This document shows, in pieces, positions 1 to 50,189 of a stretch of 50,189 nt of DNA. Positions within the stretch are counted from its first letter, which is position 1. Each line of letters starts with the position of its first letter. The translations under genes and the position numbers were made by a program. The notes under the pieces are model-generated. The model saw only the letters and a list, made by a program, of their open reading frames with translations. It did not search any database and was not told where the DNA came from. The stretch covers positions 1 through 50,189 of the forward strand of contig JBBISH010000035.1 of the NCBI GenBank assembly GCA_037441385.1, written 5' to 3'. The DNA is from Myxococcales bacterium. Lineage in GTDB: Bacteria > Myxococcota_A > UBA9042.

Positions 1-2
1 TC

Positions 3-1121
3 GAGATCTACGCGGCAGCCGGCAACACACCCGGCCTGTGCGAGGGCTTGTCGTGCGGCTGGGTACCGGGCGATTTCTACTGCAAGTTCGCCACACCCCA
101 GGGGCTAACCGGCGAATACCAGGACCGGATCTTCAAGAGGCCCAGTCCATTCGGAAAATTCACAGACGTGACCAGCACTTGGCAACCCTATCCCGGCGGC
201 CTGGCGCCGGCCGCAACCTTCCTCGACGCCGACCGCGACGGCGACAGCGACATGCTGATCGGCAACGATTTTGGCGATCACTTCTTGTGGATCAACGACA
301 AGGGCAAGATGACCCGCTACGACAAGCAAGTCGGGTTCTTGCCCTACGCGCACGCCATGGGTTGGGGCATCGGCGATTTCGATCGCGACGGCCGCGACGA
401 CCTGATGCTGGCCGACGCCGGCCCGGTGCCGCTCTACATGGGCGTGGTGCCGGCCGCCGGTTTGCCCGCCCAGTATCAAGAGCAGGGGCTCAAGTGGGGC
501 GTCGCGGCCGCCACTCACGACACGGTGGTCTGGGATCCGCTCGTGGTCGATTTTGACCAAGACGGTTGGCAAGACGTCTGGCTCGGCGCGGCCGCCATGG
601 CCCCCGGCGGCGGCATCGCCGACTCCGGCATGTGCAAAATGCCCAAGAATCCTCCGGCCCAGCGCGACGTGCTGCTCCACAATACCGGGCAAAGCAGCTT
701 CCAAGCCCAGGTCGGCCCGATTCCGCAGGATCAAGACATTGGCTTTGCGGCCTGTCCGCAATCGGTGTTCGACCTCGACGACGACGGCGACCTGGACATC
801 ATCCAGGTCCGCCGCGGCGGCGCCCTGCACATCTACCGCAACGATTCCGCGGAGCCCAAGACCGCCGTGCGGGTGCGCCTTAAGGGCAAGGCCGGCAATA
901 CGGCGGTGGTGGGCGCGTGGCTCAGCGCCCAAGTGGGCTCGATCACGATGATCCGCCACATCACCGGCAACACGGGCTACGGTGGCGCCGGCAACTGGTT
1001 CGCCCACTTTGGCCTGGGCCCGGCGACCAAGATCGACGTGCTGACCATTCATTGGCCGGGCGGCGCGACCAACACCGTCACCGACATCCCGGCGGGCAGC
1101 AAGATCACAGTATCGCCGTAG
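3..1121 (+). CDS. CRTAC1-like FG-GAP repeat protein with C-terminal ASPIC/UnbV domain (5'-truncated by window edge)
   Basis: Frame is open from position 3. Repeated DxDxDG motifs (DADRDGDSD, DFDRDGRDD, DFDQDGWQD, DLDDDGDLD); C-terminal 'AHFGLG..KIDVLTIHWPGG' typical of ASPIC/UnbV. Confidence 0.85.
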   Translation, partial: EIYAAAGNTPGLCEGLSCGWVPGDFYCKFATPQGLTGEYQDRIFKRPSPFGKFTDVTSTWQPYPGGLAPAATFLDADRDGDSDMLIGNDFGDHFLWINDKGKMTRYDKQVGFLPYAHAMGWGIGDFDRDGRDDLMLADAGPVPLYMGVVPAAGLPAQYQEQGLKWGVAAATHDTVVWDPLVVDFDQDGWQDVWLGAAAMAPGGGIADSGMCKMPKNPPAQRDVLLHNTGQSSFQAQVGPIPQDQDIGFAACPQSVFDLDDDGDLDIIQVRRGGALHIYRNDSAEPKTAVRVRLKGKAGNTAVVGAWLSAQVGSITMIRHITGNTGYGGAGNWFAHFGLGPATKIDVLTIHWPGGATNTVTDIPAGSKITVSP

Positions 1122-1145
1122 CCCATCCTGGCGGCCGCGCGCACC

Positions 1146-1202
1146 TGACAGTTTGCGTCACCACGTGACAATTTCCGCCAGCCCCAGCGACAAATTTCGT
1201 CA
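1146..1202. promoter_or_regulatory. Three phased imperfect palindromes, putative enhancer-binding-protein UAS
   Basis: TGACAgtttgCGTCA (1146-1160), TGACAatttcCGCCA (1166-1180), CGACAaatttCGTCA (1188-1202); spacing 20 and 22 bp; 90-140 bp upstream of a -24/-12 motif. Confidence 0.55.
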
Positions 1203-1288
1203 ACTGCGCGTCACCACTTGGCGGTTCACACAATACACATTGTGAATATTGCTTGGCTTATACGTAGTTGGTTGACGCAGTGCAGCAT

Positions 1289-1304
1289 TGGCACGGGTCT
1301 AGCA
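1289..1304 (+). promoter_or_regulatory. Sigma-54 (-24/-12) promoter
   Basis: TGGCACGGGTCTAGCA: GG-N10-GC spacing, one mismatch to TGGCACG-N4-TTGCW; preceded by an AT-rich tract. Confidence 0.65.
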
Positions 1305-1314
1305 AGGCCTACTA

Positions 1315-1394
1315 GTGGGGGATCACTTCGAACCCTCCGCTGTGCGGTTCGCGGCAAGTTGCCGGGGGTCCACAGCGGAGGGTTCGGAGTTTTT
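1315..1394 (+). ncRNA. Candidate ~80-nt small RNA (long hairpin plus T-tract)
   Basis: Perfect 16-bp inverted repeat CGAACCCTCCGCTGTG (1329-1344) / CACAGCGGAGGGTTCG (1371-1386), inner CGGCAA-g-TTGCCG repeat, then TTTTT (1390-1394); begins at the expected +1 of the sigma-54 motif. Confidence 0.45.
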
Positions 1395-1471
1395 GGCGTA
1401 CTGCGCTTTTCCCGGCGCCTGCGCTACCATCGCAGCCGGCCCGCAAGTTGTCGCCGGCCGGCAAGCGCACC

Positions 1472-2887
1472 ATGAGCGACCCGCCCCAACTCGATCCCGC
1501 CCCGTCTCCACATCGCTGGACGCCTGCGCTGGTCGCCGCGGTGGTGGCTGCCGCGTTGGCCATGCTGTGGTGGCTGTCGTCCGTCTTTGTTCCCGTGGGC
1601 CTGGGCTTGCTTTTGGCCTATTTGCTGGCTCCAGCCGTCGATCGCCTGCAACCCAAGCTGGGTTCGCGGGCCCGTGCGGCGCTGCTGCTCATCGGCGGCG
1701 TGCTGGTTTTGACGCTGGCCGCCTTGGCGGCGGCAACGCCGATCCTCGTCCGCGAGGCGCGACACTGGGGGGCGGCCGTGGCGGGCGAGGGCAACCCCGA
1801 GGTCGCCAAGCGCCTGGACGCCATGCAACACTACGGCGCCTACCTCGATCCAGAGACCGACACCTGGAACGTGCGCGATCTCCTCGCCCAGGCCAGGCAA
1901 AAGGGCGCCCCGCAGAGCGTTCTGGACTTGGTGGCGCAGGCAACGCCGGCCGCGAGCAATGGTGAACTGGAACTGGCCGAGGCGCTTGGCGATCGCGACG
2001 GCGACGGCTGGCTGGACCCCGGCTACGGTCGGCGCTGGCGCCAACTGAGCCGCGATCGCCGCACCTGGCTGGGCAGCGGCATCGCACGGCTGGACAAAAG
2101 CGGGATCCCGGCCGAGGTCGATCGTTGGGCGCGCAGCGCGCTGGCCAAAGACCGCTTGAGCAAGCTGCTGGGTGGCGACACGCTTTCTACCGCCGGCGAC
2201 GTGGGCATGCGCATCCTTGGCTCGGTGCGCGAGGCGGTGGCCACGGTCAGCAGTTTCCTCTTGGCCGCAGTGCTCATCCCGGTCTACGCGTTCTTCTTTG
2301 CCCTGGCCTTGCCCAGGTGGCGTAACCGCTGGCCGGCCTACGTACCCAGCCGTTCGCGGGCCCTGTGGCAGCGCGTGGCCCACCGCATCGGGACATCGAT
2401 CGCGGGCTTCCTGCGCGGACGCGTGATCGTCTGCCTCATCGTCGGCCTGATCACTGCCGCTGGCTGGTGGGCCTTGGGGGTTCGCTTGGGCGTGCTTCTG
2501 GGCTTGGCGACCGGTGCCCTGACGCTCATTCCGCTGGCGAGCGTGCTCGCCTTTGTGCCCGTGGTACTGATGGGTCTGATCGACGTCGCCACCGATGTGC
2601 ACGGCTGGGCCTGGTTGGCTGGGGTTTCCGCCATCTACCTCGTGGGCCAGGTGGCCGACAGTGTCCTCAACCCGATCATCGTCGGCGATGCGGTGGATCT
2701 GGACATGATGACGATGATCATCGCCCTGCTCGCTGGCGGCGCGGCCTTTGGCATGATCGGCCTGCTCATCGCCGTGCCGGCCGCGGCGACCCTGCGCATC
2801 TTGGCCCACGAAGTGATCCTACCCAACTGGCGCGCGTGGGCGGGCCGCGGCGACGACGCCGAACCCCCAAGCGATTCGCCTGGATAG
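1472..2887 (+). CDS. AI-2E (PerM-like) family transporter with a large hydrophilic insertion
   Basis: Multiple TM segments; 'LLLAYLLAPAVDRL', 'GFLRGRVIVCLIVG', 'VLNPIIVGDAVDL', 'GLLIAVPAAA' match the AI-2E pattern; ATG at 1472. Confidence 0.85.
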   Translation: MSDPPQLDPAPSPHRWTPALVAAVVAAALAMLWWLSSVFVPVGLGLLLAYLLAPAVDRLQPKLGSRARAALLLIGGVLVLTLAALAAATPILVREARHWGAAVAGEGNPEVAKRLDAMQHYGAYLDPETDTWNVRDLLAQARQKGAPQSVLDLVAQATPAASNGELELAEALGDRDGDGWLDPGYGRRWRQLSRDRRTWLGSGIARLDKSGIPAEVDRWARSALAKDRLSKLLGGDTLSTAGDVGMRILGSVREAVATVSSFLLAAVLIPVYAFFFALALPRWRNRWPAYVPSRSRALWQRVAHRIGTSIAGFLRGRVIVCLIVGLITAAGWWALGVRLGVLLGLATGALTLIPLASVLAFVPVVLMGLIDVATDVHGWAWLAGVSAIYLVGQVADSVLNPIIVGDAVDLDMMTMIIALLAGGAAFGMIGLLIAVPAAATLRILAHEVILPNWRAWAGRGDDAEPPSDSPG

Positions 2888-3013
2888 CTCGGCCCCGATC
2901 CCCGCACCCTCGATCCTCCAGCCGGGCGCTCTGTCGCACCCCTGCGCACCGCGGTTCGCGCCCAAAGAGTTGCGGCCGTTTTCGATTCCATTTTGGCGGA
3001 ATTGGGCGCTGGC

Positions 3014-3120
3014 GAAATCCGCGCGTTTCGTCGGATTCGAGCCGACTTCCTCTCCTGATTCTCGCCTGTTGCAGAACGTGTCACAGAAACCGTACGGGTG
3101 CGAACCGGCTGGGGTGCGTA
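3014..3120 (+). repeat. Dispersed intergenic repeat, copy 1
   Basis: Core CTGATTCTCGCCTGTTGCAGAACG (3055-3078) is 23/24 identical to the reverse complement of 4812-4835; flanks are collinear with copies 2 and 3. Boundaries approximate. Confidence 0.7.
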
Positions 3121-3433
3121 GCACGTGCCACGCCAAGGCGCTCAGGGCCTGGGTCGCCACGCGCGGGTTGTGGGGTCGCGGCGCGGGCAGAGTGCCCTTT
3201 GGGGCAGGCCGACCGGCAGACCTTCCGTGTGTCGATCGGTATTCAGTGGTCCCCCTAAACCCGAGCAATGCGTCTGTAGCAAAATGGTCACATCACGAGT
3301 TTTCACTGGCCGAGACCGTGGCAGTTCGCTACACTTGCAGACAGGCGAGGTGGTTCTGCCGCAGCCAAGGCAGACTCTGCAGGACCCGATCCCCCGCCCG
3401 CCAAAGTCACTGCTAGCCGCAACGGAGACCCAA

Positions 3434-3808
3434 ATGCCACGTCGCCATGGAGATCAAGAGGTTGCCAACGAAATTGCCAGTTCGCTCGGGCGCCGCCTGC
3501 GCTACCTGCGCCAACACTCCGGCTGGACCCAAGCCCATGTGAGCGCCAGCGTCAGCCTGACGCCCGAAGCGTACGCGCGCCTGGAGCGCGGGCGCTCGCT
3601 GCCCAGCTTCCCCACGCTGCTGCGCCTGGCCAACACCATGGGTGTCACCGTCGACGCATTGCTCGGCGAGGCGCAGCACCAAATCCACGGCGGCGACCAA
3701 GCCGAGCCGTTGGTTCAGGATCTCGCCCTCGAGATGGCGGTGCTCAACCCCAGCGCGCGCGAGTCGATTCGTTCGCTGATTCGCCAGTTCAGCGCCCGCG
3801 CCGCGTAG
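3434..3808 (+). CDS. XRE-family helix-turn-helix transcriptional regulator
   Basis: GGAG RBS then ATG 3434; 'LGRRLRYLRQHSGWTQAHVS..YARLERGRSLPSFPTLLRLA' is a classic HTH_3 pattern. Confidence 0.9.
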   Translation: MPRRHGDQEVANEIASSLGRRLRYLRQHSGWTQAHVSASVSLTPEAYARLERGRSLPSFPTLLRLANTMGVTVDALLGEAQHQIHGGDQAEPLVQDLALEMAVLNPSARESIRSLIRQFSARAA

Positions 3809-3886
3809 GTAAGAAATGCCAAGGGGGCGCGCCGCCCCCTGCGACCCCGCCCGTGGGCCGGTTCGGCATGTTGAATGGAGACGCGT

Positions 3887-4013
3887 CCGTTCGAATCGGC
3901 TCGAAACCCCGTGCATTTTCTTCGGGCTTGAGCCGAGGTCGACTGCCCATTCTCGCCGGTTGCAGACTGGGCTGCTGCATTCGCATGGGCGCGAATCCGG
4001 TTGGGGTTCGTAT
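3887..4013 (+). repeat. Dispersed intergenic repeat, copy 2
   Basis: Core ATTCTCGCCGGTTGCAGA at 3949-3966; upstream TCCGTTCGAATCGGCTCGAAA also matches the reverse complement of ~4942-4962. Confidence 0.65.
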
Positions 4014-4091
4014 CTTGGTGCAATTCCTAGCGAGTGCCGGAGCGTCCGCTATACTGCGCGGCACGGCCAGATCGGTCGCCGCAGGATTGCC

Positions 4092-4523
4092 GTGTCGATC
4101 ACCTGTGATTGGGTCAGTGCCTGCCAGATGGCCATCATCGACCGCATGAGCGGTCGCGTGACCTTGGTGCACGTCCTGGATGCCGTCGCCTCCCAGCGAT
4201 TCCCGGCCCAAATTCCAACGTTTCATGTCGTGGCCTCGTGGCAGAACCACACCGAGATGGTGACCCGCGCGCGCTTGCAGCTCTCGATCGAGGAGTTCGG
4301 CGGCGAGACCACGACGATCTTGACCGACGAAGAAGTCGCGTTCGCGGGCCGCACCTCGCACCGCTCCGTGTGCATCGTCCAGTCGCTGACGGTGTTGCGA
4401 CCTGGGGCATACCGCGTGGTGGCGCGCTGGCAAGCCGTAGGCAGCGACGGTTGGATCGTCGCCGGTGCGCACCCGTTTTCGGTCAACACTTCGGCCGCGC
4501 CCGCGGGACCGGCCATGGCCTAG
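4092..4523 (+). CDS. Hypothetical beta-rich protein (DUF6941-like)
   Basis: AGGA RBS, GTG 4092; coding-like GC3; 'C..A..D..G.V.LV.V.D.V....FP' start and 'PGAYRV' end resemble DUF6941 proteins from memory. Confidence 0.6.
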   Translation: MSITCDWVSACQMAIIDRMSGRVTLVHVLDAVASQRFPAQIPTFHVVASWQNHTEMVTRARLQLSIEEFGGETTTILTDEEVAFAGRTSHRSVCIVQSLTVLRPGAYRVVARWQAVGSDGWIVAGAHPFSVNTSAAPAGPAMA

Positions 4524-4769
4524 TCCAACGGCCCGCCGTCACCAAGCGCCAATACCCCACATTCGCTTGCTTTTTCTCGGTTGCGGCGAGCCGGCGTGCC
4601 GGACTTCTCGACCCAGCGCAGCCGAACTTGTTATGCTGCGGCAGCCGTCGAAGTCGGAATGCAGGATCTTGCCGCGACTCGCGACGGGGTGGACCACGAA
4701 CCGCGCGCCGTTCCCGCAGGAGTTGGGTGGGGTGCAACGGAGCCTCGATGCGCCGCGACAGCCAAGGGA

Positions 4770-4963
4770 TGCCCACGCCAGCCATTTCGCGCCTGTGCAG
4801 TTTCGCGGGGCCGTTCTGCAACCGGCGAGAATCAGAGGGGGCCCCTGGTCTTGGCCCGAGAAGATGCGCGGCCTTCCGACTCGATTGGAGTGGATCCGGT
4901 AGGATACGAACTCCGGTTCGGACCCGAAGAATTGCCCAAGTTTTCGGGCCGATTCGAACGGAT
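4770..4963 (-). repeat. Dispersed intergenic repeat, copy 3 (inverted, with an extra ~65-bp unit)
   Basis: CGTTCTGCAACCGGCGAGAATCAG at 4812-4835 is the reverse complement of the core in copies 1 and 2. Confidence 0.7.
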
Positions 4964-4968
4964 TCCGT

Positions 4969-7900
4969 ATGATCCTGCCCGCGCTGCGCCGGCCCCTGCG
5001 CCCCCCGTCGCGCCTTGGCCTGTTGGCGTGGCTGGTTGCCTCGGCCAGCTGTACGGCGCCGCCGCCCTACCACATCGCCGACGACGACAAAGCCGCGGCG
5101 GACGCGACACTGGCCGACACGGCTGCGGACGCCGCTCAGGATGCAGCGGCGGCTCACGATCTCGCTGTGGCCCCGGACGAGGTCGACAGCGAGGTCGCCG
5201 AGGACGTCGCAGCGGCGGAGAATGACCTCGTCCCCGCAGACCAAACCGCGGACGACAATGGCCCAGACAGCGCCGACGGAGCGAGCGCAGCCGACGCAGT
5301 CCTGGACGCAATCCTGGACGCAAGCGCAGGTGAACCAGGGGATTCCAAGGCCGAGACAACCCTGGAGGACGCGAGCGAGCCGTTGGCCGAAGTCAGCCCC
5401 CCTGCGGACACAACCGCCACCGCATGGCCAGACGCGCAAGCGCAGGACGCGGAGGCGGACGCACTCGCGCCGGACAGCGACGGCGGTCCCACGTGCAGCG
5501 CCAGCGACCTCGCCAACTTGGTATGCCCCAAGGCTGGTGTGTGCGTGGCCCTGGCGGCGGCCTGCCAAGACGGCGCTCCCGTATGCAACTACGCCGGCTT
5601 GGCGAACTACCAGGCCGTCGAGACGGCGTGCGACGGGCTGGACAACGACTGCGACGGCCAGGTCGATTGGATGGCTGCTGCCCCGCCCAAGGCGCCTTTG
5701 CCGGGCGTGTGTGGCCTGCAGTTGATGATTTGTGGAGGCGAAAGCGGCTGGCTGCTGCCCGATCCCCTCCTGGCCCCAGCCCACCAAGCGGTCGAAACCT
5801 GGTGCGATGGCCTGGACAATGACTGCGATGGCGCCACCGACGCCGGCCTCACCAAAACCAACAGCCTGGTCATGGGGGTGTGCGCCACGGTGCCGCTGCC
5901 ATGCGTGCAGGGCGAGTGGTTGGCACCCGACTACACAGTCGCCGGCGTGGCCTACGAGCCGACCGAGACCGCATGCGACGGCTTGGACAACGACTGCGAC
6001 GGCGTGACCGACGTCCTCACGGGTCCGCCGCCGCCCGCCAGCCTTGCCAAAGGCGTCTGCACCGGTTTGACCAAGTGGTGTGCCGGCGAATTGGGCTGGC
6101 AAGACCCAGACCTGGCGCTGGTGGTCGGCTATGCCATGGGGCCAGAGACCACCTGCGACGGTCTGGACAACGACTGCGACGGCCAAACCGACGAGGACAC
6201 AAGCTGTTCTCGCTGGCAACTGGGTGGCGGTGGGCCAGGACGCCTCGCCCTTTCGGCCGACGGCCAGCGCTTGGCGTGGTTGACCCACTCCGGCGTCCTG
6301 TGGCTGGACACGGCCACTGGGACCATGGTGGGCGCCGACTTGGGCCGCGACGGCTTTGCGGCCGACGTCGCCATCTCACCAAGCGGCAAGCAGGTCGCCA
6401 GCGTGGGCACAGGCGAGACTTTGCGCGTTGTCCAAGCCGATTCCGCTGGCATGCCAGGCACTTGGTCCACCGTGCAGAGTTGGGGAGCGACCCCACCCTG
6501 GACCTCCGTCGCATGGGCCCCCGATGGCGCCACCCTGGTCGCGGGCGACAGCAAGGGCCAAGTGTGGTGGTGGCCCCCGCAAGGACAAGCGCCGCAGCTC
6601 CTTGCAGGCCACACCAGCGCGGTGACCGCGATCGGGGTGGCAACGGCGGCCGCGGGCGCCAGTTGGCTGGTTTCGGCCGATGCGGGCGGCCAAGTGCGGG
6701 CGCGACCGTGGCCCGCGGGCACCGTCAAGACAGTGGCCAGTCTGTCGGCGCCGGTCTTGCGCCTGGCCACGGACACCCACGGTCGGGTGGCCGTGACCGC
6801 CGACGCGCAACCTGGCCGGGTCATCGACTTGACCAGCGGTAAACTCCTCTTTGCGCTGCAGGTTGCCGACGCCGTCGCGTCGCTAAGGTTCGCGTCCGAC
6901 GATCAGTCGGTCTGGGGTGTGGGCGCCAGCGGTCATGTGTACCAGTGGCCCACGCCGGTCGTCGGCGGCGCAGCCAGCCCCGGCGCCGCACAGGTCCTCG
7001 CGGCGCCCAACTGGCCAGCCGGAGACGCCGCGGCCGATCTAGTATTGGGGCAGGGCATGGTCTACATCGCGGCCCAAAAGTCAGGCGTGTGGCGGCGCCC
7101 GCTTGGCGATGGCGAATGGCAGCACCTGGGCGGCGGCCACCTGGGCGAGGTGAGATCCCTGGCCTGCAGCGGCGCCGCGTGTCTTTCCGGTGGCGACGAC
7201 AGCGCCGTGCGCCGCCTCTCGGTCGCTGGGCTCGAGGCGGGCGCCTTGTTGGGGCACGACGGCCCGGTGCTCGCGGTGGCGGCGTGGCCACAAGGGGCAG
7301 TGACCGCAGGTGCGGACTACACCGTCCGCCTTTGGGACATCGCGTCCGCGGCGACACCCATCAATTTTGCCACCTTTGGTCTGGGCGGTCCGTGGGCCAA
7401 CGACCTGAGCCTAGCCGCAGACGCCCTGTCGTTTTGGGCTGCGGCCGGCCCGGCCGCCATGCGCATCGGGCTACAGGGCGGCAACGCGACCAAGAAACTG
7501 CAGGCCTGGTCCTCCAGCGGCCAAGTGATTCGAGTCGCGCTCCATCCAAACGACGCCGAGCTTGCCGTGGCGACCATCGGCCCAGGCAGCTCCGCCAGCT
7601 ACCGGGTCCTGTCCGCCGCCGATCTCACGACCGTCTGGCAACGCGACGATCTCCCCAGCGGCGAGCGCGCTCTGGCTTGGGCCGGCGATCGCCTGGCCGT
7701 CGCAGGTGGCGCCAACTACCTGAGCTTGCTCGACGCAACCAGTGGCGCCACGGTCCAAGAGCTGATCGGCCACCAGGGCGAGGTCACCAGCCTTGCCTGG
7801 CACGCTCCCAGCCAACGCCTCCTGTCGGCGAGCACCGACGGCACGGTCCGCATCTGGTCGGCGCCAGCCGGCAAACCAGCAATCCTGTTGGGAACATGGT

Positions 7901-8031
7901 CTCGCCATCTTCCGCTGCAGGGCAGCGTGGTGGTCCGCGCCGTGGCGTGGCTCGAGACGGCGACCGGCGAGGTGCTCGCCCTGTCCGCCAGTGCGGATGG
8001 CGGCGTCATGGCCTGGACGGCGCCAAAGTAG
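4969..8031 (+). CDS. Lipoprotein with acidic linker, four MopE-like Cys repeats and WD40 beta-propeller region
   Basis: Signal peptide ending 'SASC'; Asp/Ala-rich linker; 4x CDGLDNDCDG; WD40 motifs 'GHDGPVLAVA..TAGADYTVRLWD' and 'GHQGEVTSLAW..SASTDGTVRIW'. Confidence 0.85.
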   Translation: MILPALRRPLRPPSRLGLLAWLVASASCTAPPPYHIADDDKAAADATLADTAADAAQDAAAAHDLAVAPDEVDSEVAEDVAAAENDLVPADQTADDNGPDSADGASAADAVLDAILDASAGEPGDSKAETTLEDASEPLAEVSPPADTTATAWPDAQAQDAEADALAPDSDGGPTCSASDLANLVCPKAGVCVALAAACQDGAPVCNYAGLANYQAVETACDGLDNDCDGQVDWMAAAPPKAPLPGVCGLQLMICGGESGWLLPDPLLAPAHQAVETWCDGLDNDCDGATDAGLTKTNSLVMGVCATVPLPCVQGEWLAPDYTVAGVAYEPTETACDGLDNDCDGVTDVLTGPPPPASLAKGVCTGLTKWCAGELGWQDPDLALVVGYAMGPETTCDGLDNDCDGQTDEDTSCSRWQLGGGGPGRLALSADGQRLAWLTHSGVLWLDTATGTMVGADLGRDGFAADVAISPSGKQVASVGTGETLRVVQADSAGMPGTWSTVQSWGATPPWTSVAWAPDGATLVAGDSKGQVWWWPPQGQAPQLLAGHTSAVTAIGVATAAAGASWLVSADAGGQVRARPWPAGTVKTVASLSAPVLRLATDTHGRVAVTADAQPGRVIDLTSGKLLFALQVADAVASLRFASDDQSVWGVGASGHVYQWPTPVVGGAASPGAAQVLAAPNWPAGDAAADLVLGQGMVYIAAQKSGVWRRPLGDGEWQHLGGGHLGEVRSLACSGAACLSGGDDSAVRRLSVAGLEAGALLGHDGPVLAVAAWPQGAVTAGADYTVRLWDIASAATPINFATFGLGGPWANDLSLAADALSFWAAAGPAAMRIGLQGGNATKKLQAWSSSGQVIRVALHPNDAELAVATIGPGSSASYRVLSAADLTTVWQRDDLPSGERALAWAGDRLAVAGGANYLSLLDATSGATVQELIGHQGEVTSLAWHAPSQRLLSASTDGTVRIWSAPAGKPAILLGTWSRHLPLQGSVVVRAVAWLETATGEVLALSASADGGVMAWTAPK

Positions 8032-8122
8032 CCAACGCCGCCGCTTGCGGTCCACGGCCGCGTGCGCGACTGCGAACGCGGCAGTTCCCAATAGATATGA
8101 GACCTTGGTCCATGTCTTGAAG

Positions 8123-8196
8123 TCGGGGAGACAGGATTTGAACCTGCGACATTCTGCTCCCAAAGCAGATGCGCTACCAGACTGCGCTACTCCCCG
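8123..8196 (-). tRNA. tRNA-Pro (anticodon TGG), CCA not encoded
   Basis: Reverse complement CGGGGAGTAGCGCAGTCTGGTAGCGCATCTGCTTTGGGAGCAGAATGTCGCAGGTTCAAATCCTGTCTCCCCGA folds as a cloverleaf with anticodon loop TT-TGG-GA and T-loop GTTCAAATC. Confidence 0.97.
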
Positions 8197-8386
8197 AGGT
8201 TCGGAGCCGTTCAGCTGTGACCCAGCCAATCGGACCGGCGCGTAGCTTGCCGTTGCTCGGCGGTCGAGTCAAGCCGTCCGCCCAGTTTGTGCCGAAGTGC
8301 CGCCGTTTGGCTGGCCGTCGCCCAAGCCGCCGTGCGGGGCGCCGTCTGAGCGCGGTCCGCACGGGGCCTGAGCCGAGTCTTGCAGG

Positions 8387-20647
<12,261 letters not shown>

Positions 20648-21208
20648 CATAATCCTCTCGACGACGTGCATGCGGTCGCGGCGCGCCCCCGATTGCGTTG
20701 GTGCGGCGAGCGCCCGGTATGTACATCGGCGGCCGGCGGGCCTAGCGATGCGAAACGGAACCGTGTCGACCATCTCCGCGCTCCTGGGTCGGACTCGAGG
20801 GTGGGCCCCGTTGCCGGGGCTCGAGTCAGGGCTCGGGGATCACGATCGTCGCAGGGGATCGCGAACGACGGCAGGCACTCCCCTTTCGAGCGGCCATCCG
20901 GGTAGCAACCGCGCGGTTTTGCTTTGGAACTCCCGCGGCGGCCGGCGCGCGTCCACCGAGGGGGCGATGGTCGGGCGAAGACCGGAGTCCAAGCAAAACT
21001 TGGCGCAACTGCTACATTTTTGACCACCCCGCTGGGTGAACTGGCGGATCAGACCAGTTGGAACACCGTTGCCGACCGCAAAGGACGGTTCGGGCACTCC
21101 ATGTTGCACGGTAACAAAGCAAGGCAGGGAAGGCAAGCACTGTATGAAGTTCCGCGATGGGCAACTGCTCGGAGCCAATCATGCGACCCGCGAACTGCCA
21201 CGGAAGCG

Positions 21209-21856
21209 TCATCCGGCCAAAACCAGCTGGCGCGCGAGTTCCCCGGCGGCATCCGCCACGGCGGCCGGGGCGACTTCGCCCAGATCGGCCAAGCGGGCGT
21301 TGGCATGGCCGCACAAGGTAAGTCCGGGATATGCAACGCCAGCAATGACTTCGGGGGCAAGACCCACGTTGAGGGCCAGGCCATGCAGGACCACGCCGCG
21401 CTGCACGCGCAGACCGACCGAAGCCAGCTTGGCGTCGCCGAGCCACAGACCGGCGTCGTGGTCGTCGCGCAGATGAGGCTGCAAGCCGCGGCGGCCAGCC
21501 AAGACGGCCGCACTACTCAACAAGTGGTGAACTAGGAGCCGTATTCCCAGGGTCGGCAGCGGCACGGCCAGAAACACGACCAGTTGCCCAGGCAGATGCA
21601 AGGTCGCCAGCCCCCCGCGATCGGCAGCCGCGACTTCGACCCCATGGGACCGGCAAACCGCGACGGATTGTACCACGTCGGCGCCCCCCGCCTGGGCCCG
21701 CCGACCCAGGGTCAGCACAGGGGCCGCCGGCTCGAACAAGAGCAACCGCGGCGGCGCCCCGGCGGCGACGGCCTCGGCATCGGCGAGGTTTTGCTCGACT
21801 GCGGTCGCAAAACTCAGACGGCCGCCGAATCGCGGTTGGGTAGTGCCCAGCAACAT
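21209..21856 (-). CDS. lipB: Lipoyl(octanoyl) transferase
   Basis: 'PVLTLGRR', 'DRGGLATLHLPGQLVVF', 'KLASVGLRV..HGLALNV', 'CG' motifs of LipB. Confidence 0.85.
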   Translation of the reverse strand: MLLGTTQPRFGGRLSFATAVEQNLADAEAVAAGAPPRLLLFEPAAPVLTLGRRAQAGGADVVQSVAVCRSHGVEVAAADRGGLATLHLPGQLVVFLAVPLPTLGIRLLVHHLLSSAAVLAGRRGLQPHLRDDHDAGLWLGDAKLASVGLRVQRGVVLHGLALNVGLAPEVIAGVAYPGLTLCGHANARLADLGEVAPAAVADAAGELARQLVLAG

Positions 21857-21874
21857 GGCAGGCAGGCCGGGCAA

Positions 21875-22699
21875 TCAGGCGCCTGGGCCAAGCCAGGTGA
21901 GGTAGGCGAGCAGCACCGGCCCGGCAAAGAGGACGCCGTCCACGCGATCGAGCAAGCCGCCGTGGCCGGGCAGGATCTGGCCACTGTCTTTGGTGCCCGT
22001 GGCGCGCTTGAACAGGCTCTCTGCAAAATCGCCAACCTGCCCGAACAGGCCGCAGACGGCGCCCAGCAACAGCCCGTGGATCATCGGGATCTGCGGCAAC
22101 AACCAGGTTGCGGTGATGGCACCGCCGCCGATCGAAGCGAGCAGGCCGCCGATGCCGCCTTCGACGGTCTTCTTGGGGCTCACCAGCTCGTAGAGCTTGC
22201 GGCGGCCCAAGGCGCGGCCAGCGAAGTAGGCGCCGGTGTCGCCAAAGAACACCATGACAAACAAGGCCAAAAGCGCGGCACGCCCCGTGTCGAAGGGGGC
22301 GCCAGCGGCGATCTCGTCGTGGCGGAAAAGCAGCACCAACATGGCAATCAGGTTCGCCGTGTAGACCAAGGCCAAGGCGCCCAGGGCACCGCGGCGAGCT
22401 GCCAGTTCGACCGATTCGGGGCTGGCCAGGCAGGCGAACAACCAGACACACAGCCCTGCCGCCAGCACCACGGCCAGGGCCATGGCACCCAGCAGCGCGC
22501 TGCCGGCCACCGCGGCGGCCAGCAAGGCGACCACCATTCGGTCGTGGCGGCGAATCTCGGGGAACATGCGGATCAATTCGTCGGCACAGCGGGCGGCGGC
22601 CAACACGAGCACCGCCAGCATGACGAACTTGGGCGCCCACAGCGCCACCCAAATCACCAGGGGCGCAAGGACAAGGCCGGTGGCAACGCGCTGGAACAA
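21875..22699 (-). CDS. cdsA: Phosphatidate cytidylyltransferase
   Basis: 'DTGAYFAGRALG', 'SPKKTVEG', 'GDFAESLFKR..KDSGQILPGHGGLLDRVD' signature; follows uppS. Confidence 0.95.
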   Translation of the reverse strand: MFQRVATGLVLAPLVIWVALWAPKFVMLAVLVLAAARCADELIRMFPEIRRHDRMVVALLAAAVAGSALLGAMALAVVLAAGLCVWLFACLASPESVELAARRGALGALALVYTANLIAMLVLLFRHDEIAAGAPFDTGRAALLALFVMVFFGDTGAYFAGRALGRRKLYELVSPKKTVEGGIGGLLASIGGGAITATWLLPQIPMIHGLLLGAVCGLFGQVGDFAESLFKRATGTKDSGQILPGHGGLLDRVDGVLFAGPVLLAYLTWLGPGA

Positions 22700-22771
22700 T
22701 TCGGCCCCCGTGCAGCAGACGCCGCCGAGCTAGTTTGGCAGCATCGGCGACGCCCTGGCAAGCCGGCCGAA

Positions 22772-23590
22772 TCAGGGCACGGCTACACCGCCAAACCTGC
22801 GCTGCCGCTGAGAAAACGCCTGAAGGGCCGTGGTCAGCTGCTGTTCGTCGAACTCGGGCCAAGCCACGGGCGAGAAGTACAGCTCGGCATAGGCCGACTC
22901 CCATAGCAGGAAATTGGAGAGGCGCTGCTCGCCGGACGTGCGGATGACCAAGTCGGGCGGACAGGGCAGGACAGACGTCCAAAGCGCCTGGCCCAAGGCG
23001 CCCTCGTCGATGGCCTCGGCACGGAGCTCGCCCGCAGCGACCTGCGTGGCCAGCTTGCGCGCCGCCTGGACCAAGTCTTCGCGGCCGCCGTAGGAAAGAC
23101 ACAGGGCCAGCGTCATCTTGCGACCCTGCGCGGTGCTATCGACGGCGTGCTGCAGAGTCAGCCGCACGGGCAGCGGGAGCCGGGCCAAGTTACCCAGAGC
23201 CACCAAGCGAATCTCGCTCTTGCGCAATTCGTCCAGCTCTTGGCCCAAAAACTCGACCAGTAGGGTCAGCAAGCCCTGGACCTCGCTGGCGGGGCGCGCC
23301 CAGTTCTGCTCGGAAAACGCATACAACGTAAGGACTTCGATGCCGAGTTTGCGCGCCATCCGCGTCACCCCGCGCACCGCTTCGGCGCCGGCGCGGTGAC
23401 CGTGGCTGCGCACCATGCCGCGCGTCTGCGCCCAGCGGCCGTTGCCGTCCATGATGATGGCCAAATGGCGCGGGACGTGGCCGCGGCGCGCCAGATCGTA
23501 GGCGGTCTGGGGGACAGGATCGACCACGGCCGCATCGGCGGGCGCCGTAGCCGCAGAGGGGCGAAGAGCGGAAAACAAGGTCATCGGCAT
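22772..23590 (-). CDS. uppS: Undecaprenyl diphosphate synthase (isoprenyl transferase)
   Basis: 'PRHLAIIMDGNGRWA', 'YAFSEQNWARP', 'DLVIRTSGEQRLSNFLLWESAYAE'. Start could be 23617, 23590 or 23584. Confidence 0.95.
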   Translation of the reverse strand: MPMTLFSALRPSAATAPADAAVVDPVPQTAYDLARRGHVPRHLAIIMDGNGRWAQTRGMVRSHGHRAGAEAVRGVTRMARKLGIEVLTLYAFSEQNWARPASEVQGLLTLLVEFLGQELDELRKSEIRLVALGNLARLPLPVRLTLQHAVDSTAQGRKMTLALCLSYGGREDLVQAARKLATQVAAGELRAEAIDEGALGQALWTSVLPCPPDLVIRTSGEQRLSNFLLWESAYAELYFSPVAWPEFDEQQLTTALQAFSQRQRRFGGVAVP

Positions 23591-23707
23591 ACCACGTCCA
23601 TCGGCCTGAGCGTGCATCCCAACAGGATCAGGTCCAAATGGTCCTTGCGCAGGGTCGCGCTGGGTCTCGCGGCGCTGGGCTGGAGCAGCCGCGCCGATCC
23701 AAAGGGC

Positions 23708-24685
23708 TCACGACGGCGAGTGCGCGGCCGTGGGGCGCCCGTCCAGCACCGGCCAGGCTTGCCCGCGCACCAAGCACCAGCCCGCCCACACCATCAGCGG
23801 CAAGCTGATGAGTTGCGAGGTCGACAGCAGGCCACCCAGCCACAGGCCGCGATCGTCGGCCCGCAGATATTCGACCGAGAATCGGAATGCCGCATAAAGA
23901 AACATGAAGTAATAGAAGACTTGGCCGTCGAAGCGGACCCCTTTGCGGAAGCGCCAGTAGCAGAACGCACTGATGGCGGCGCAGGCGACCGCTTCGTACA
24001 GTTGGGTGGCGTGGACCGGCAGCGAGGTCAAGGCGTTGCGGCCGATCAGGTGGTCGCCCAAGTGCTTCTGCCAGGCGGGCGAGTGGGCGGGGAACGAGAG
24101 GCCGACGCCCGATTCGGTGGGCGCGCCGTAGCAGCACCCCGCGAGCAGGCAGCCGGCGCGGCCAAAAACCAGGCCTTGAGCGATGGTGAAGCCAGCCAGG
24201 TCGCCAAATTTCCAGACCGGAATGCGCCGGCGACGCAGAAACCAGATGCCGACCGGCACGGCCAGCAAGAAGCCGCCGTAGTAGGCGTAGCCGCCGTACC
24301 AGATCTTGAAGACGCGCAAGCAGTCGCGGTGCTGGCGACACAGGCCGCTGGCGGCGTCGCACAGGTCACCCAGACCAGCCGCAAGGCACTGTTCGTCGCT
24401 GCCGCAGCGCAGGCCCGGGCCCATGGACAGGGCGGGAACCTGCTCGGGCGCGGTGCACAGATGCACGTAGTCCCAGAACTGCCCATCGGCCACCACGTGC
24501 AAGGCGCGGCTGCCGATGAGGCCGCAAGCCAGCATGAGCAGGCCCATGTCCAAGATCGAGTTGCCGTCGATGCCGCGGCGCATGCCCTCTACGTGAGCCC
24601 ACAAGATGGCGATCGTGAAACCCACCATCAGCAACGTGAAGTAGGCGGGCAGCTGGGTAAAGCCAAGGTCGAAAGTGGGGTGCAC
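23708..24685 (-). CDS. lgt: Prolipoprotein diacylglyceryl transferase with Cys-rich insert
   Basis: 'GLIGSRALHV', 'GGYAYYGG', 'GRAGCLLAGCCYG', 'VHATQLYE', 'YAAFRFSVEYLR'. Confidence 0.93.
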   Translation of the reverse strand: MHPTFDLGFTQLPAYFTLLMVGFTIAILWAHVEGMRRGIDGNSILDMGLLMLACGLIGSRALHVVADGQFWDYVHLCTAPEQVPALSMGPGLRCGSDEQCLAAGLGDLCDAASGLCRQHRDCLRVFKIWYGGYAYYGGFLLAVPVGIWFLRRRRIPVWKFGDLAGFTIAQGLVFGRAGCLLAGCCYGAPTESGVGLSFPAHSPAWQKHLGDHLIGRNALTSLPVHATQLYEAVACAAISAFCYWRFRKGVRFDGQVFYYFMFLYAAFRFSVEYLRADDRGLWLGGLLSTSQLISLPLMVWAGWCLVRGQAWPVLDGRPTAAHSPS

Positions 24686-24704
24686 GGGGGCCTTTTGAAG
24701 GGGG

Positions 24705-25643
24705 CTACGAGGCCGCCGGAACGATCGCCGCCGGCTTGCGCAACAGCGACTCCAAAGCGATCAGGATCACGCCCACCGTGATGCCGATGTCGGCGACGTT
24801 GTACACCGGCCAGCCGACCACGCGGCCATCGACCAGGATGTAGTTGTAGATGAAGTCGATCACCACGGTGTAGTTGGCCCGATCGACCAAGTTGCCCACC
24901 GCGCCAGCCAAGATGGCGGCCAGCGACCACGCCGACAGGGCCGAGAACAGGACCCCGCGCGCCAGCCACCAGATCATCACCAACGACGCCGTGCTGGAAA
25001 CGGCGACGAACAGGCCCCAGCGGAACAGGGGGGGCGCGCTCTCCAAGAAACTGAAGGCGGCACCCTTGTTTTCGGCATAGACGATGTCGCCGTGCAGCGG
25101 CCCGCTCAGGATCGGCAAGGCCCGGTCGAGCAAGGCGTAGGCGCGGCCGCCGGCAAAACTGGCGTCCGGGTCCAAGCGATGCGCGGTCACGACGTAGCTG
25201 TGCTTGTCCAGGACGTCCTGCATGGCCGCCTCGCTGGTACGCCACGCATCGCCCAAGACGGCGCCCAGAGGCTTGCCGACGTGCTCGGCGGTCAGGCGGA
25301 GCCGGCGCGGCGTTGGCATGCGGAGCCCATCGGTGACGACGATCTCGCGCCCCAAGTCCGTCTGGGCCACCGGCTGATCGGCCTTGAGCGGCTGTTTCTC
25401 CAGCCGCACCACTGCACCGGTGGCCGCCTCGCCGCGAATCGCCTCTTCGCCACCCCCGCGCGCGGCCAGGGCCAGCAACGGCGTGGGGCCATCGGCGGCT
25501 GTGACCACGATCGGGTGGATCGGCGTCGCCAGGTTGACCGTGACCATGTGCTTGGTGAGGAGGTCGGCCGCCAAAATAGCGATGGCAAAAGCGAAATACA
25601 TCCACCGCGGGTGGCTTGGAGGGCGAGCAGGACCAAGCATCAT
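24705..25643 (-). CDS. lspA: Lipoprotein signal peptidase II with large insertion
   Basis: 'ADLLTK', 'ENKGAAFS', 'GAVGNLVDR', 'VIDFI', 'WPVYNVADIGITVG'; GGAG RBS before ATG 25643. Confidence 0.93.
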   Translation of the reverse strand: MMLGPARPPSHPRWMYFAFAIAILAADLLTKHMVTVNLATPIHPIVVTAADGPTPLLALAARGGGEEAIRGEAATGAVVRLEKQPLKADQPVAQTDLGREIVVTDGLRMPTPRRLRLTAEHVGKPLGAVLGDAWRTSEAAMQDVLDKHSYVVTAHRLDPDASFAGGRAYALLDRALPILSGPLHGDIVYAENKGAAFSFLESAPPLFRWGLFVAVSSTASLVMIWWLARGVLFSALSAWSLAAILAGAVGNLVDRANYTVVIDFIYNYILVDGRVVGWPVYNVADIGITVGVILIALESLLRKPAAIVPAAS

Positions 25644-25801
25644 GGCAACTCCCGGTGGCAACGTGCCCCGAAGGGGCGAAAAGGGTACGGAAGAGCGACT
25701 GGAAATTCAACGACCGCGCCAAGCACTTGGCCCCGCGACTTGATCTTCTGACGGCACACTTCTAGGGTAGCACGGCGCCATTGCTGCGCCGCGAGCGCCC
25801 C

Positions 25802-26884
25802 GTGACCGCACCCGATCCGAAAACTCCCAGGGCACGCGCGACCTCCTCTGCTGCGCGCAGCCCGGCTCTTGGGGTCGCCGATGCCGCCGGGCGGGCGACG
25901 CTCGGCGAAAGCGACGACGCACGGCCGCAAACTGGCCGCTGCCGCATCAACACCGCAAGCCCGTGTGTTCATCCCTGGCCCACGCTAATTTGCCCCGTCT
26001 GCGGCCCGCTCCGCGACGCGAGCGCCAGCGCCCCCCTGCAAGCCGGTACGAGCCAGGTGCGCGGCGACGCTGAGGCGGTGCTGACGGCCATCCGCGCCGG
26101 TCTGGCAGCCGGCCACCGGCACTTCGACTTGCTGGGCGGCGAGTTGCTGCTTCGCCCCGAAGCGCTGGACCTGCTGACCCAGGCGCGCCGAGAGGGCGCC
26201 CAAGGACTGGCGGTCTGGACCGCCGGAGCGCTGCTGGCCCGCCCCGAAGCGGCCCTGCGGATCCGCCAGGCCGGCGCGACCCAGGTGGTGGTTGGACTTT
26301 TTGGCGATTCGCCCGCGGCACACGACTATGTGGCCGGCAACGAAGGCCATTTCCAAAGGGTGCTCGCGGGCTTGCGGGCCGCTCGCGCCGCCAAACTGGG
26401 AGTCTGGGTTGCAGCGCCCCTGCTGCGCCCCACATTCCGCGGGCTGCCGGGGCTGGTGCAAAAGACCTTGCCCGCTGGAGTCGCTGGCGTACACCTGTGG
26501 GCGCCGCCGGGACCCGACCGCAGCAGTCAGCCCTTGCTGGCGCCGCTGCCCCTGATGGCCCCCTGGGTGCAGGCGGCCGTGAAGATCTTGGCCACCGCCA
26601 AGCGACCATGGCGCGTCGACGGCCTGCCGGCCTGCCTCATGGGCGAGTGGGCGCGCCTGCAGCCCGAGTGGCCACAGTGGTCAGCTGCCACGCTGCCGCC
26701 GGCCAACCCGGCCGACGGGGAGCAATCTCCCCAAGAGCCCAACGAATTCTCGCCGCGGTGCGACGAGTGTACCTGGCGCAGCGGGTGTCCCGGCTTGCCA
26801 GCCCCGCGAGCGCGCAGCCACGGTTGGCTGGGTTTGCAGCCAAGGACCGATGCGCCCAAACCAGCCCAGCAAGAATTGTCCTAG
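25802..26884 (+). CDS. Divergent HxsC-like radical SAM-fold protein with non-canonical Cys motif
   Basis: 'LLGGELLLRPE', 'GDSPAAHDYVAGNEGHFQRVLAGL', 'VDGLPAC', 'CDECTWRSGCPG'; C-x8-C-x2-C in place of CxxxCxxC. Start uncertain. Confidence 0.7.
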   Translation: MTAPDPKTPRARATSSAARSPALGVADAAGRATLGESDDARPQTGRCRINTASPCVHPWPTLICPVCGPLRDASASAPLQAGTSQVRGDAEAVLTAIRAGLAAGHRHFDLLGGELLLRPEALDLLTQARREGAQGLAVWTAGALLARPEAALRIRQAGATQVVVGLFGDSPAAHDYVAGNEGHFQRVLAGLRAARAAKLGVWVAAPLLRPTFRGLPGLVQKTLPAGVAGVHLWAPPGPDRSSQPLLAPLPLMAPWVQAAVKILATAKRPWRVDGLPACLMGEWARLQPEWPQWSAATLPPANPADGEQSPQEPNEFSPRCDECTWRSGCPGLPAPRARSHGWLGLQPRTDAPKPAQQELS

Positions 26885-27007
26885 TGGTTTCAACCGAATC
26901 GTGTGCCGGCCTTGACGCAGCGAGGGCCGGTCTGCGCAAACTGGAGAGTGCACTGACGCGGCATACCGCTTGGGTGCGGCCGATGGTCGAGGGGCACTGG
27001 GCAGGCA

Positions 27008-29008
27008 ATGACAGACGATCGCGTGACAATTAGCGACCTTGACGTCGACAAGCTGGTCCGCGACGGCCTGCTGAACCGCGACGAGGCCGAGGCCCTGCGC
27101 GCCAGCCATCAGGCCGAGACGGGCACCGTGCGCATGGAGGCTTTGCCGTCCACGGCCGGCAACGACTCGGGCGAAAACAAGGACTTTGTCAAAGAGCAGG
27201 CCGCCCGCCACCAACGCCACTGGGTGCGGGTGACGCGCTTGTGCAACCAGCGCTGCACCTTCTGCCTGGATTCGATGAATCAAGACGGGACCATGATCGA
27301 CGTCGAGTCGCTCAAGGCCTACATCCTGCTGGGCCGGCGCATGGGCCGCGAGCGGTTGATCCTGTCGGGCGGCGAGGCCAGTGTTCACCCCAATTTCATC
27401 GAGCTCATCCGCTACGGTCGCCAGGTCGGCTACGACTGGATCCAGACCGTGACCAACGGGATGATGTTCAGCTACAAGAAGTTCGCCAACGCCGCCGCCG
27501 AGGCGGGCCTGAACGAGGCCACGGTCTCGATGCACGGCCACACGGCGCACCTGCACGACAAGCTGACCGGCACGCCGCTCGCTTTTGTCACGGGGATCAA
27601 GGGCATCCAGAACCTGCAAGCCACCGGCAAGGTCGTAGTCAACATCGACGTGGTGATCAACAAGCAGAACTACAAGTTCTTGCCCGAGATCATCGAGTAC
27701 TACTACAACATGGGCATTCGCGAGTTCGACCTGCTGCACATCGTGCCGTTCGGCCGCGGCTTTGATGAGCACCGCCACTCGCTGTTCTTTGATCTGAACG
27801 ACGCCGTGCCGTATTTCCGCAAGGCGTTTGCCTGGGCGGACAAGCCGGGCATGTTCATCTGGACCAATCGCTTGCCGGTTACGTACTTGGAAGGCTCCGA
27901 GCGGCTCATCCAAGAACCCCACAAGCTGACGAGCGAATTCGACGGCGGCCGCCACAACTTCGAGGGCTATCTGCGCCGCGGCCTGAAGCCCGACTGCCAC
28001 GGCGAGCGCTGCGACTACTGCTTCTTGGACGGGCCGTGCCGTCAGACGCTGTTTCCCTATCGCGAGCAGTTGATGGCCCACGCATTCCCGATCGTCCGCC
28101 TGGACAGCCATCAGGTCTGGGCGGGAACGCCAGCGCGCGAGCGATTCATGGCCCAACACCCGGCGTGGCTGCAACTAACGGCCCGCACGGCCGAAGATGC
28201 CGCGGCGGCGCTGACGAATCTGCCCTTTGACAGCGCCAAGTTCTCTGTGGAATTGGACGCGGGCAGCGAGACTCAGGCGCTGGCGCAAGTGCCCGGCGTG
28301 CAGCGCGTGGTGGTCAAGACGGTGGCCGACGCGGCGCGGGCCCTGGTGGGCGATCAGGCGCTGCCGGCGCCGATCGAGGTGGAGGTCGCGGTCGACAAGA
28401 CCTTGGCGGCGTGGCTGCTGGCGCGGCCCTCGACCTGCAAGTCGTGGGGATCGCGTTTGATCGTCGCGCTGCCCAACCACGAATACTTGAGCGAGTCGCA
28501 GGCGGCCGATCCGGAGCCCGAGACGCTGCGCAAGCTGGCGCGACTGGGGGTCCGCATCAAGAACCTGCCCGAGTGCGCGGTGGGGCCTGCGGCGATGCCT
28601 GGCGATCACAGCGTGCTGGACGCCAAGCTGCTGGACGGCGCCGGCGATCTGCACCTGGATCGCTACGTGCACCACTACATCACCCGCGAGTACTACGCCA
28701 AGAGCGTGCGCTGTGGTCTGTGCAGCCGCTTTGATCAGTGCCAGGGCATCCACATCAACTACCTGCGCAACCACGGGTTCGCCCAGATGACGCCGCTGGA
28801 CGAGCAGGGGCAACCGCGCGCGGATGCTCAGGATTTTGACCAGCTGGCCGATCGATTGAAGTTCGCCAACGCCGGGCGCAGCCGCCGCGACCAGAGCCGC
28901 ATTCTGGGTCTGCATCGGCCCGAGCGGCAGGCGGTGGATGAAGTGGTGCGCACGGTCGTCGACGTTGGGTCCACGGGCGAGGCGAGACACCCCGGCGAGG
29001 TGGGGTAG
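27008..29008 (+). CDS. Radical SAM protein (HxsC-like) with second degenerate C-terminal module
   Basis: CNQRCTFC, 'LSGGEA', 'TVTNG', 'SMHGHTAHLHDKLT'; Cys clusters CDYCFLDGPC and CGLCSRFDQCQG. Confidence 0.9.
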   Translation: MTDDRVTISDLDVDKLVRDGLLNRDEAEALRASHQAETGTVRMEALPSTAGNDSGENKDFVKEQAARHQRHWVRVTRLCNQRCTFCLDSMNQDGTMIDVESLKAYILLGRRMGRERLILSGGEASVHPNFIELIRYGRQVGYDWIQTVTNGMMFSYKKFANAAAEAGLNEATVSMHGHTAHLHDKLTGTPLAFVTGIKGIQNLQATGKVVVNIDVVINKQNYKFLPEIIEYYYNMGIREFDLLHIVPFGRGFDEHRHSLFFDLNDAVPYFRKAFAWADKPGMFIWTNRLPVTYLEGSERLIQEPHKLTSEFDGGRHNFEGYLRRGLKPDCHGERCDYCFLDGPCRQTLFPYREQLMAHAFPIVRLDSHQVWAGTPARERFMAQHPAWLQLTARTAEDAAAALTNLPFDSAKFSVELDAGSETQALAQVPGVQRVVVKTVADAARALVGDQALPAPIEVEVAVDKTLAAWLLARPSTCKSWGSRLIVALPNHEYLSESQAADPEPETLRKLARLGVRIKNLPECAVGPAAMPGDHSVLDAKLLDGAGDLHLDRYVHHYITREYYAKSVRCGLCSRFDQCQGIHINYLRNHGFAQMTPLDEQGQPRADAQDFDQLADRLKFANAGRSRRDQSRILGLHRPERQAVDEVVRTVVDVGSTGEARHPGEVG

Positions 29009-29011
29009 CAA

Positions 29012-30247
29012 GTGGCGAACATCGGCTACATCCAAATGGTGCGCCACTGCAACCAGAATTGCGGCTTTTGCAGCAATCCGGAGACGCCGTTTTTCTACGA
29101 CTTCGATCAGGTCCGCACCATCGTCGACGACTTTGTGGCTCGCGACTACTTTGGCGTGATCCTGACAGGCGGCGAACCGACCCTGTCGCCGATCCTGACA
29201 GAGTCGATCCGCTACGCCCGCGAAAAGGGCCTGCATGTGCGCATGATCACCAACGGCCAGAAGATGGCCGATGGCGCGTACGTCAAAGCCTTGGCCGAAG
29301 CGGGCTTGCAGCACGTGCACATCAGCATCCACAGCTGCAAGCACCGGCTGGAAGACTTCTTGACCGGCACACCCGGCTCGCTCGCGTGGGCCGAGCAGGC
29401 GCTGCACCACCTGGCCGAGACTGACATCACCGTGAACATCAACACGGTGATCAACCGCTACAATTGCGACCACCTGCACGAGACGGTCGAGTGGTTCATC
29501 CAGAACTTCCCGTTCGTGCGGCACTTTGTCTGGAACAACCTGGACCCGTCGATTGGCCGGGCGACCAGCAACCAGTACTTTACGGCGCGGATGCAGGATC
29601 TAGAGGTGTCGCTGGCCAAGGCGATGCGCCGACTGCACGAGACCGGGCGGAGCTTCCGGGTCGAGCGCGTGCCGCTTTGCTACATGACCGAGTTCGCCCA
29701 CTGCTCGACCGAGACCCGCAAGATCGTCAAGAGCGAAGAGCGCATCGTGCACTTCTTGGACAACAAGGGCACGGTGCGCCAGACCGAGTGGGGCCACCTG
29801 TACGCCGACGTGTGCGAGCAGTGCACCCTGCGCTCGATCTGCGGCGGGCTGTTCGATCGCGGCGACGCCTACGATCCGGCCGAGCTGTCGCCGCTTTTTG
29901 TCGATCCGCGGCCGATCATCGCCAAGATCGCCCTGGACGAGCAGAGCGACCCGGCGTGGCGTCTGCAGAAATTCAAGAATCTTGCAACGCTACCCGCGGC
30001 CCACCAGGGCAAGCAGGGCAGCTATCGCGCTCCGAGCCCCAGCGCCCCCAGCGGCGAGCGGCTGGTGGAGCCGACGACCGACCCCAAGCGCCGCCAAGAT
30101 CCCACGGCGCGCGATTGGCAACCCGAAGGCTGGCACCCGGCCGACGACGAAGTGGATGCCGAAATGGCGCCGCTGCAGCAGGACCCCCCGCCTGCCCAGG
30201 CGCGGCCGCGACCGGTTTCGGTTGCTGAGCCGCGAGGCACAAGGTAG
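29012..30247 (+). CDS. Radical SAM protein (HxsC-like) with low-complexity C-terminal tail
   Basis: CNQNCGFC, 'LTGGEPT', 'ITNG', 'VERVPLC', CEQCTLRSICGG; starts 3 nt after the upstream stop. Confidence 0.9.
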   Translation: MANIGYIQMVRHCNQNCGFCSNPETPFFYDFDQVRTIVDDFVARDYFGVILTGGEPTLSPILTESIRYAREKGLHVRMITNGQKMADGAYVKALAEAGLQHVHISIHSCKHRLEDFLTGTPGSLAWAEQALHHLAETDITVNINTVINRYNCDHLHETVEWFIQNFPFVRHFVWNNLDPSIGRATSNQYFTARMQDLEVSLAKAMRRLHETGRSFRVERVPLCYMTEFAHCSTETRKIVKSEERIVHFLDNKGTVRQTEWGHLYADVCEQCTLRSICGGLFDRGDAYDPAELSPLFVDPRPIIAKIALDEQSDPAWRLQKFKNLATLPAAHQGKQGSYRAPSPSAPSGERLVEPTTDPKRRQDPTARDWQPEGWHPADDEVDAEMAPLQQDPPPAQARPRPVSVAEPRGTR

Positions 30248-30323
30248 AAAGGAAGGCCGCCGCCCCCCACGGCAGCCGCGACCCGCAGCGGGCTCGACTG
30301 ACGAGCCCAGGGAACATGCAGAA

Positions 30324-30770
30324 ATGGCACAACATTCCGTAGAGTCCGTGGACCCCAAGGCCCACACCATCACGCTGGCGCTCGACCTGCAGCTGTACCC
30401 GTTCGACGTGGTCTACGGCGCAGCCTACGTCTTTATCGACCGCTGCTACGTGCTGCTCGACAAGACCGCCGGCCGCTGCCTGATCCACCTGCGCGGCAAA
30501 ACCGAGTTGAGTGAGAAGGAGCTTCTGGACCTGTCGGGCGAGTTTGGCAACGAGCTGTTGAGCCAGGCGCTGCGCCGCAAGATCGTCAAGCAAAACCAGA
30601 AAATCATTGAAGAAATCACCACCCAGGCCATCGCCGGGGCGGCGGGCGGGACTCTGCCCACCGACTTCTTGGATTCCAGCGACGACGGCATGGACTTCTT
30701 GGACGATCCGCTGGGCATCGCCGTGCCGTGGGAAGACAAGTTCAAGAAGAAATCGGCCGAGCAGCCCTAA
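30324..30770 (+). CDS. hxsD: His-Xaa-Ser system protein HxsD-like
   Basis: 'LDLQLYPFDVVYGAAYVFIDRCYVLLD' and 'GEFGNELLSQALR' resemble the HxsD F.NEL....LR motif; located in an operon with hxsB. ATG 30324. Confidence 0.75.
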   Translation: MAQHSVESVDPKAHTITLALDLQLYPFDVVYGAAYVFIDRCYVLLDKTAGRCLIHLRGKTELSEKELLDLSGEFGNELLSQALRRKIVKQNQKIIEEITTQAIAGAAGGTLPTDFLDSSDDGMDFLDDPLGIAVPWEDKFKKKSAEQP

Positions 30771-30788
30771 CCGCAGCGAGAGGTTCCC

Positions 30789-31025
30789 ATGAGCCAGGCC
30801 CAGACGGCTGTGGTGCGGCTGCACCGTGGCCTTTACATGCAGCAGGCCATCAAGGAAGCGGCGAATACCTTTGCGGATTTTGCCAGCTTCAAGATCGTGC
30901 GCGACGGCGAGCACTACGCGGTGACCGTGTCGGACATCGACGCCGAGGTCGAGGGCGACGTGGTGGCCGAGTTCTGCAACTTTGCCCTGCACAACACCAT
31001 GCAACGCAAGAAGAAAAGGATATAG
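30789..31025 (+). CDS. Short HxsD-like protein (78 aa)
   Basis: GAGG RBS; 'LHRGLYMQQAIKEAANTF..EFCNFAL' parallels the LY..AA..F..EF.N..L pattern of the upstream HxsD. Confidence 0.7.
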   Translation: MSQAQTAVVRLHRGLYMQQAIKEAANTFADFASFKIVRDGEHYAVTVSDIDAEVEGDVVAEFCNFALHNTMQRKKKRI

Positions 31026-31028
31026 CGC

Positions 31029-32543
31029 ATGCAGCTGAGCGACGTGATTTCGCTGGGCCGGGTCAAGGCCGACTTTGCGATGCCCTTCAACCACCGCGCC
31101 ATCGGCGGGCGCTACGTGGTCAGCAATGACCTGGGCGATCACCTGTTTTTGACGCCCGACGAGCTGCGCCGCCTCTACGAAGGTGACACTGTACCGGGCG
31201 ACGGCCTGTACGAGCGCCTGGTGCAAGCCAATTTGGTGGCGGCCAAGGTCGACGTCAAAGCCCAAGCCGAGCGGTGGAAGCGCAAGCACCAATACCTGTT
31301 CTACGGCCCCACGCTGCACGCATTTGTGCTCACGCACCGCTGCAATCACGGCTGCCAGTACTGCCACAGCTCGATCGTGGGCATGGACCGCACCGACACG
31401 GACATGAGCATCGAGACCGCGGAGCGCGCGGTCGACCTGGTGTTCCAGACCACCAGCCCAGGCGTAAACATCGAGTTCCAGGGCGGCGAGCCGCTGGCCA
31501 ACTGGGACGTGCTGCAGCACATCGTGGAGTACGCACGGCAGAAAAACGCGTTGGCGGGCAAGACGTTGTCCTTCTCGCTGGTGACCAACCTCAGCCTGAT
31601 GGACGACGACAAGCTGGACTATCTGATCGACCGCAAGGTGCAGCTGTGCACGTCGCTGGACGGCCCCGAAGACCTGCACAACAAGATCCGCATCTACAAG
31701 GACGGCAATGCCCACGCCTCGGTGGTGGGCTGGATGAGGAAAATCAACCAGCGCTACAAAGACATGGGGCTCGACCCCAACCTGTACCGCGTGGAAGCGC
31801 TGCCCACGGTGACGCGGCCGGGCCTGACCCGCTGGAAAGACATCGTGGACCAGTACGTGGAAGTGGGCTGCAAGGCGATCTTCCTCCGCAAGCTGGATCC
31901 GTTTGGCTTTGCGGCGCGCTCGTACAAGACGCTTGGCTACACCATGGACGAGTTCCTGGATTTCTACGCCAACGCGGCCGAATACATCCTGGACTTGAAC
32001 AAGAAGGGCGTGCAGGTGATGGAGCGCCACGCGGCGCTGATGCTGGCCAAGATCCTGACGGATCAAGAGCCAAACTACCTGGATTTGCGGACCCCCGGCG
32101 GCGCCTGCATCGGCCAGATTGGCTACGCGCCCGACGGTAGCATCTACTCGTCGGACGAGGGCCGCTTTGTGGCGTCGATGGGCGACGAGATGTTCAAGAT
32201 CGGCACGGTGGCGGACACCTACCACCAGTTGATCACCAACGCCCACACCCGCGCGATGGTGATGGCCGGCCTGAACGACACCCAGCCCGACTGCGTGACG
32301 TGCGTGTACAAGCCGTGGTGCGGCCAGCAGGTGGAGTACAACTACAAGACCCAGGGCAGCCTGCAGGGTCGGATGCGCGACTCGGTGTGGTGCAAGAAAC
32401 ACAAGCGCGTGTTCGACTGGCTGATGGCGCGTCTGGAGCGGGCCGACGCCGAAGAGATGAAGATCTTCGAGCGCTGGACGTCGACCCGCGTGCTCGACCA
32501 CTACCTGCAGGATCGGTCGGCGCTGGATTCGCCGTCATTGTAG
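31029..32543 (+). CDS. hxsB: His-Xaa-Ser system radical SAM maturase HxsB
   Basis: N-terminal 'YVVSNDLGDHLFL'; CNHGCQYC; 'IEFQGGEPL', 'TSLDGP..LHN', 'YLDLRTP', 'GSIYSSDEGR'; SPASM-like CVTCVYKPWCG..C. Confidence 0.88.
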   Translation: MQLSDVISLGRVKADFAMPFNHRAIGGRYVVSNDLGDHLFLTPDELRRLYEGDTVPGDGLYERLVQANLVAAKVDVKAQAERWKRKHQYLFYGPTLHAFVLTHRCNHGCQYCHSSIVGMDRTDTDMSIETAERAVDLVFQTTSPGVNIEFQGGEPLANWDVLQHIVEYARQKNALAGKTLSFSLVTNLSLMDDDKLDYLIDRKVQLCTSLDGPEDLHNKIRIYKDGNAHASVVGWMRKINQRYKDMGLDPNLYRVEALPTVTRPGLTRWKDIVDQYVEVGCKAIFLRKLDPFGFAARSYKTLGYTMDEFLDFYANAAEYILDLNKKGVQVMERHAALMLAKILTDQEPNYLDLRTPGGACIGQIGYAPDGSIYSSDEGRFVASMGDEMFKIGTVADTYHQLITNAHTRAMVMAGLNDTQPDCVTCVYKPWCGQQVEYNYKTQGSLQGRMRDSVWCKKHKRVFDWLMARLERADAEEMKIFERWTSTRVLDHYLQDRSALDSPSL

Positions 32544-32604
32544 CCTGCCACATAGGCACCGCCGCGCCGACCTGCTAGACTGAGGCCGCTTGCAGGAGGC
32601 CGGC

Positions 32605-33336
32605 ATGTGGCACAGAGGCGACAACTTCACGCGACGGCGCCACTTGGCGCTGTTCCTGGCGGCAACCGCTTTGGCGGCCGCACCGGCATGGGCGGATCCC
32701 GATCCTGCACCCATCCCTGATTCCGCGGCCAGCAGCCCGGCCAAAGGCGATGCGTCCGAGGCGCCCCCGCTGGCGGCACCGCAGCCGCGCCCGCCGGCTC
32801 CCGTTGACCCCGGCGCCACGCCGCAGCCGCGGCCAAAGCCAGGTGAACAGGTCAATGTCCACGGCATCGGCGTGGCCGGCAGCTTTGCCACGGGCACCGG
32901 TCTGACCTACCGCCGCTACTTTGGCAATACCTCGATCCAGGCCAGTTGCCTGGCGATCATCACCGACCGCGGCAACGAGGCCCTGGCCTTCGTCGGCGCG
33001 TCGCTGGTGCAGTACGTGCTGATCTGGCACACACCCAACTCGCGGGGGCTCATGCCGTCGACCACCGCCCTGCGCTTGACGACCGGCGCGCACTACTACC
33101 TGCGCAAAACCACCAGCACCGAGTGGAGCTTCTCGCAGGGCATCGGCACGCCCACCACGACCACGACCCGCGAGTCATCCGTGAACATCGGCGCCGGCAT
33201 CGGGGCCGAGTTCGGCGGCATCGTCGCCCCTGGGTTCTCGCTTTCGCTGGATCTGCTGCTGGTGGCGGCCTTCGATCAACAGGGCCTGTCGTACATCTTG
33301 CCGCTGCCGCAATCGGCACTGGTCTACAGTTGGTAG
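32605..33336 (+). CDS. Secreted protein, predicted small outer-membrane beta-barrel (paralog 1)
   Basis: AGGAGG RBS; signal peptide ending 'AWA'; Pro-rich linker; alternating amphipathic strands; C-terminal 'VYSW'. Confidence 0.7.
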   Translation: MWHRGDNFTRRRHLALFLAATALAAAPAWADPDPAPIPDSAASSPAKGDASEAPPLAAPQPRPPAPVDPGATPQPRPKPGEQVNVHGIGVAGSFATGTGLTYRRYFGNTSIQASCLAIITDRGNEALAFVGASLVQYVLIWHTPNSRGLMPSTTALRLTTGAHYYLRKTTSTEWSFSQGIGTPTTTTTRESSVNIGAGIGAEFGGIVAPGFSLSLDLLLVAAFDQQGLSYILPLPQSALVYSW

Positions 33337-33345
33337 GAGGCGGAG

Positions 33346-33984
33346 ATGAACAGGCAAGCGATTCTTCGGGTAATCCTGCTGACGGCGGTGCTGGCGCTCA
33401 CGCTGGGCAGCTCGGCGCAGCCGGTGCAGGCGCAGACCGCCAAGGTGCTGGTGGGGCACGAGAGCCAGGTGCAGAACAACACGCACGGTCTGGGCGTGGC
33501 CGGCGACTTCAAGGGCGGTCTGACCGGCTTTGCCTACCGCCACTACTTTGGCAACCACAGCCTGCAGGTCGACCTGCTGCCACTGTATGCCGATAGAGGC
33601 AACTACCTGGCGATGTACTTTGGCGCGCAGTACATCAACTATGCGCTGGTCTGGTCGGGGGCCCGCCGCGGCGCGCTGCTGCCCACAACCACCGCCCTTC
33701 GTTTGACCTTGGCCGGCTCGGTGCACGCCGAACGCGACCAGCAAACCGCGATCTCGGTCGACACCACCAACTGCCAGACCCAGCAGTGCAAGGACATCAC
33801 CAACGCCAAGGCGGCGGTGTCGGTCATGTACGCGGTCGCGGGCGGTTTTGGTTTCGAATTCGGCGCCGTACAGCGTTCGGGCTTCTCGGTGGCGGTCGAC
33901 TTGATGATGACCGTGCTGTGGGATCGCGTCGGCTTCTACGGCGCCTACCCGCTACCGTACGCATCGCTCATGTACTCGTGGTAA
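33346..33984 (+). CDS. Secreted protein, predicted small outer-membrane beta-barrel (paralog 2)
   Basis: AGGAGG RBS; signal peptide; shares 'HG.GVAG.F..G.T/F.YR.YFGN.S.Q', 'P.TTALRLT', 'G.G.EFG', 'PLP..L.YSW' with the upstream gene. Confidence 0.72.
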   Translation: MNRQAILRVILLTAVLALTLGSSAQPVQAQTAKVLVGHESQVQNNTHGLGVAGDFKGGLTGFAYRHYFGNHSLQVDLLPLYADRGNYLAMYFGAQYINYALVWSGARRGALLPTTTALRLTLAGSVHAERDQQTAISVDTTNCQTQQCKDITNAKAAVSVMYAVAGGFGFEFGAVQRSGFSVAVDLMMTVLWDRVGFYGAYPLPYASLMYSW

Positions 33985-33986
33985 GC

Positions 33987-34024
33987 GCCCGTGCAAAATC
34001 TAGCCGATTTTGGCGGGCCCTTTC
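33987..34024 (+). terminator. Possible intrinsic terminator
   Basis: Imperfect hairpin GCCCGtgCAAAATC-tagcc-GATTTTG-GCGGGC followed by a short pyrimidine tract, immediately after the stop and between convergent genes. Confidence 0.4.
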
Positions 34025-34097
34025 CTCCTGCTGGGTGGGTCGCAAGTGCGCGGCCCTATGAGCCGGCGCACCGCTCCACACATACACGATCAACGAC

Positions 34098-34952
34098 CTA
34101 TTTTTCACTGCTCCTAAGCCGCCGCCAGTCGTGGCGCTGGCCGGTCATGGCTTCAAAGGCCAACGCCGCTTGGGCTAGGAGCATTTGCAGCCCCACGCCC
34201 ACGCGCAGCCCAGGCTGGCCTGCGCTGGCCAGCGTGATTTCCGCCTGTTGCGCTTGGCGCTCGAACCAAGTCAACCCGGTGCGGGCATACACGATATCGA
34301 CCACATCGATTGGGCGCACGTGCCACTGGGCCCAGGGCAGCCAACCCCACGCCGATGACTCGGGCTCACCCGATTGGCCGTGTCCCCAACGAGTTGCGTG
34401 AATCACCACCGTAGCGTGGGTCACCGGCTGCCCCCACGGGGCAGTTTGACCACCGACTGCTTCGGCAAGAGCCCGCGCCGCCTGACCATCGCGACCGGTC
34501 AGCCAGACCTGGGCACCCAGGCCGACCATGGTCTGGGCCAGCGCCAGCGCCGCGCCGCCCGTGCCCAGGATCCACACCGTCTGGGCGGTCCAAGGCTGGA
34601 GGTCGGCCAAGACCTCGGCCAGGCCGGGACCGTCGGTAGAGGTACCCCACAGCAGCGGGCCGCGACGCCACACCGTGTTGACGCTGCTTGGCCGCGGCGC
34701 GCCTCCCACGTCCGCAGCGCCAGGCCAGCGATCAATGGCAGCGGCGGCCAAGCGCTTGTAGGGCGTCGTGACGCTGGCGCCAGCGAGATCGCCACTACGC
34801 AAGAGCGCCTCGACCTTGGGCCAAGGAACGCCGTCGAGCAGGCGCGAATCGCCAGAAAGCCCAGACATGGCAATCAGTTGGCGATGTAGGTGCGGCGAAG
34901 GCGAATGGGCAATGCCAACACCGGCCAAGGCCAAGTGCAGCGACGGAGTCAC
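34098..34952 (-). CDS. aroE: Shikimate dehydrogenase family protein
   Basis: 'IAHSPSPHLH', 'SVTTPYK', 'VNTV', 'STDGPG', 'ILGTGGAA', 'DIVY', 'GLQMLLAQA'; GTG overlaps the ribF stop (GTGA). Confidence 0.85.
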   Translation of the reverse strand: MTPSLHLALAGVGIAHSPSPHLHRQLIAMSGLSGDSRLLDGVPWPKVEALLRSGDLAGASVTTPYKRLAAAAIDRWPGAADVGGAPRPSSVNTVWRRGPLLWGTSTDGPGLAEVLADLQPWTAQTVWILGTGGAALALAQTMVGLGAQVWLTGRDGQAARALAEAVGGQTAPWGQPVTHATVVIHATRWGHGQSGEPESSAWGWLPWAQWHVRPIDVVDIVYARTGLTWFERQAQQAEITLASAGQPGLRVGVGLQMLLAQAALAFEAMTGQRHDWRRLRSSEK

Positions 34953-35875
34953 GGCCCCCCCAAAATCGCACGGGCCTGCTGAGCGTCCCTGCCGATTTGC
35001 GCGACCAAGTCGGCCAGCGAGGCAAACTTCTGCTCGCCGCGCAGCCGCTGGACGAACGCCAGGCAGCGCTGCTGCCCATACAAATCGCCGACCCAATCCA
35101 GCAAATGAGCCTCGACCTGCCAGCGCTGGCCGTCAAAAGTCGGCCGCATGCCGCAATTCGTCACGGCCGGGTGCCAACGGCCGTCGGCCAGTTGCAGCCG
35201 ACAAGCGTACACGCCAGCCGCGGGCTGGATCTGGTGGGGTGCGCTCACATTGGCCGTGGCGAAGCCGATCGTGCGACCGCGGTGATCGCCGTGCACCACC
35301 TCGCCCTGCAGCACAAATGGCCGAGCGAGCAGTTCCGCCGCTTGCGCGACCTCGCCCGCCGCGATCGCCCGCCGCACCCGCGACGAAGACACGACCTCAC
35401 CGGCGATCTGCACGCCCGACCAGGCCTGCACGTCGGCCCCGACCTCGGCGGCGGCCTGCCGCAGCAACTCTACGTCCCCTTGGCCGCCGTGGCCAAACCG
35501 CGTGTCGGGCCCCACCACCAACGATCGCGCACGGAGCGCCTCAAAAAGCACATCGCGAGCAAACCAGCTGGCGCTTTTGGCGGCGATCGCGTGGTCGAAT
35601 TGCAGAACGAGCGCCAGGTCAACACCGCACGCGGCCAGGTTATCCAGGCGCAGTTCCAGGCTGTCGATCGCGCGCGGCGCGCGGTCTGGCCGGAGCACCG
35701 TCAGCGGGTGAGGGTCAAAGGTCACCACTGTGGCCGGGCCGCCCAGCCGGTCGGCTTCGCTGCGCACATGCGCCAATAGCGCGCGGTGGCCTACGTGGAC
35801 CCCGTCGAAGTTGCCGAAGGTGACGGCCGAGGCGGCCGGCGAGCGGACCTCTGCGAGTTCGCGAACGACTTGCAC
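34949..35875 (-). CDS. ribF: Bifunctional riboflavin kinase / FAD synthetase
   Basis: 'GNFDGVHVGH', 'TFDPHP', 'VSSSRVR', 'GRTIGFATAN', 'EAHLLD', 'LRGEQKF'; GGAG RBS before GTG 35875. Confidence 0.96.
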   Translation of the reverse strand: MQVVRELAEVRSPAASAVTFGNFDGVHVGHRALLAHVRSEADRLGGPATVVTFDPHPLTVLRPDRAPRAIDSLELRLDNLAACGVDLALVLQFDHAIAAKSASWFARDVLFEALRARSLVVGPDTRFGHGGQGDVELLRQAAAEVGADVQAWSGVQIAGEVVSSSRVRRAIAAGEVAQAAELLARPFVLQGEVVHGDHRGRTIGFATANVSAPHQIQPAAGVYACRLQLADGRWHPAVTNCGMRPTFDGQRWQVEAHLLDWVGDLYGQQRCLAFVQRLRGEQKFASLADLVAQIGRDAQQARAILGGP

Positions 35876-36205
35876 AGCACTCCCAAAGGCTGGCCAAGAT
35901 GCACACGGTGCGCCAGCAGCGGCAAGGGAAGCGCAGGCGCCCCAGGTTGTCAAACACCCCCGCGTGCCGTGGGCGCAAACCGACGAAACAGCGACAAGGC
36001 CCCACTTGGCGCGGCGCACAGGCGGCGGTATACTCAAACGCGAGGGCGGACTACTGCAAGCGGTTCGCACTCGGGTGGATGGGGCAGGCACAACCAGTCT
36101 GCCCATTCGATGCGTCGGCCCGACAGCCAAGCAGCAGCGCCCTTGGCCAGTGACCACTTGGCCGGTGACCAGGGCAGCCCCCCGTCGGCGCGAATTCGCA
36201 ATCCA

Positions 36206-36218
36206 CAAGGTGTTGATT
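36206..36218 (-). promoter_or_regulatory. IHF-binding consensus match
   Basis: Reverse complement AATCAACACCTTG matches WATCAANNNNTTR exactly, within a divergent intergenic region. Confidence 0.4.
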
Positions 36219-36360
36219 CAGAACTTGGTAGTCGTTCGCAGATTACGCGACTTGGGCAACCAGCGCGCTGCCGCGAACCGGTGCGATGGGCGGACCTTGC
36301 GCAGGCCGCTCCAGACCGCAAGCAAGGCGCCCGGCGTTCGGCGTCGAAGATGGAGTCAGG

Positions 36361-37608
36361 GTGAGTGCCGTATTGATTGACCTTCGCGCACGTCCAGTCT
36401 GGTCCGCGAACGATTCTGCAGATTTCGAGTTGTTGGCGGTGCAAGCGCAGGCGCGCGGGCTGGACGGGTTGGCCATCCTTGCCGAAGGAAGAGCCGTGGT
36501 CCCGCCCGACTTGGCGGAACTGAGCGCCGCCACAGGCGTCCGTTTCTTTGTGGGCGTAGAGCTGGCTTCCGACGCGGGCCCGCTGCTGTGCTTCCCGCAG
36601 CAGGCGGCCGGTTGGTTCGCCGAGCAGGGCTGGCAGTCGCTGGGCGATGCGCCCTACCGCGCCGAAGCGGTGGTGCAAGCCTTTGCCGAGCAAGGCGGTG
36701 CGGTGATCGCCGTGCCGGTAGCCGGTGAGGCGGAGTGGCGCCCTGTGCGCGGGGCGGCGGCCGTGTTGGCCCTGGGCGGCGCCCAGCACCAGATCGACGA
36801 GGGCGCTCTGCGCGTCGCCCAGGCCGGGCGGTTGGCCTGCGTCGCCGGCAGTGCCGCTACCCCGGCCGACAGCTGGTTCGGAGCGGTGGCCACGGTGTTC
36901 GCCACGCCGCCGGCGGATCAAGCCACCTTGGTAGAAGGCCTACGCGCCGGCCGGGCTTGGCCCGCGGAGCTGGGCTGGACGCCACCGGCGCCGCGCCGGG
37001 CGGCTCCCCCGGCCGCGGAACCAGCCGGCGAGAGCGCGCCGGCTCCGGGCGAGGCGCGGCACGAGCGCCAACCACGCGAGCGCACACGCGAAATGCCGGC
37101 AAAGGAAACGCCGACTCCGCGCGCCAAGCCGGTCAAGAAGACGCCCAGCCGCTACGACGCCCTGGAGCGTCCGGGCGACAACCGCGGCAACCGCATGAAC
37201 CGCGACGAACTGCTGCAGGCCCTGTGCATGCCTGCCAATGCCGAAGATATTCAGCCGACCCACGACCCAGTGGCGATCATCTACGGTATCGACAACCGTC
37301 GCCAGCAACGCCACCGCGATCGCAATGACGTCGATCTGGATCGGCTGGTCAACGGCAACCGCTCCAAGGGCCCCGATCCCAACATCATGGCCATGCCGTC
37401 GTTCGAGGAACTGCGCAACGACCGCCAACCGATCAGCACGCTGTTTGCGCAAAGTGAAGAGCGCCACGATCTGGAAGACAGCATCGCGCTGCGCTTTGCC
37501 CTGTCGCACGTGCGCCGCGAGGAAGATGGAACGTTGACGTTGCAGGGCAACCCGCTGGATCGCGGTCGCATGTCGCAGCGCGGCCGCCAGCAGCGGCGCC
37601 GACGCTGA
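36361..37608 (+). CDS. Degenerate PHP-domain protein with Pro-rich linker and charged C-terminal region
   Basis: GGAG RBS, GTG 36361; 'LIDL', 'ARGLDGLAI', 'FVGVEL', 'GGAVIA', 'AGS' follow the PHP layout, but His/Asp ligands are replaced. Confidence 0.7.
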   Translation: MSAVLIDLRARPVWSANDSADFELLAVQAQARGLDGLAILAEGRAVVPPDLAELSAATGVRFFVGVELASDAGPLLCFPQQAAGWFAEQGWQSLGDAPYRAEAVVQAFAEQGGAVIAVPVAGEAEWRPVRGAAAVLALGGAQHQIDEGALRVAQAGRLACVAGSAATPADSWFGAVATVFATPPADQATLVEGLRAGRAWPAELGWTPPAPRRAAPPAAEPAGESAPAPGEARHERQPRERTREMPAKETPTPRAKPVKKTPSRYDALERPGDNRGNRMNRDELLQALCMPANAEDIQPTHDPVAIIYGIDNRRQQRHRDRNDVDLDRLVNGNRSKGPDPNIMAMPSFEELRNDRQPISTLFAQSEERHDLEDSIALRFALSHVRREEDGTLTLQGNPLDRGRMSQRGRQQRRRR

Positions 37609-37654
37609 GTTGGGGTGCGGCCCGCTGAGCGCGAGAGAACGGCGCGAACGCGGA

Positions 37655-38962
37655 CTACCGCCCTTGGCTTTGAGCCAAGCCCTGAAAGATTCTTATAAAA
37701 TCGGGCCACGACGTGCCGATCGCCTGGGTGTCGGCGACGGTGACTGCCGCGGGTCCTACCAAACCGGCGATCGCCGCGCTCATCGCCATGCGATGGTCCA
37801 AACCCGCGTCGAAGACGAAGGGGGTGCGCGACCAGTCGCTGGCGCTGCCTTGGCCGCAAACGATCAGATCGTCGCCCTCGGCGCGGGCTTTGACACCCAA
37901 AGCCTGCAACAGCGCAAGCGTTTCTACCAAGCGATCGCTTTCTTTGTGGCGCAATTCGCCCACTTCGCAGAAACGTGTGGTGCCGGTGGCTGCCGCGGCC
38001 GCGAGCGCAAGAATCGGCACTTCATCAATCAAGGCCGGCACCTCCGCGGCCGTGATCGTGGTGGCGGCCAGCGCGCTCGACCGGCAGCGCAGGCCAAGCG
38101 TCGGCTCGCCCGCTACCGGCCCGAGATCCTCGATCGCGCAGTCTCCGCCCATGCGTTCGAGCACGCGGAGCCACCCCAAACGCGTTGGATTTCCGCACAG
38201 TTGCGGAACCAAAACCTCTGCCGAGGGGTGCAGCAGCGCGGCCACAGCGGCAAAGGCGGCCGAGGAGGGGTCGCCAGGAATGCGCCATTCGCCCATAGCC
38301 TGCAGCTGACATGGACCAAGTTCCCACGCCCCGTCCACCTGTTGCAGGGGCGCCCCCATCGCCCGCAGCGCTCGCTCGCTGTGGTCCCGGCTAGGCAGGG
38401 GCTCGCGGACCCGCGTCCGGCCTTCCGCGCGCAATCCGGCAAGCAAAATGGCAGTCTTGACCTGCGCGCTCGCCACGTTCAGGGCAAGGTCGGCACCGAA
38501 TAGGGGGCCACCGGTCACAGTCAGCGGCGCCATTCCCCCGGGGGACAGGTCGATGTGCGCCCCCATGTGCGCCAGGGGCTCGGCCACCCGCCGCATCGGC
38601 CGTCGCGACAGGGACGCGTCGCCCACGAGTCGCGCCATGAGACCAGGCTGGCCTGCCAGGGCACCCAAAAAAAGGCGCATGGTGGTCCCCGAGTTGCCGC
38701 AGTCGAGGTCCCCTGGTGGCGAGCGCCAGTCGGGCGTACCGTGGACCACAACGGCCTCGCCGTCGCGCGCGATCGCCACCCCCATCTGGCCCAGGCACCG
38801 CGCTGTGCTGGCCACGTCGCCGCCGCTCGACAGCCCCATGACACGGGTCGTGCCGTTCGCCAGGGCCGAAAACAGCAGCGCGCGGTGCGAGATCGATTTG
38901 TCGCCCAGCAGCGGCACCTGGCCGAGCAGGCGGGAGGGCCTGGCGAAGGTCTGGGCGGGCAT
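37655..38962 (-). CDS. aroA: 3-phosphoshikimate 1-carboxyvinyltransferase (EPSP synthase)
   Basis: 'GDKSISHRAL', 'DCGNSGTTMR', 'SAQVK', 'RDHSE', 'PGDPSSAAF', 'IDEVP', 'ELRHKESDR', 'DHRMAM'; GGAG RBS before ATG 38962. Confidence 0.97.
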   Translation of the reverse strand: MPAQTFARPSRLLGQVPLLGDKSISHRALLFSALANGTTRVMGLSSGGDVASTARCLGQMGVAIARDGEAVVVHGTPDWRSPPGDLDCGNSGTTMRLFLGALAGQPGLMARLVGDASLSRRPMRRVAEPLAHMGAHIDLSPGGMAPLTVTGGPLFGADLALNVASAQVKTAILLAGLRAEGRTRVREPLPSRDHSERALRAMGAPLQQVDGAWELGPCQLQAMGEWRIPGDPSSAAFAAVAALLHPSAEVLVPQLCGNPTRLGWLRVLERMGGDCAIEDLGPVAGEPTLGLRCRSSALAATTITAAEVPALIDEVPILALAAAAATGTTRFCEVGELRHKESDRLVETLALLQALGVKARAEGDDLIVCGQGSASDWSRTPFVFDAGLDHRMAMSAAIAGLVGPAAVTVADTQAIGTSWPDFIRIFQGLAQSQGR

Positions 38963-38992
38963 CGCGAACTCCGCGAAGAGAAGGCAAAGGAG

Positions 38993-39402
38993 CGAGCAGC
39001 GGGCGGCGATAAGCCGGGTTCTGTTCCGCCGCGCCGTCGCCAGCCCGGCGGTGGTGACCATTCATCTGGGAACGCAATTGCTTGCGCCCTCGAGCGATCG
39101 ACCAGCAAGCTCGGGCGGGTCACCCTCCGGCGGACTTGCGCCCGCTGCGCCTGCCATTTGATCTTGCTCCAGGTGGGGTTTGCCGAAAGCGACGTTGCCG
39201 CCGCAGACCGTGCGCTCTTACCGCACGCTTTCACCCTTGCGCCGCGGGCCAAGGCCGGGGGCGCGGATTGCTTTCTGTGGCACTGTTCCCTGGGGTCGCC
39301 CCCGCCGGCTGTTGGCCGGCACCCTGCCCTGTGGAGCCCGGACTTTCCTCTGGTTGGCGGGCTGAAGCCCCAGCCAGCGGCCACCTGGCCACCCGCTGCT
39401 CG
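38993..39402 (-). ncRNA. rnpB: RNase P RNA (class A)
   Basis: Reverse strand has GAGGAAAGTCCGGGCTCC, AGTGCCACAGAAA, GGGTGAAA..GGTAAGAGCGCAC, GGCAAACCCCACCTGGAGCAAG and ACAGAACCCGGCTTA; terminal P1 pairing CGAGCAGCGGG/CCCGCTGCTCG. Confidence 0.97.
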
Positions 39403-39424
39403 GCGCGCAGTGTAGGGCCGGGAC

Positions 39425-40813
39425 CTATTGGGAACAAGCGTTGAGCTGGCCTGGGCAGAAGCTCTGGACGCAGGTCATGCAGTTGCTGGTGTTGGCACCG
39501 CTGCAATAGAGGCCGCAGTAGTTGTCGCGGCACGTGACGAAGGCGTCGACGTCGGCCTGGGCCTGCGGGCTGGCGGCCGCTTTGCAGGCCTTGGCGCAGG
39601 CCAGATCGCCATTGCATTTAGCTTGGCAGTTCGCCACTTGCAGGCAGGTCGTATAGAGCACCGGGGCCGCCGGGTAGCAGCTATCCCACAAGCTCTTGCA
39701 GCCGTTCTGGGCGCAGGTGACCTGGGCCTGGCCGGTGAGCGAGCCGCACTGATTGTCGATGCAGGTGAGGAGGCCGTAGTAGTCCTTGGCGCCCTGTTGG
39801 CTGGCCGCGGCGTTGCAGTTGTTGCTGCAGGTCGAGGAACTACCGCAGGTGGCCATGCAGTCCGAGGTCTTCTTGCAATCGGCCGTGCCCGAGCCGATGC
39901 AGGCCTGCTGCTCGCTGAAGCAGTTGGAGTACACGCATAGCATGGTCTCGTTGAATTTAACCTGATCCGCCAGCGACTTGCACACAGCTTTTAGGCAGCC
40001 TTGGTAGGCGTTGAGCAAGGACAAGCCCGAGGCGCTGCCTTGCGCCTTGCAGTTGTCCGGGCAGGTGGCGTCGCTGGCCGAGCAATTGCCAATGCATGCA
40101 GCGATCTGCGAGCAAGTCAGTGCCCCGCCGCCACCGGGCACGCAGGTGCCGTTTTGGCAGACCTGCCCGGCGATGCAGGCCGGGTTGCAGCCCGTGACCG
40201 CCTGGCACTTCCCCAAGTTGCAGGTTTGCCCCACGGGGCAGGCGACCGCGTCGGTCCAGACCAGGCAGCCGGACTTGGTCTTGGTACACGTATGCGTGGC
40301 GGCCGCGCCCGCGATGCACTCGGTCAAGTCCTGGGCAACGCACGTATTTTTGCACACGCAGGCGGCGCCCTCGCAGGTCAGGTCGGCGTTGCAGGCGGCG
40401 ACGGTCTGCCACTGGCCGCCCAGGCAGTTTTGGATCGCGTTGCCATCGCAGCGGGTCTGGCCGGGGCCGCAGACGGCAAGGTCGGGGCCGTTGTCGGGCG
40501 GCGGCAATTCCGGCCCGCTGTCCAGCACTTCCAAGCTGGGCACGTCGGCCACGGTCTCGGGCGCGCTGTCCAGGTTGGCGGCGTCTCCGCCGCTGCTTGC
40601 GTCGCTGGTGGGCGTGGCGTCCCCTTGGCCAAAGGTGATGTCGGGGTGGCAGTCGATGACCTCGCAAGTCGTTGGATCGACGCAGGCTCCCGTTTCTGGG
40701 CAAGGGATGCACAGCTTGGTGACCGGGTCGCGGCAGACGACCACACTGACCGAGTTGCTGGGTGAGCACGCCGAGCCAAGCAGGCCGCCGTACCCGGCGA
40801 GGCAAAGAAACAT
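39425..40813 (-). CDS. Cys-rich lipoprotein with three C-terminal helical Cys repeats
   Basis: Lipobox-like 'LGSAC', acidic linker, many Cys-rich modules, coding-like GC3. True start may be slightly upstream (see findings). Confidence 0.8.
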   Translation of the reverse strand: MFLCLAGYGGLLGSACSPSNSVSVVVCRDPVTKLCIPCPETGACVDPTTCEVIDCHPDITFGQGDATPTSDASSGGDAANLDSAPETVADVPSLEVLDSGPELPPPDNGPDLAVCGPGQTRCDGNAIQNCLGGQWQTVAACNADLTCEGAACVCKNTCVAQDLTECIAGAAATHTCTKTKSGCLVWTDAVACPVGQTCNLGKCQAVTGCNPACIAGQVCQNGTCVPGGGGALTCSQIAACIGNCSASDATCPDNCKAQGSASGLSLLNAYQGCLKAVCKSLADQVKFNETMLCVYSNCFSEQQACIGSGTADCKKTSDCMATCGSSSTCSNNCNAAASQQGAKDYYGLLTCIDNQCGSLTGQAQVTCAQNGCKSLWDSCYPAAPVLYTTCLQVANCQAKCNGDLACAKACKAAASPQAQADVDAFVTCRDNYCGLYCSGANTSNCMTCVQSFCPGQLNACSQ

Positions 40814-40949
40814 CAGAAGGTTACGGCTGGTTGGGCGGTAGATCGTGGCGTCCTCGGCGGCGAATCACAACGGCGAACAGCATACCGGCGCGGCAGAATC
40901 GGCGCAAACCTGCTAGGATCCGCCTGCGATCGCGCAAGCCGGGGCGTTC

Positions 40950-41612
40950 ATGCAGATTCTGTACGTCGACAACCACCTGCTCGTGGTCTACAAGCCGGCC
41001 GGACTGCCCGTCCAGGCCGACGCGAGCGGCGATCTCGACTTGCTGAGCATGGCCAAGCGCTGGATCAAGCAGGAATATGCCAAGCCGGGCGAGGTCTTTG
41101 TGGGCCTGGTGCACCGGCTGGATCGGCCGGCTCGCGGCGTGGTCGTCTTGGCGCGGACCAGCAAGGCCGCCGCCCGCCTGTCGGAACAATTTCGCAACCG
41201 CACCACGCTCAAGCGCTACGAGGTGGTGGTCTTGGGTCAACCGAACCCGCCCCAGGGCGAGCTCCGCGACGAATTGCAGAGCGACGAGCGCGGAACCCGA
41301 GTGGCGACGGGCGGTGCGCCCTCGGCGCTGAGCTACCGGACGCTTGGACGACGTGGCGACCGGACCTGGCTGGGGATCGACCTGGAGACAGGCCGCAAAC
41401 ATCAGATCCGCGTGCAGTTGGCCAGCCGTGGCTGGCCGGTGCTGGGCGATCTCCGCTATGGCGCCAAGAATCCGCTGCCTGATCAAAGCATTGCCCTACT
41501 GGCGCGGCGCCTGGAGATCGACCACCCTACCCGCGACGAGCGGATGGCGTTCGACGCTCCAGACCCGCCGGGCTGGCCGTGGCAACCGAACGAAAGTCGG
41601 GACTTTCTATAG
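40950..41612 (+). CDS. RluA-family RNA pseudouridine synthase
   Basis: 'VVYKPAGL', 'VHRLDRPARG', 'ETGRKHQIRVQLA..PVLGDLRYG'. Confidence 0.93.
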   Translation: MQILYVDNHLLVVYKPAGLPVQADASGDLDLLSMAKRWIKQEYAKPGEVFVGLVHRLDRPARGVVVLARTSKAAARLSEQFRNRTTLKRYEVVVLGQPNPPQGELRDELQSDERGTRVATGGAPSALSYRTLGRRGDRTWLGIDLETGRKHQIRVQLASRGWPVLGDLRYGAKNPLPDQSIALLARRLEIDHPTRDERMAFDAPDPPGWPWQPNESRDFL

Positions 41613-41615
41613 AGA

Positions 41616-43904
41616 TCAGTCGCCGAACTTCTGGCGTGCCTCGTCGTGCCACTGCTCGGGCCAGTAGTAGAAGCCCTCGCAAGCAATTGAATACAGGCAC
41701 GTTTTGCACTTTTCTTCGTGCCGGCGCCGCGACTGCAGGTAGTCGAACAGGTTCACGTCGTCCATCGACACGAACAGCATGTGCCGCTGCAGCTTGCCGA
41801 TGTCGCTCAGCCCGTACTCCTCGTACCCGGGCATGAAGCACATGGGCAGGTTGATGACCTGAAAGCGAATGTCCTTGCCGTAGCGATCGATCAGCGCCAT
41901 AGCCTGGCGGGCCGCCTCGGCCGGGTCGGGCTGGCACTCGGCGCTGGCGCGGCCAAACGGAGTCAGGAACTGAATGTTGCAGTTCTTGACGCCCATATCC
42001 ATCAGCAAGTCGCCGTATTCCATCAAGAACGGCGTATTGATCGTGGTCAACGTGACGTTGACGCCAAAATCGAGGCCGAGTTTTTCGCACAAGGGTCGCG
42101 CGTTGCGGATGCCCGCCGTGGTTTGCACAAAAGCGCCGCGCACTTGCACGTTGCGGTCGTGGACGTCGGGGTTGGGGCCGTGGAGCGAGACCAACAAGCT
42201 GGTGATCCCCGAGCGCACGATTTTTTCAGCGTTTTTCGGGTTAGACAGCATCCGGCCGTTGGTGGTCAGGTTCACGGCGCGGTAGCCCAGCTGACGGGCC
42301 GAGCGGATGAGGCGGAACAACTCGGGATTGGTGGTCGGCTCGCCACCGTCGAAGTCGCAGAGATCAAAGCCCTGTCTGCGCCGTTCGGCCAAAAAGGCCA
42401 CCTGCTCGTCGGCCTGACCGTGCCAGTCCGAACGGTTGCCTGTCGCACAAAATACGCAATGATTGTTGCAGATGTAGGTCGTATTGACGATGACCTTGCG
42501 CGGCGCCCAAGCCTCGAGCTTGGCCTCGAAGACTTTCTTGGCCAGGGCCAAATCGTGCGGCGTCCAATCGGATCCGCGCAACAGCGGTTTGCCCTGAAAA
42601 AGCGGTCCGATGTCGCGGTCTTCGCGATTGACCCACTGGCCCTGCTCGGTCACGGTCGCGTGCAGGCGCGTGCCCAGGATCGGGGTGGCAAATTGCAGCA
42701 GCGGCCGGGCCCCCCAGCGCTCGAACAAATCCCAGGCCGTGATCAAGGTTTGCAGGATCTCGGCTCGCGTCTCAGCCGGCTGACCGATCATCCAGTGCAC
42801 GACCAGGGGCAGGCCGTGTCGCTGGCACCACTCGGCGACCCGCTCGCTGGCTTGCAGGTCAAAGCGCTTGCCAATCAGATCGTTGGCCACGCGCTCGACC
42901 GCCGACTCTGCCGAGATCGACAGCACCGGCACGCGGCCAACCATCCGCGCCACCTGGGCCTCGCTCAGGCGGTCCGCGCGCATGCCGTTGGGAAAATCCA
43001 GTTTCAAATCGTACTGTTCGGCCACATCCAACAGCGCATCAAAGTGCCCCGCATGGACATTGACGAGTTCGTCCAACACGACCCAGCGGCAGACGTTCAG
43101 CTCTTCGCGGCACACGCGGGCGTGCTCGGCCAGCAAGTCCTTGCCCATCCGGCGGTAATTCTTGCCGGGCAGTCCCTCGCGCGACCACGGGTTCGACGTG
43201 CAGAAGTTGCAGGCAAAGCTGCAGCCGCGCGAGGTCTTGACCGGCAACAGGCCGGCGCTCAAGGCAAAGATCTCTTGCTTGTGGTTCGCCTGGCCACAGC
43301 GCTCCAAGAACCGCTGATAGGCCGGCAAGTCGATCAGGTCGTAGGCTGGCAGCGGCAGCCCGTCCAAATCGTCGCCAATCGGAGCACCCAACACCAGGCG
43401 CTGTTTGGGCTTTTCTCCAGCCACCAGGCGCGTGACCACCTCTGGCAGCGCTGCATCGGCCTCGAAGCGCACGCCATAATCGGCACCGACCTCATCGAGC
43501 GCCGTGGTCTCCCACGCGATCGTGTGCATTCCCCCCACGTCGCAGTCGGCCAGCACGATCGGCGCCGGCCAACGCTCGCGCAACGACTTGCAAAGCTTGA
43601 CTAATTCCGCCGTGGCTGCGGTGGCGCGCAGCCAGGGGCTGTAGCCGATCACGGTGACGTCGGGCGGCGCAGCCGGCAGCTTGGCGAGCAGGCCCGACAG
43701 CGGCACCCCCAGCCGCAGCCACGGCGGCGATTCGAGCAGAAGCCCAGAATTGGGCTGACAAAACGCGTCGAGCACCTGCACGTGGTGGCCAGCTCTGCCC
43801 AGCGCCGCGGCTGCTTGCCACACGCCCAGGTTGGTGAAGTAGGGATAGTCGATGAAGTCGCTGGCGAGCAACAACGGCGGCTGAATCAGCAGAACACGCG
43901 CCAC
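41616..43904 (-). CDS. Fusion: B12-binding radical SAM enzyme plus second HxsC-like radical SAM domain
   Basis: N-terminal 'RVLLIQPP..NLG..AAAL..GHHVQVLDA'; 'LDGLPLPAYDL', 'TSRGCSFACNFC'; second motif CNNHCVFC with 'DGGEPT', 'TTNG', 'NLPMC', CKTCLYSIACEG. GTG 43904 after a G-rich RBS. Confidence 0.9.
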   Translation of the reverse strand: MARVLLIQPPLLLASDFIDYPYFTNLGVWQAAAALGRAGHHVQVLDAFCQPNSGLLLESPPWLRLGVPLSGLLAKLPAAPPDVTVIGYSPWLRATAATAELVKLCKSLRERWPAPIVLADCDVGGMHTIAWETTALDEVGADYGVRFEADAALPEVVTRLVAGEKPKQRLVLGAPIGDDLDGLPLPAYDLIDLPAYQRFLERCGQANHKQEIFALSAGLLPVKTSRGCSFACNFCTSNPWSREGLPGKNYRRMGKDLLAEHARVCREELNVCRWVVLDELVNVHAGHFDALLDVAEQYDLKLDFPNGMRADRLSEAQVARMVGRVPVLSISAESAVERVANDLIGKRFDLQASERVAEWCQRHGLPLVVHWMIGQPAETRAEILQTLITAWDLFERWGARPLLQFATPILGTRLHATVTEQGQWVNREDRDIGPLFQGKPLLRGSDWTPHDLALAKKVFEAKLEAWAPRKVIVNTTYICNNHCVFCATGNRSDWHGQADEQVAFLAERRRQGFDLCDFDGGEPTTNPELFRLIRSARQLGYRAVNLTTNGRMLSNPKNAEKIVRSGITSLLVSLHGPNPDVHDRNVQVRGAFVQTTAGIRNARPLCEKLGLDFGVNVTLTTINTPFLMEYGDLLMDMGVKNCNIQFLTPFGRASAECQPDPAEAARQAMALIDRYGKDIRFQVINLPMCFMPGYEEYGLSDIGKLQRHMLFVSMDDVNLFDYLQSRRRHEEKCKTCLYSIACEGFYYWPEQWHDEARQKFGD

Positions 43905-44097
43905 GAGTCCCCCGGCCGGCTGGTGCGTCGAATGGAACCCGCGCGTGTCGGGTGCGACGTCGCCTGTGCCAGTATCCTGGGGGCCGCGAGCGGTGGCAAG
44001 GTACAGACGGCAAGGGTTGCCCGCTGTTGCAAAATCGTCCGCACTGGCCGGCTTGCAACCCCTGCTGGCCGCGGCTACTTTGGGGCCAGGAGGGCGT

Positions 44098-47000
44098 GTG
44101 TATCCCAATGCCTACCCACATCGGCCGACCGCGCCCAAGGCCTTGCCCCAACTGCTGATCGGCGTGGTCGCGCTGCTGGCGCTGTTGACGGCTGCCCCAG
44201 TGCACGCCTGGAGCGCGCGCAAAGTGGCGCCCGCCGGATCGAAACGCCGGCCTGCAACCCACGCGGCTCTGCCGCCAGCGGCCGAGTTGACGCTGGGCGA
44301 GCGCTGCCAGGCTGCCACCGGGCGATCGCCCCCCAATGTCGCGGAAGTGCTCGCGGTACTGCGGGCGGCCATGGCGGCGCGCGAGACGGCGTGCGGGCGC
44401 GATCTGGTGGCTCGGCTGCTTTTGGCCAAGGCCTCTCCGGCCCAATTGATCGAGGCCGGACAACTACTTGCGACCGATCCGTTGGGTCTGCCCGTGTGGA
44501 AACTGGCGTGGCAAAGCGGGCGGCGGCGGCCCCTGTGGGTGCGCCAAACCGGCGAGGGCTATGCCGACGCACTGCTGGCCCAAGGGGATGCCGAGGCTGC
44601 CCGAGTGGTGGTCGAGGCCGCTTTGGCGCAGGCGCCGGCCGGCACGCGCCGCGGTCTGTACGAGCGCGCAGCGGCGATCGCACGGCTGCAGGGCAAGGCG
44701 AGCGACGTGGCCGACGAGCTGAGCGTGGCCAGCGATCCAGACGCACAGGTGGTCGCCGCGCAGCTGATGGTCGAGCTGGGCCGCGACGAGGACGCCACGG
44801 CCACGTTGCGCAAAGCGTGGCAGCGGTATCCCGGGCACCGGGCGCTGCAGGCGGCGTTCATGCAGCTGCTGCAGCGGCTGGGTGTGCGCGACGAATTGCG
44901 ACAGCTGGTGGATCAGGTGGTGCGCCTGGCGCCGGCCGACCCGATGCCGTTGCTGACCGTACTGGATGCCCATATCGCTGCCCGCGACGCCCGCGCAGCG
45001 CGGGCCTTGATCGACGAGATGGCGCGGCGGTGGCCACAGCACGACCAAATGCTCGAGTCGCTGATCGATCGCGAGCAACGGCTTGGCGATGACCCGGCGC
45101 GCATCCGCACGTTGTACGAGCAGTTGCTGGTCGCCAGCCACCAGCAGCCGCAGTACTTGTTGGCCTACGCCGAGTGGCTGCTCAGCCACGGCGACAGCCG
45201 CGCGGCGCAGGCGGTGCTGGTGCGCCGGCCTGGCAAGGGCGAGCCAGTCCTGGAAGGGCTGATTCGTCAAGCACAACTGCTGATCGGCCACCGCATGGTG
45301 GTCGAGTCGCGCGAGCCGATCGAGCGGGCGGCCGCGCTGGCGCCCACCGATCCGCGGGTGTTGCGGCTGCAGGCCCAACAGGCCGAGCTGGAAAAGAATT
45401 TCCCCAAAGCCGAAGCGATCTGGTTCGGTCTGACCAAGCTGGGCGACGCGGCGAACCCTGCCGAGCGAAGGCGCGCGGCCGATGGGCGCCAGGCGCTGGT
45501 GGGGCTGTGGCGGCGGATCGACGTGTTGGCCCAGCGCACAGTCCAACTCGTGGCCGAGCTGCAAAACCAAGAGCCAACCCTTGGAAAAGCCCTGCTTTGG
45601 CTCGACGCAAGTGCGCAGCTGGACGAAGGCGCAAGCGTGCCAGGCTCGACTCTGGCGACGCTGCTGCCGCGCCTGCGCAGCAAGCTGGGTCCTGATCCCG
45701 AACTGCTGGCCGGACTTGTCAGCCTGGAACTGAGCCGCGGCCACGACGACGAAGTGGTCGCCTATTTGATGGACTTGCGCAGCGCCGACCCGGATGCCGC
45801 AGAACCCCTGTTGCAGCAAGCCCTGGAACACTGTCTGGCGCGAGGCCGGCGCGATTTGGCGGCTCCGCTTGAAGAGGCGCTGGCCAGCCTGGGTCAATCC
45901 GCGGCCAGCTTGGTCAAGCTGGGCGACTTGCACCTGCGCTACGGCGATGTCGCAGGCGCGACCGCGCTGTTCAAGCGTGCGGCCCAGGCAGAGCGGGGCG
46001 ACACGCGGGCTACCGCGCGCTTGGCGGCGATGTTCCGCAAGGCGGGCGAGGTGGCCGAAGAAGAAGCGGCGCTCCGCGATATCGTGGTGCGAACCTCCGA
46101 TGCCGACGAGCTAGAGGGGGCCGGTCAGCGCTTGATCACCGTGGCACTGGCGCGCGGGTCCGTCGCCGAGTTGGTGCGCTGGCTGGACGCGGTGGCGCCG
46201 CAGCACCCGCGGCGCGAGATCTTGGCCCGCTTGCGATCGAGCGCGCACGACGCGTGGCTGCGCACGGCCAGCCTGGACCAGGCCTTGGGGCATCCCGACC
46301 GCCTGCCACCTGCGGGCGACTTGGCCCAAGCGTTGGCGAGCGGTGACTTGGCCCTGCAGGTGCGGGCCCTGCGCGAGCTGGCCCTGCAACACCGTATGAT
46401 TCCAGTCAGTCTGGCCAAGAGCTTGCTGCAGAGCCCCAACCTGGTCTTGCGCCGCGACACCGCGTTGGCCCTGGGGGCAGCGGGCGTGCCAGCGGCGGCC
46501 GAATTGCTCCGCGACGTGATGGCCGAAGGCAGTGACCGCGACGAAGACGTGGTGGCCGCCCAGTTGGCTGCCTTGGCCCATCTGCCGGCCGTGCCTGGGA
46601 TCGATGCCGCCGTTCTGCCGCTGGTGAACCGCGGCGACCCGCTGGTGGTGCAGCTGGCGCAGCTGGTTGCGGGCGCCAAAGGCGGTACGGCAGCCGCGCC
46701 GGCGCTCATGGTCGGTATCCAGACGCCGCGCCGAGACATGGGGGCCGCCGCTCTCATCGCCTTGGGGGCCCTGGTGGGGCGCAACCCAAGCGACCCGAGC
46801 TTGGCGTCGGCGCGGGCGCTGCTGCTGGACCGCGGCGAACGCCTGCAGTGGTCGGGCACCGAGATTCCCCGCAACCTTGCAACCATGTGGGGTTTGCGCG
46901 CCTCTGGCCTGCAGCGGGCCGGGGTCTTGCTGCTGCGGACCGCCGTGGAGTCCGAGAGCTTGCTGCTGCGTCGGGCGGCCGTGGTCTTGCTGGCGCGGCG

Positions 47001-47280
47001 CAGCGCCCCTGAAATTCGGCTGCAATTGCCCGAAATCGGCGATGCGCAAGCGATGGCCAACCTCCGCTTTTCGGCGCGGCGCGACAATCTGGCCGACATA
47101 CTGGCAGGTGGTGAGGCCGAAGTGGTTGCAGCGCTTGTCGAACTTGGCCCGCAGTTGCGGCCCCTGGTCGAACAGCGCGCAGCCAACGACCCAACCTGGC
47201 GTAGCCGTTGGTGCGCGACCTGGCCGGAGTTACCCGCGGGGCAGGCGGCATGGTCGGCGGTCTGCCCGTCGACACCGTAG
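44098..47280 (+). CDS. Secreted TPR/HEAT-repeat alpha-solenoid protein
   Basis: AGGAGG RBS, GTG 44098; signal peptide ending 'VHA'; TPR-like 'LVKLGDLHLRYGDVAGATALFKRAAQ'; HEAT-like 'LLQSPNLVLRRDTALALG'. Confidence 0.78.
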   Translation: MYPNAYPHRPTAPKALPQLLIGVVALLALLTAAPVHAWSARKVAPAGSKRRPATHAALPPAAELTLGERCQAATGRSPPNVAEVLAVLRAAMAARETACGRDLVARLLLAKASPAQLIEAGQLLATDPLGLPVWKLAWQSGRRRPLWVRQTGEGYADALLAQGDAEAARVVVEAALAQAPAGTRRGLYERAAAIARLQGKASDVADELSVASDPDAQVVAAQLMVELGRDEDATATLRKAWQRYPGHRALQAAFMQLLQRLGVRDELRQLVDQVVRLAPADPMPLLTVLDAHIAARDARAARALIDEMARRWPQHDQMLESLIDREQRLGDDPARIRTLYEQLLVASHQQPQYLLAYAEWLLSHGDSRAAQAVLVRRPGKGEPVLEGLIRQAQLLIGHRMVVESREPIERAAALAPTDPRVLRLQAQQAELEKNFPKAEAIWFGLTKLGDAANPAERRRAADGRQALVGLWRRIDVLAQRTVQLVAELQNQEPTLGKALLWLDASAQLDEGASVPGSTLATLLPRLRSKLGPDPELLAGLVSLELSRGHDDEVVAYLMDLRSADPDAAEPLLQQALEHCLARGRRDLAAPLEEALASLGQSAASLVKLGDLHLRYGDVAGATALFKRAAQAERGDTRATARLAAMFRKAGEVAEEEAALRDIVVRTSDADELEGAGQRLITVALARGSVAELVRWLDAVAPQHPRREILARLRSSAHDAWLRTASLDQALGHPDRLPPAGDLAQALASGDLALQVRALRELALQHRMIPVSLAKSLLQSPNLVLRRDTALALGAAGVPAAAELLRDVMAEGSDRDEDVVAAQLAALAHLPAVPGIDAAVLPLVNRGDPLVVQLAQLVAGAKGGTAAAPALMVGIQTPRRDMGAAALIALGALVGRNPSDPSLASARALLLDRGERLQWSGTEIPRNLATMWGLRASGLQRAGVLLLRTAVESESLLLRRAAVVLLARRSAPEIRLQLPEIGDAQAMANLRFSARRDNLADILAGGEAEVVAALVELGPQLRPLVEQRAANDPTWRSRWCATWPELPAGQAAWSAVCPSTP

Positions 47281-47464
47281 CGGTTTTTGCCCCCCAACCC
47301 TTTGGCAGTCTGGCCGCACGTTGGTATGCTAGGGGGATCAGGCTCGGCACCGCCGCAGTCGTGGCACCGAGTTGGTGGGCCAGTCCCACCTTGCCCTGCC
47401 CAAGGAGCCCCTCATGTACCAGTCCCCGTGGTCCGTCCAGGCGGAGTTCAGCACGGAAAAAACC

Positions 47465-50189
47465 ATGACTAACGTAGGGTTGAAGCACTCAGCCCGGCGC
47501 TGGGCGTGGCTGGCACTGGCGGCCGCGCTGGCGGTCCTGTCGGCGGCCTGCGGCAAGACCATCACCGACTACGACAATCTGTATCTCTCGATTACTTCGG
47601 ACAAAACCGACGCACCGATTACCCTGCTGGATTTCGACGTCGCCAAAGTCTCGCCCTCTGACCCCAACGCCATCATCAAGCCCAAGGCCAGCGGCGAGGG
47701 CAAGTTCCAGGTCACGCTGCCGGCGGGCTGGGTGCTGTCCAGCACGGCGTTCCGCGTGCAAATGAGCCCGTCGGCCGACTGGACCGGCGCGGCGACCTTG
47801 CGCATCTTGGGCCGCGACAGCAACGGCGGGATTCGCGCCACTTGGTTTGGCGTCATCAACACGAGCAACAAGACCGAGATGGCCATTCGCCTCGTGTCGG
47901 TCACGGCCAAGAACAATTGCGATCAAGACGGCGACGGCGTACCGGCGTGCACGGTGGAGTGCAAGGCGCAAAAACCGCTGTGCGACTGCGACGACGACCC
48001 CACTCCAGACCCGGCGCATGGCAACACCCCCAAGGGCGCCCGCTCCAGCCCGTTCCTGGTCGAAGACACCTGCCTGGACGCCAACAACGGCATCGACGAA
48101 GACTGCCAAGGCGGCGATGCGGCGGCCTTGGACAGCGACGGCGACAAGGACCCGGACTGCATCGAGCAAAAGCAGTGCCCAACTGTGGGCGGCGTTCCAC
48201 CCGAGAAGAACCCGGCCATCTACCACGGTGCGGCCGAGCTCTGCGACGACATCGACAACAACTGCGACGGCAAGGTCGACGAGGGCATGGCCTTCATCGA
48301 CGGCGACGGCAGCATCAAGACCGGCCTGACCAAGGGCGACAAGTGCGGCCTGGGCGCCTGCGCGACCGATCCCCAAGGCAAGCCCGGTGCCGTAGTATGC
48401 AGCGCCGACCAGAAGAACCTGGTGTGCTCGACGGCCGGCCAGAAGAAGCCCGAAGAATGCGCCAACAAAATCGACGACGACTGCAACGGCCAAACCGACG
48501 AAGGCTGCGAAGCCGACGATTTGGACGGCGACGGCGCGTCGAACAAGCTGGAGCAGGCCTGTGCCTACAAGTACGCCGCTTTCCACGCGGAGTACAACCC
48601 GAACATCAAGAAAGAAGAAGAGAAGTGCTGCCCGCCCGACCAGGATTGCTCGCCGGCCTCGGGCTTGTGGGACTTCAACTGTGACGGCGTGGTCACCCCG
48701 TGCCCGGCCGACGACCCCGACGGCGACGGCAAGACCGGCGCCCTGGACTGCGCGCCCAATGACCCGCAAGTCTATGTAGGCGCAAAGCAAATGTGCGGCG
48801 ACGGCAAGGGCCCGTGCCCAGCCGACGGCGACGTGCCCTGCAACGACGACAAAGACGGCGACAAGTACAACGGCGACGTGGATTGCGACAACAACGACCC
48901 GAACATCCACCCGTTTGCCACCGAACTCTGCAACGGCAAGGACGACGACTGCGACGGCCTGATCGACGAGGGCAATCCCGAAGGCGAGGACAAGGAATGC
49001 GGCAACCCCAATGGGGATTGCGGCTTGCAGAAAGGCAACTTGGTATGCAAGCACTTTGTGGCCAAGACCAGCGACTTCAAACCTGACGACCTGGACTGCG
49101 GCAAGGCGGTCTATCAGCCCCTGGGCGACGGCAAGACCGGCGTCTGCGTGGGCTGCTACGGCGACTACCGCCCCAAGAAAGAGACCTGCGACGACCACGA
49201 TCAGGACTGCGACGGCCAGACCGACGAGGACTTCCCGTACCTGGAAGAAGGCAGCGGCAAAGCCAAGTTGTGGGGCGAGGCCTGCGACGGCGTGGGCACT
49301 TGCGGCGCCGGCACGGTCCAGTGTGCCACCTTGGCCAAGGCCATCTGCTCGTCCGACCCCGGCGGCAAGATCGACCAGAGCAAGGCCGAGACCTGCAACA
49401 ACCTGGACGACAACTGCAACGGCAAGACTGACGAAAACCTGACGAGCGTGCAAGACAGCAAGTGCGAGAAGGTGGGTGTCTGCGGCGCGGACGTGGGCAG
49501 CATCTCGACCATTTGTGTCGCCGGCATTTGGCGTTGCGACTACAGCAAGGTGCCCAAAGTCGAATTCAACAAGACCAAGACCTGCGCCGAGGGCAGCCCG
49601 TCGTGCCAGTGCGACGCCACCGCCGGCAGCTCGCCCAGTTGCTACGCCATGGTCGAGTCGAGCTGCGACGGCGAAGACAACGACTGCGACGGTCAGACCG
49701 ACGAGGACTTTGACTACAGCGACTGGGACGGCAAGCTGCTCAAGATCACCCAGACTTGCGGCACCGGCGCCTGCGTCGGCGGCAAGGTCATCTGCCAAGG
49801 CGGCGGCAACGGCAACGGCAAGCTGGACTGCGACAGCCTGACCAAGGTCACCAAGGAAAAGTGCAACAGCGTCGACGACGACTGCAACGGCAAGACCGAC
49901 GAGTTGAGCGCGATGCCGATCACCGATTCGACCTGCTGGCTGGTCGGCGTCTGCAACCCGAACAACGTGGGCTACAGCTGCCCGGCCGGCAAGTGGCTCT
50001 GCGACTACAGCGGCGTGCAGAACTTTGAAAACGGCAAAGAGATCAGCTGCGACGGCCTGGACAACGACTGCGACGGCAAGACCGACGAGGACTTCGAGTT
50101 CGCCGACTTTGACGGCAGCATCCGCCACGTGGGCGACGGCTGCGGCACCGGCCTGTGCGCCAGCGGCAAGACCGTCTGCACAGCCGACA
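47465..50189 (+). CDS. Large Cys-rich lipoprotein with MopE-like repeats (3'-truncated; absent from the ORF track because it has no stop)
   Basis: ATG 47465 translates as MTNVGLKHSARRWAWLALAAALAVLSAAC (lipobox), a beta-rich domain, then repeats such as ELCDDIDNNCDGKVDEG, CNGKDDDCDGLIDEG and SCDGLDNDCDGKTDED; frame appears open to the window end. Confidence 0.9.
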   Translation, partial: MTNVGLKHSARRWAWLALAAALAVLSAACGKTITDYDNLYLSITSDKTDAPITLLDFDVAKVSPSDPNAIIKPKASGEGKFQVTLPAGWVLSSTAFRVQMSPSADWTGAATLRILGRDSNGGIRATWFGVINTSNKTEMAIRLVSVTAKNNCDQDGDGVPACTVECKAQKPLCDCDDDPTPDPAHGNTPKGARSSPFLVEDTCLDANNGIDEDCQGGDAAALDSDGDKDPDCIEQKQCPTVGGVPPEKNPAIYHGAAELCDDIDNNCDGKVDEGMAFIDGDGSIKTGLTKGDKCGLGACATDPQGKPGAVVCSADQKNLVCSTAGQKKPEECANKIDDDCNGQTDEGCEADDLDGDGASNKLEQACAYKYAAFHAEYNPNIKKEEEKCCPPDQDCSPASGLWDFNCDGVVTPCPADDPDGDGKTGALDCAPNDPQVYVGAKQMCGDGKGPCPADGDVPCNDDKDGDKYNGDVDCDNNDPNIHPFATELCNGKDDDCDGLIDEGNPEGEDKECGNPNGDCGLQKGNLVCKHFVAKTSDFKPDDLDCGKAVYQPLGDGKTGVCVGCYGDYRPKKETCDDHDQDCDGQTDEDFPYLEEGSGKAKLWGEACDGVGTCGAGTVQCATLAKAICSSDPGGKIDQSKAETCNNLDDNCNGKTDENLTSVQDSKCEKVGVCGADVGSISTICVAGIWRCDYSKVPKVEFNKTKTCAEGSPSCQCDATAGSSPSCYAMVESSCDGEDNDCDGQTDEDFDYSDWDGKLLKITQTCGTGACVGGKVICQGGGNGNGKLDCDSLTKVTKEKCNSVDDDCNGKTDELSAMPITDSTCWLVGVCNPNNVGYSCPAGKWLCDYSGVQNFENGKEISCDGLDNDCDGKTDEDFEFADFDGSIRHVGDGCGTGLCASGKTVCTAD

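Follow-up and report, generated by a model that had tools for sequence, protein, structure and literature searches.

On what do the products of an enlarged His-Xaa-Ser (Hxs) gene cluster act when no substrate gene lies beside it? Hxs systems were reportedly first predicted by Haft and Basu in 2011 (a work cited in PMC9062424). The question is raised here by a contig of 50,189 nucleotides from a Myxococcales bacterium, analysed over its whole length and hereafter called the window, in which eight plus-strand genes, g1 to g8, are present and backed by coding-frame GC3. The gaps between them measure, in order, 123, 3, 76, 18, 3, 46 and 9 nt, and both the gene identities and the short gaps bear out what a sequence-only reading had described, namely eight co-oriented and mostly tightly spaced genes. 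That reading had also placed the cluster among housekeeping genes, and cdsA, uppS, lgt, lspA, aroE, ribF and aroA do flank it. It had seen neither an HxS-repeat peptide nor a protease in the window; six-frame translation of the window indeed yielded no HxS-repeat ORF (at most three H.S per 45 aa), but the protease half of the claim fell, since lspA, which encodes signal peptidase II and looks like a housekeeping gene, is the immediate divergent upstream neighbour of the cluster.

The maturation enzymes

The profile search suggested by the earlier reading placed three of the products above curated cut-offs. g6 (31029..32543, +) encodes HxsB, a radical SAM/SPASM maturase (TIGR03978, 499.8 bits; cut-off 370), and an orthologue 97% identical to it carries that name at NCBI. 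HxsB exceeds the cut-off in 36 of the 37 genomes, from 14 genera, that we sampled from the order, the exception being a genome that is 58% complete. The 78-aa product of g5 (30789..31025, +) is an HxsD-like protein (NF038315 HxsD_rel, 68.6 bits; cut-off 41) that aligns with 15 orthologues, Saccharibacteria and Omnitrophota among them. g4 (30324..30770, +) encodes an HxsD of 148 aa (TIGR03976, 57.7 bits; cut-off 50); its true start is 30324, and a gene call of identical length is on record.

The three genes upstream encode HxsC-like radical SAM proteins. g2 (27008..29008, +; 666 aa, CNQRCTFC) and g3 (29012..30247, +; 411 aa, CNQNCGFC) both score below the curated cut-offs for HxsC (267.9 bits; g2 77.7, g3 106.7) and HxsC4 (500 bits; g2 102, g3 75.6), and may accordingly not share the chemistry of HxsC; the earlier view of a distinct, more complex Hxs variant gains support. 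g2 carries an additional Cx4Cx2Cx5C motif, an alpha/beta domain inserted at about residues 350-520 and a C-terminal LPEC..CxxCx5CxG tail; the core of its AlphaFold2 (AF2) model (pLDDT 77.2) resembles BlsE, MoaA, SkfB and viperin, and the gene is single-copy in 36/37 genomes of the order. g3, with the tail VPLC..CEQCTLRSICGG, is the window protein nearest to canonical HxsC. Of 29 related loci, 22 have its orthologue; L013, L020 and L031, where HxsD follows g2, lack one, as does L027, and three further loci (L017, L019, L032) run into a contig edge.

g1 (25781..26884, +) is a degenerate member of the same group, a pseudo-radical SAM protein (Pfam Radical_SAM 33.5 bits; HxsC 31.8 bits) whose conserved portion begins at about residue 52, near 25934. 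It has Cx8CxxC in place of CxxxCxxC, and all three of these cysteines are gone in five of 17 aligned orthologues (L011, L013, L018, L020, L031), the last alone being retained in L016. Its tail, LPAC..CxxCx5CxG, is nevertheless present in 18 of 18 aligned rows, and g1 sits 5' of g2 in 26/29 related loci. The arrangement of g1 to g6 is not fixed within the order: g2 and HxsB lie on separate contigs in genome G001 and in one genus of the order (labelled genus g5), and in two of the 29 loci HxsD, HxsD-like and HxsB are missing within 9 kb of g2.

A fourth HxsC-like domain lies 9 kb from the cluster, fused to a B12-binding-like radical SAM protein (41616..44108, minus strand). Pfam Radical_SAM matches the product twice, and the B12-binding match, at 29.5 bits, is slightly below the Pfam cut-off of 32.1. 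The motifs are CSFACNFC at 296 in the B12-like half and CNNHCVFC at 547 in the HxsC-like half, which ends in LPMC..CKTCLYSIACEG; translation probably starts near residues 58-70 of the ORF. Residues 537-758 match HxsC4 best (117 bits; cut-off 500). The [LV]PxC..CxxCx5CxG tail is thus common to g1, g2, g3 and the fusion, as the sequence-only reading had noticed for the HxsC-like proteins. Among 301 Myxococcota genomes the fusion occurs in 73, all 73 HxsB-positive, and in none of the 188 HxsB-negative ones. Three compact loci from other families (L199, L203, L204) have it as the divergent neighbour of a g2-like gene, and the two halves are encoded by separate genes in G058, G064, G069, G080 and G096. 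Its HxsC4-like half, its restriction to genomes with HxsB and its g2-like neighbour agree with the earlier suggestion that it joins the system, and on these sequence grounds we count the fusion as a predicted member of the Hxs set.

The substrate peptide and its link to the enzymes

The cluster had been read as having no visible precursor. A precursor does exist in the genome, where a different contig (G000:C47:39822-40139) carries the gene for a peptide of 104 aa that passes the HxsA4 model (NF038313, 91.6 bits; cut-off 55) and scores 6.7 bits on the HxsA model. When the whole genome was scanned in six frames for (HxS)n, as had been proposed, this was the single ORF with 15 overlapping H.S, one clear (HxS)16 peptide; seven others among the matches listed have four each. 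The peptide begins with a 55-aa leader, which is not hydrophobic and in which the motif LPKLKK...DFLSPEEGAIS is conserved; the core, HCS(HGS)15W, comes next and contains sixteen repeats. A GGGGAG Shine-Dalgarno sequence lies 5' of the ATG, and Gly and Ser codons vary synonymously from repeat to repeat. Among the 27 copies from the order that are complete and unmasked, 24 show exactly 16 repeats and then W. We found no signal peptide or peptidoglycan-binding domain in the peptide and no basic residues in its repeats, and neither a protease nor an exporter that would serve it. Of the "distant or non-HxS substrate" envisaged earlier, the distant gene therefore stood and the non-HxS protein or cofactor did not. 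The earlier reading had also named a finding that would count against it, a standard precursor elsewhere with all genes matching a described subtype; an HxsA-type precursor does exist elsewhere, and the HxsC-like genes match no described subtype.

Co-occurrence, and linkage in other lineages, are the grounds for connecting the peptide with these enzymes. A DNA pattern for (HxS)6 is present in 36/37 genomes of the order, the exception being 61% complete. Across the 301 Myxococcota, where related genomes are not independent samples, 107 have both HxsB and the pattern, 6 HxsB alone, 12 the pattern alone and 176 neither; excluding the window's own family leaves 83, 6, 12 and 176, and of the 12 with the pattern alone, six or more contain other simple repeats (HRS, HPS, HPC, HRR). 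The peptide gene is immediately next to hxsB in a Saccharibacteria genome (G040), in an Elusimicrobium (G038) and in eight Myxococcota (G044, G095, G179, G232, G260, G290, G304, G318); in L192 the order is HxsD, HxsD-like, HxsB, peptide.

Two other targets were weighed against this peptide. If the cluster acted on a non-HxS protein or cofactor precursor, the HxS peptide being irrelevant or another system's, this would fit the low HxsC and HxsC4 scores of g2 and g3, the window without a precursor and the presence in the genome of a second HxsB (C57:3015-4583; 49% identical, 491 bits), which might itself act on the HxsA4 peptide. We consider this extremely unlikely: the only strong HxS-repeat gene of the genome passes HxsA4, HxsB and the pattern occur together far more often than apart, and elsewhere the peptide gene lies within clusters of HxsD, HxsD-like, HxsB and g2-like genes. 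The second possible target is HxsD itself, whose invariant acidic C-terminal tail, DDPLGIAVPWEDKF, lies beyond the 90-position HxsD model and is conserved from Saccharibacteria, Omnitrophota and Elusimicrobia to other Myxococcota (e.g. L192, L193, L194, L199, L203). The tail is just as conserved where an HxsA-type peptide shares the operon (L192, L193, L194), and is therefore no replacement for HxsA; an HxsA4 gene exists in the present genome, and a docking motif would explain the conservation equally well. Modification of the tail is thus very improbable.

The locus is very probably part of a dispersed, enlarged HxsA4-type His-Xaa-Ser system, in which the segment from 25.8 to 32.5 kb is the maturase operon and the substrate is encoded on another contig. 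From this arrangement we infer the following chemical steps and subunit pairing. The leader, together with the small adaptors HxsD and HxsD-like, would guide the enzymes to the peptide, whose repeated His-Gly-Ser units would undergo radical reactions, catalysed in the cytoplasm by HxsB, by g2 and g3 and by the fusion's C-terminal half. g1, a catalytically degenerate paralogue, would probably be a scaffold, the B12-like half of the fusion would probably add methyl groups, and leader removal and export would be encoded outside the window locus.

The beta-barrel pair

The last two genes, g7 (32590..33336, +) and g8 (33346..33984, +), encode predicted secreted, 8-stranded outer-membrane beta-barrels, each with a signal peptide. 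The two paralogues are 34% identical, have common motifs and both terminate in ..YSW; g7 has no Pfam or NCBIfam match. The best fold matches of the g8 model (AF2 pLDDT 87.9) are 8-stranded outer-membrane barrels, the OprF N-terminal domain (VIA-align Z 12.9), NspA (11.8), OprH (11.8) and OmpA. Only 43 homologues of g8 were found, and its family profile matches 23/301 Myxococcota genomes, every one in the window's own family (f1).

Could the pair be working parts, forming an outer-membrane exit or anchor for the mature peptide, or even be substrates? They occupy the slot after hxsB held by the peptide gene in other lineages, on the same strand as the cluster and with gaps of 46 and 9 nt, and the tandem pair is present in 35/37 genomes of the order, adjoining HxsB in 19 of the 35 and g2 in four more (G009, G010, G011, G015). 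In 12 of the 35, however, the pair lies on a contig without any Hxs gene; the family is absent from 277 other Myxococcota genomes, 89 of them with HxsB, and no barrel gene of this type was found in the compact loci of other families (L199, L200, L202, L203, L204). Adjacency inherited from a single ancestral arrangement is, moreover, no independent evidence. We therefore regard a working role for g7 and g8 as doubtful; the pair is confined to the order and loosely linked to the system, and its membership is uncertain.

Biological role

This little-studied system is related to the HXS anti-phage system, which raises the possibility that here, too, an exported His-rich array blocks the entry of phage DNA. 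By analogy such a barrier is possible, if unlikely: the sole studied relative is described as acting in this way (PMC13128918), HxsB, HxsD and an HxS-repeat effector are common to both, the studied effector is reported to need all its repeats (PMC13128918), and across the phylum the system is patchily distributed (HxsB in 113/301 genomes). The present peptide, however, lacks the peptidoglycan-binding domain, the signal peptide and the basic repeat residues. HxsB and the peptide are each in 36/37 genomes of the order, at fixed positions amid housekeeping genes, with lspA 5' of g1 in 19/29 related loci and the neighbours of the peptide gene retained (an HD-domain gene in 25/29 loci, a sigma-like gene in 24/29). 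HxsB is also present in 32 of 34 sampled genomes from other families of the same class, a near-universal presence unlike that of the canonical system, reported from 27.2% of Klebsiella genomes (PMC13128918). No known defence genes were seen adjoining the cluster, and PADLOC, whose library is older than HXS, gave generic viperin-type radical SAM matches and nothing else. Because the gene set is core and syntenic in the lineage, we infer that the modified His-rich peptide somewhat more probably serves constitutively, in the envelope or in metal binding, than in phage defence, a preference whose whole basis is distribution and synteny.

Comparison with known systems

The canonical HXS system of E. 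coli and Klebsiella (models TIGR03976-03979) is described by Li et al. (Nat Commun 2026, PMC13128918) as an anti-phage operon, hxsD-hxsB-hxsC-hxsA, with 99.7% of such systems in Pseudomonadota. In E. coli, the same paper (PMC13128918) reports, HxsA is matured by HxsB, HxsC and HxsD, HxsD is a binding partner of HxsC, and a mass shift of +8 Da was located in one HxS repeat. The present system resembles it in that its HxsB and HxsD score above the cut-offs of those curated models, the HxsC-like radical SAM partners have a C-terminal Cys-rich tail, and the substrate is ribosomal with tandem His-Xaa-Ser repeats. It differs in its substrate, a 104-aa unlinked HCS(HGS)15W peptide without a peptidoglycan-binding domain, in its four HxsC-like domains (one degenerate, one fused), all below the HxsC cut-off, and in its additional HxsD-like protein and gene order C'-C-C-D-D'-B. 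The canonical system is accessory in Pseudomonadota, whereas this set is part of the core, with conserved synteny, within a single order of Myxococcota.

The system is less new than the sequence-only reading had supposed in calling it undescribed, as NCBIfam already names a type 4 set (HxsA4 NF038313, HxsD-like NF038315 HxsD_rel, HxsC4 NF038332). These are annotation models only, and our literature search found no paper describing them. The peptide passes HxsA4 and g5 passes HxsD_rel, whereas the best scores on HxsC4, 117 bits for the fusion and 102 for g2, are under 500.

Closer relatives are the enlarged operons of Saccharibacteria, Elusimicrobia and Omnitrophota (L192, L193, L194), which share an HxsD with the same tail, HxsD-like, HxsB, an (HGS)n peptide whose leader carries a related motif, and several HxsC-like radical SAM enzymes. 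There, however, the genes form one operon and a hydrophobic, membrane-anchor-like segment precedes the repeats; here at least three loci are dispersed and the leader lacks such a segment. The compact superclusters of other Myxococcota (L199, L200, L202, L203, L204) likewise hold a g2-like radical SAM protein of 560-600 aa (34-45% identity), the fusion (40-43% identity), HxsD, HxsB and an (HGS)n peptide, but bring all the genes together in about 20 kb, with the peptide gene after hxsB.

Results

The eight co-oriented genes that the sequence-only reading had claimed for this place, referred to here as g1 to g8, are present on the + strand of the window (G+C 66%) at 25.8-34.0 kb, in reading frames backed by third-position G+C. 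When the suggested TIGR03976-TIGR03979 and NCBIfam profiles were run, three of the products passed their cut-offs: g6 as the HxsB radical SAM/SPASM maturase (TIGR03978, 499.8 bits against 370), g4 as HxsD (TIGR03976, 57.7 bits against 50) and g5 as an HxsD-like protein (NF038315, 68.6 bits against 41). HxsA stayed under its cut-off, and no protein reached that of HxsC (TIGR03977, 267.9 bits), the scores being 106.7 for g3, 77.7 for g2, 72.4 for a fusion protein encoded further along the window and 31.8 for g1. The same was true of HxsC4 (NF038332, cut-off 500), with 117 bits for the C-terminal half of the fusion, 102 for g2, 75.6 for g3 and 21.8 for g1. HxsC and HxsC4 are the top NCBIfam matches of g2 and g3, far below the cut-offs, and the radical SAM proteins tested from two further loci (L192 and L194) likewise fell below the HxsC4 cut-off (best 138.7 bits).

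The [LV]PxC..CxxCx5CxG tail claimed for the HxsC-like proteins was found in g1, g2 and g3. The g1 product is a weak radical SAM protein in which CxxxCxxC is absent and replaced by Cx8CxxC; all three cysteines are gone in 5 of the 17 aligned orthologues and the one at locus L016 retains the last only, while the LPAC..CxxCx5CxG tail is invariably kept in g1 and the aligned orthologues. The 666-aa g2 protein has an additional invariant motif, Cx4Cx2Cx5C, at residues 330-344, and its model places an alpha/beta domain (residues ~350-520, pLDDT above 90) between the radical SAM core and the Cys-rich tail. Searching residues 345-520 against the ESM Atlas gave only matches below 0.9, all to hypothetical proteins, and Foldseek with the whole g2 model returned radical SAM cores only, with no fold match for the inserted domain. 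A complex of HxsB and the HxsD-like protein, predicted from alignments, scored 0.01 with a mark of 0.32, which gives no answer either way. Scans of 25400-34400 found no promoter (0.9 expected from shuffles) and 7 terminators (6.3 expected), not above shuffles. PADLOC, whose 2023 library is older than HXS, reported generic viperin-type radical SAM matches only.

As had been claimed, the cluster lies among housekeeping genes: cdsA, uppS, lgt and lspA form one flank, and aroE, ribF and aroA the opposite one. The lspA gene (signal peptidase II; 24705-25661, - strand), divergent from g1, encodes 318 aa, with the Peptidase_A8 match confined to residues 192-306 and ~150 extra residues after the first membrane helix; this long form is kept in relatives. 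Elsewhere in the window, the putative metal-binding motif of MopE type (PF11617) recurs 28 times in a single 4150-aa ORF (8390-20839, - strand, GC3 0.92), and it is also present in the proteins encoded at 4903-8031 (together with WD40 repeats) and 47333-50188.

The sequence-only reading had seen no HxS-repeat peptide in the window, and six-frame translation agrees, with a maximum of three H.S per 45 residues. The genome-wide six-frame scan that it proposed, applied to all 221 contigs, returned eight ORFs with clustered H.S, one with 15 overlapping matches and the rest with 4. The strong one, at G000:C47:39822-40139 on another contig of the same genome, encodes 104 aa, consisting of a 55-aa leader and HCS(HGS)15W followed by the stop codon. 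A GGGGAG Shine-Dalgarno sequence precedes its ATG. The nine-base repeat units are written in several synonymous forms, which argues for selection at the protein level and against a mere DNA repeat. The peptide scored 91.6 bits on HxsA4 (NF038313, cut-off 55) and 6.7 bits on canonical HxsA; a search of the whole genome with the latter profile (TIGR03979) missed it and gave four weak matches, on contigs C17, C53, C8 and C3 (10.8-27.5 bits). Matches of the peptide to Pfam Collagen and to NCBIfam collagen-like adhesins were put down to the Gly at every third position and rejected.

The length of the array is largely fixed: in 30 peptide loci, 27 copies were complete and unmasked, of which 24 carry exactly 16 repeats and a final W, one carries 19 repeats and two carry 12. 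The gene lies between an HD-domain gene and a sigma-70-like gene; there is no radical SAM gene near it, and neither its own neighbours nor the ORFs scanned in the window, which took in part of the small ones, include a protease or exporter for the peptide. Among 29 related peptide loci, the HD-domain gene is in place in 25 and the sigma-70 region-2 gene (L034:12523-13167 on the same contig, convergent to the peptide gene) in 24. Two metatranscriptome runs contain 0.14-0.16 of the sampled words, and three short RNA-library contigs cover only L034:11764-11969, where the peptide gene has its 5' end and encodes its leader. With DNA carry-over possible, and with the stretches lacking coverage carrying no weight, these contigs are at most a faint hint that the gene is transcribed in relatives.

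The unlinked peptide and HxsB occur together. In the window's order (37 species-level genomes from 14 genera) HxsB over the cut-off was present in 36 genomes, as was g2, and a six-repeat HxS DNA pattern, for which backward-read controls gave mostly 0, was also found in 36. The genome lacking HxsB is 58% complete and that lacking the pattern 61%. Extending the survey to an even sample of 301 Myxococcota genomes, we found HxsB in 113 and the pattern in 119: both in 107, HxsB alone in 6, the pattern alone in 12 (at least six of which contain other simple repeats) and neither in 176. Leaving out the window's own family the figures were 83, 6, 12 and 176; related genomes are non-independent samples in all these counts. 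The two also agree in families with a patchy distribution of the trait, HxsB and the pattern being found in 8 and 7 of 23 genomes of f19, 6 and 7 of 10 of f28, 3 and 4 of 18 of f30, and 0 and 0 of 9 of f29. HxsB was present in all 24 sampled genomes of the window's family and in 32 of 34 from other families of the same class; HxsB-based systems with (His-Gly-Ser)n peptides occur in 57 of the 243 other sampled Myxococcota, about a quarter. Outside the phylum, all five peptide-bearing genomes tested had HxsB over the cut-off.

A scan for (HGS)6 across prokaryotes, with each species represented by a single genome, gave at least 120 stretches, those listed belonging to Myxococcota, Binatia, Elusimicrobia, Omnitrophota, CPR phyla and a few others. 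Together with the window's own locus, the 120 listed loci include 102 with an ORF of at least six H[GAS]S repeats, and in 84 of these ORFs the array is at the extreme C-terminus; related leader motifs recur across the loci. Several lineages keep enzymes and peptide together. One Saccharibacteria genome has the order HxsD (ending, like g4, in the DDPLGIAVPWEDK tail), HxsD-like, HxsB, peptide; in an Elusimicrobium the peptide gene lies between HxsB and another radical SAM gene; in an Omnitrophota genome it closes a long run of radical SAM genes; and it abuts hxsB in eight or more Myxococcota genomes from other families. This linkage elsewhere ties the peptide functionally to the enzymes, and on this reading the order of the window shares the system but has its precursor relocated.

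The peptides differ in detail between lineages. In those from CPR and Elusimicrobia (L077, L090, L093, L150 and others) there is a hydrophobic segment resembling a membrane helix, in many cases with ..AACS between it and the start of the repeats, and many terminate in ..GGWC or ..Y rather than W; the hydrophobic segment is absent from the Myxococcota leaders. A 58-aa ORF with two CxxC pairs and no Pfam match (L203:11158-11334, + strand, in genome G260) lies within one of the compact Hxs superclusters, from a different Myxococcota family, and its end, ..YKGSW, resembles the ..HGSW of the repeat peptides.

A B12-radical SAM fusion at 41.6-43.9 kb had been suggested as a further member, and the survey bears this out: the fusion belongs to the Hxs system. 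The 830-aa ORF (41616-44108, - strand) has CxxxCxxC at 296 (CSFACNFC) and at 547, plus an LPxC..CxxCx5CxG tail, and residues 537-758 match HxsC4 best (117 bits). The N-terminal, B12-like half was compared with cobalamin-dependent (class B) radical SAM enzymes, in which a B12-binding domain precedes the radical SAM core: it contains Radical_SAM, scores 29.5 bits on Pfam B12-binding, below the cut-off of 32.1, and has TIGR04072 as its best NCBIfam B12/radical SAM match (64 bits against a cut-off of 360). The fusion is carried by 73 of the 301 Myxococcota genomes, all 73 HxsB-positive, and by none of the 188 HxsB-negative ones. Three compact loci from other families have it divergently beside a g2-like gene, 4-25 kb from hxsB or the peptide gene, and in five genomes its two halves are separate genes. 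A 1111-aa TPR ORF (43945-47280, + strand) and the long-form fusion ORF overlap by ~160 nt. Since the alignment of relatives to the fusion begins only at residues 50-70, it probably starts later than the called ORF, which makes the overlap a likely artefact of ORF calling.

The paralogous products of g7 and g8 align from an N-terminal hydrophobic segment (signal peptides) to a ..YSW end. The AF2 model of g8 (pLDDT 87.9) resembles in fold the small 8-stranded outer-membrane barrels of the OmpA/OprF N-domain, OmpX and NspA type, with VIA-align Z-scores of 12.9 for the OprF N-domain and 11.8 for both NspA and OprH. Neither protein has a family match in Pfam or NCBIfam, so the resemblance to known barrels is one of fold only. 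The two genes occupy the position held by the peptide gene in other lineages. The pair is found in 35 of the 37 genomes of the order, adjoining HxsB in 19, g2 in 4 and lying on a contig without any Hxs gene in 12. The family profile matched 23 of the 301 genomes, all from the window's own family, and none of 277 Myxococcota genomes outside it, 89 of which have HxsB; 43 homologues, all unnamed, were found among 5.8 billion proteins. Membership of g7 and g8 in the Hxs system is doubtful.

About half of the order's genomes have two HxsB genes. In the window's genome (G000) the second, which encodes 522 aa, scores 491 bits and is 49% identical to g6, shares locus L198 (G000:C57:1902-4583) with the gene that follows it, an RlmN/Cfr-like radical SAM gene (220 bits against a cut-off of 290). 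We do not count the latter as part of the system because G028 is the only other genome where it adjoins the second HxsB.

Discussion

By analogy with the E. coli system, the leader of the peptide may dock on HxsB and/or the HxsD-type adaptors, and HxsB, g2, g3 and the HxsC-like half of the fusion would then modify the sixteen repeats. The B12-like half of the fusion might add methyl groups, and g1 could serve as a non-catalytic scaffold. The near-universality of HxsB in the class speaks for a constitutive function rather than a typical defence cassette, as do the fixed positions that both loci hold amid housekeeping genes; defence is a possible but less favoured role. A joint reading, which we regard as rather improbable, would be that in this class a housekeeping pathway, not defence, employs five radical SAM domains, of which one depends on cobalamin, to turn a fixed-length (His-Gly-Ser)16 peptide into a His-derived product with heavy cross-linking or methylation. 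This product would be either an envelope peptide that binds metal or a cofactor derived from the peptide, and in this order it would reach the outer membrane via g7 and g8. If this were true, HXS-type chemistry would be an ancient, widespread form of peptide remodelling common to CPR bacteria, Elusimicrobia and Omnitrophota, and the enterobacterial anti-phage system one late offshoot of such a pathway. The results also carry a warning: where a radical SAM cluster appears precursor-less, the precursor may simply be unlinked and can be found by scanning the genome in six frames.

NCBIfam already has models named HxsA2, HxsA3, HxsA4, HxsC4 and HxsD-like, and in public records the orthologues of g2 and g3 are called "radical SAM protein" and that of g5 "hypothetical protein". 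Full-text literature searches on His-Xaa-Ser and HxsA/B/C/D returned a 2026 paper (PMC13128918) with its preprint, a 2022 JBC paper (PMC9062424) in which HxsB and HxsC are mentioned in passing, and unrelated papers; nothing on type-4 variants was among them. The one His-Xaa-Ser system that has been studied is a four-gene accessory anti-phage cassette, which blocks entry of phage DNA and is reportedly almost confined to Pseudomonadota (PMC13128918). According to the same paper, in E. coli HxsB, HxsC and HxsD are all required for HxsA maturation, HxsC binds HxsD, a +8 Da change (+C, -4H) is located to one HxS repeat and the product works in the periplasm. Of the canonical models, those for HxsB and HxsD are passed here, whereas the HxsC and HxsA cut-offs are not reached; of the HxsA4-type models, HxsA4 and HxsD-like are passed but HxsC4 is not, and the HxsA4 gene is unlinked to the window. 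For the still unsolved chemistry, including the +8 Da change in E. coli, the loci described here offer concrete substrate-enzyme pairs. While canonical HXS is a contiguous D-B-C-A cassette, the order here is g1(C')-g2(C)-g3(C)-D-D'-B with the precursor on another contig. In contrast to an accessory cassette, HxsB/(His-Gly-Ser)n systems are near-universal in one uncultured Myxococcota class, where they are core, syntenic, dispersed over the genome and equipped with several extra radical SAM domains, a B12-like one among them.

Follow-up and report, generated by a model that had tools for sequence, protein, structure and literature searches.

Introduction

In Pseudomonadota, the canonical His-Xaa-Ser (HXS) system, HxsD-HxsB-HxsC-HxsA, acts against phages (Li et al., Nat Commun 2026, PMC13128918), and its four genes were only recently shown to stop the entry of phage DNA. 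According to that report, the +8 Da (+C/-4H) modification of the E. coli system is introduced by a core made up of HxsC and HxsD, which form a complex there; the modification sits on one HxS motif, and 99.7% of HXS systems were placed in Pseudomonadota. Canonical HxsC carries a single CxxxCxxC followed by NLPxC...CxxCx5CxGF[FY], and CxxCx5CxG together with CxxxCxxC was present in all three canonical HxsC proteins that we fetched from plasmids.

The class B radical-SAM (rSAM) enzymes MgmA (9ccb), TsrM (6wte), TokK (7kdx), CysS (9n1d) and OxsB (5ul4) place a Rossmann domain before an rSAM barrel. AprD4 (6fd2), a radical-SAM 1,2-diol dehydratase that acts on an aminoglycoside, has no second core and is not known to carry cobalamin. 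Two rSAM cores in one chain occur in FbiC (a CofG/CofH fusion) and in MJ0619. A search of the literature on Hxs proteins and on tandem or dual radical-SAM domains found no description of a fusion such as the one reported here.

Here we analyze P0001, a gene in a window of 50,189 nucleotides (contig JBBISH010000035.1, GenBank assembly GCA_037441385.1, a Myxococcales bacterium), whose product combines B12-type and HxsC-type radical enzymes in a single polypeptide. The gene most likely helps to modify a small His-Gly-Ser repeat protein, as part of an enlarged myxobacterial relative of HXS.

Results and discussion

A single reading frame with two radical-SAM cores

P0001 is encoded by a single uninterrupted frame of 762 codons with a GTG start at 43904. 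The longest frame at the locus (41616..44108, minus strand, 830 aa) opens at an outermost TTG, while the GTG agrees with the starts of orthologues, whose alignments begin at query residues 1-3. The first-pass annotation of this DNA had described one 762-residue open reading frame with a B12-like N-terminus, two CxxxCxxC cores and a cysteine tail, and the frames and motif positions confirm this: CSFACNFC occupies residues 228-235 (window 43200-43223), CNNHCVFC residues 479-486 (42447-42470), and in the tail NLPMC at residues 685-689 is followed by CKTCLYSIACEG at 733-744. Two separate stretches of the protein match Pfam Radical_SAM (93.1 bits, cut-off 29.5), and an AF2 model of it reaches a pLDDT of 89.6 and a pTM of 0.87. 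The tail cysteines are presumed ligands of an auxiliary [4Fe-4S] cluster.

A stop or frameshift between the domains, the doubt raised alongside that description, is absent, because a second assembly, a Logan contig 11,975 bases long, matches 41400-44100 without a single difference or gap; full-length orthologues are also present in independent MAGs at 92% and 89% identity. The run behind the Logan contig may be the source sample itself and is not an independent sample. Among the sequencing runs listed, none carrying the locus was an RNA run, and the single run that did carry it may be the source sample. P0001 is monocistronic in the window, flanked by two unrelated genes, a convergent RluA gene (40950-41612) and a divergent TPR gene (43945-47280).

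Table 1. Features of the P0001 gene and of the hxs cluster in the window, with the basis of each assignment.
Feature	Position in window	Strand	Basis
HxsC-like paralogue, degenerate Cx8CxxC instead of CxxxCxxC, intact LPAC...CDECTWRSGCPG tail	25781..26884	+	Motifs, profile search
Long HxsC-like radical-SAM protein, 666 aa (P0002)	27008..29008	+	Profile search, tree
Short HxsC-like radical-SAM protein, 411 aa (P0003)	29012..30247	+	HxsC 106.6 bits, cut-off 267.9
HxsD, 148 aa	30324..30770	+	TIGR03976 59.8 bits, cut-off 50
HxsD-like protein (HxsD_rel), 78 aa	30789..31025	+	NF038315 68.6 bits, cut-off 41
HxsB radical SAM/SPASM maturase, 504 aa	31029..32543	+	TIGR03978 499.8 bits, cut-off 370
Whole P0001 gene, B12-like / rSAM / HxsC-like rSAM fusion	41616..43904	-	ORF list, profile searches
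Rossmann-type B12-binding-like domain, residues 1-170	43395..43904	-	Pfam PF02310, fold matches
First radical-SAM core, residues 215-445	42570..43262	-	Motif, Pfam, AprD4/MgmA matches
Second radical-SAM core, HxsC-like, residues 468-690	41835..42503	-	Motif, profile and structure matches
Four-cysteine tail LPMC...CKTCLYSIACEGFYY, residues 686-746	41667..41849	-	Conservation; common to HxsC

An hxs cluster in the window and the HxsC-like C domain

Judged by profile scores, the group of genes 9 kb from P0001 is a true hxs cluster. Like HXS, this genome has HxsB and HxsD (30324-32543), and HxsD is conserved next to HxsB in 12 of 15 loci. P0001 and HxsB are on opposite strands, 9.1 kb apart and separated by unrelated genes. 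The tail [LV]PxC...CxxCx5CxG recurs in the proteins at 27008, 29012 and 25781, as the annotation had noted in calling the P0001 tail the same as that of the cluster. Two signal-peptide proteins follow HxsB (32590-33336 and 33346-33984); both end in YSW, their homologues were found only in one related locus (L010), and they were considered as proteins that may have a substrate role. Defence calls with PADLOC 2023, which has no Hxs model, returned only weak generic viperin-type rSAM matches.

The C domain of P0001 has the architecture of HxsC, one CxxxCxxC with an xPxC...CxxCx5CxG tail (CNNHCVFC, LPMC and CKTCLYSIACEG), and its best curated match is HxsC4 (NF038332, 117.4 bits, cut-off 500), ahead of the heme-pathway rSAM families NirJ2 (85.4 bits) and AhbD (79 bits) and of HxsC itself (TIGR03977, 72.8 bits over residues 475-692, cut-off 267.9). 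By these scores it lies outside the curated HxsC and HxsC4 families. No open reading frame in the whole genome reaches the TIGR03977 cut-off (top score 108.9), and the genome's top HxsC4 match is a different frame (C74:30350-31294, 208 bits). In contrast to HxsC, the C domain forms its own clade and has a B12-like rSAM module fused ahead of it. In a quick tree with SH-aLRT support only, an unresolved backbone and no curated non-Hxs outgroups, the domain forms a separate orthologous group that is sister to neither the 27008 nor the 29012 protein.

A complex of the C domain with HxsD was predicted with a score of 0.35 (runs 0.27-0.40; best of three controls 0.00), weak support when read against a mark reached by 116 of the 157 solved complexes and by 2 of the 215 mismatched pairs; with scores of 0.60 or below, only 18 of the 157 reached it, as did both mismatches. 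At least 47% of the contacts are common to the runs, and the pLDDT of the partner is 66 or more.

Orthologues in hxs operons and co-occurrence with HxsB

The first-pass annotation had proposed that P0001 belongs to an Hxs-type pathway from which it is detached, and had suggested checking whether its orthologues lie within hxsB clusters elsewhere. Related loci support the proposal, and some of them do place orthologues in such clusters. In locus L068 a single strand encodes, in order, an rSAM protein (618 aa), two HxsC-like proteins (647 and 345 aa), a P0001 orthologue (770 aa), another rSAM protein (341 aa), HxsD (55.2 bits, cut-off 50), HxsD_rel (59.4, cut-off 41) and HxsB (506.1, cut-off 370), and L070 has the same gene order. 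At L044 and L045 the P0001 orthologue comes after HxsD and HxsB, so that it holds the canonical place of HxsC in HxsD-HxsB-HxsC. A candidate triple fusion of HxsB with the orthologue at these two loci was rejected, the long open frame having only the two CxxxCxxC motifs of the orthologue. Overall, in 13 of 78 related loci a full-length orthologue lies no more than 10 kb from a convincing HxsB. The orthologue is flanked divergently by a P0002-type gene in six loci, and in one more the two are 2.8 kb apart.

Across 401 sampled genomes of the phylum, P0001 orthologues were found in 90 and HxsB in 144; all 90 also encode HxsB, none having the orthologue without it, although related genomes are non-independent and a Fisher p value overstates the case. 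The coincidence extends into families where both genes are patchy: in one (f30) each occurs in 3 of 23 genomes, and these are the same genomes, and in another (f19) they occur in 7 and 9 of 29, respectively. Because 54 HxsB-positive genomes do not carry the orthologue, P0001 is not a core component of the system. In most sampled genomes the two genes are on separate contigs, and in one complete-looking genome (G230) they are about 795 kb apart. P0001 orthologues resemble HxsC both in lying beside HxsD and HxsB in relatives and in occurring together with HxsB and a protein of His-Xaa-Ser repeats.

The presumed repeat substrate HxsA4

The window cluster contains no His-Xaa-Ser repeat substrate: a six-frame scan found no open reading frame with at least three HxS motifs near either locus, and two such frames elsewhere in the window were discarded as chance occurrences opposite a 4128-aa gene. 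Three weak matches to HxsA (TIGR03979) in the genome were all below the cut-off and none was near the window. In contrast to HXS, the presumed repeat substrate lies outside the cluster, on contig C47 (39825-40139), where the genome's only (HGS)n protein is an HxsA4 (NF038313, 91.6 bits, cut-off 55). Proteins of this type, (His-Gly-Ser)n-Trp in short, consist of a leader, about 15-25 HGS repeats and a terminal Trp, with no visible peptidoglycan-binding domain. HxsA4 was found in 134 of the 401 genomes of the phylum and in 86 of the 90 that carry P0001 orthologues, and (HGS)n-W frames were found in six related loci.

A conserved family whose modules are fused and split

P0001 is a member of a conserved Myxococcota family that has no curated model. 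The first-core cysteines C228, C232 and C235 are conserved in 121 of 121 family sequences, and C479, C483, C486, C689, C733, C736 and C742 in 120, the lone exception being a 460-aa fragment; because of this conservation, the cysteine motifs stand above chance. Invariant positions of the N domain are P10, D19, Y20, P21, D46, G66, G125 and H127.

The domains occur in several arrangements: [B12-rSAM][C], as in P0001; [B12-rSAM][C][third rSAM], as in a 1069-aa protein of locus L036 with three CxxxCxxC motifs; and [C][third rSAM] with the B12-rSAM module as a separate gene, as in genomes G042 and G030. From lineage to lineage, the three rSAM modules are found joined, separate or joined anew. P0001 shares two CxxxCxxC cores per chain with FbiC and MJ0619, which belong to unrelated domain families; a further difference is that the fusion partners of P0001 also exist as separate genes and in new fusions to a third HxsC-like core. 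The annotation had judged two intact rSAM domains in one chain uncommon, which does not hold here: in addition to the three-core relatives, this genome has two more tandem HxsC-like/HxsC-like frames (C59:13624-15591 and C60:3658-5700). A search for C-domain relatives that are short and stand alone gave 163 matches, none of them named HxsC; since nearly all are pieces of this same family from contigs 1-2 kb long, they were not taken as evidence of gene splitting.

Proposed role and alternative readings

Taken together, we consider P0001 to be probably an accessory maturase with two functions, belonging to an HxsA4-type His-Xaa-Ser system of myxobacteria. Both cores would bind a [4Fe-4S] cluster and cleave SAM to a 5'-deoxyadenosyl radical, and both would act on one substrate, the leader plus (His-Gly-Ser)n-Trp protein HxsA4. 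The C domain would carry out HxsC-type chemistry, probably with a partner of the HxsD family, and the N half would contribute a second radical step, for which cobalamin-dependent C-methylation or another one-carbon addition to repeat residues is the leading guess and an AprD4-like reaction without cobalamin the alternative. In the lineage of the window, the gene would have been relocated 9 kb from the cluster, to be transcribed alone.

The nature of the N half is where the strongest competing explanation arises. It keeps the same pathway but takes the Rossmann domain as a cofactor-free scaffold, with the first core performing a non-methylating radical reaction on repeat Ser or His, such as dehydration, oxidation, or C-C or C-N cross-linking; we regard it as possible, if on balance somewhat unlikely. 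AprD4 is the closest solved relative of the N half (18-19% identity) and its top solved match both by sequence (1.2e-21 over residues 223-464) and by fold (TM on target 0.68-0.70), and the canonical +8 Da change arises without any B12 domain (PMC13128918). The protein scores 50.4 bits with NCBIfam AprD4 (cut-off 500), PF02310 B12-binding scores slightly below its cut-off over residues 23-156 (29.8 bits against 32.1 by hmmscan), and a sequence search of residues 1-200 against solved cobalamin domains returned no significant match. Against the scaffold stands the fact that cobalamin methylases are nearly as close: MgmA matches by sequence (5.7e-11 over residues 219-423) and by fold (TM 0.67), TsrM, TokK, CysS and OxsB are further fold matches (Foldseek E-values 1e-9 to 5e-13 across the five, MgmA included), and the top NCBIfam match is a B12-binding/rSAM family (TIGR04072, 64.6 bits). 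In a six-frame genome search the same domain scored 32.8 bits with PF02310, just above the cut-off. B12 domains contact the corrin through the loop after strand 1, and this loop carries the invariant D19-Y20-P21. The host also uses cobalamin: 13 B12-binding open reading frames of its genome score at or above the Pfam cut-off, and a single cobalamin riboswitch is present at 35.5 bits (gathering score 31.5).

The N half shares the domain order of the class B enzymes but, in contrast to them, reaches no curated family, has a borderline Pfam B12 score, and is followed by an additional complete rSAM enzyme, as it is not in AprD4. A class B methyltransferase coupling methylation to a second reaction, as first annotated, is not supported as stated; the N half is a putative cobalamin binder.

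A broader version of the maturase reading, doubtful when taken as a whole, would have the B12-rSAM, HxsC-like and third rSAM modules form a multi-core radical assembly that works along poly(His-Gly-Ser) repeat after repeat, combining methylcobalamin carbon insertion with cross-links. Its product would be a new, heavily modified histidine-rich polymer with no counterpart among known RiPPs, which in Myxococcota might serve metal capture or envelope defence, in place of phage exclusion or besides it.

We consider it quite improbable that P0001 is unrelated to Hxs, a stand-alone two-step radical enzyme of heme or tetrapyrrole, lipid or other cofactor metabolism whose co-occurrence with HxsB reflects the shared ancestry of large myxobacterial genomes. 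Such a role would suit the isolation of the gene in the window, the annotation of the Minicystis rosea orthologue as 'Radical SAM domain heme biosynthesis protein', the presence of NirJ2, AhbD and a lipid B12-rSAM family among the profile matches, and the close clade of the gene (at least 57% identity), whose conserved neighbourhood consists of genes for TPR and MopE-motif proteins, with no hxs genes. The heme- and lipid-family scores are, however, all far below their own cut-offs, the tail motif is that of HxsC, orthologues lie within co-directional hxs operons at L068, L070, L044 and L045, and none of the 90 genomes with the orthologue lacks HxsB, although only 144 of the 401 have it and both genes are patchy within some families.

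Least probable of all is that one core is catalytically silent, a substrate-binding or scaffold module in the manner of pseudo-rSAM paralogues, for although the Cx8CxxC paralogue at 25781-26884 is a degenerate core within the system, the CxxxCxxC triads of both cores and the glycine-rich GGEP stretch of the second are invariant across orthologues of 40-92% identity, and split forms retain each half as a separate gene with its motifs intact.

Implications for HXS systems in Myxococcota

HXS systems are placed almost entirely in Pseudomonadota (99.7%, PMC13128918), whereas the host here belongs to Myxococcota; the canonical system has two rSAM proteins, whereas this much larger version has at least five, including the P0001 fusion, for one presumed (His-Gly-Ser)n-Trp substrate. 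P0001, a single well-behaved protein whose two cores are conserved, and its natural split and triple-core variants offer a handle on how HxsC-type enzymes act at His-Xaa-Ser repeats and on the source of the extra carbon. Members of the pathway may also sit away from the cluster, and genome mining that relies on adjacency is affected, because the HxsA4 gene and several paralogues lie on other contigs here.

A single polypeptide carries two radical SAM cores

The focal gene lies in a single open frame on the minus strand (41616..44108 in the ORF listing). Translation from the GTG at 43904 gives 762 residues with zero stops, and this is the likely start because orthologues align from residues 1-3 of the 762-aa reading. 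Both CxxxCxxC motifs were found where the first-pass annotation had placed them, CSFACNFC at residues 228-235 (43200-43223) and CNNHCVFC at residues 479-486 (42447-42470), as was the tail, in which NLPMC (685-689) is followed by CKTCLYSIACEG (733-744). Pfam Radical_SAM matched two stretches of the protein (93.1 bits), and the B12-binding domain (residues 23-156) scored 29.8 bits against a Pfam cut-off of 32.1, and 32.8 bits in a six-frame search of the genome. A second assembly, of a run that may be the source sample, agreed throughout 41400-44100 without differences or gaps, and full-length orthologues (92% and 89% identity) are present in independent MAGs; a frameshift between the domains is therefore excluded, and the fusion of two cores in one chain is confirmed.

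A word-indexed protein search returned 1066 proteins (E ≤ 0.001) among 8000 scored candidates. The best 120 of these 1066 comprise 112 proteins of 755-822 aa with 96-100% query coverage, seven longer ones (1054-1102 aa) and a single fragment of 460 aa. In the alignment of these 120 with the query the three cysteine sets are conserved: C228/C232/C235 in 121/121 sequences, and C479/C483/C486 and the tail C689/C733/C736/C742 in 120/121, the fragment being the sole sequence lacking them. Source names among the matches listed were 'radical SAM protein' or 'MoaA/NifB/PqqE/SkfB family radical SAM enzyme', one (Minicystis rosea) being named 'Radical SAM domain heme biosynthesis protein'; no NCBIfam model reached its cut-off against the focal protein. 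An AlphaFold2 model from a 57-sequence alignment (A1) had a mean pLDDT of 89.6 and a pTM of 0.87.

The N half resembles class B enzymes

In profile comparisons with PDB sequences, residues 223-464 matched AprD4 (1.2e-21), then MgmA (9ccb, 5.7e-11) and, weakly, TsrM and TokK. Foldseek with the N half of the model returned AprD4 (TM on target 0.68-0.70), MgmA (0.67), TsrM, TokK, CysS and OxsB. The N half thus has a class B-like architecture, as proposed earlier. The nearest solved relative is nevertheless AprD4, to our knowledge a dehydratase without cobalamin, and residues 1-200 had no significant profile match to any solved cobalamin domain in the PDB. Cobalamin use by the organism is indicated by one cobalamin riboswitch in the source genome and by 13 ORFs whose Pfam B12-binding scores equal or exceed the cut-off. 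For the N half itself, cobalamin binding and methyl transfer are candidate functions.

The C domain shares the cysteine layout of HxsC

Residues 472-690 matched BlsE (5e-15), GDGT-MAS, SkfB, PqqE, viperins and MoaA in PDB profile comparisons, and Foldseek with the C half returned viperin (0.72), BlsE (0.60), SkfB and MoaA. The best curated match was HxsC4 (NCBIfam, 117.4 bits versus a cut-off of 500), followed by NirJ2 (85.4), AhbD (79) and HxsC (72.8, cut-off 267.9); since both Hxs scores lie below their cut-offs, the domain belongs to neither curated HxsC nor HxsC4. Three canonical HxsC proteins from plasmid hxsD-B-C-A loci share the whole cysteine layout of the focal C domain: a single CxxxCxxC is combined with CxxCx5CxGFF at the C terminus (3/3), and [LI]PxC stands about 25-45 residues ahead of the terminal motif in 2/3. 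As noticed earlier, the tail is common to the focal protein and the 25781, 27008 and 29012 proteins.

In a quick maximum-likelihood tree of 67 domain sequences, which included no curated non-Hxs outgroups and whose backbone is without resolution, the 12 focal-type C domains formed one clade (SH-aLRT 91), distinct both from canonical HxsC (SH-aLRT 100) and from the clades of 27008-type, 29012-type, C48-type and 'third rSAM' sequences, with HxsB-type SPASM enzymes across a weakly supported branch (85). A predicted complex of the C domain with HxsD weakly suggests an association (score 0.35, best control 0.00; at least 47% of contacts agreeing between runs, partner pLDDT at least 66). The mark for this score was reached by 116/157 solved complexes and 2/215 mismatches, but scores of at most 0.60 at the mark comprised only 18/157 solved complexes and both mismatches.

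The window hxs cluster and its paralogues

The cluster 9 kb from the focal gene is a real hxs cluster, in which three HxsC-like genes (25781, 27008, 29012) lie upstream of those for HxsD, an HxsD-like protein and HxsB. No ORF in a whole-genome scan, these three included, reached the HxsC or HxsC4 cut-off. The first gene product, with Cx8CxxC replacing CxxxCxxC and an intact cysteine tail, may be a pseudo-radical-SAM protein or have an unusual cluster site.

Features of the window, the source genome (C; L101, L102) and a related locus (L068)
Feature	Position	Strand	Detail
WD40-repeat protein, MopE-type motif	4969-8031	+	1020 aa
ORF, MopE-type motif	8387-20773	-	4128 aa; 25 matched stretches, 675.9 bits
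First hxs-cluster gene, HxsC-like	25781-26884	+	
HxsD	30324-30770		59.8 bits, cut-off 50
HxsD-like protein NF038315	30789-31025		68.6 bits, cut-off 41
HxsB	31029-32543		499.8 bits, cut-off 370
Paralogue pair, first	32590-33336	+	36% identical to second
Paralogue pair, second	33346-33984	+	
Protein, MopE-type motif	47372-50188	+	at least 939 aa
HxsA4	C47:39825-40139 (L101:11826-12140)	+	104 aa; NCBIfam 91.6 bits, cut-off 55
Second HxsB with RlmN/Cfr-like neighbour	C57:1902-4541 (L102)		HxsB 491.2 bits
Tandem HxsC-like ORF	C59:13624-15591		
Tandem HxsC-like ORF	C60:3658-5700		
Protein with aKG-HExxH-type peptide beta-hydroxylase domain	L068:18600-20981	+	793 aa; 79.7 bits, cut-off 40

Directly 3' of HxsB, the paralogue pair has signal-peptide-like N termini and YSW ends echoing the HGSW end of HxsA4; neither protein matched any family, and homologues were found only in the closest related locus (L010). 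HxsD from 14 Myxococcota loci (alignment A2) is extended at its C terminus, where a DPLxI..WE motif is invariant (D128, P129, L130, I132, W136 and E137 in the window protein). Across the genome, weak HxsC/HxsC4 matches at 37 places mark a large paralogue expansion over many contigs, including two ORFs with two complete HxsC-like modules each (2x CxxxCxxC and 2x CxxCx5CxG). The second HxsB directly adjoins a divergent RlmN/Cfr-like radical-SAM methyltransferase (220.3 bits versus TIGR00048, cut-off 290). The carbon that such enzymes transfer is methylene-derived, a point of relevance to the unexplained +C in the +8 Da change of the canonical system considered below.

Association of the fusion with the Hxs pathway

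In the related locus L068, eight genes on one strand encode a radical SAM protein (618 aa), two HxsC-like proteins (647 and 345 aa), the focal orthologue (770 aa), a further radical SAM protein (341 aa), HxsD, HxsD_rel and HxsB, the last three exceeding their cut-offs. L070 has the same order, which is that of the window cluster plus the retained focal gene and one further radical SAM gene. L044 and L045 have HxsD and HxsB followed by the focal orthologue; relative to the canonical order HxsD-HxsB-HxsC-HxsA (PMC13128918), the fusion therefore occupies the place of HxsC. Orthologues thus do occur within hxsB clusters, and in 13/78 loci a full-length orthologue lies at most 10 kb from a convincing HxsB. 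A 27008-type gene is the divergent neighbour of the orthologue in six loci and lies 2.8 kb off in one more. The beta-hydroxylase-domain gene of L068 is found 3 kb past the hxs operon, behind a 2-oxoacid:ferredoxin oxidoreductase pair.

In a sample of 401 genomes of the phylum, the focal protein (E ≤ 1e-60) was present in 90, HxsB in 144, HxsB alone in 54 and neither in 257; HxsB was present in 90/90 focal-positive genomes, related genomes not being independent. Even where both are patchily distributed within a family, the two coincide: in one family of 23 genomes (f30) each occurs in three, the identical ones, and in another of 29 (f19) they occur in seven and nine, respectively. Modules are also shuffled: the focal gene has the form [B12-rSAM][C], L036 encodes [B12-rSAM][C][third] (1069 aa, three CxxxCxxC), the third being a further HxsC-like module, and two genomes (G042, G030) have a [C][third] fusion and, at another place in the genome, the B12-rSAM module as a gene of its own.

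Six related loci encode small proteins ending in at least 11 HGS repeats and a terminal Trp. The source genome has exactly one such ORF, identified as HxsA4 (Table), on another contig, where it adjoins a CCA-adding-enzyme-like gene and is distant from all radical SAM genes. Its leader has a DFLSxxE motif that recurs in HxsA4-like ORFs of L068, L070, L081 and L039. HxsA4 occurs in 134/401 phylum genomes, 130/144 HxsB-positive and 86/90 focal-positive.

Against a tight link, the focal gene is transcribed alone in the window, between a convergent RluA-family pseudouridine synthase gene and a divergent TPR gene; conserved neighbours in its own family are this TPR protein, in 16 loci, and a protein with the MopE motif, in 13, but no hxs genes. 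It is on a separate contig from HxsB in most sampled genomes, and about 795 kb from it on one contig in G230. Because 54 HxsB-positive genomes lack it, the gene is an accessory, optional rather than core. Gene order in relatives, co-occurrence with HxsB, HxsA4 and module shuffling support the proposed detached membership of the Hxs pathway. A MopE-type putative metal-binding motif is present in three large window proteins, of which that at 47372-50188 remains syntenic with the focal gene throughout the focal family, as does the 1111-aa TPR protein.

A possible role in HxsA4 modification

With models for HxsA4, HxsC4 and HxsD_rel, NCBIfam already catalogues a 'type 4' Hxs system; our literature search yielded no paper describing this system or the focal fusion, and by that search published studies deal only with the canonical four-gene system. 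In E. coli, HxsC binds HxsD, and N-terminal processing of HxsA requires HxsB, HxsC and HxsD, as does a +8 Da change on an SHRSS motif, interpreted by the authors as +C/-4H (PMC13128918).

The focal protein would hold three [4Fe-4S] clusters, two of them cleaving SAM, and HxsA4 would be the common substrate of both cores. The C domain may act like HxsC with an HxsD-family partner, the N half supplying a further radical step. Whether that step is carbon delivery by the B12-type module or an AprD4-like reaction without cobalamin is about evenly balanced; for carbon delivery to the repeat residues, fused B12-type and HxsC-type radical modules would be a natural candidate.
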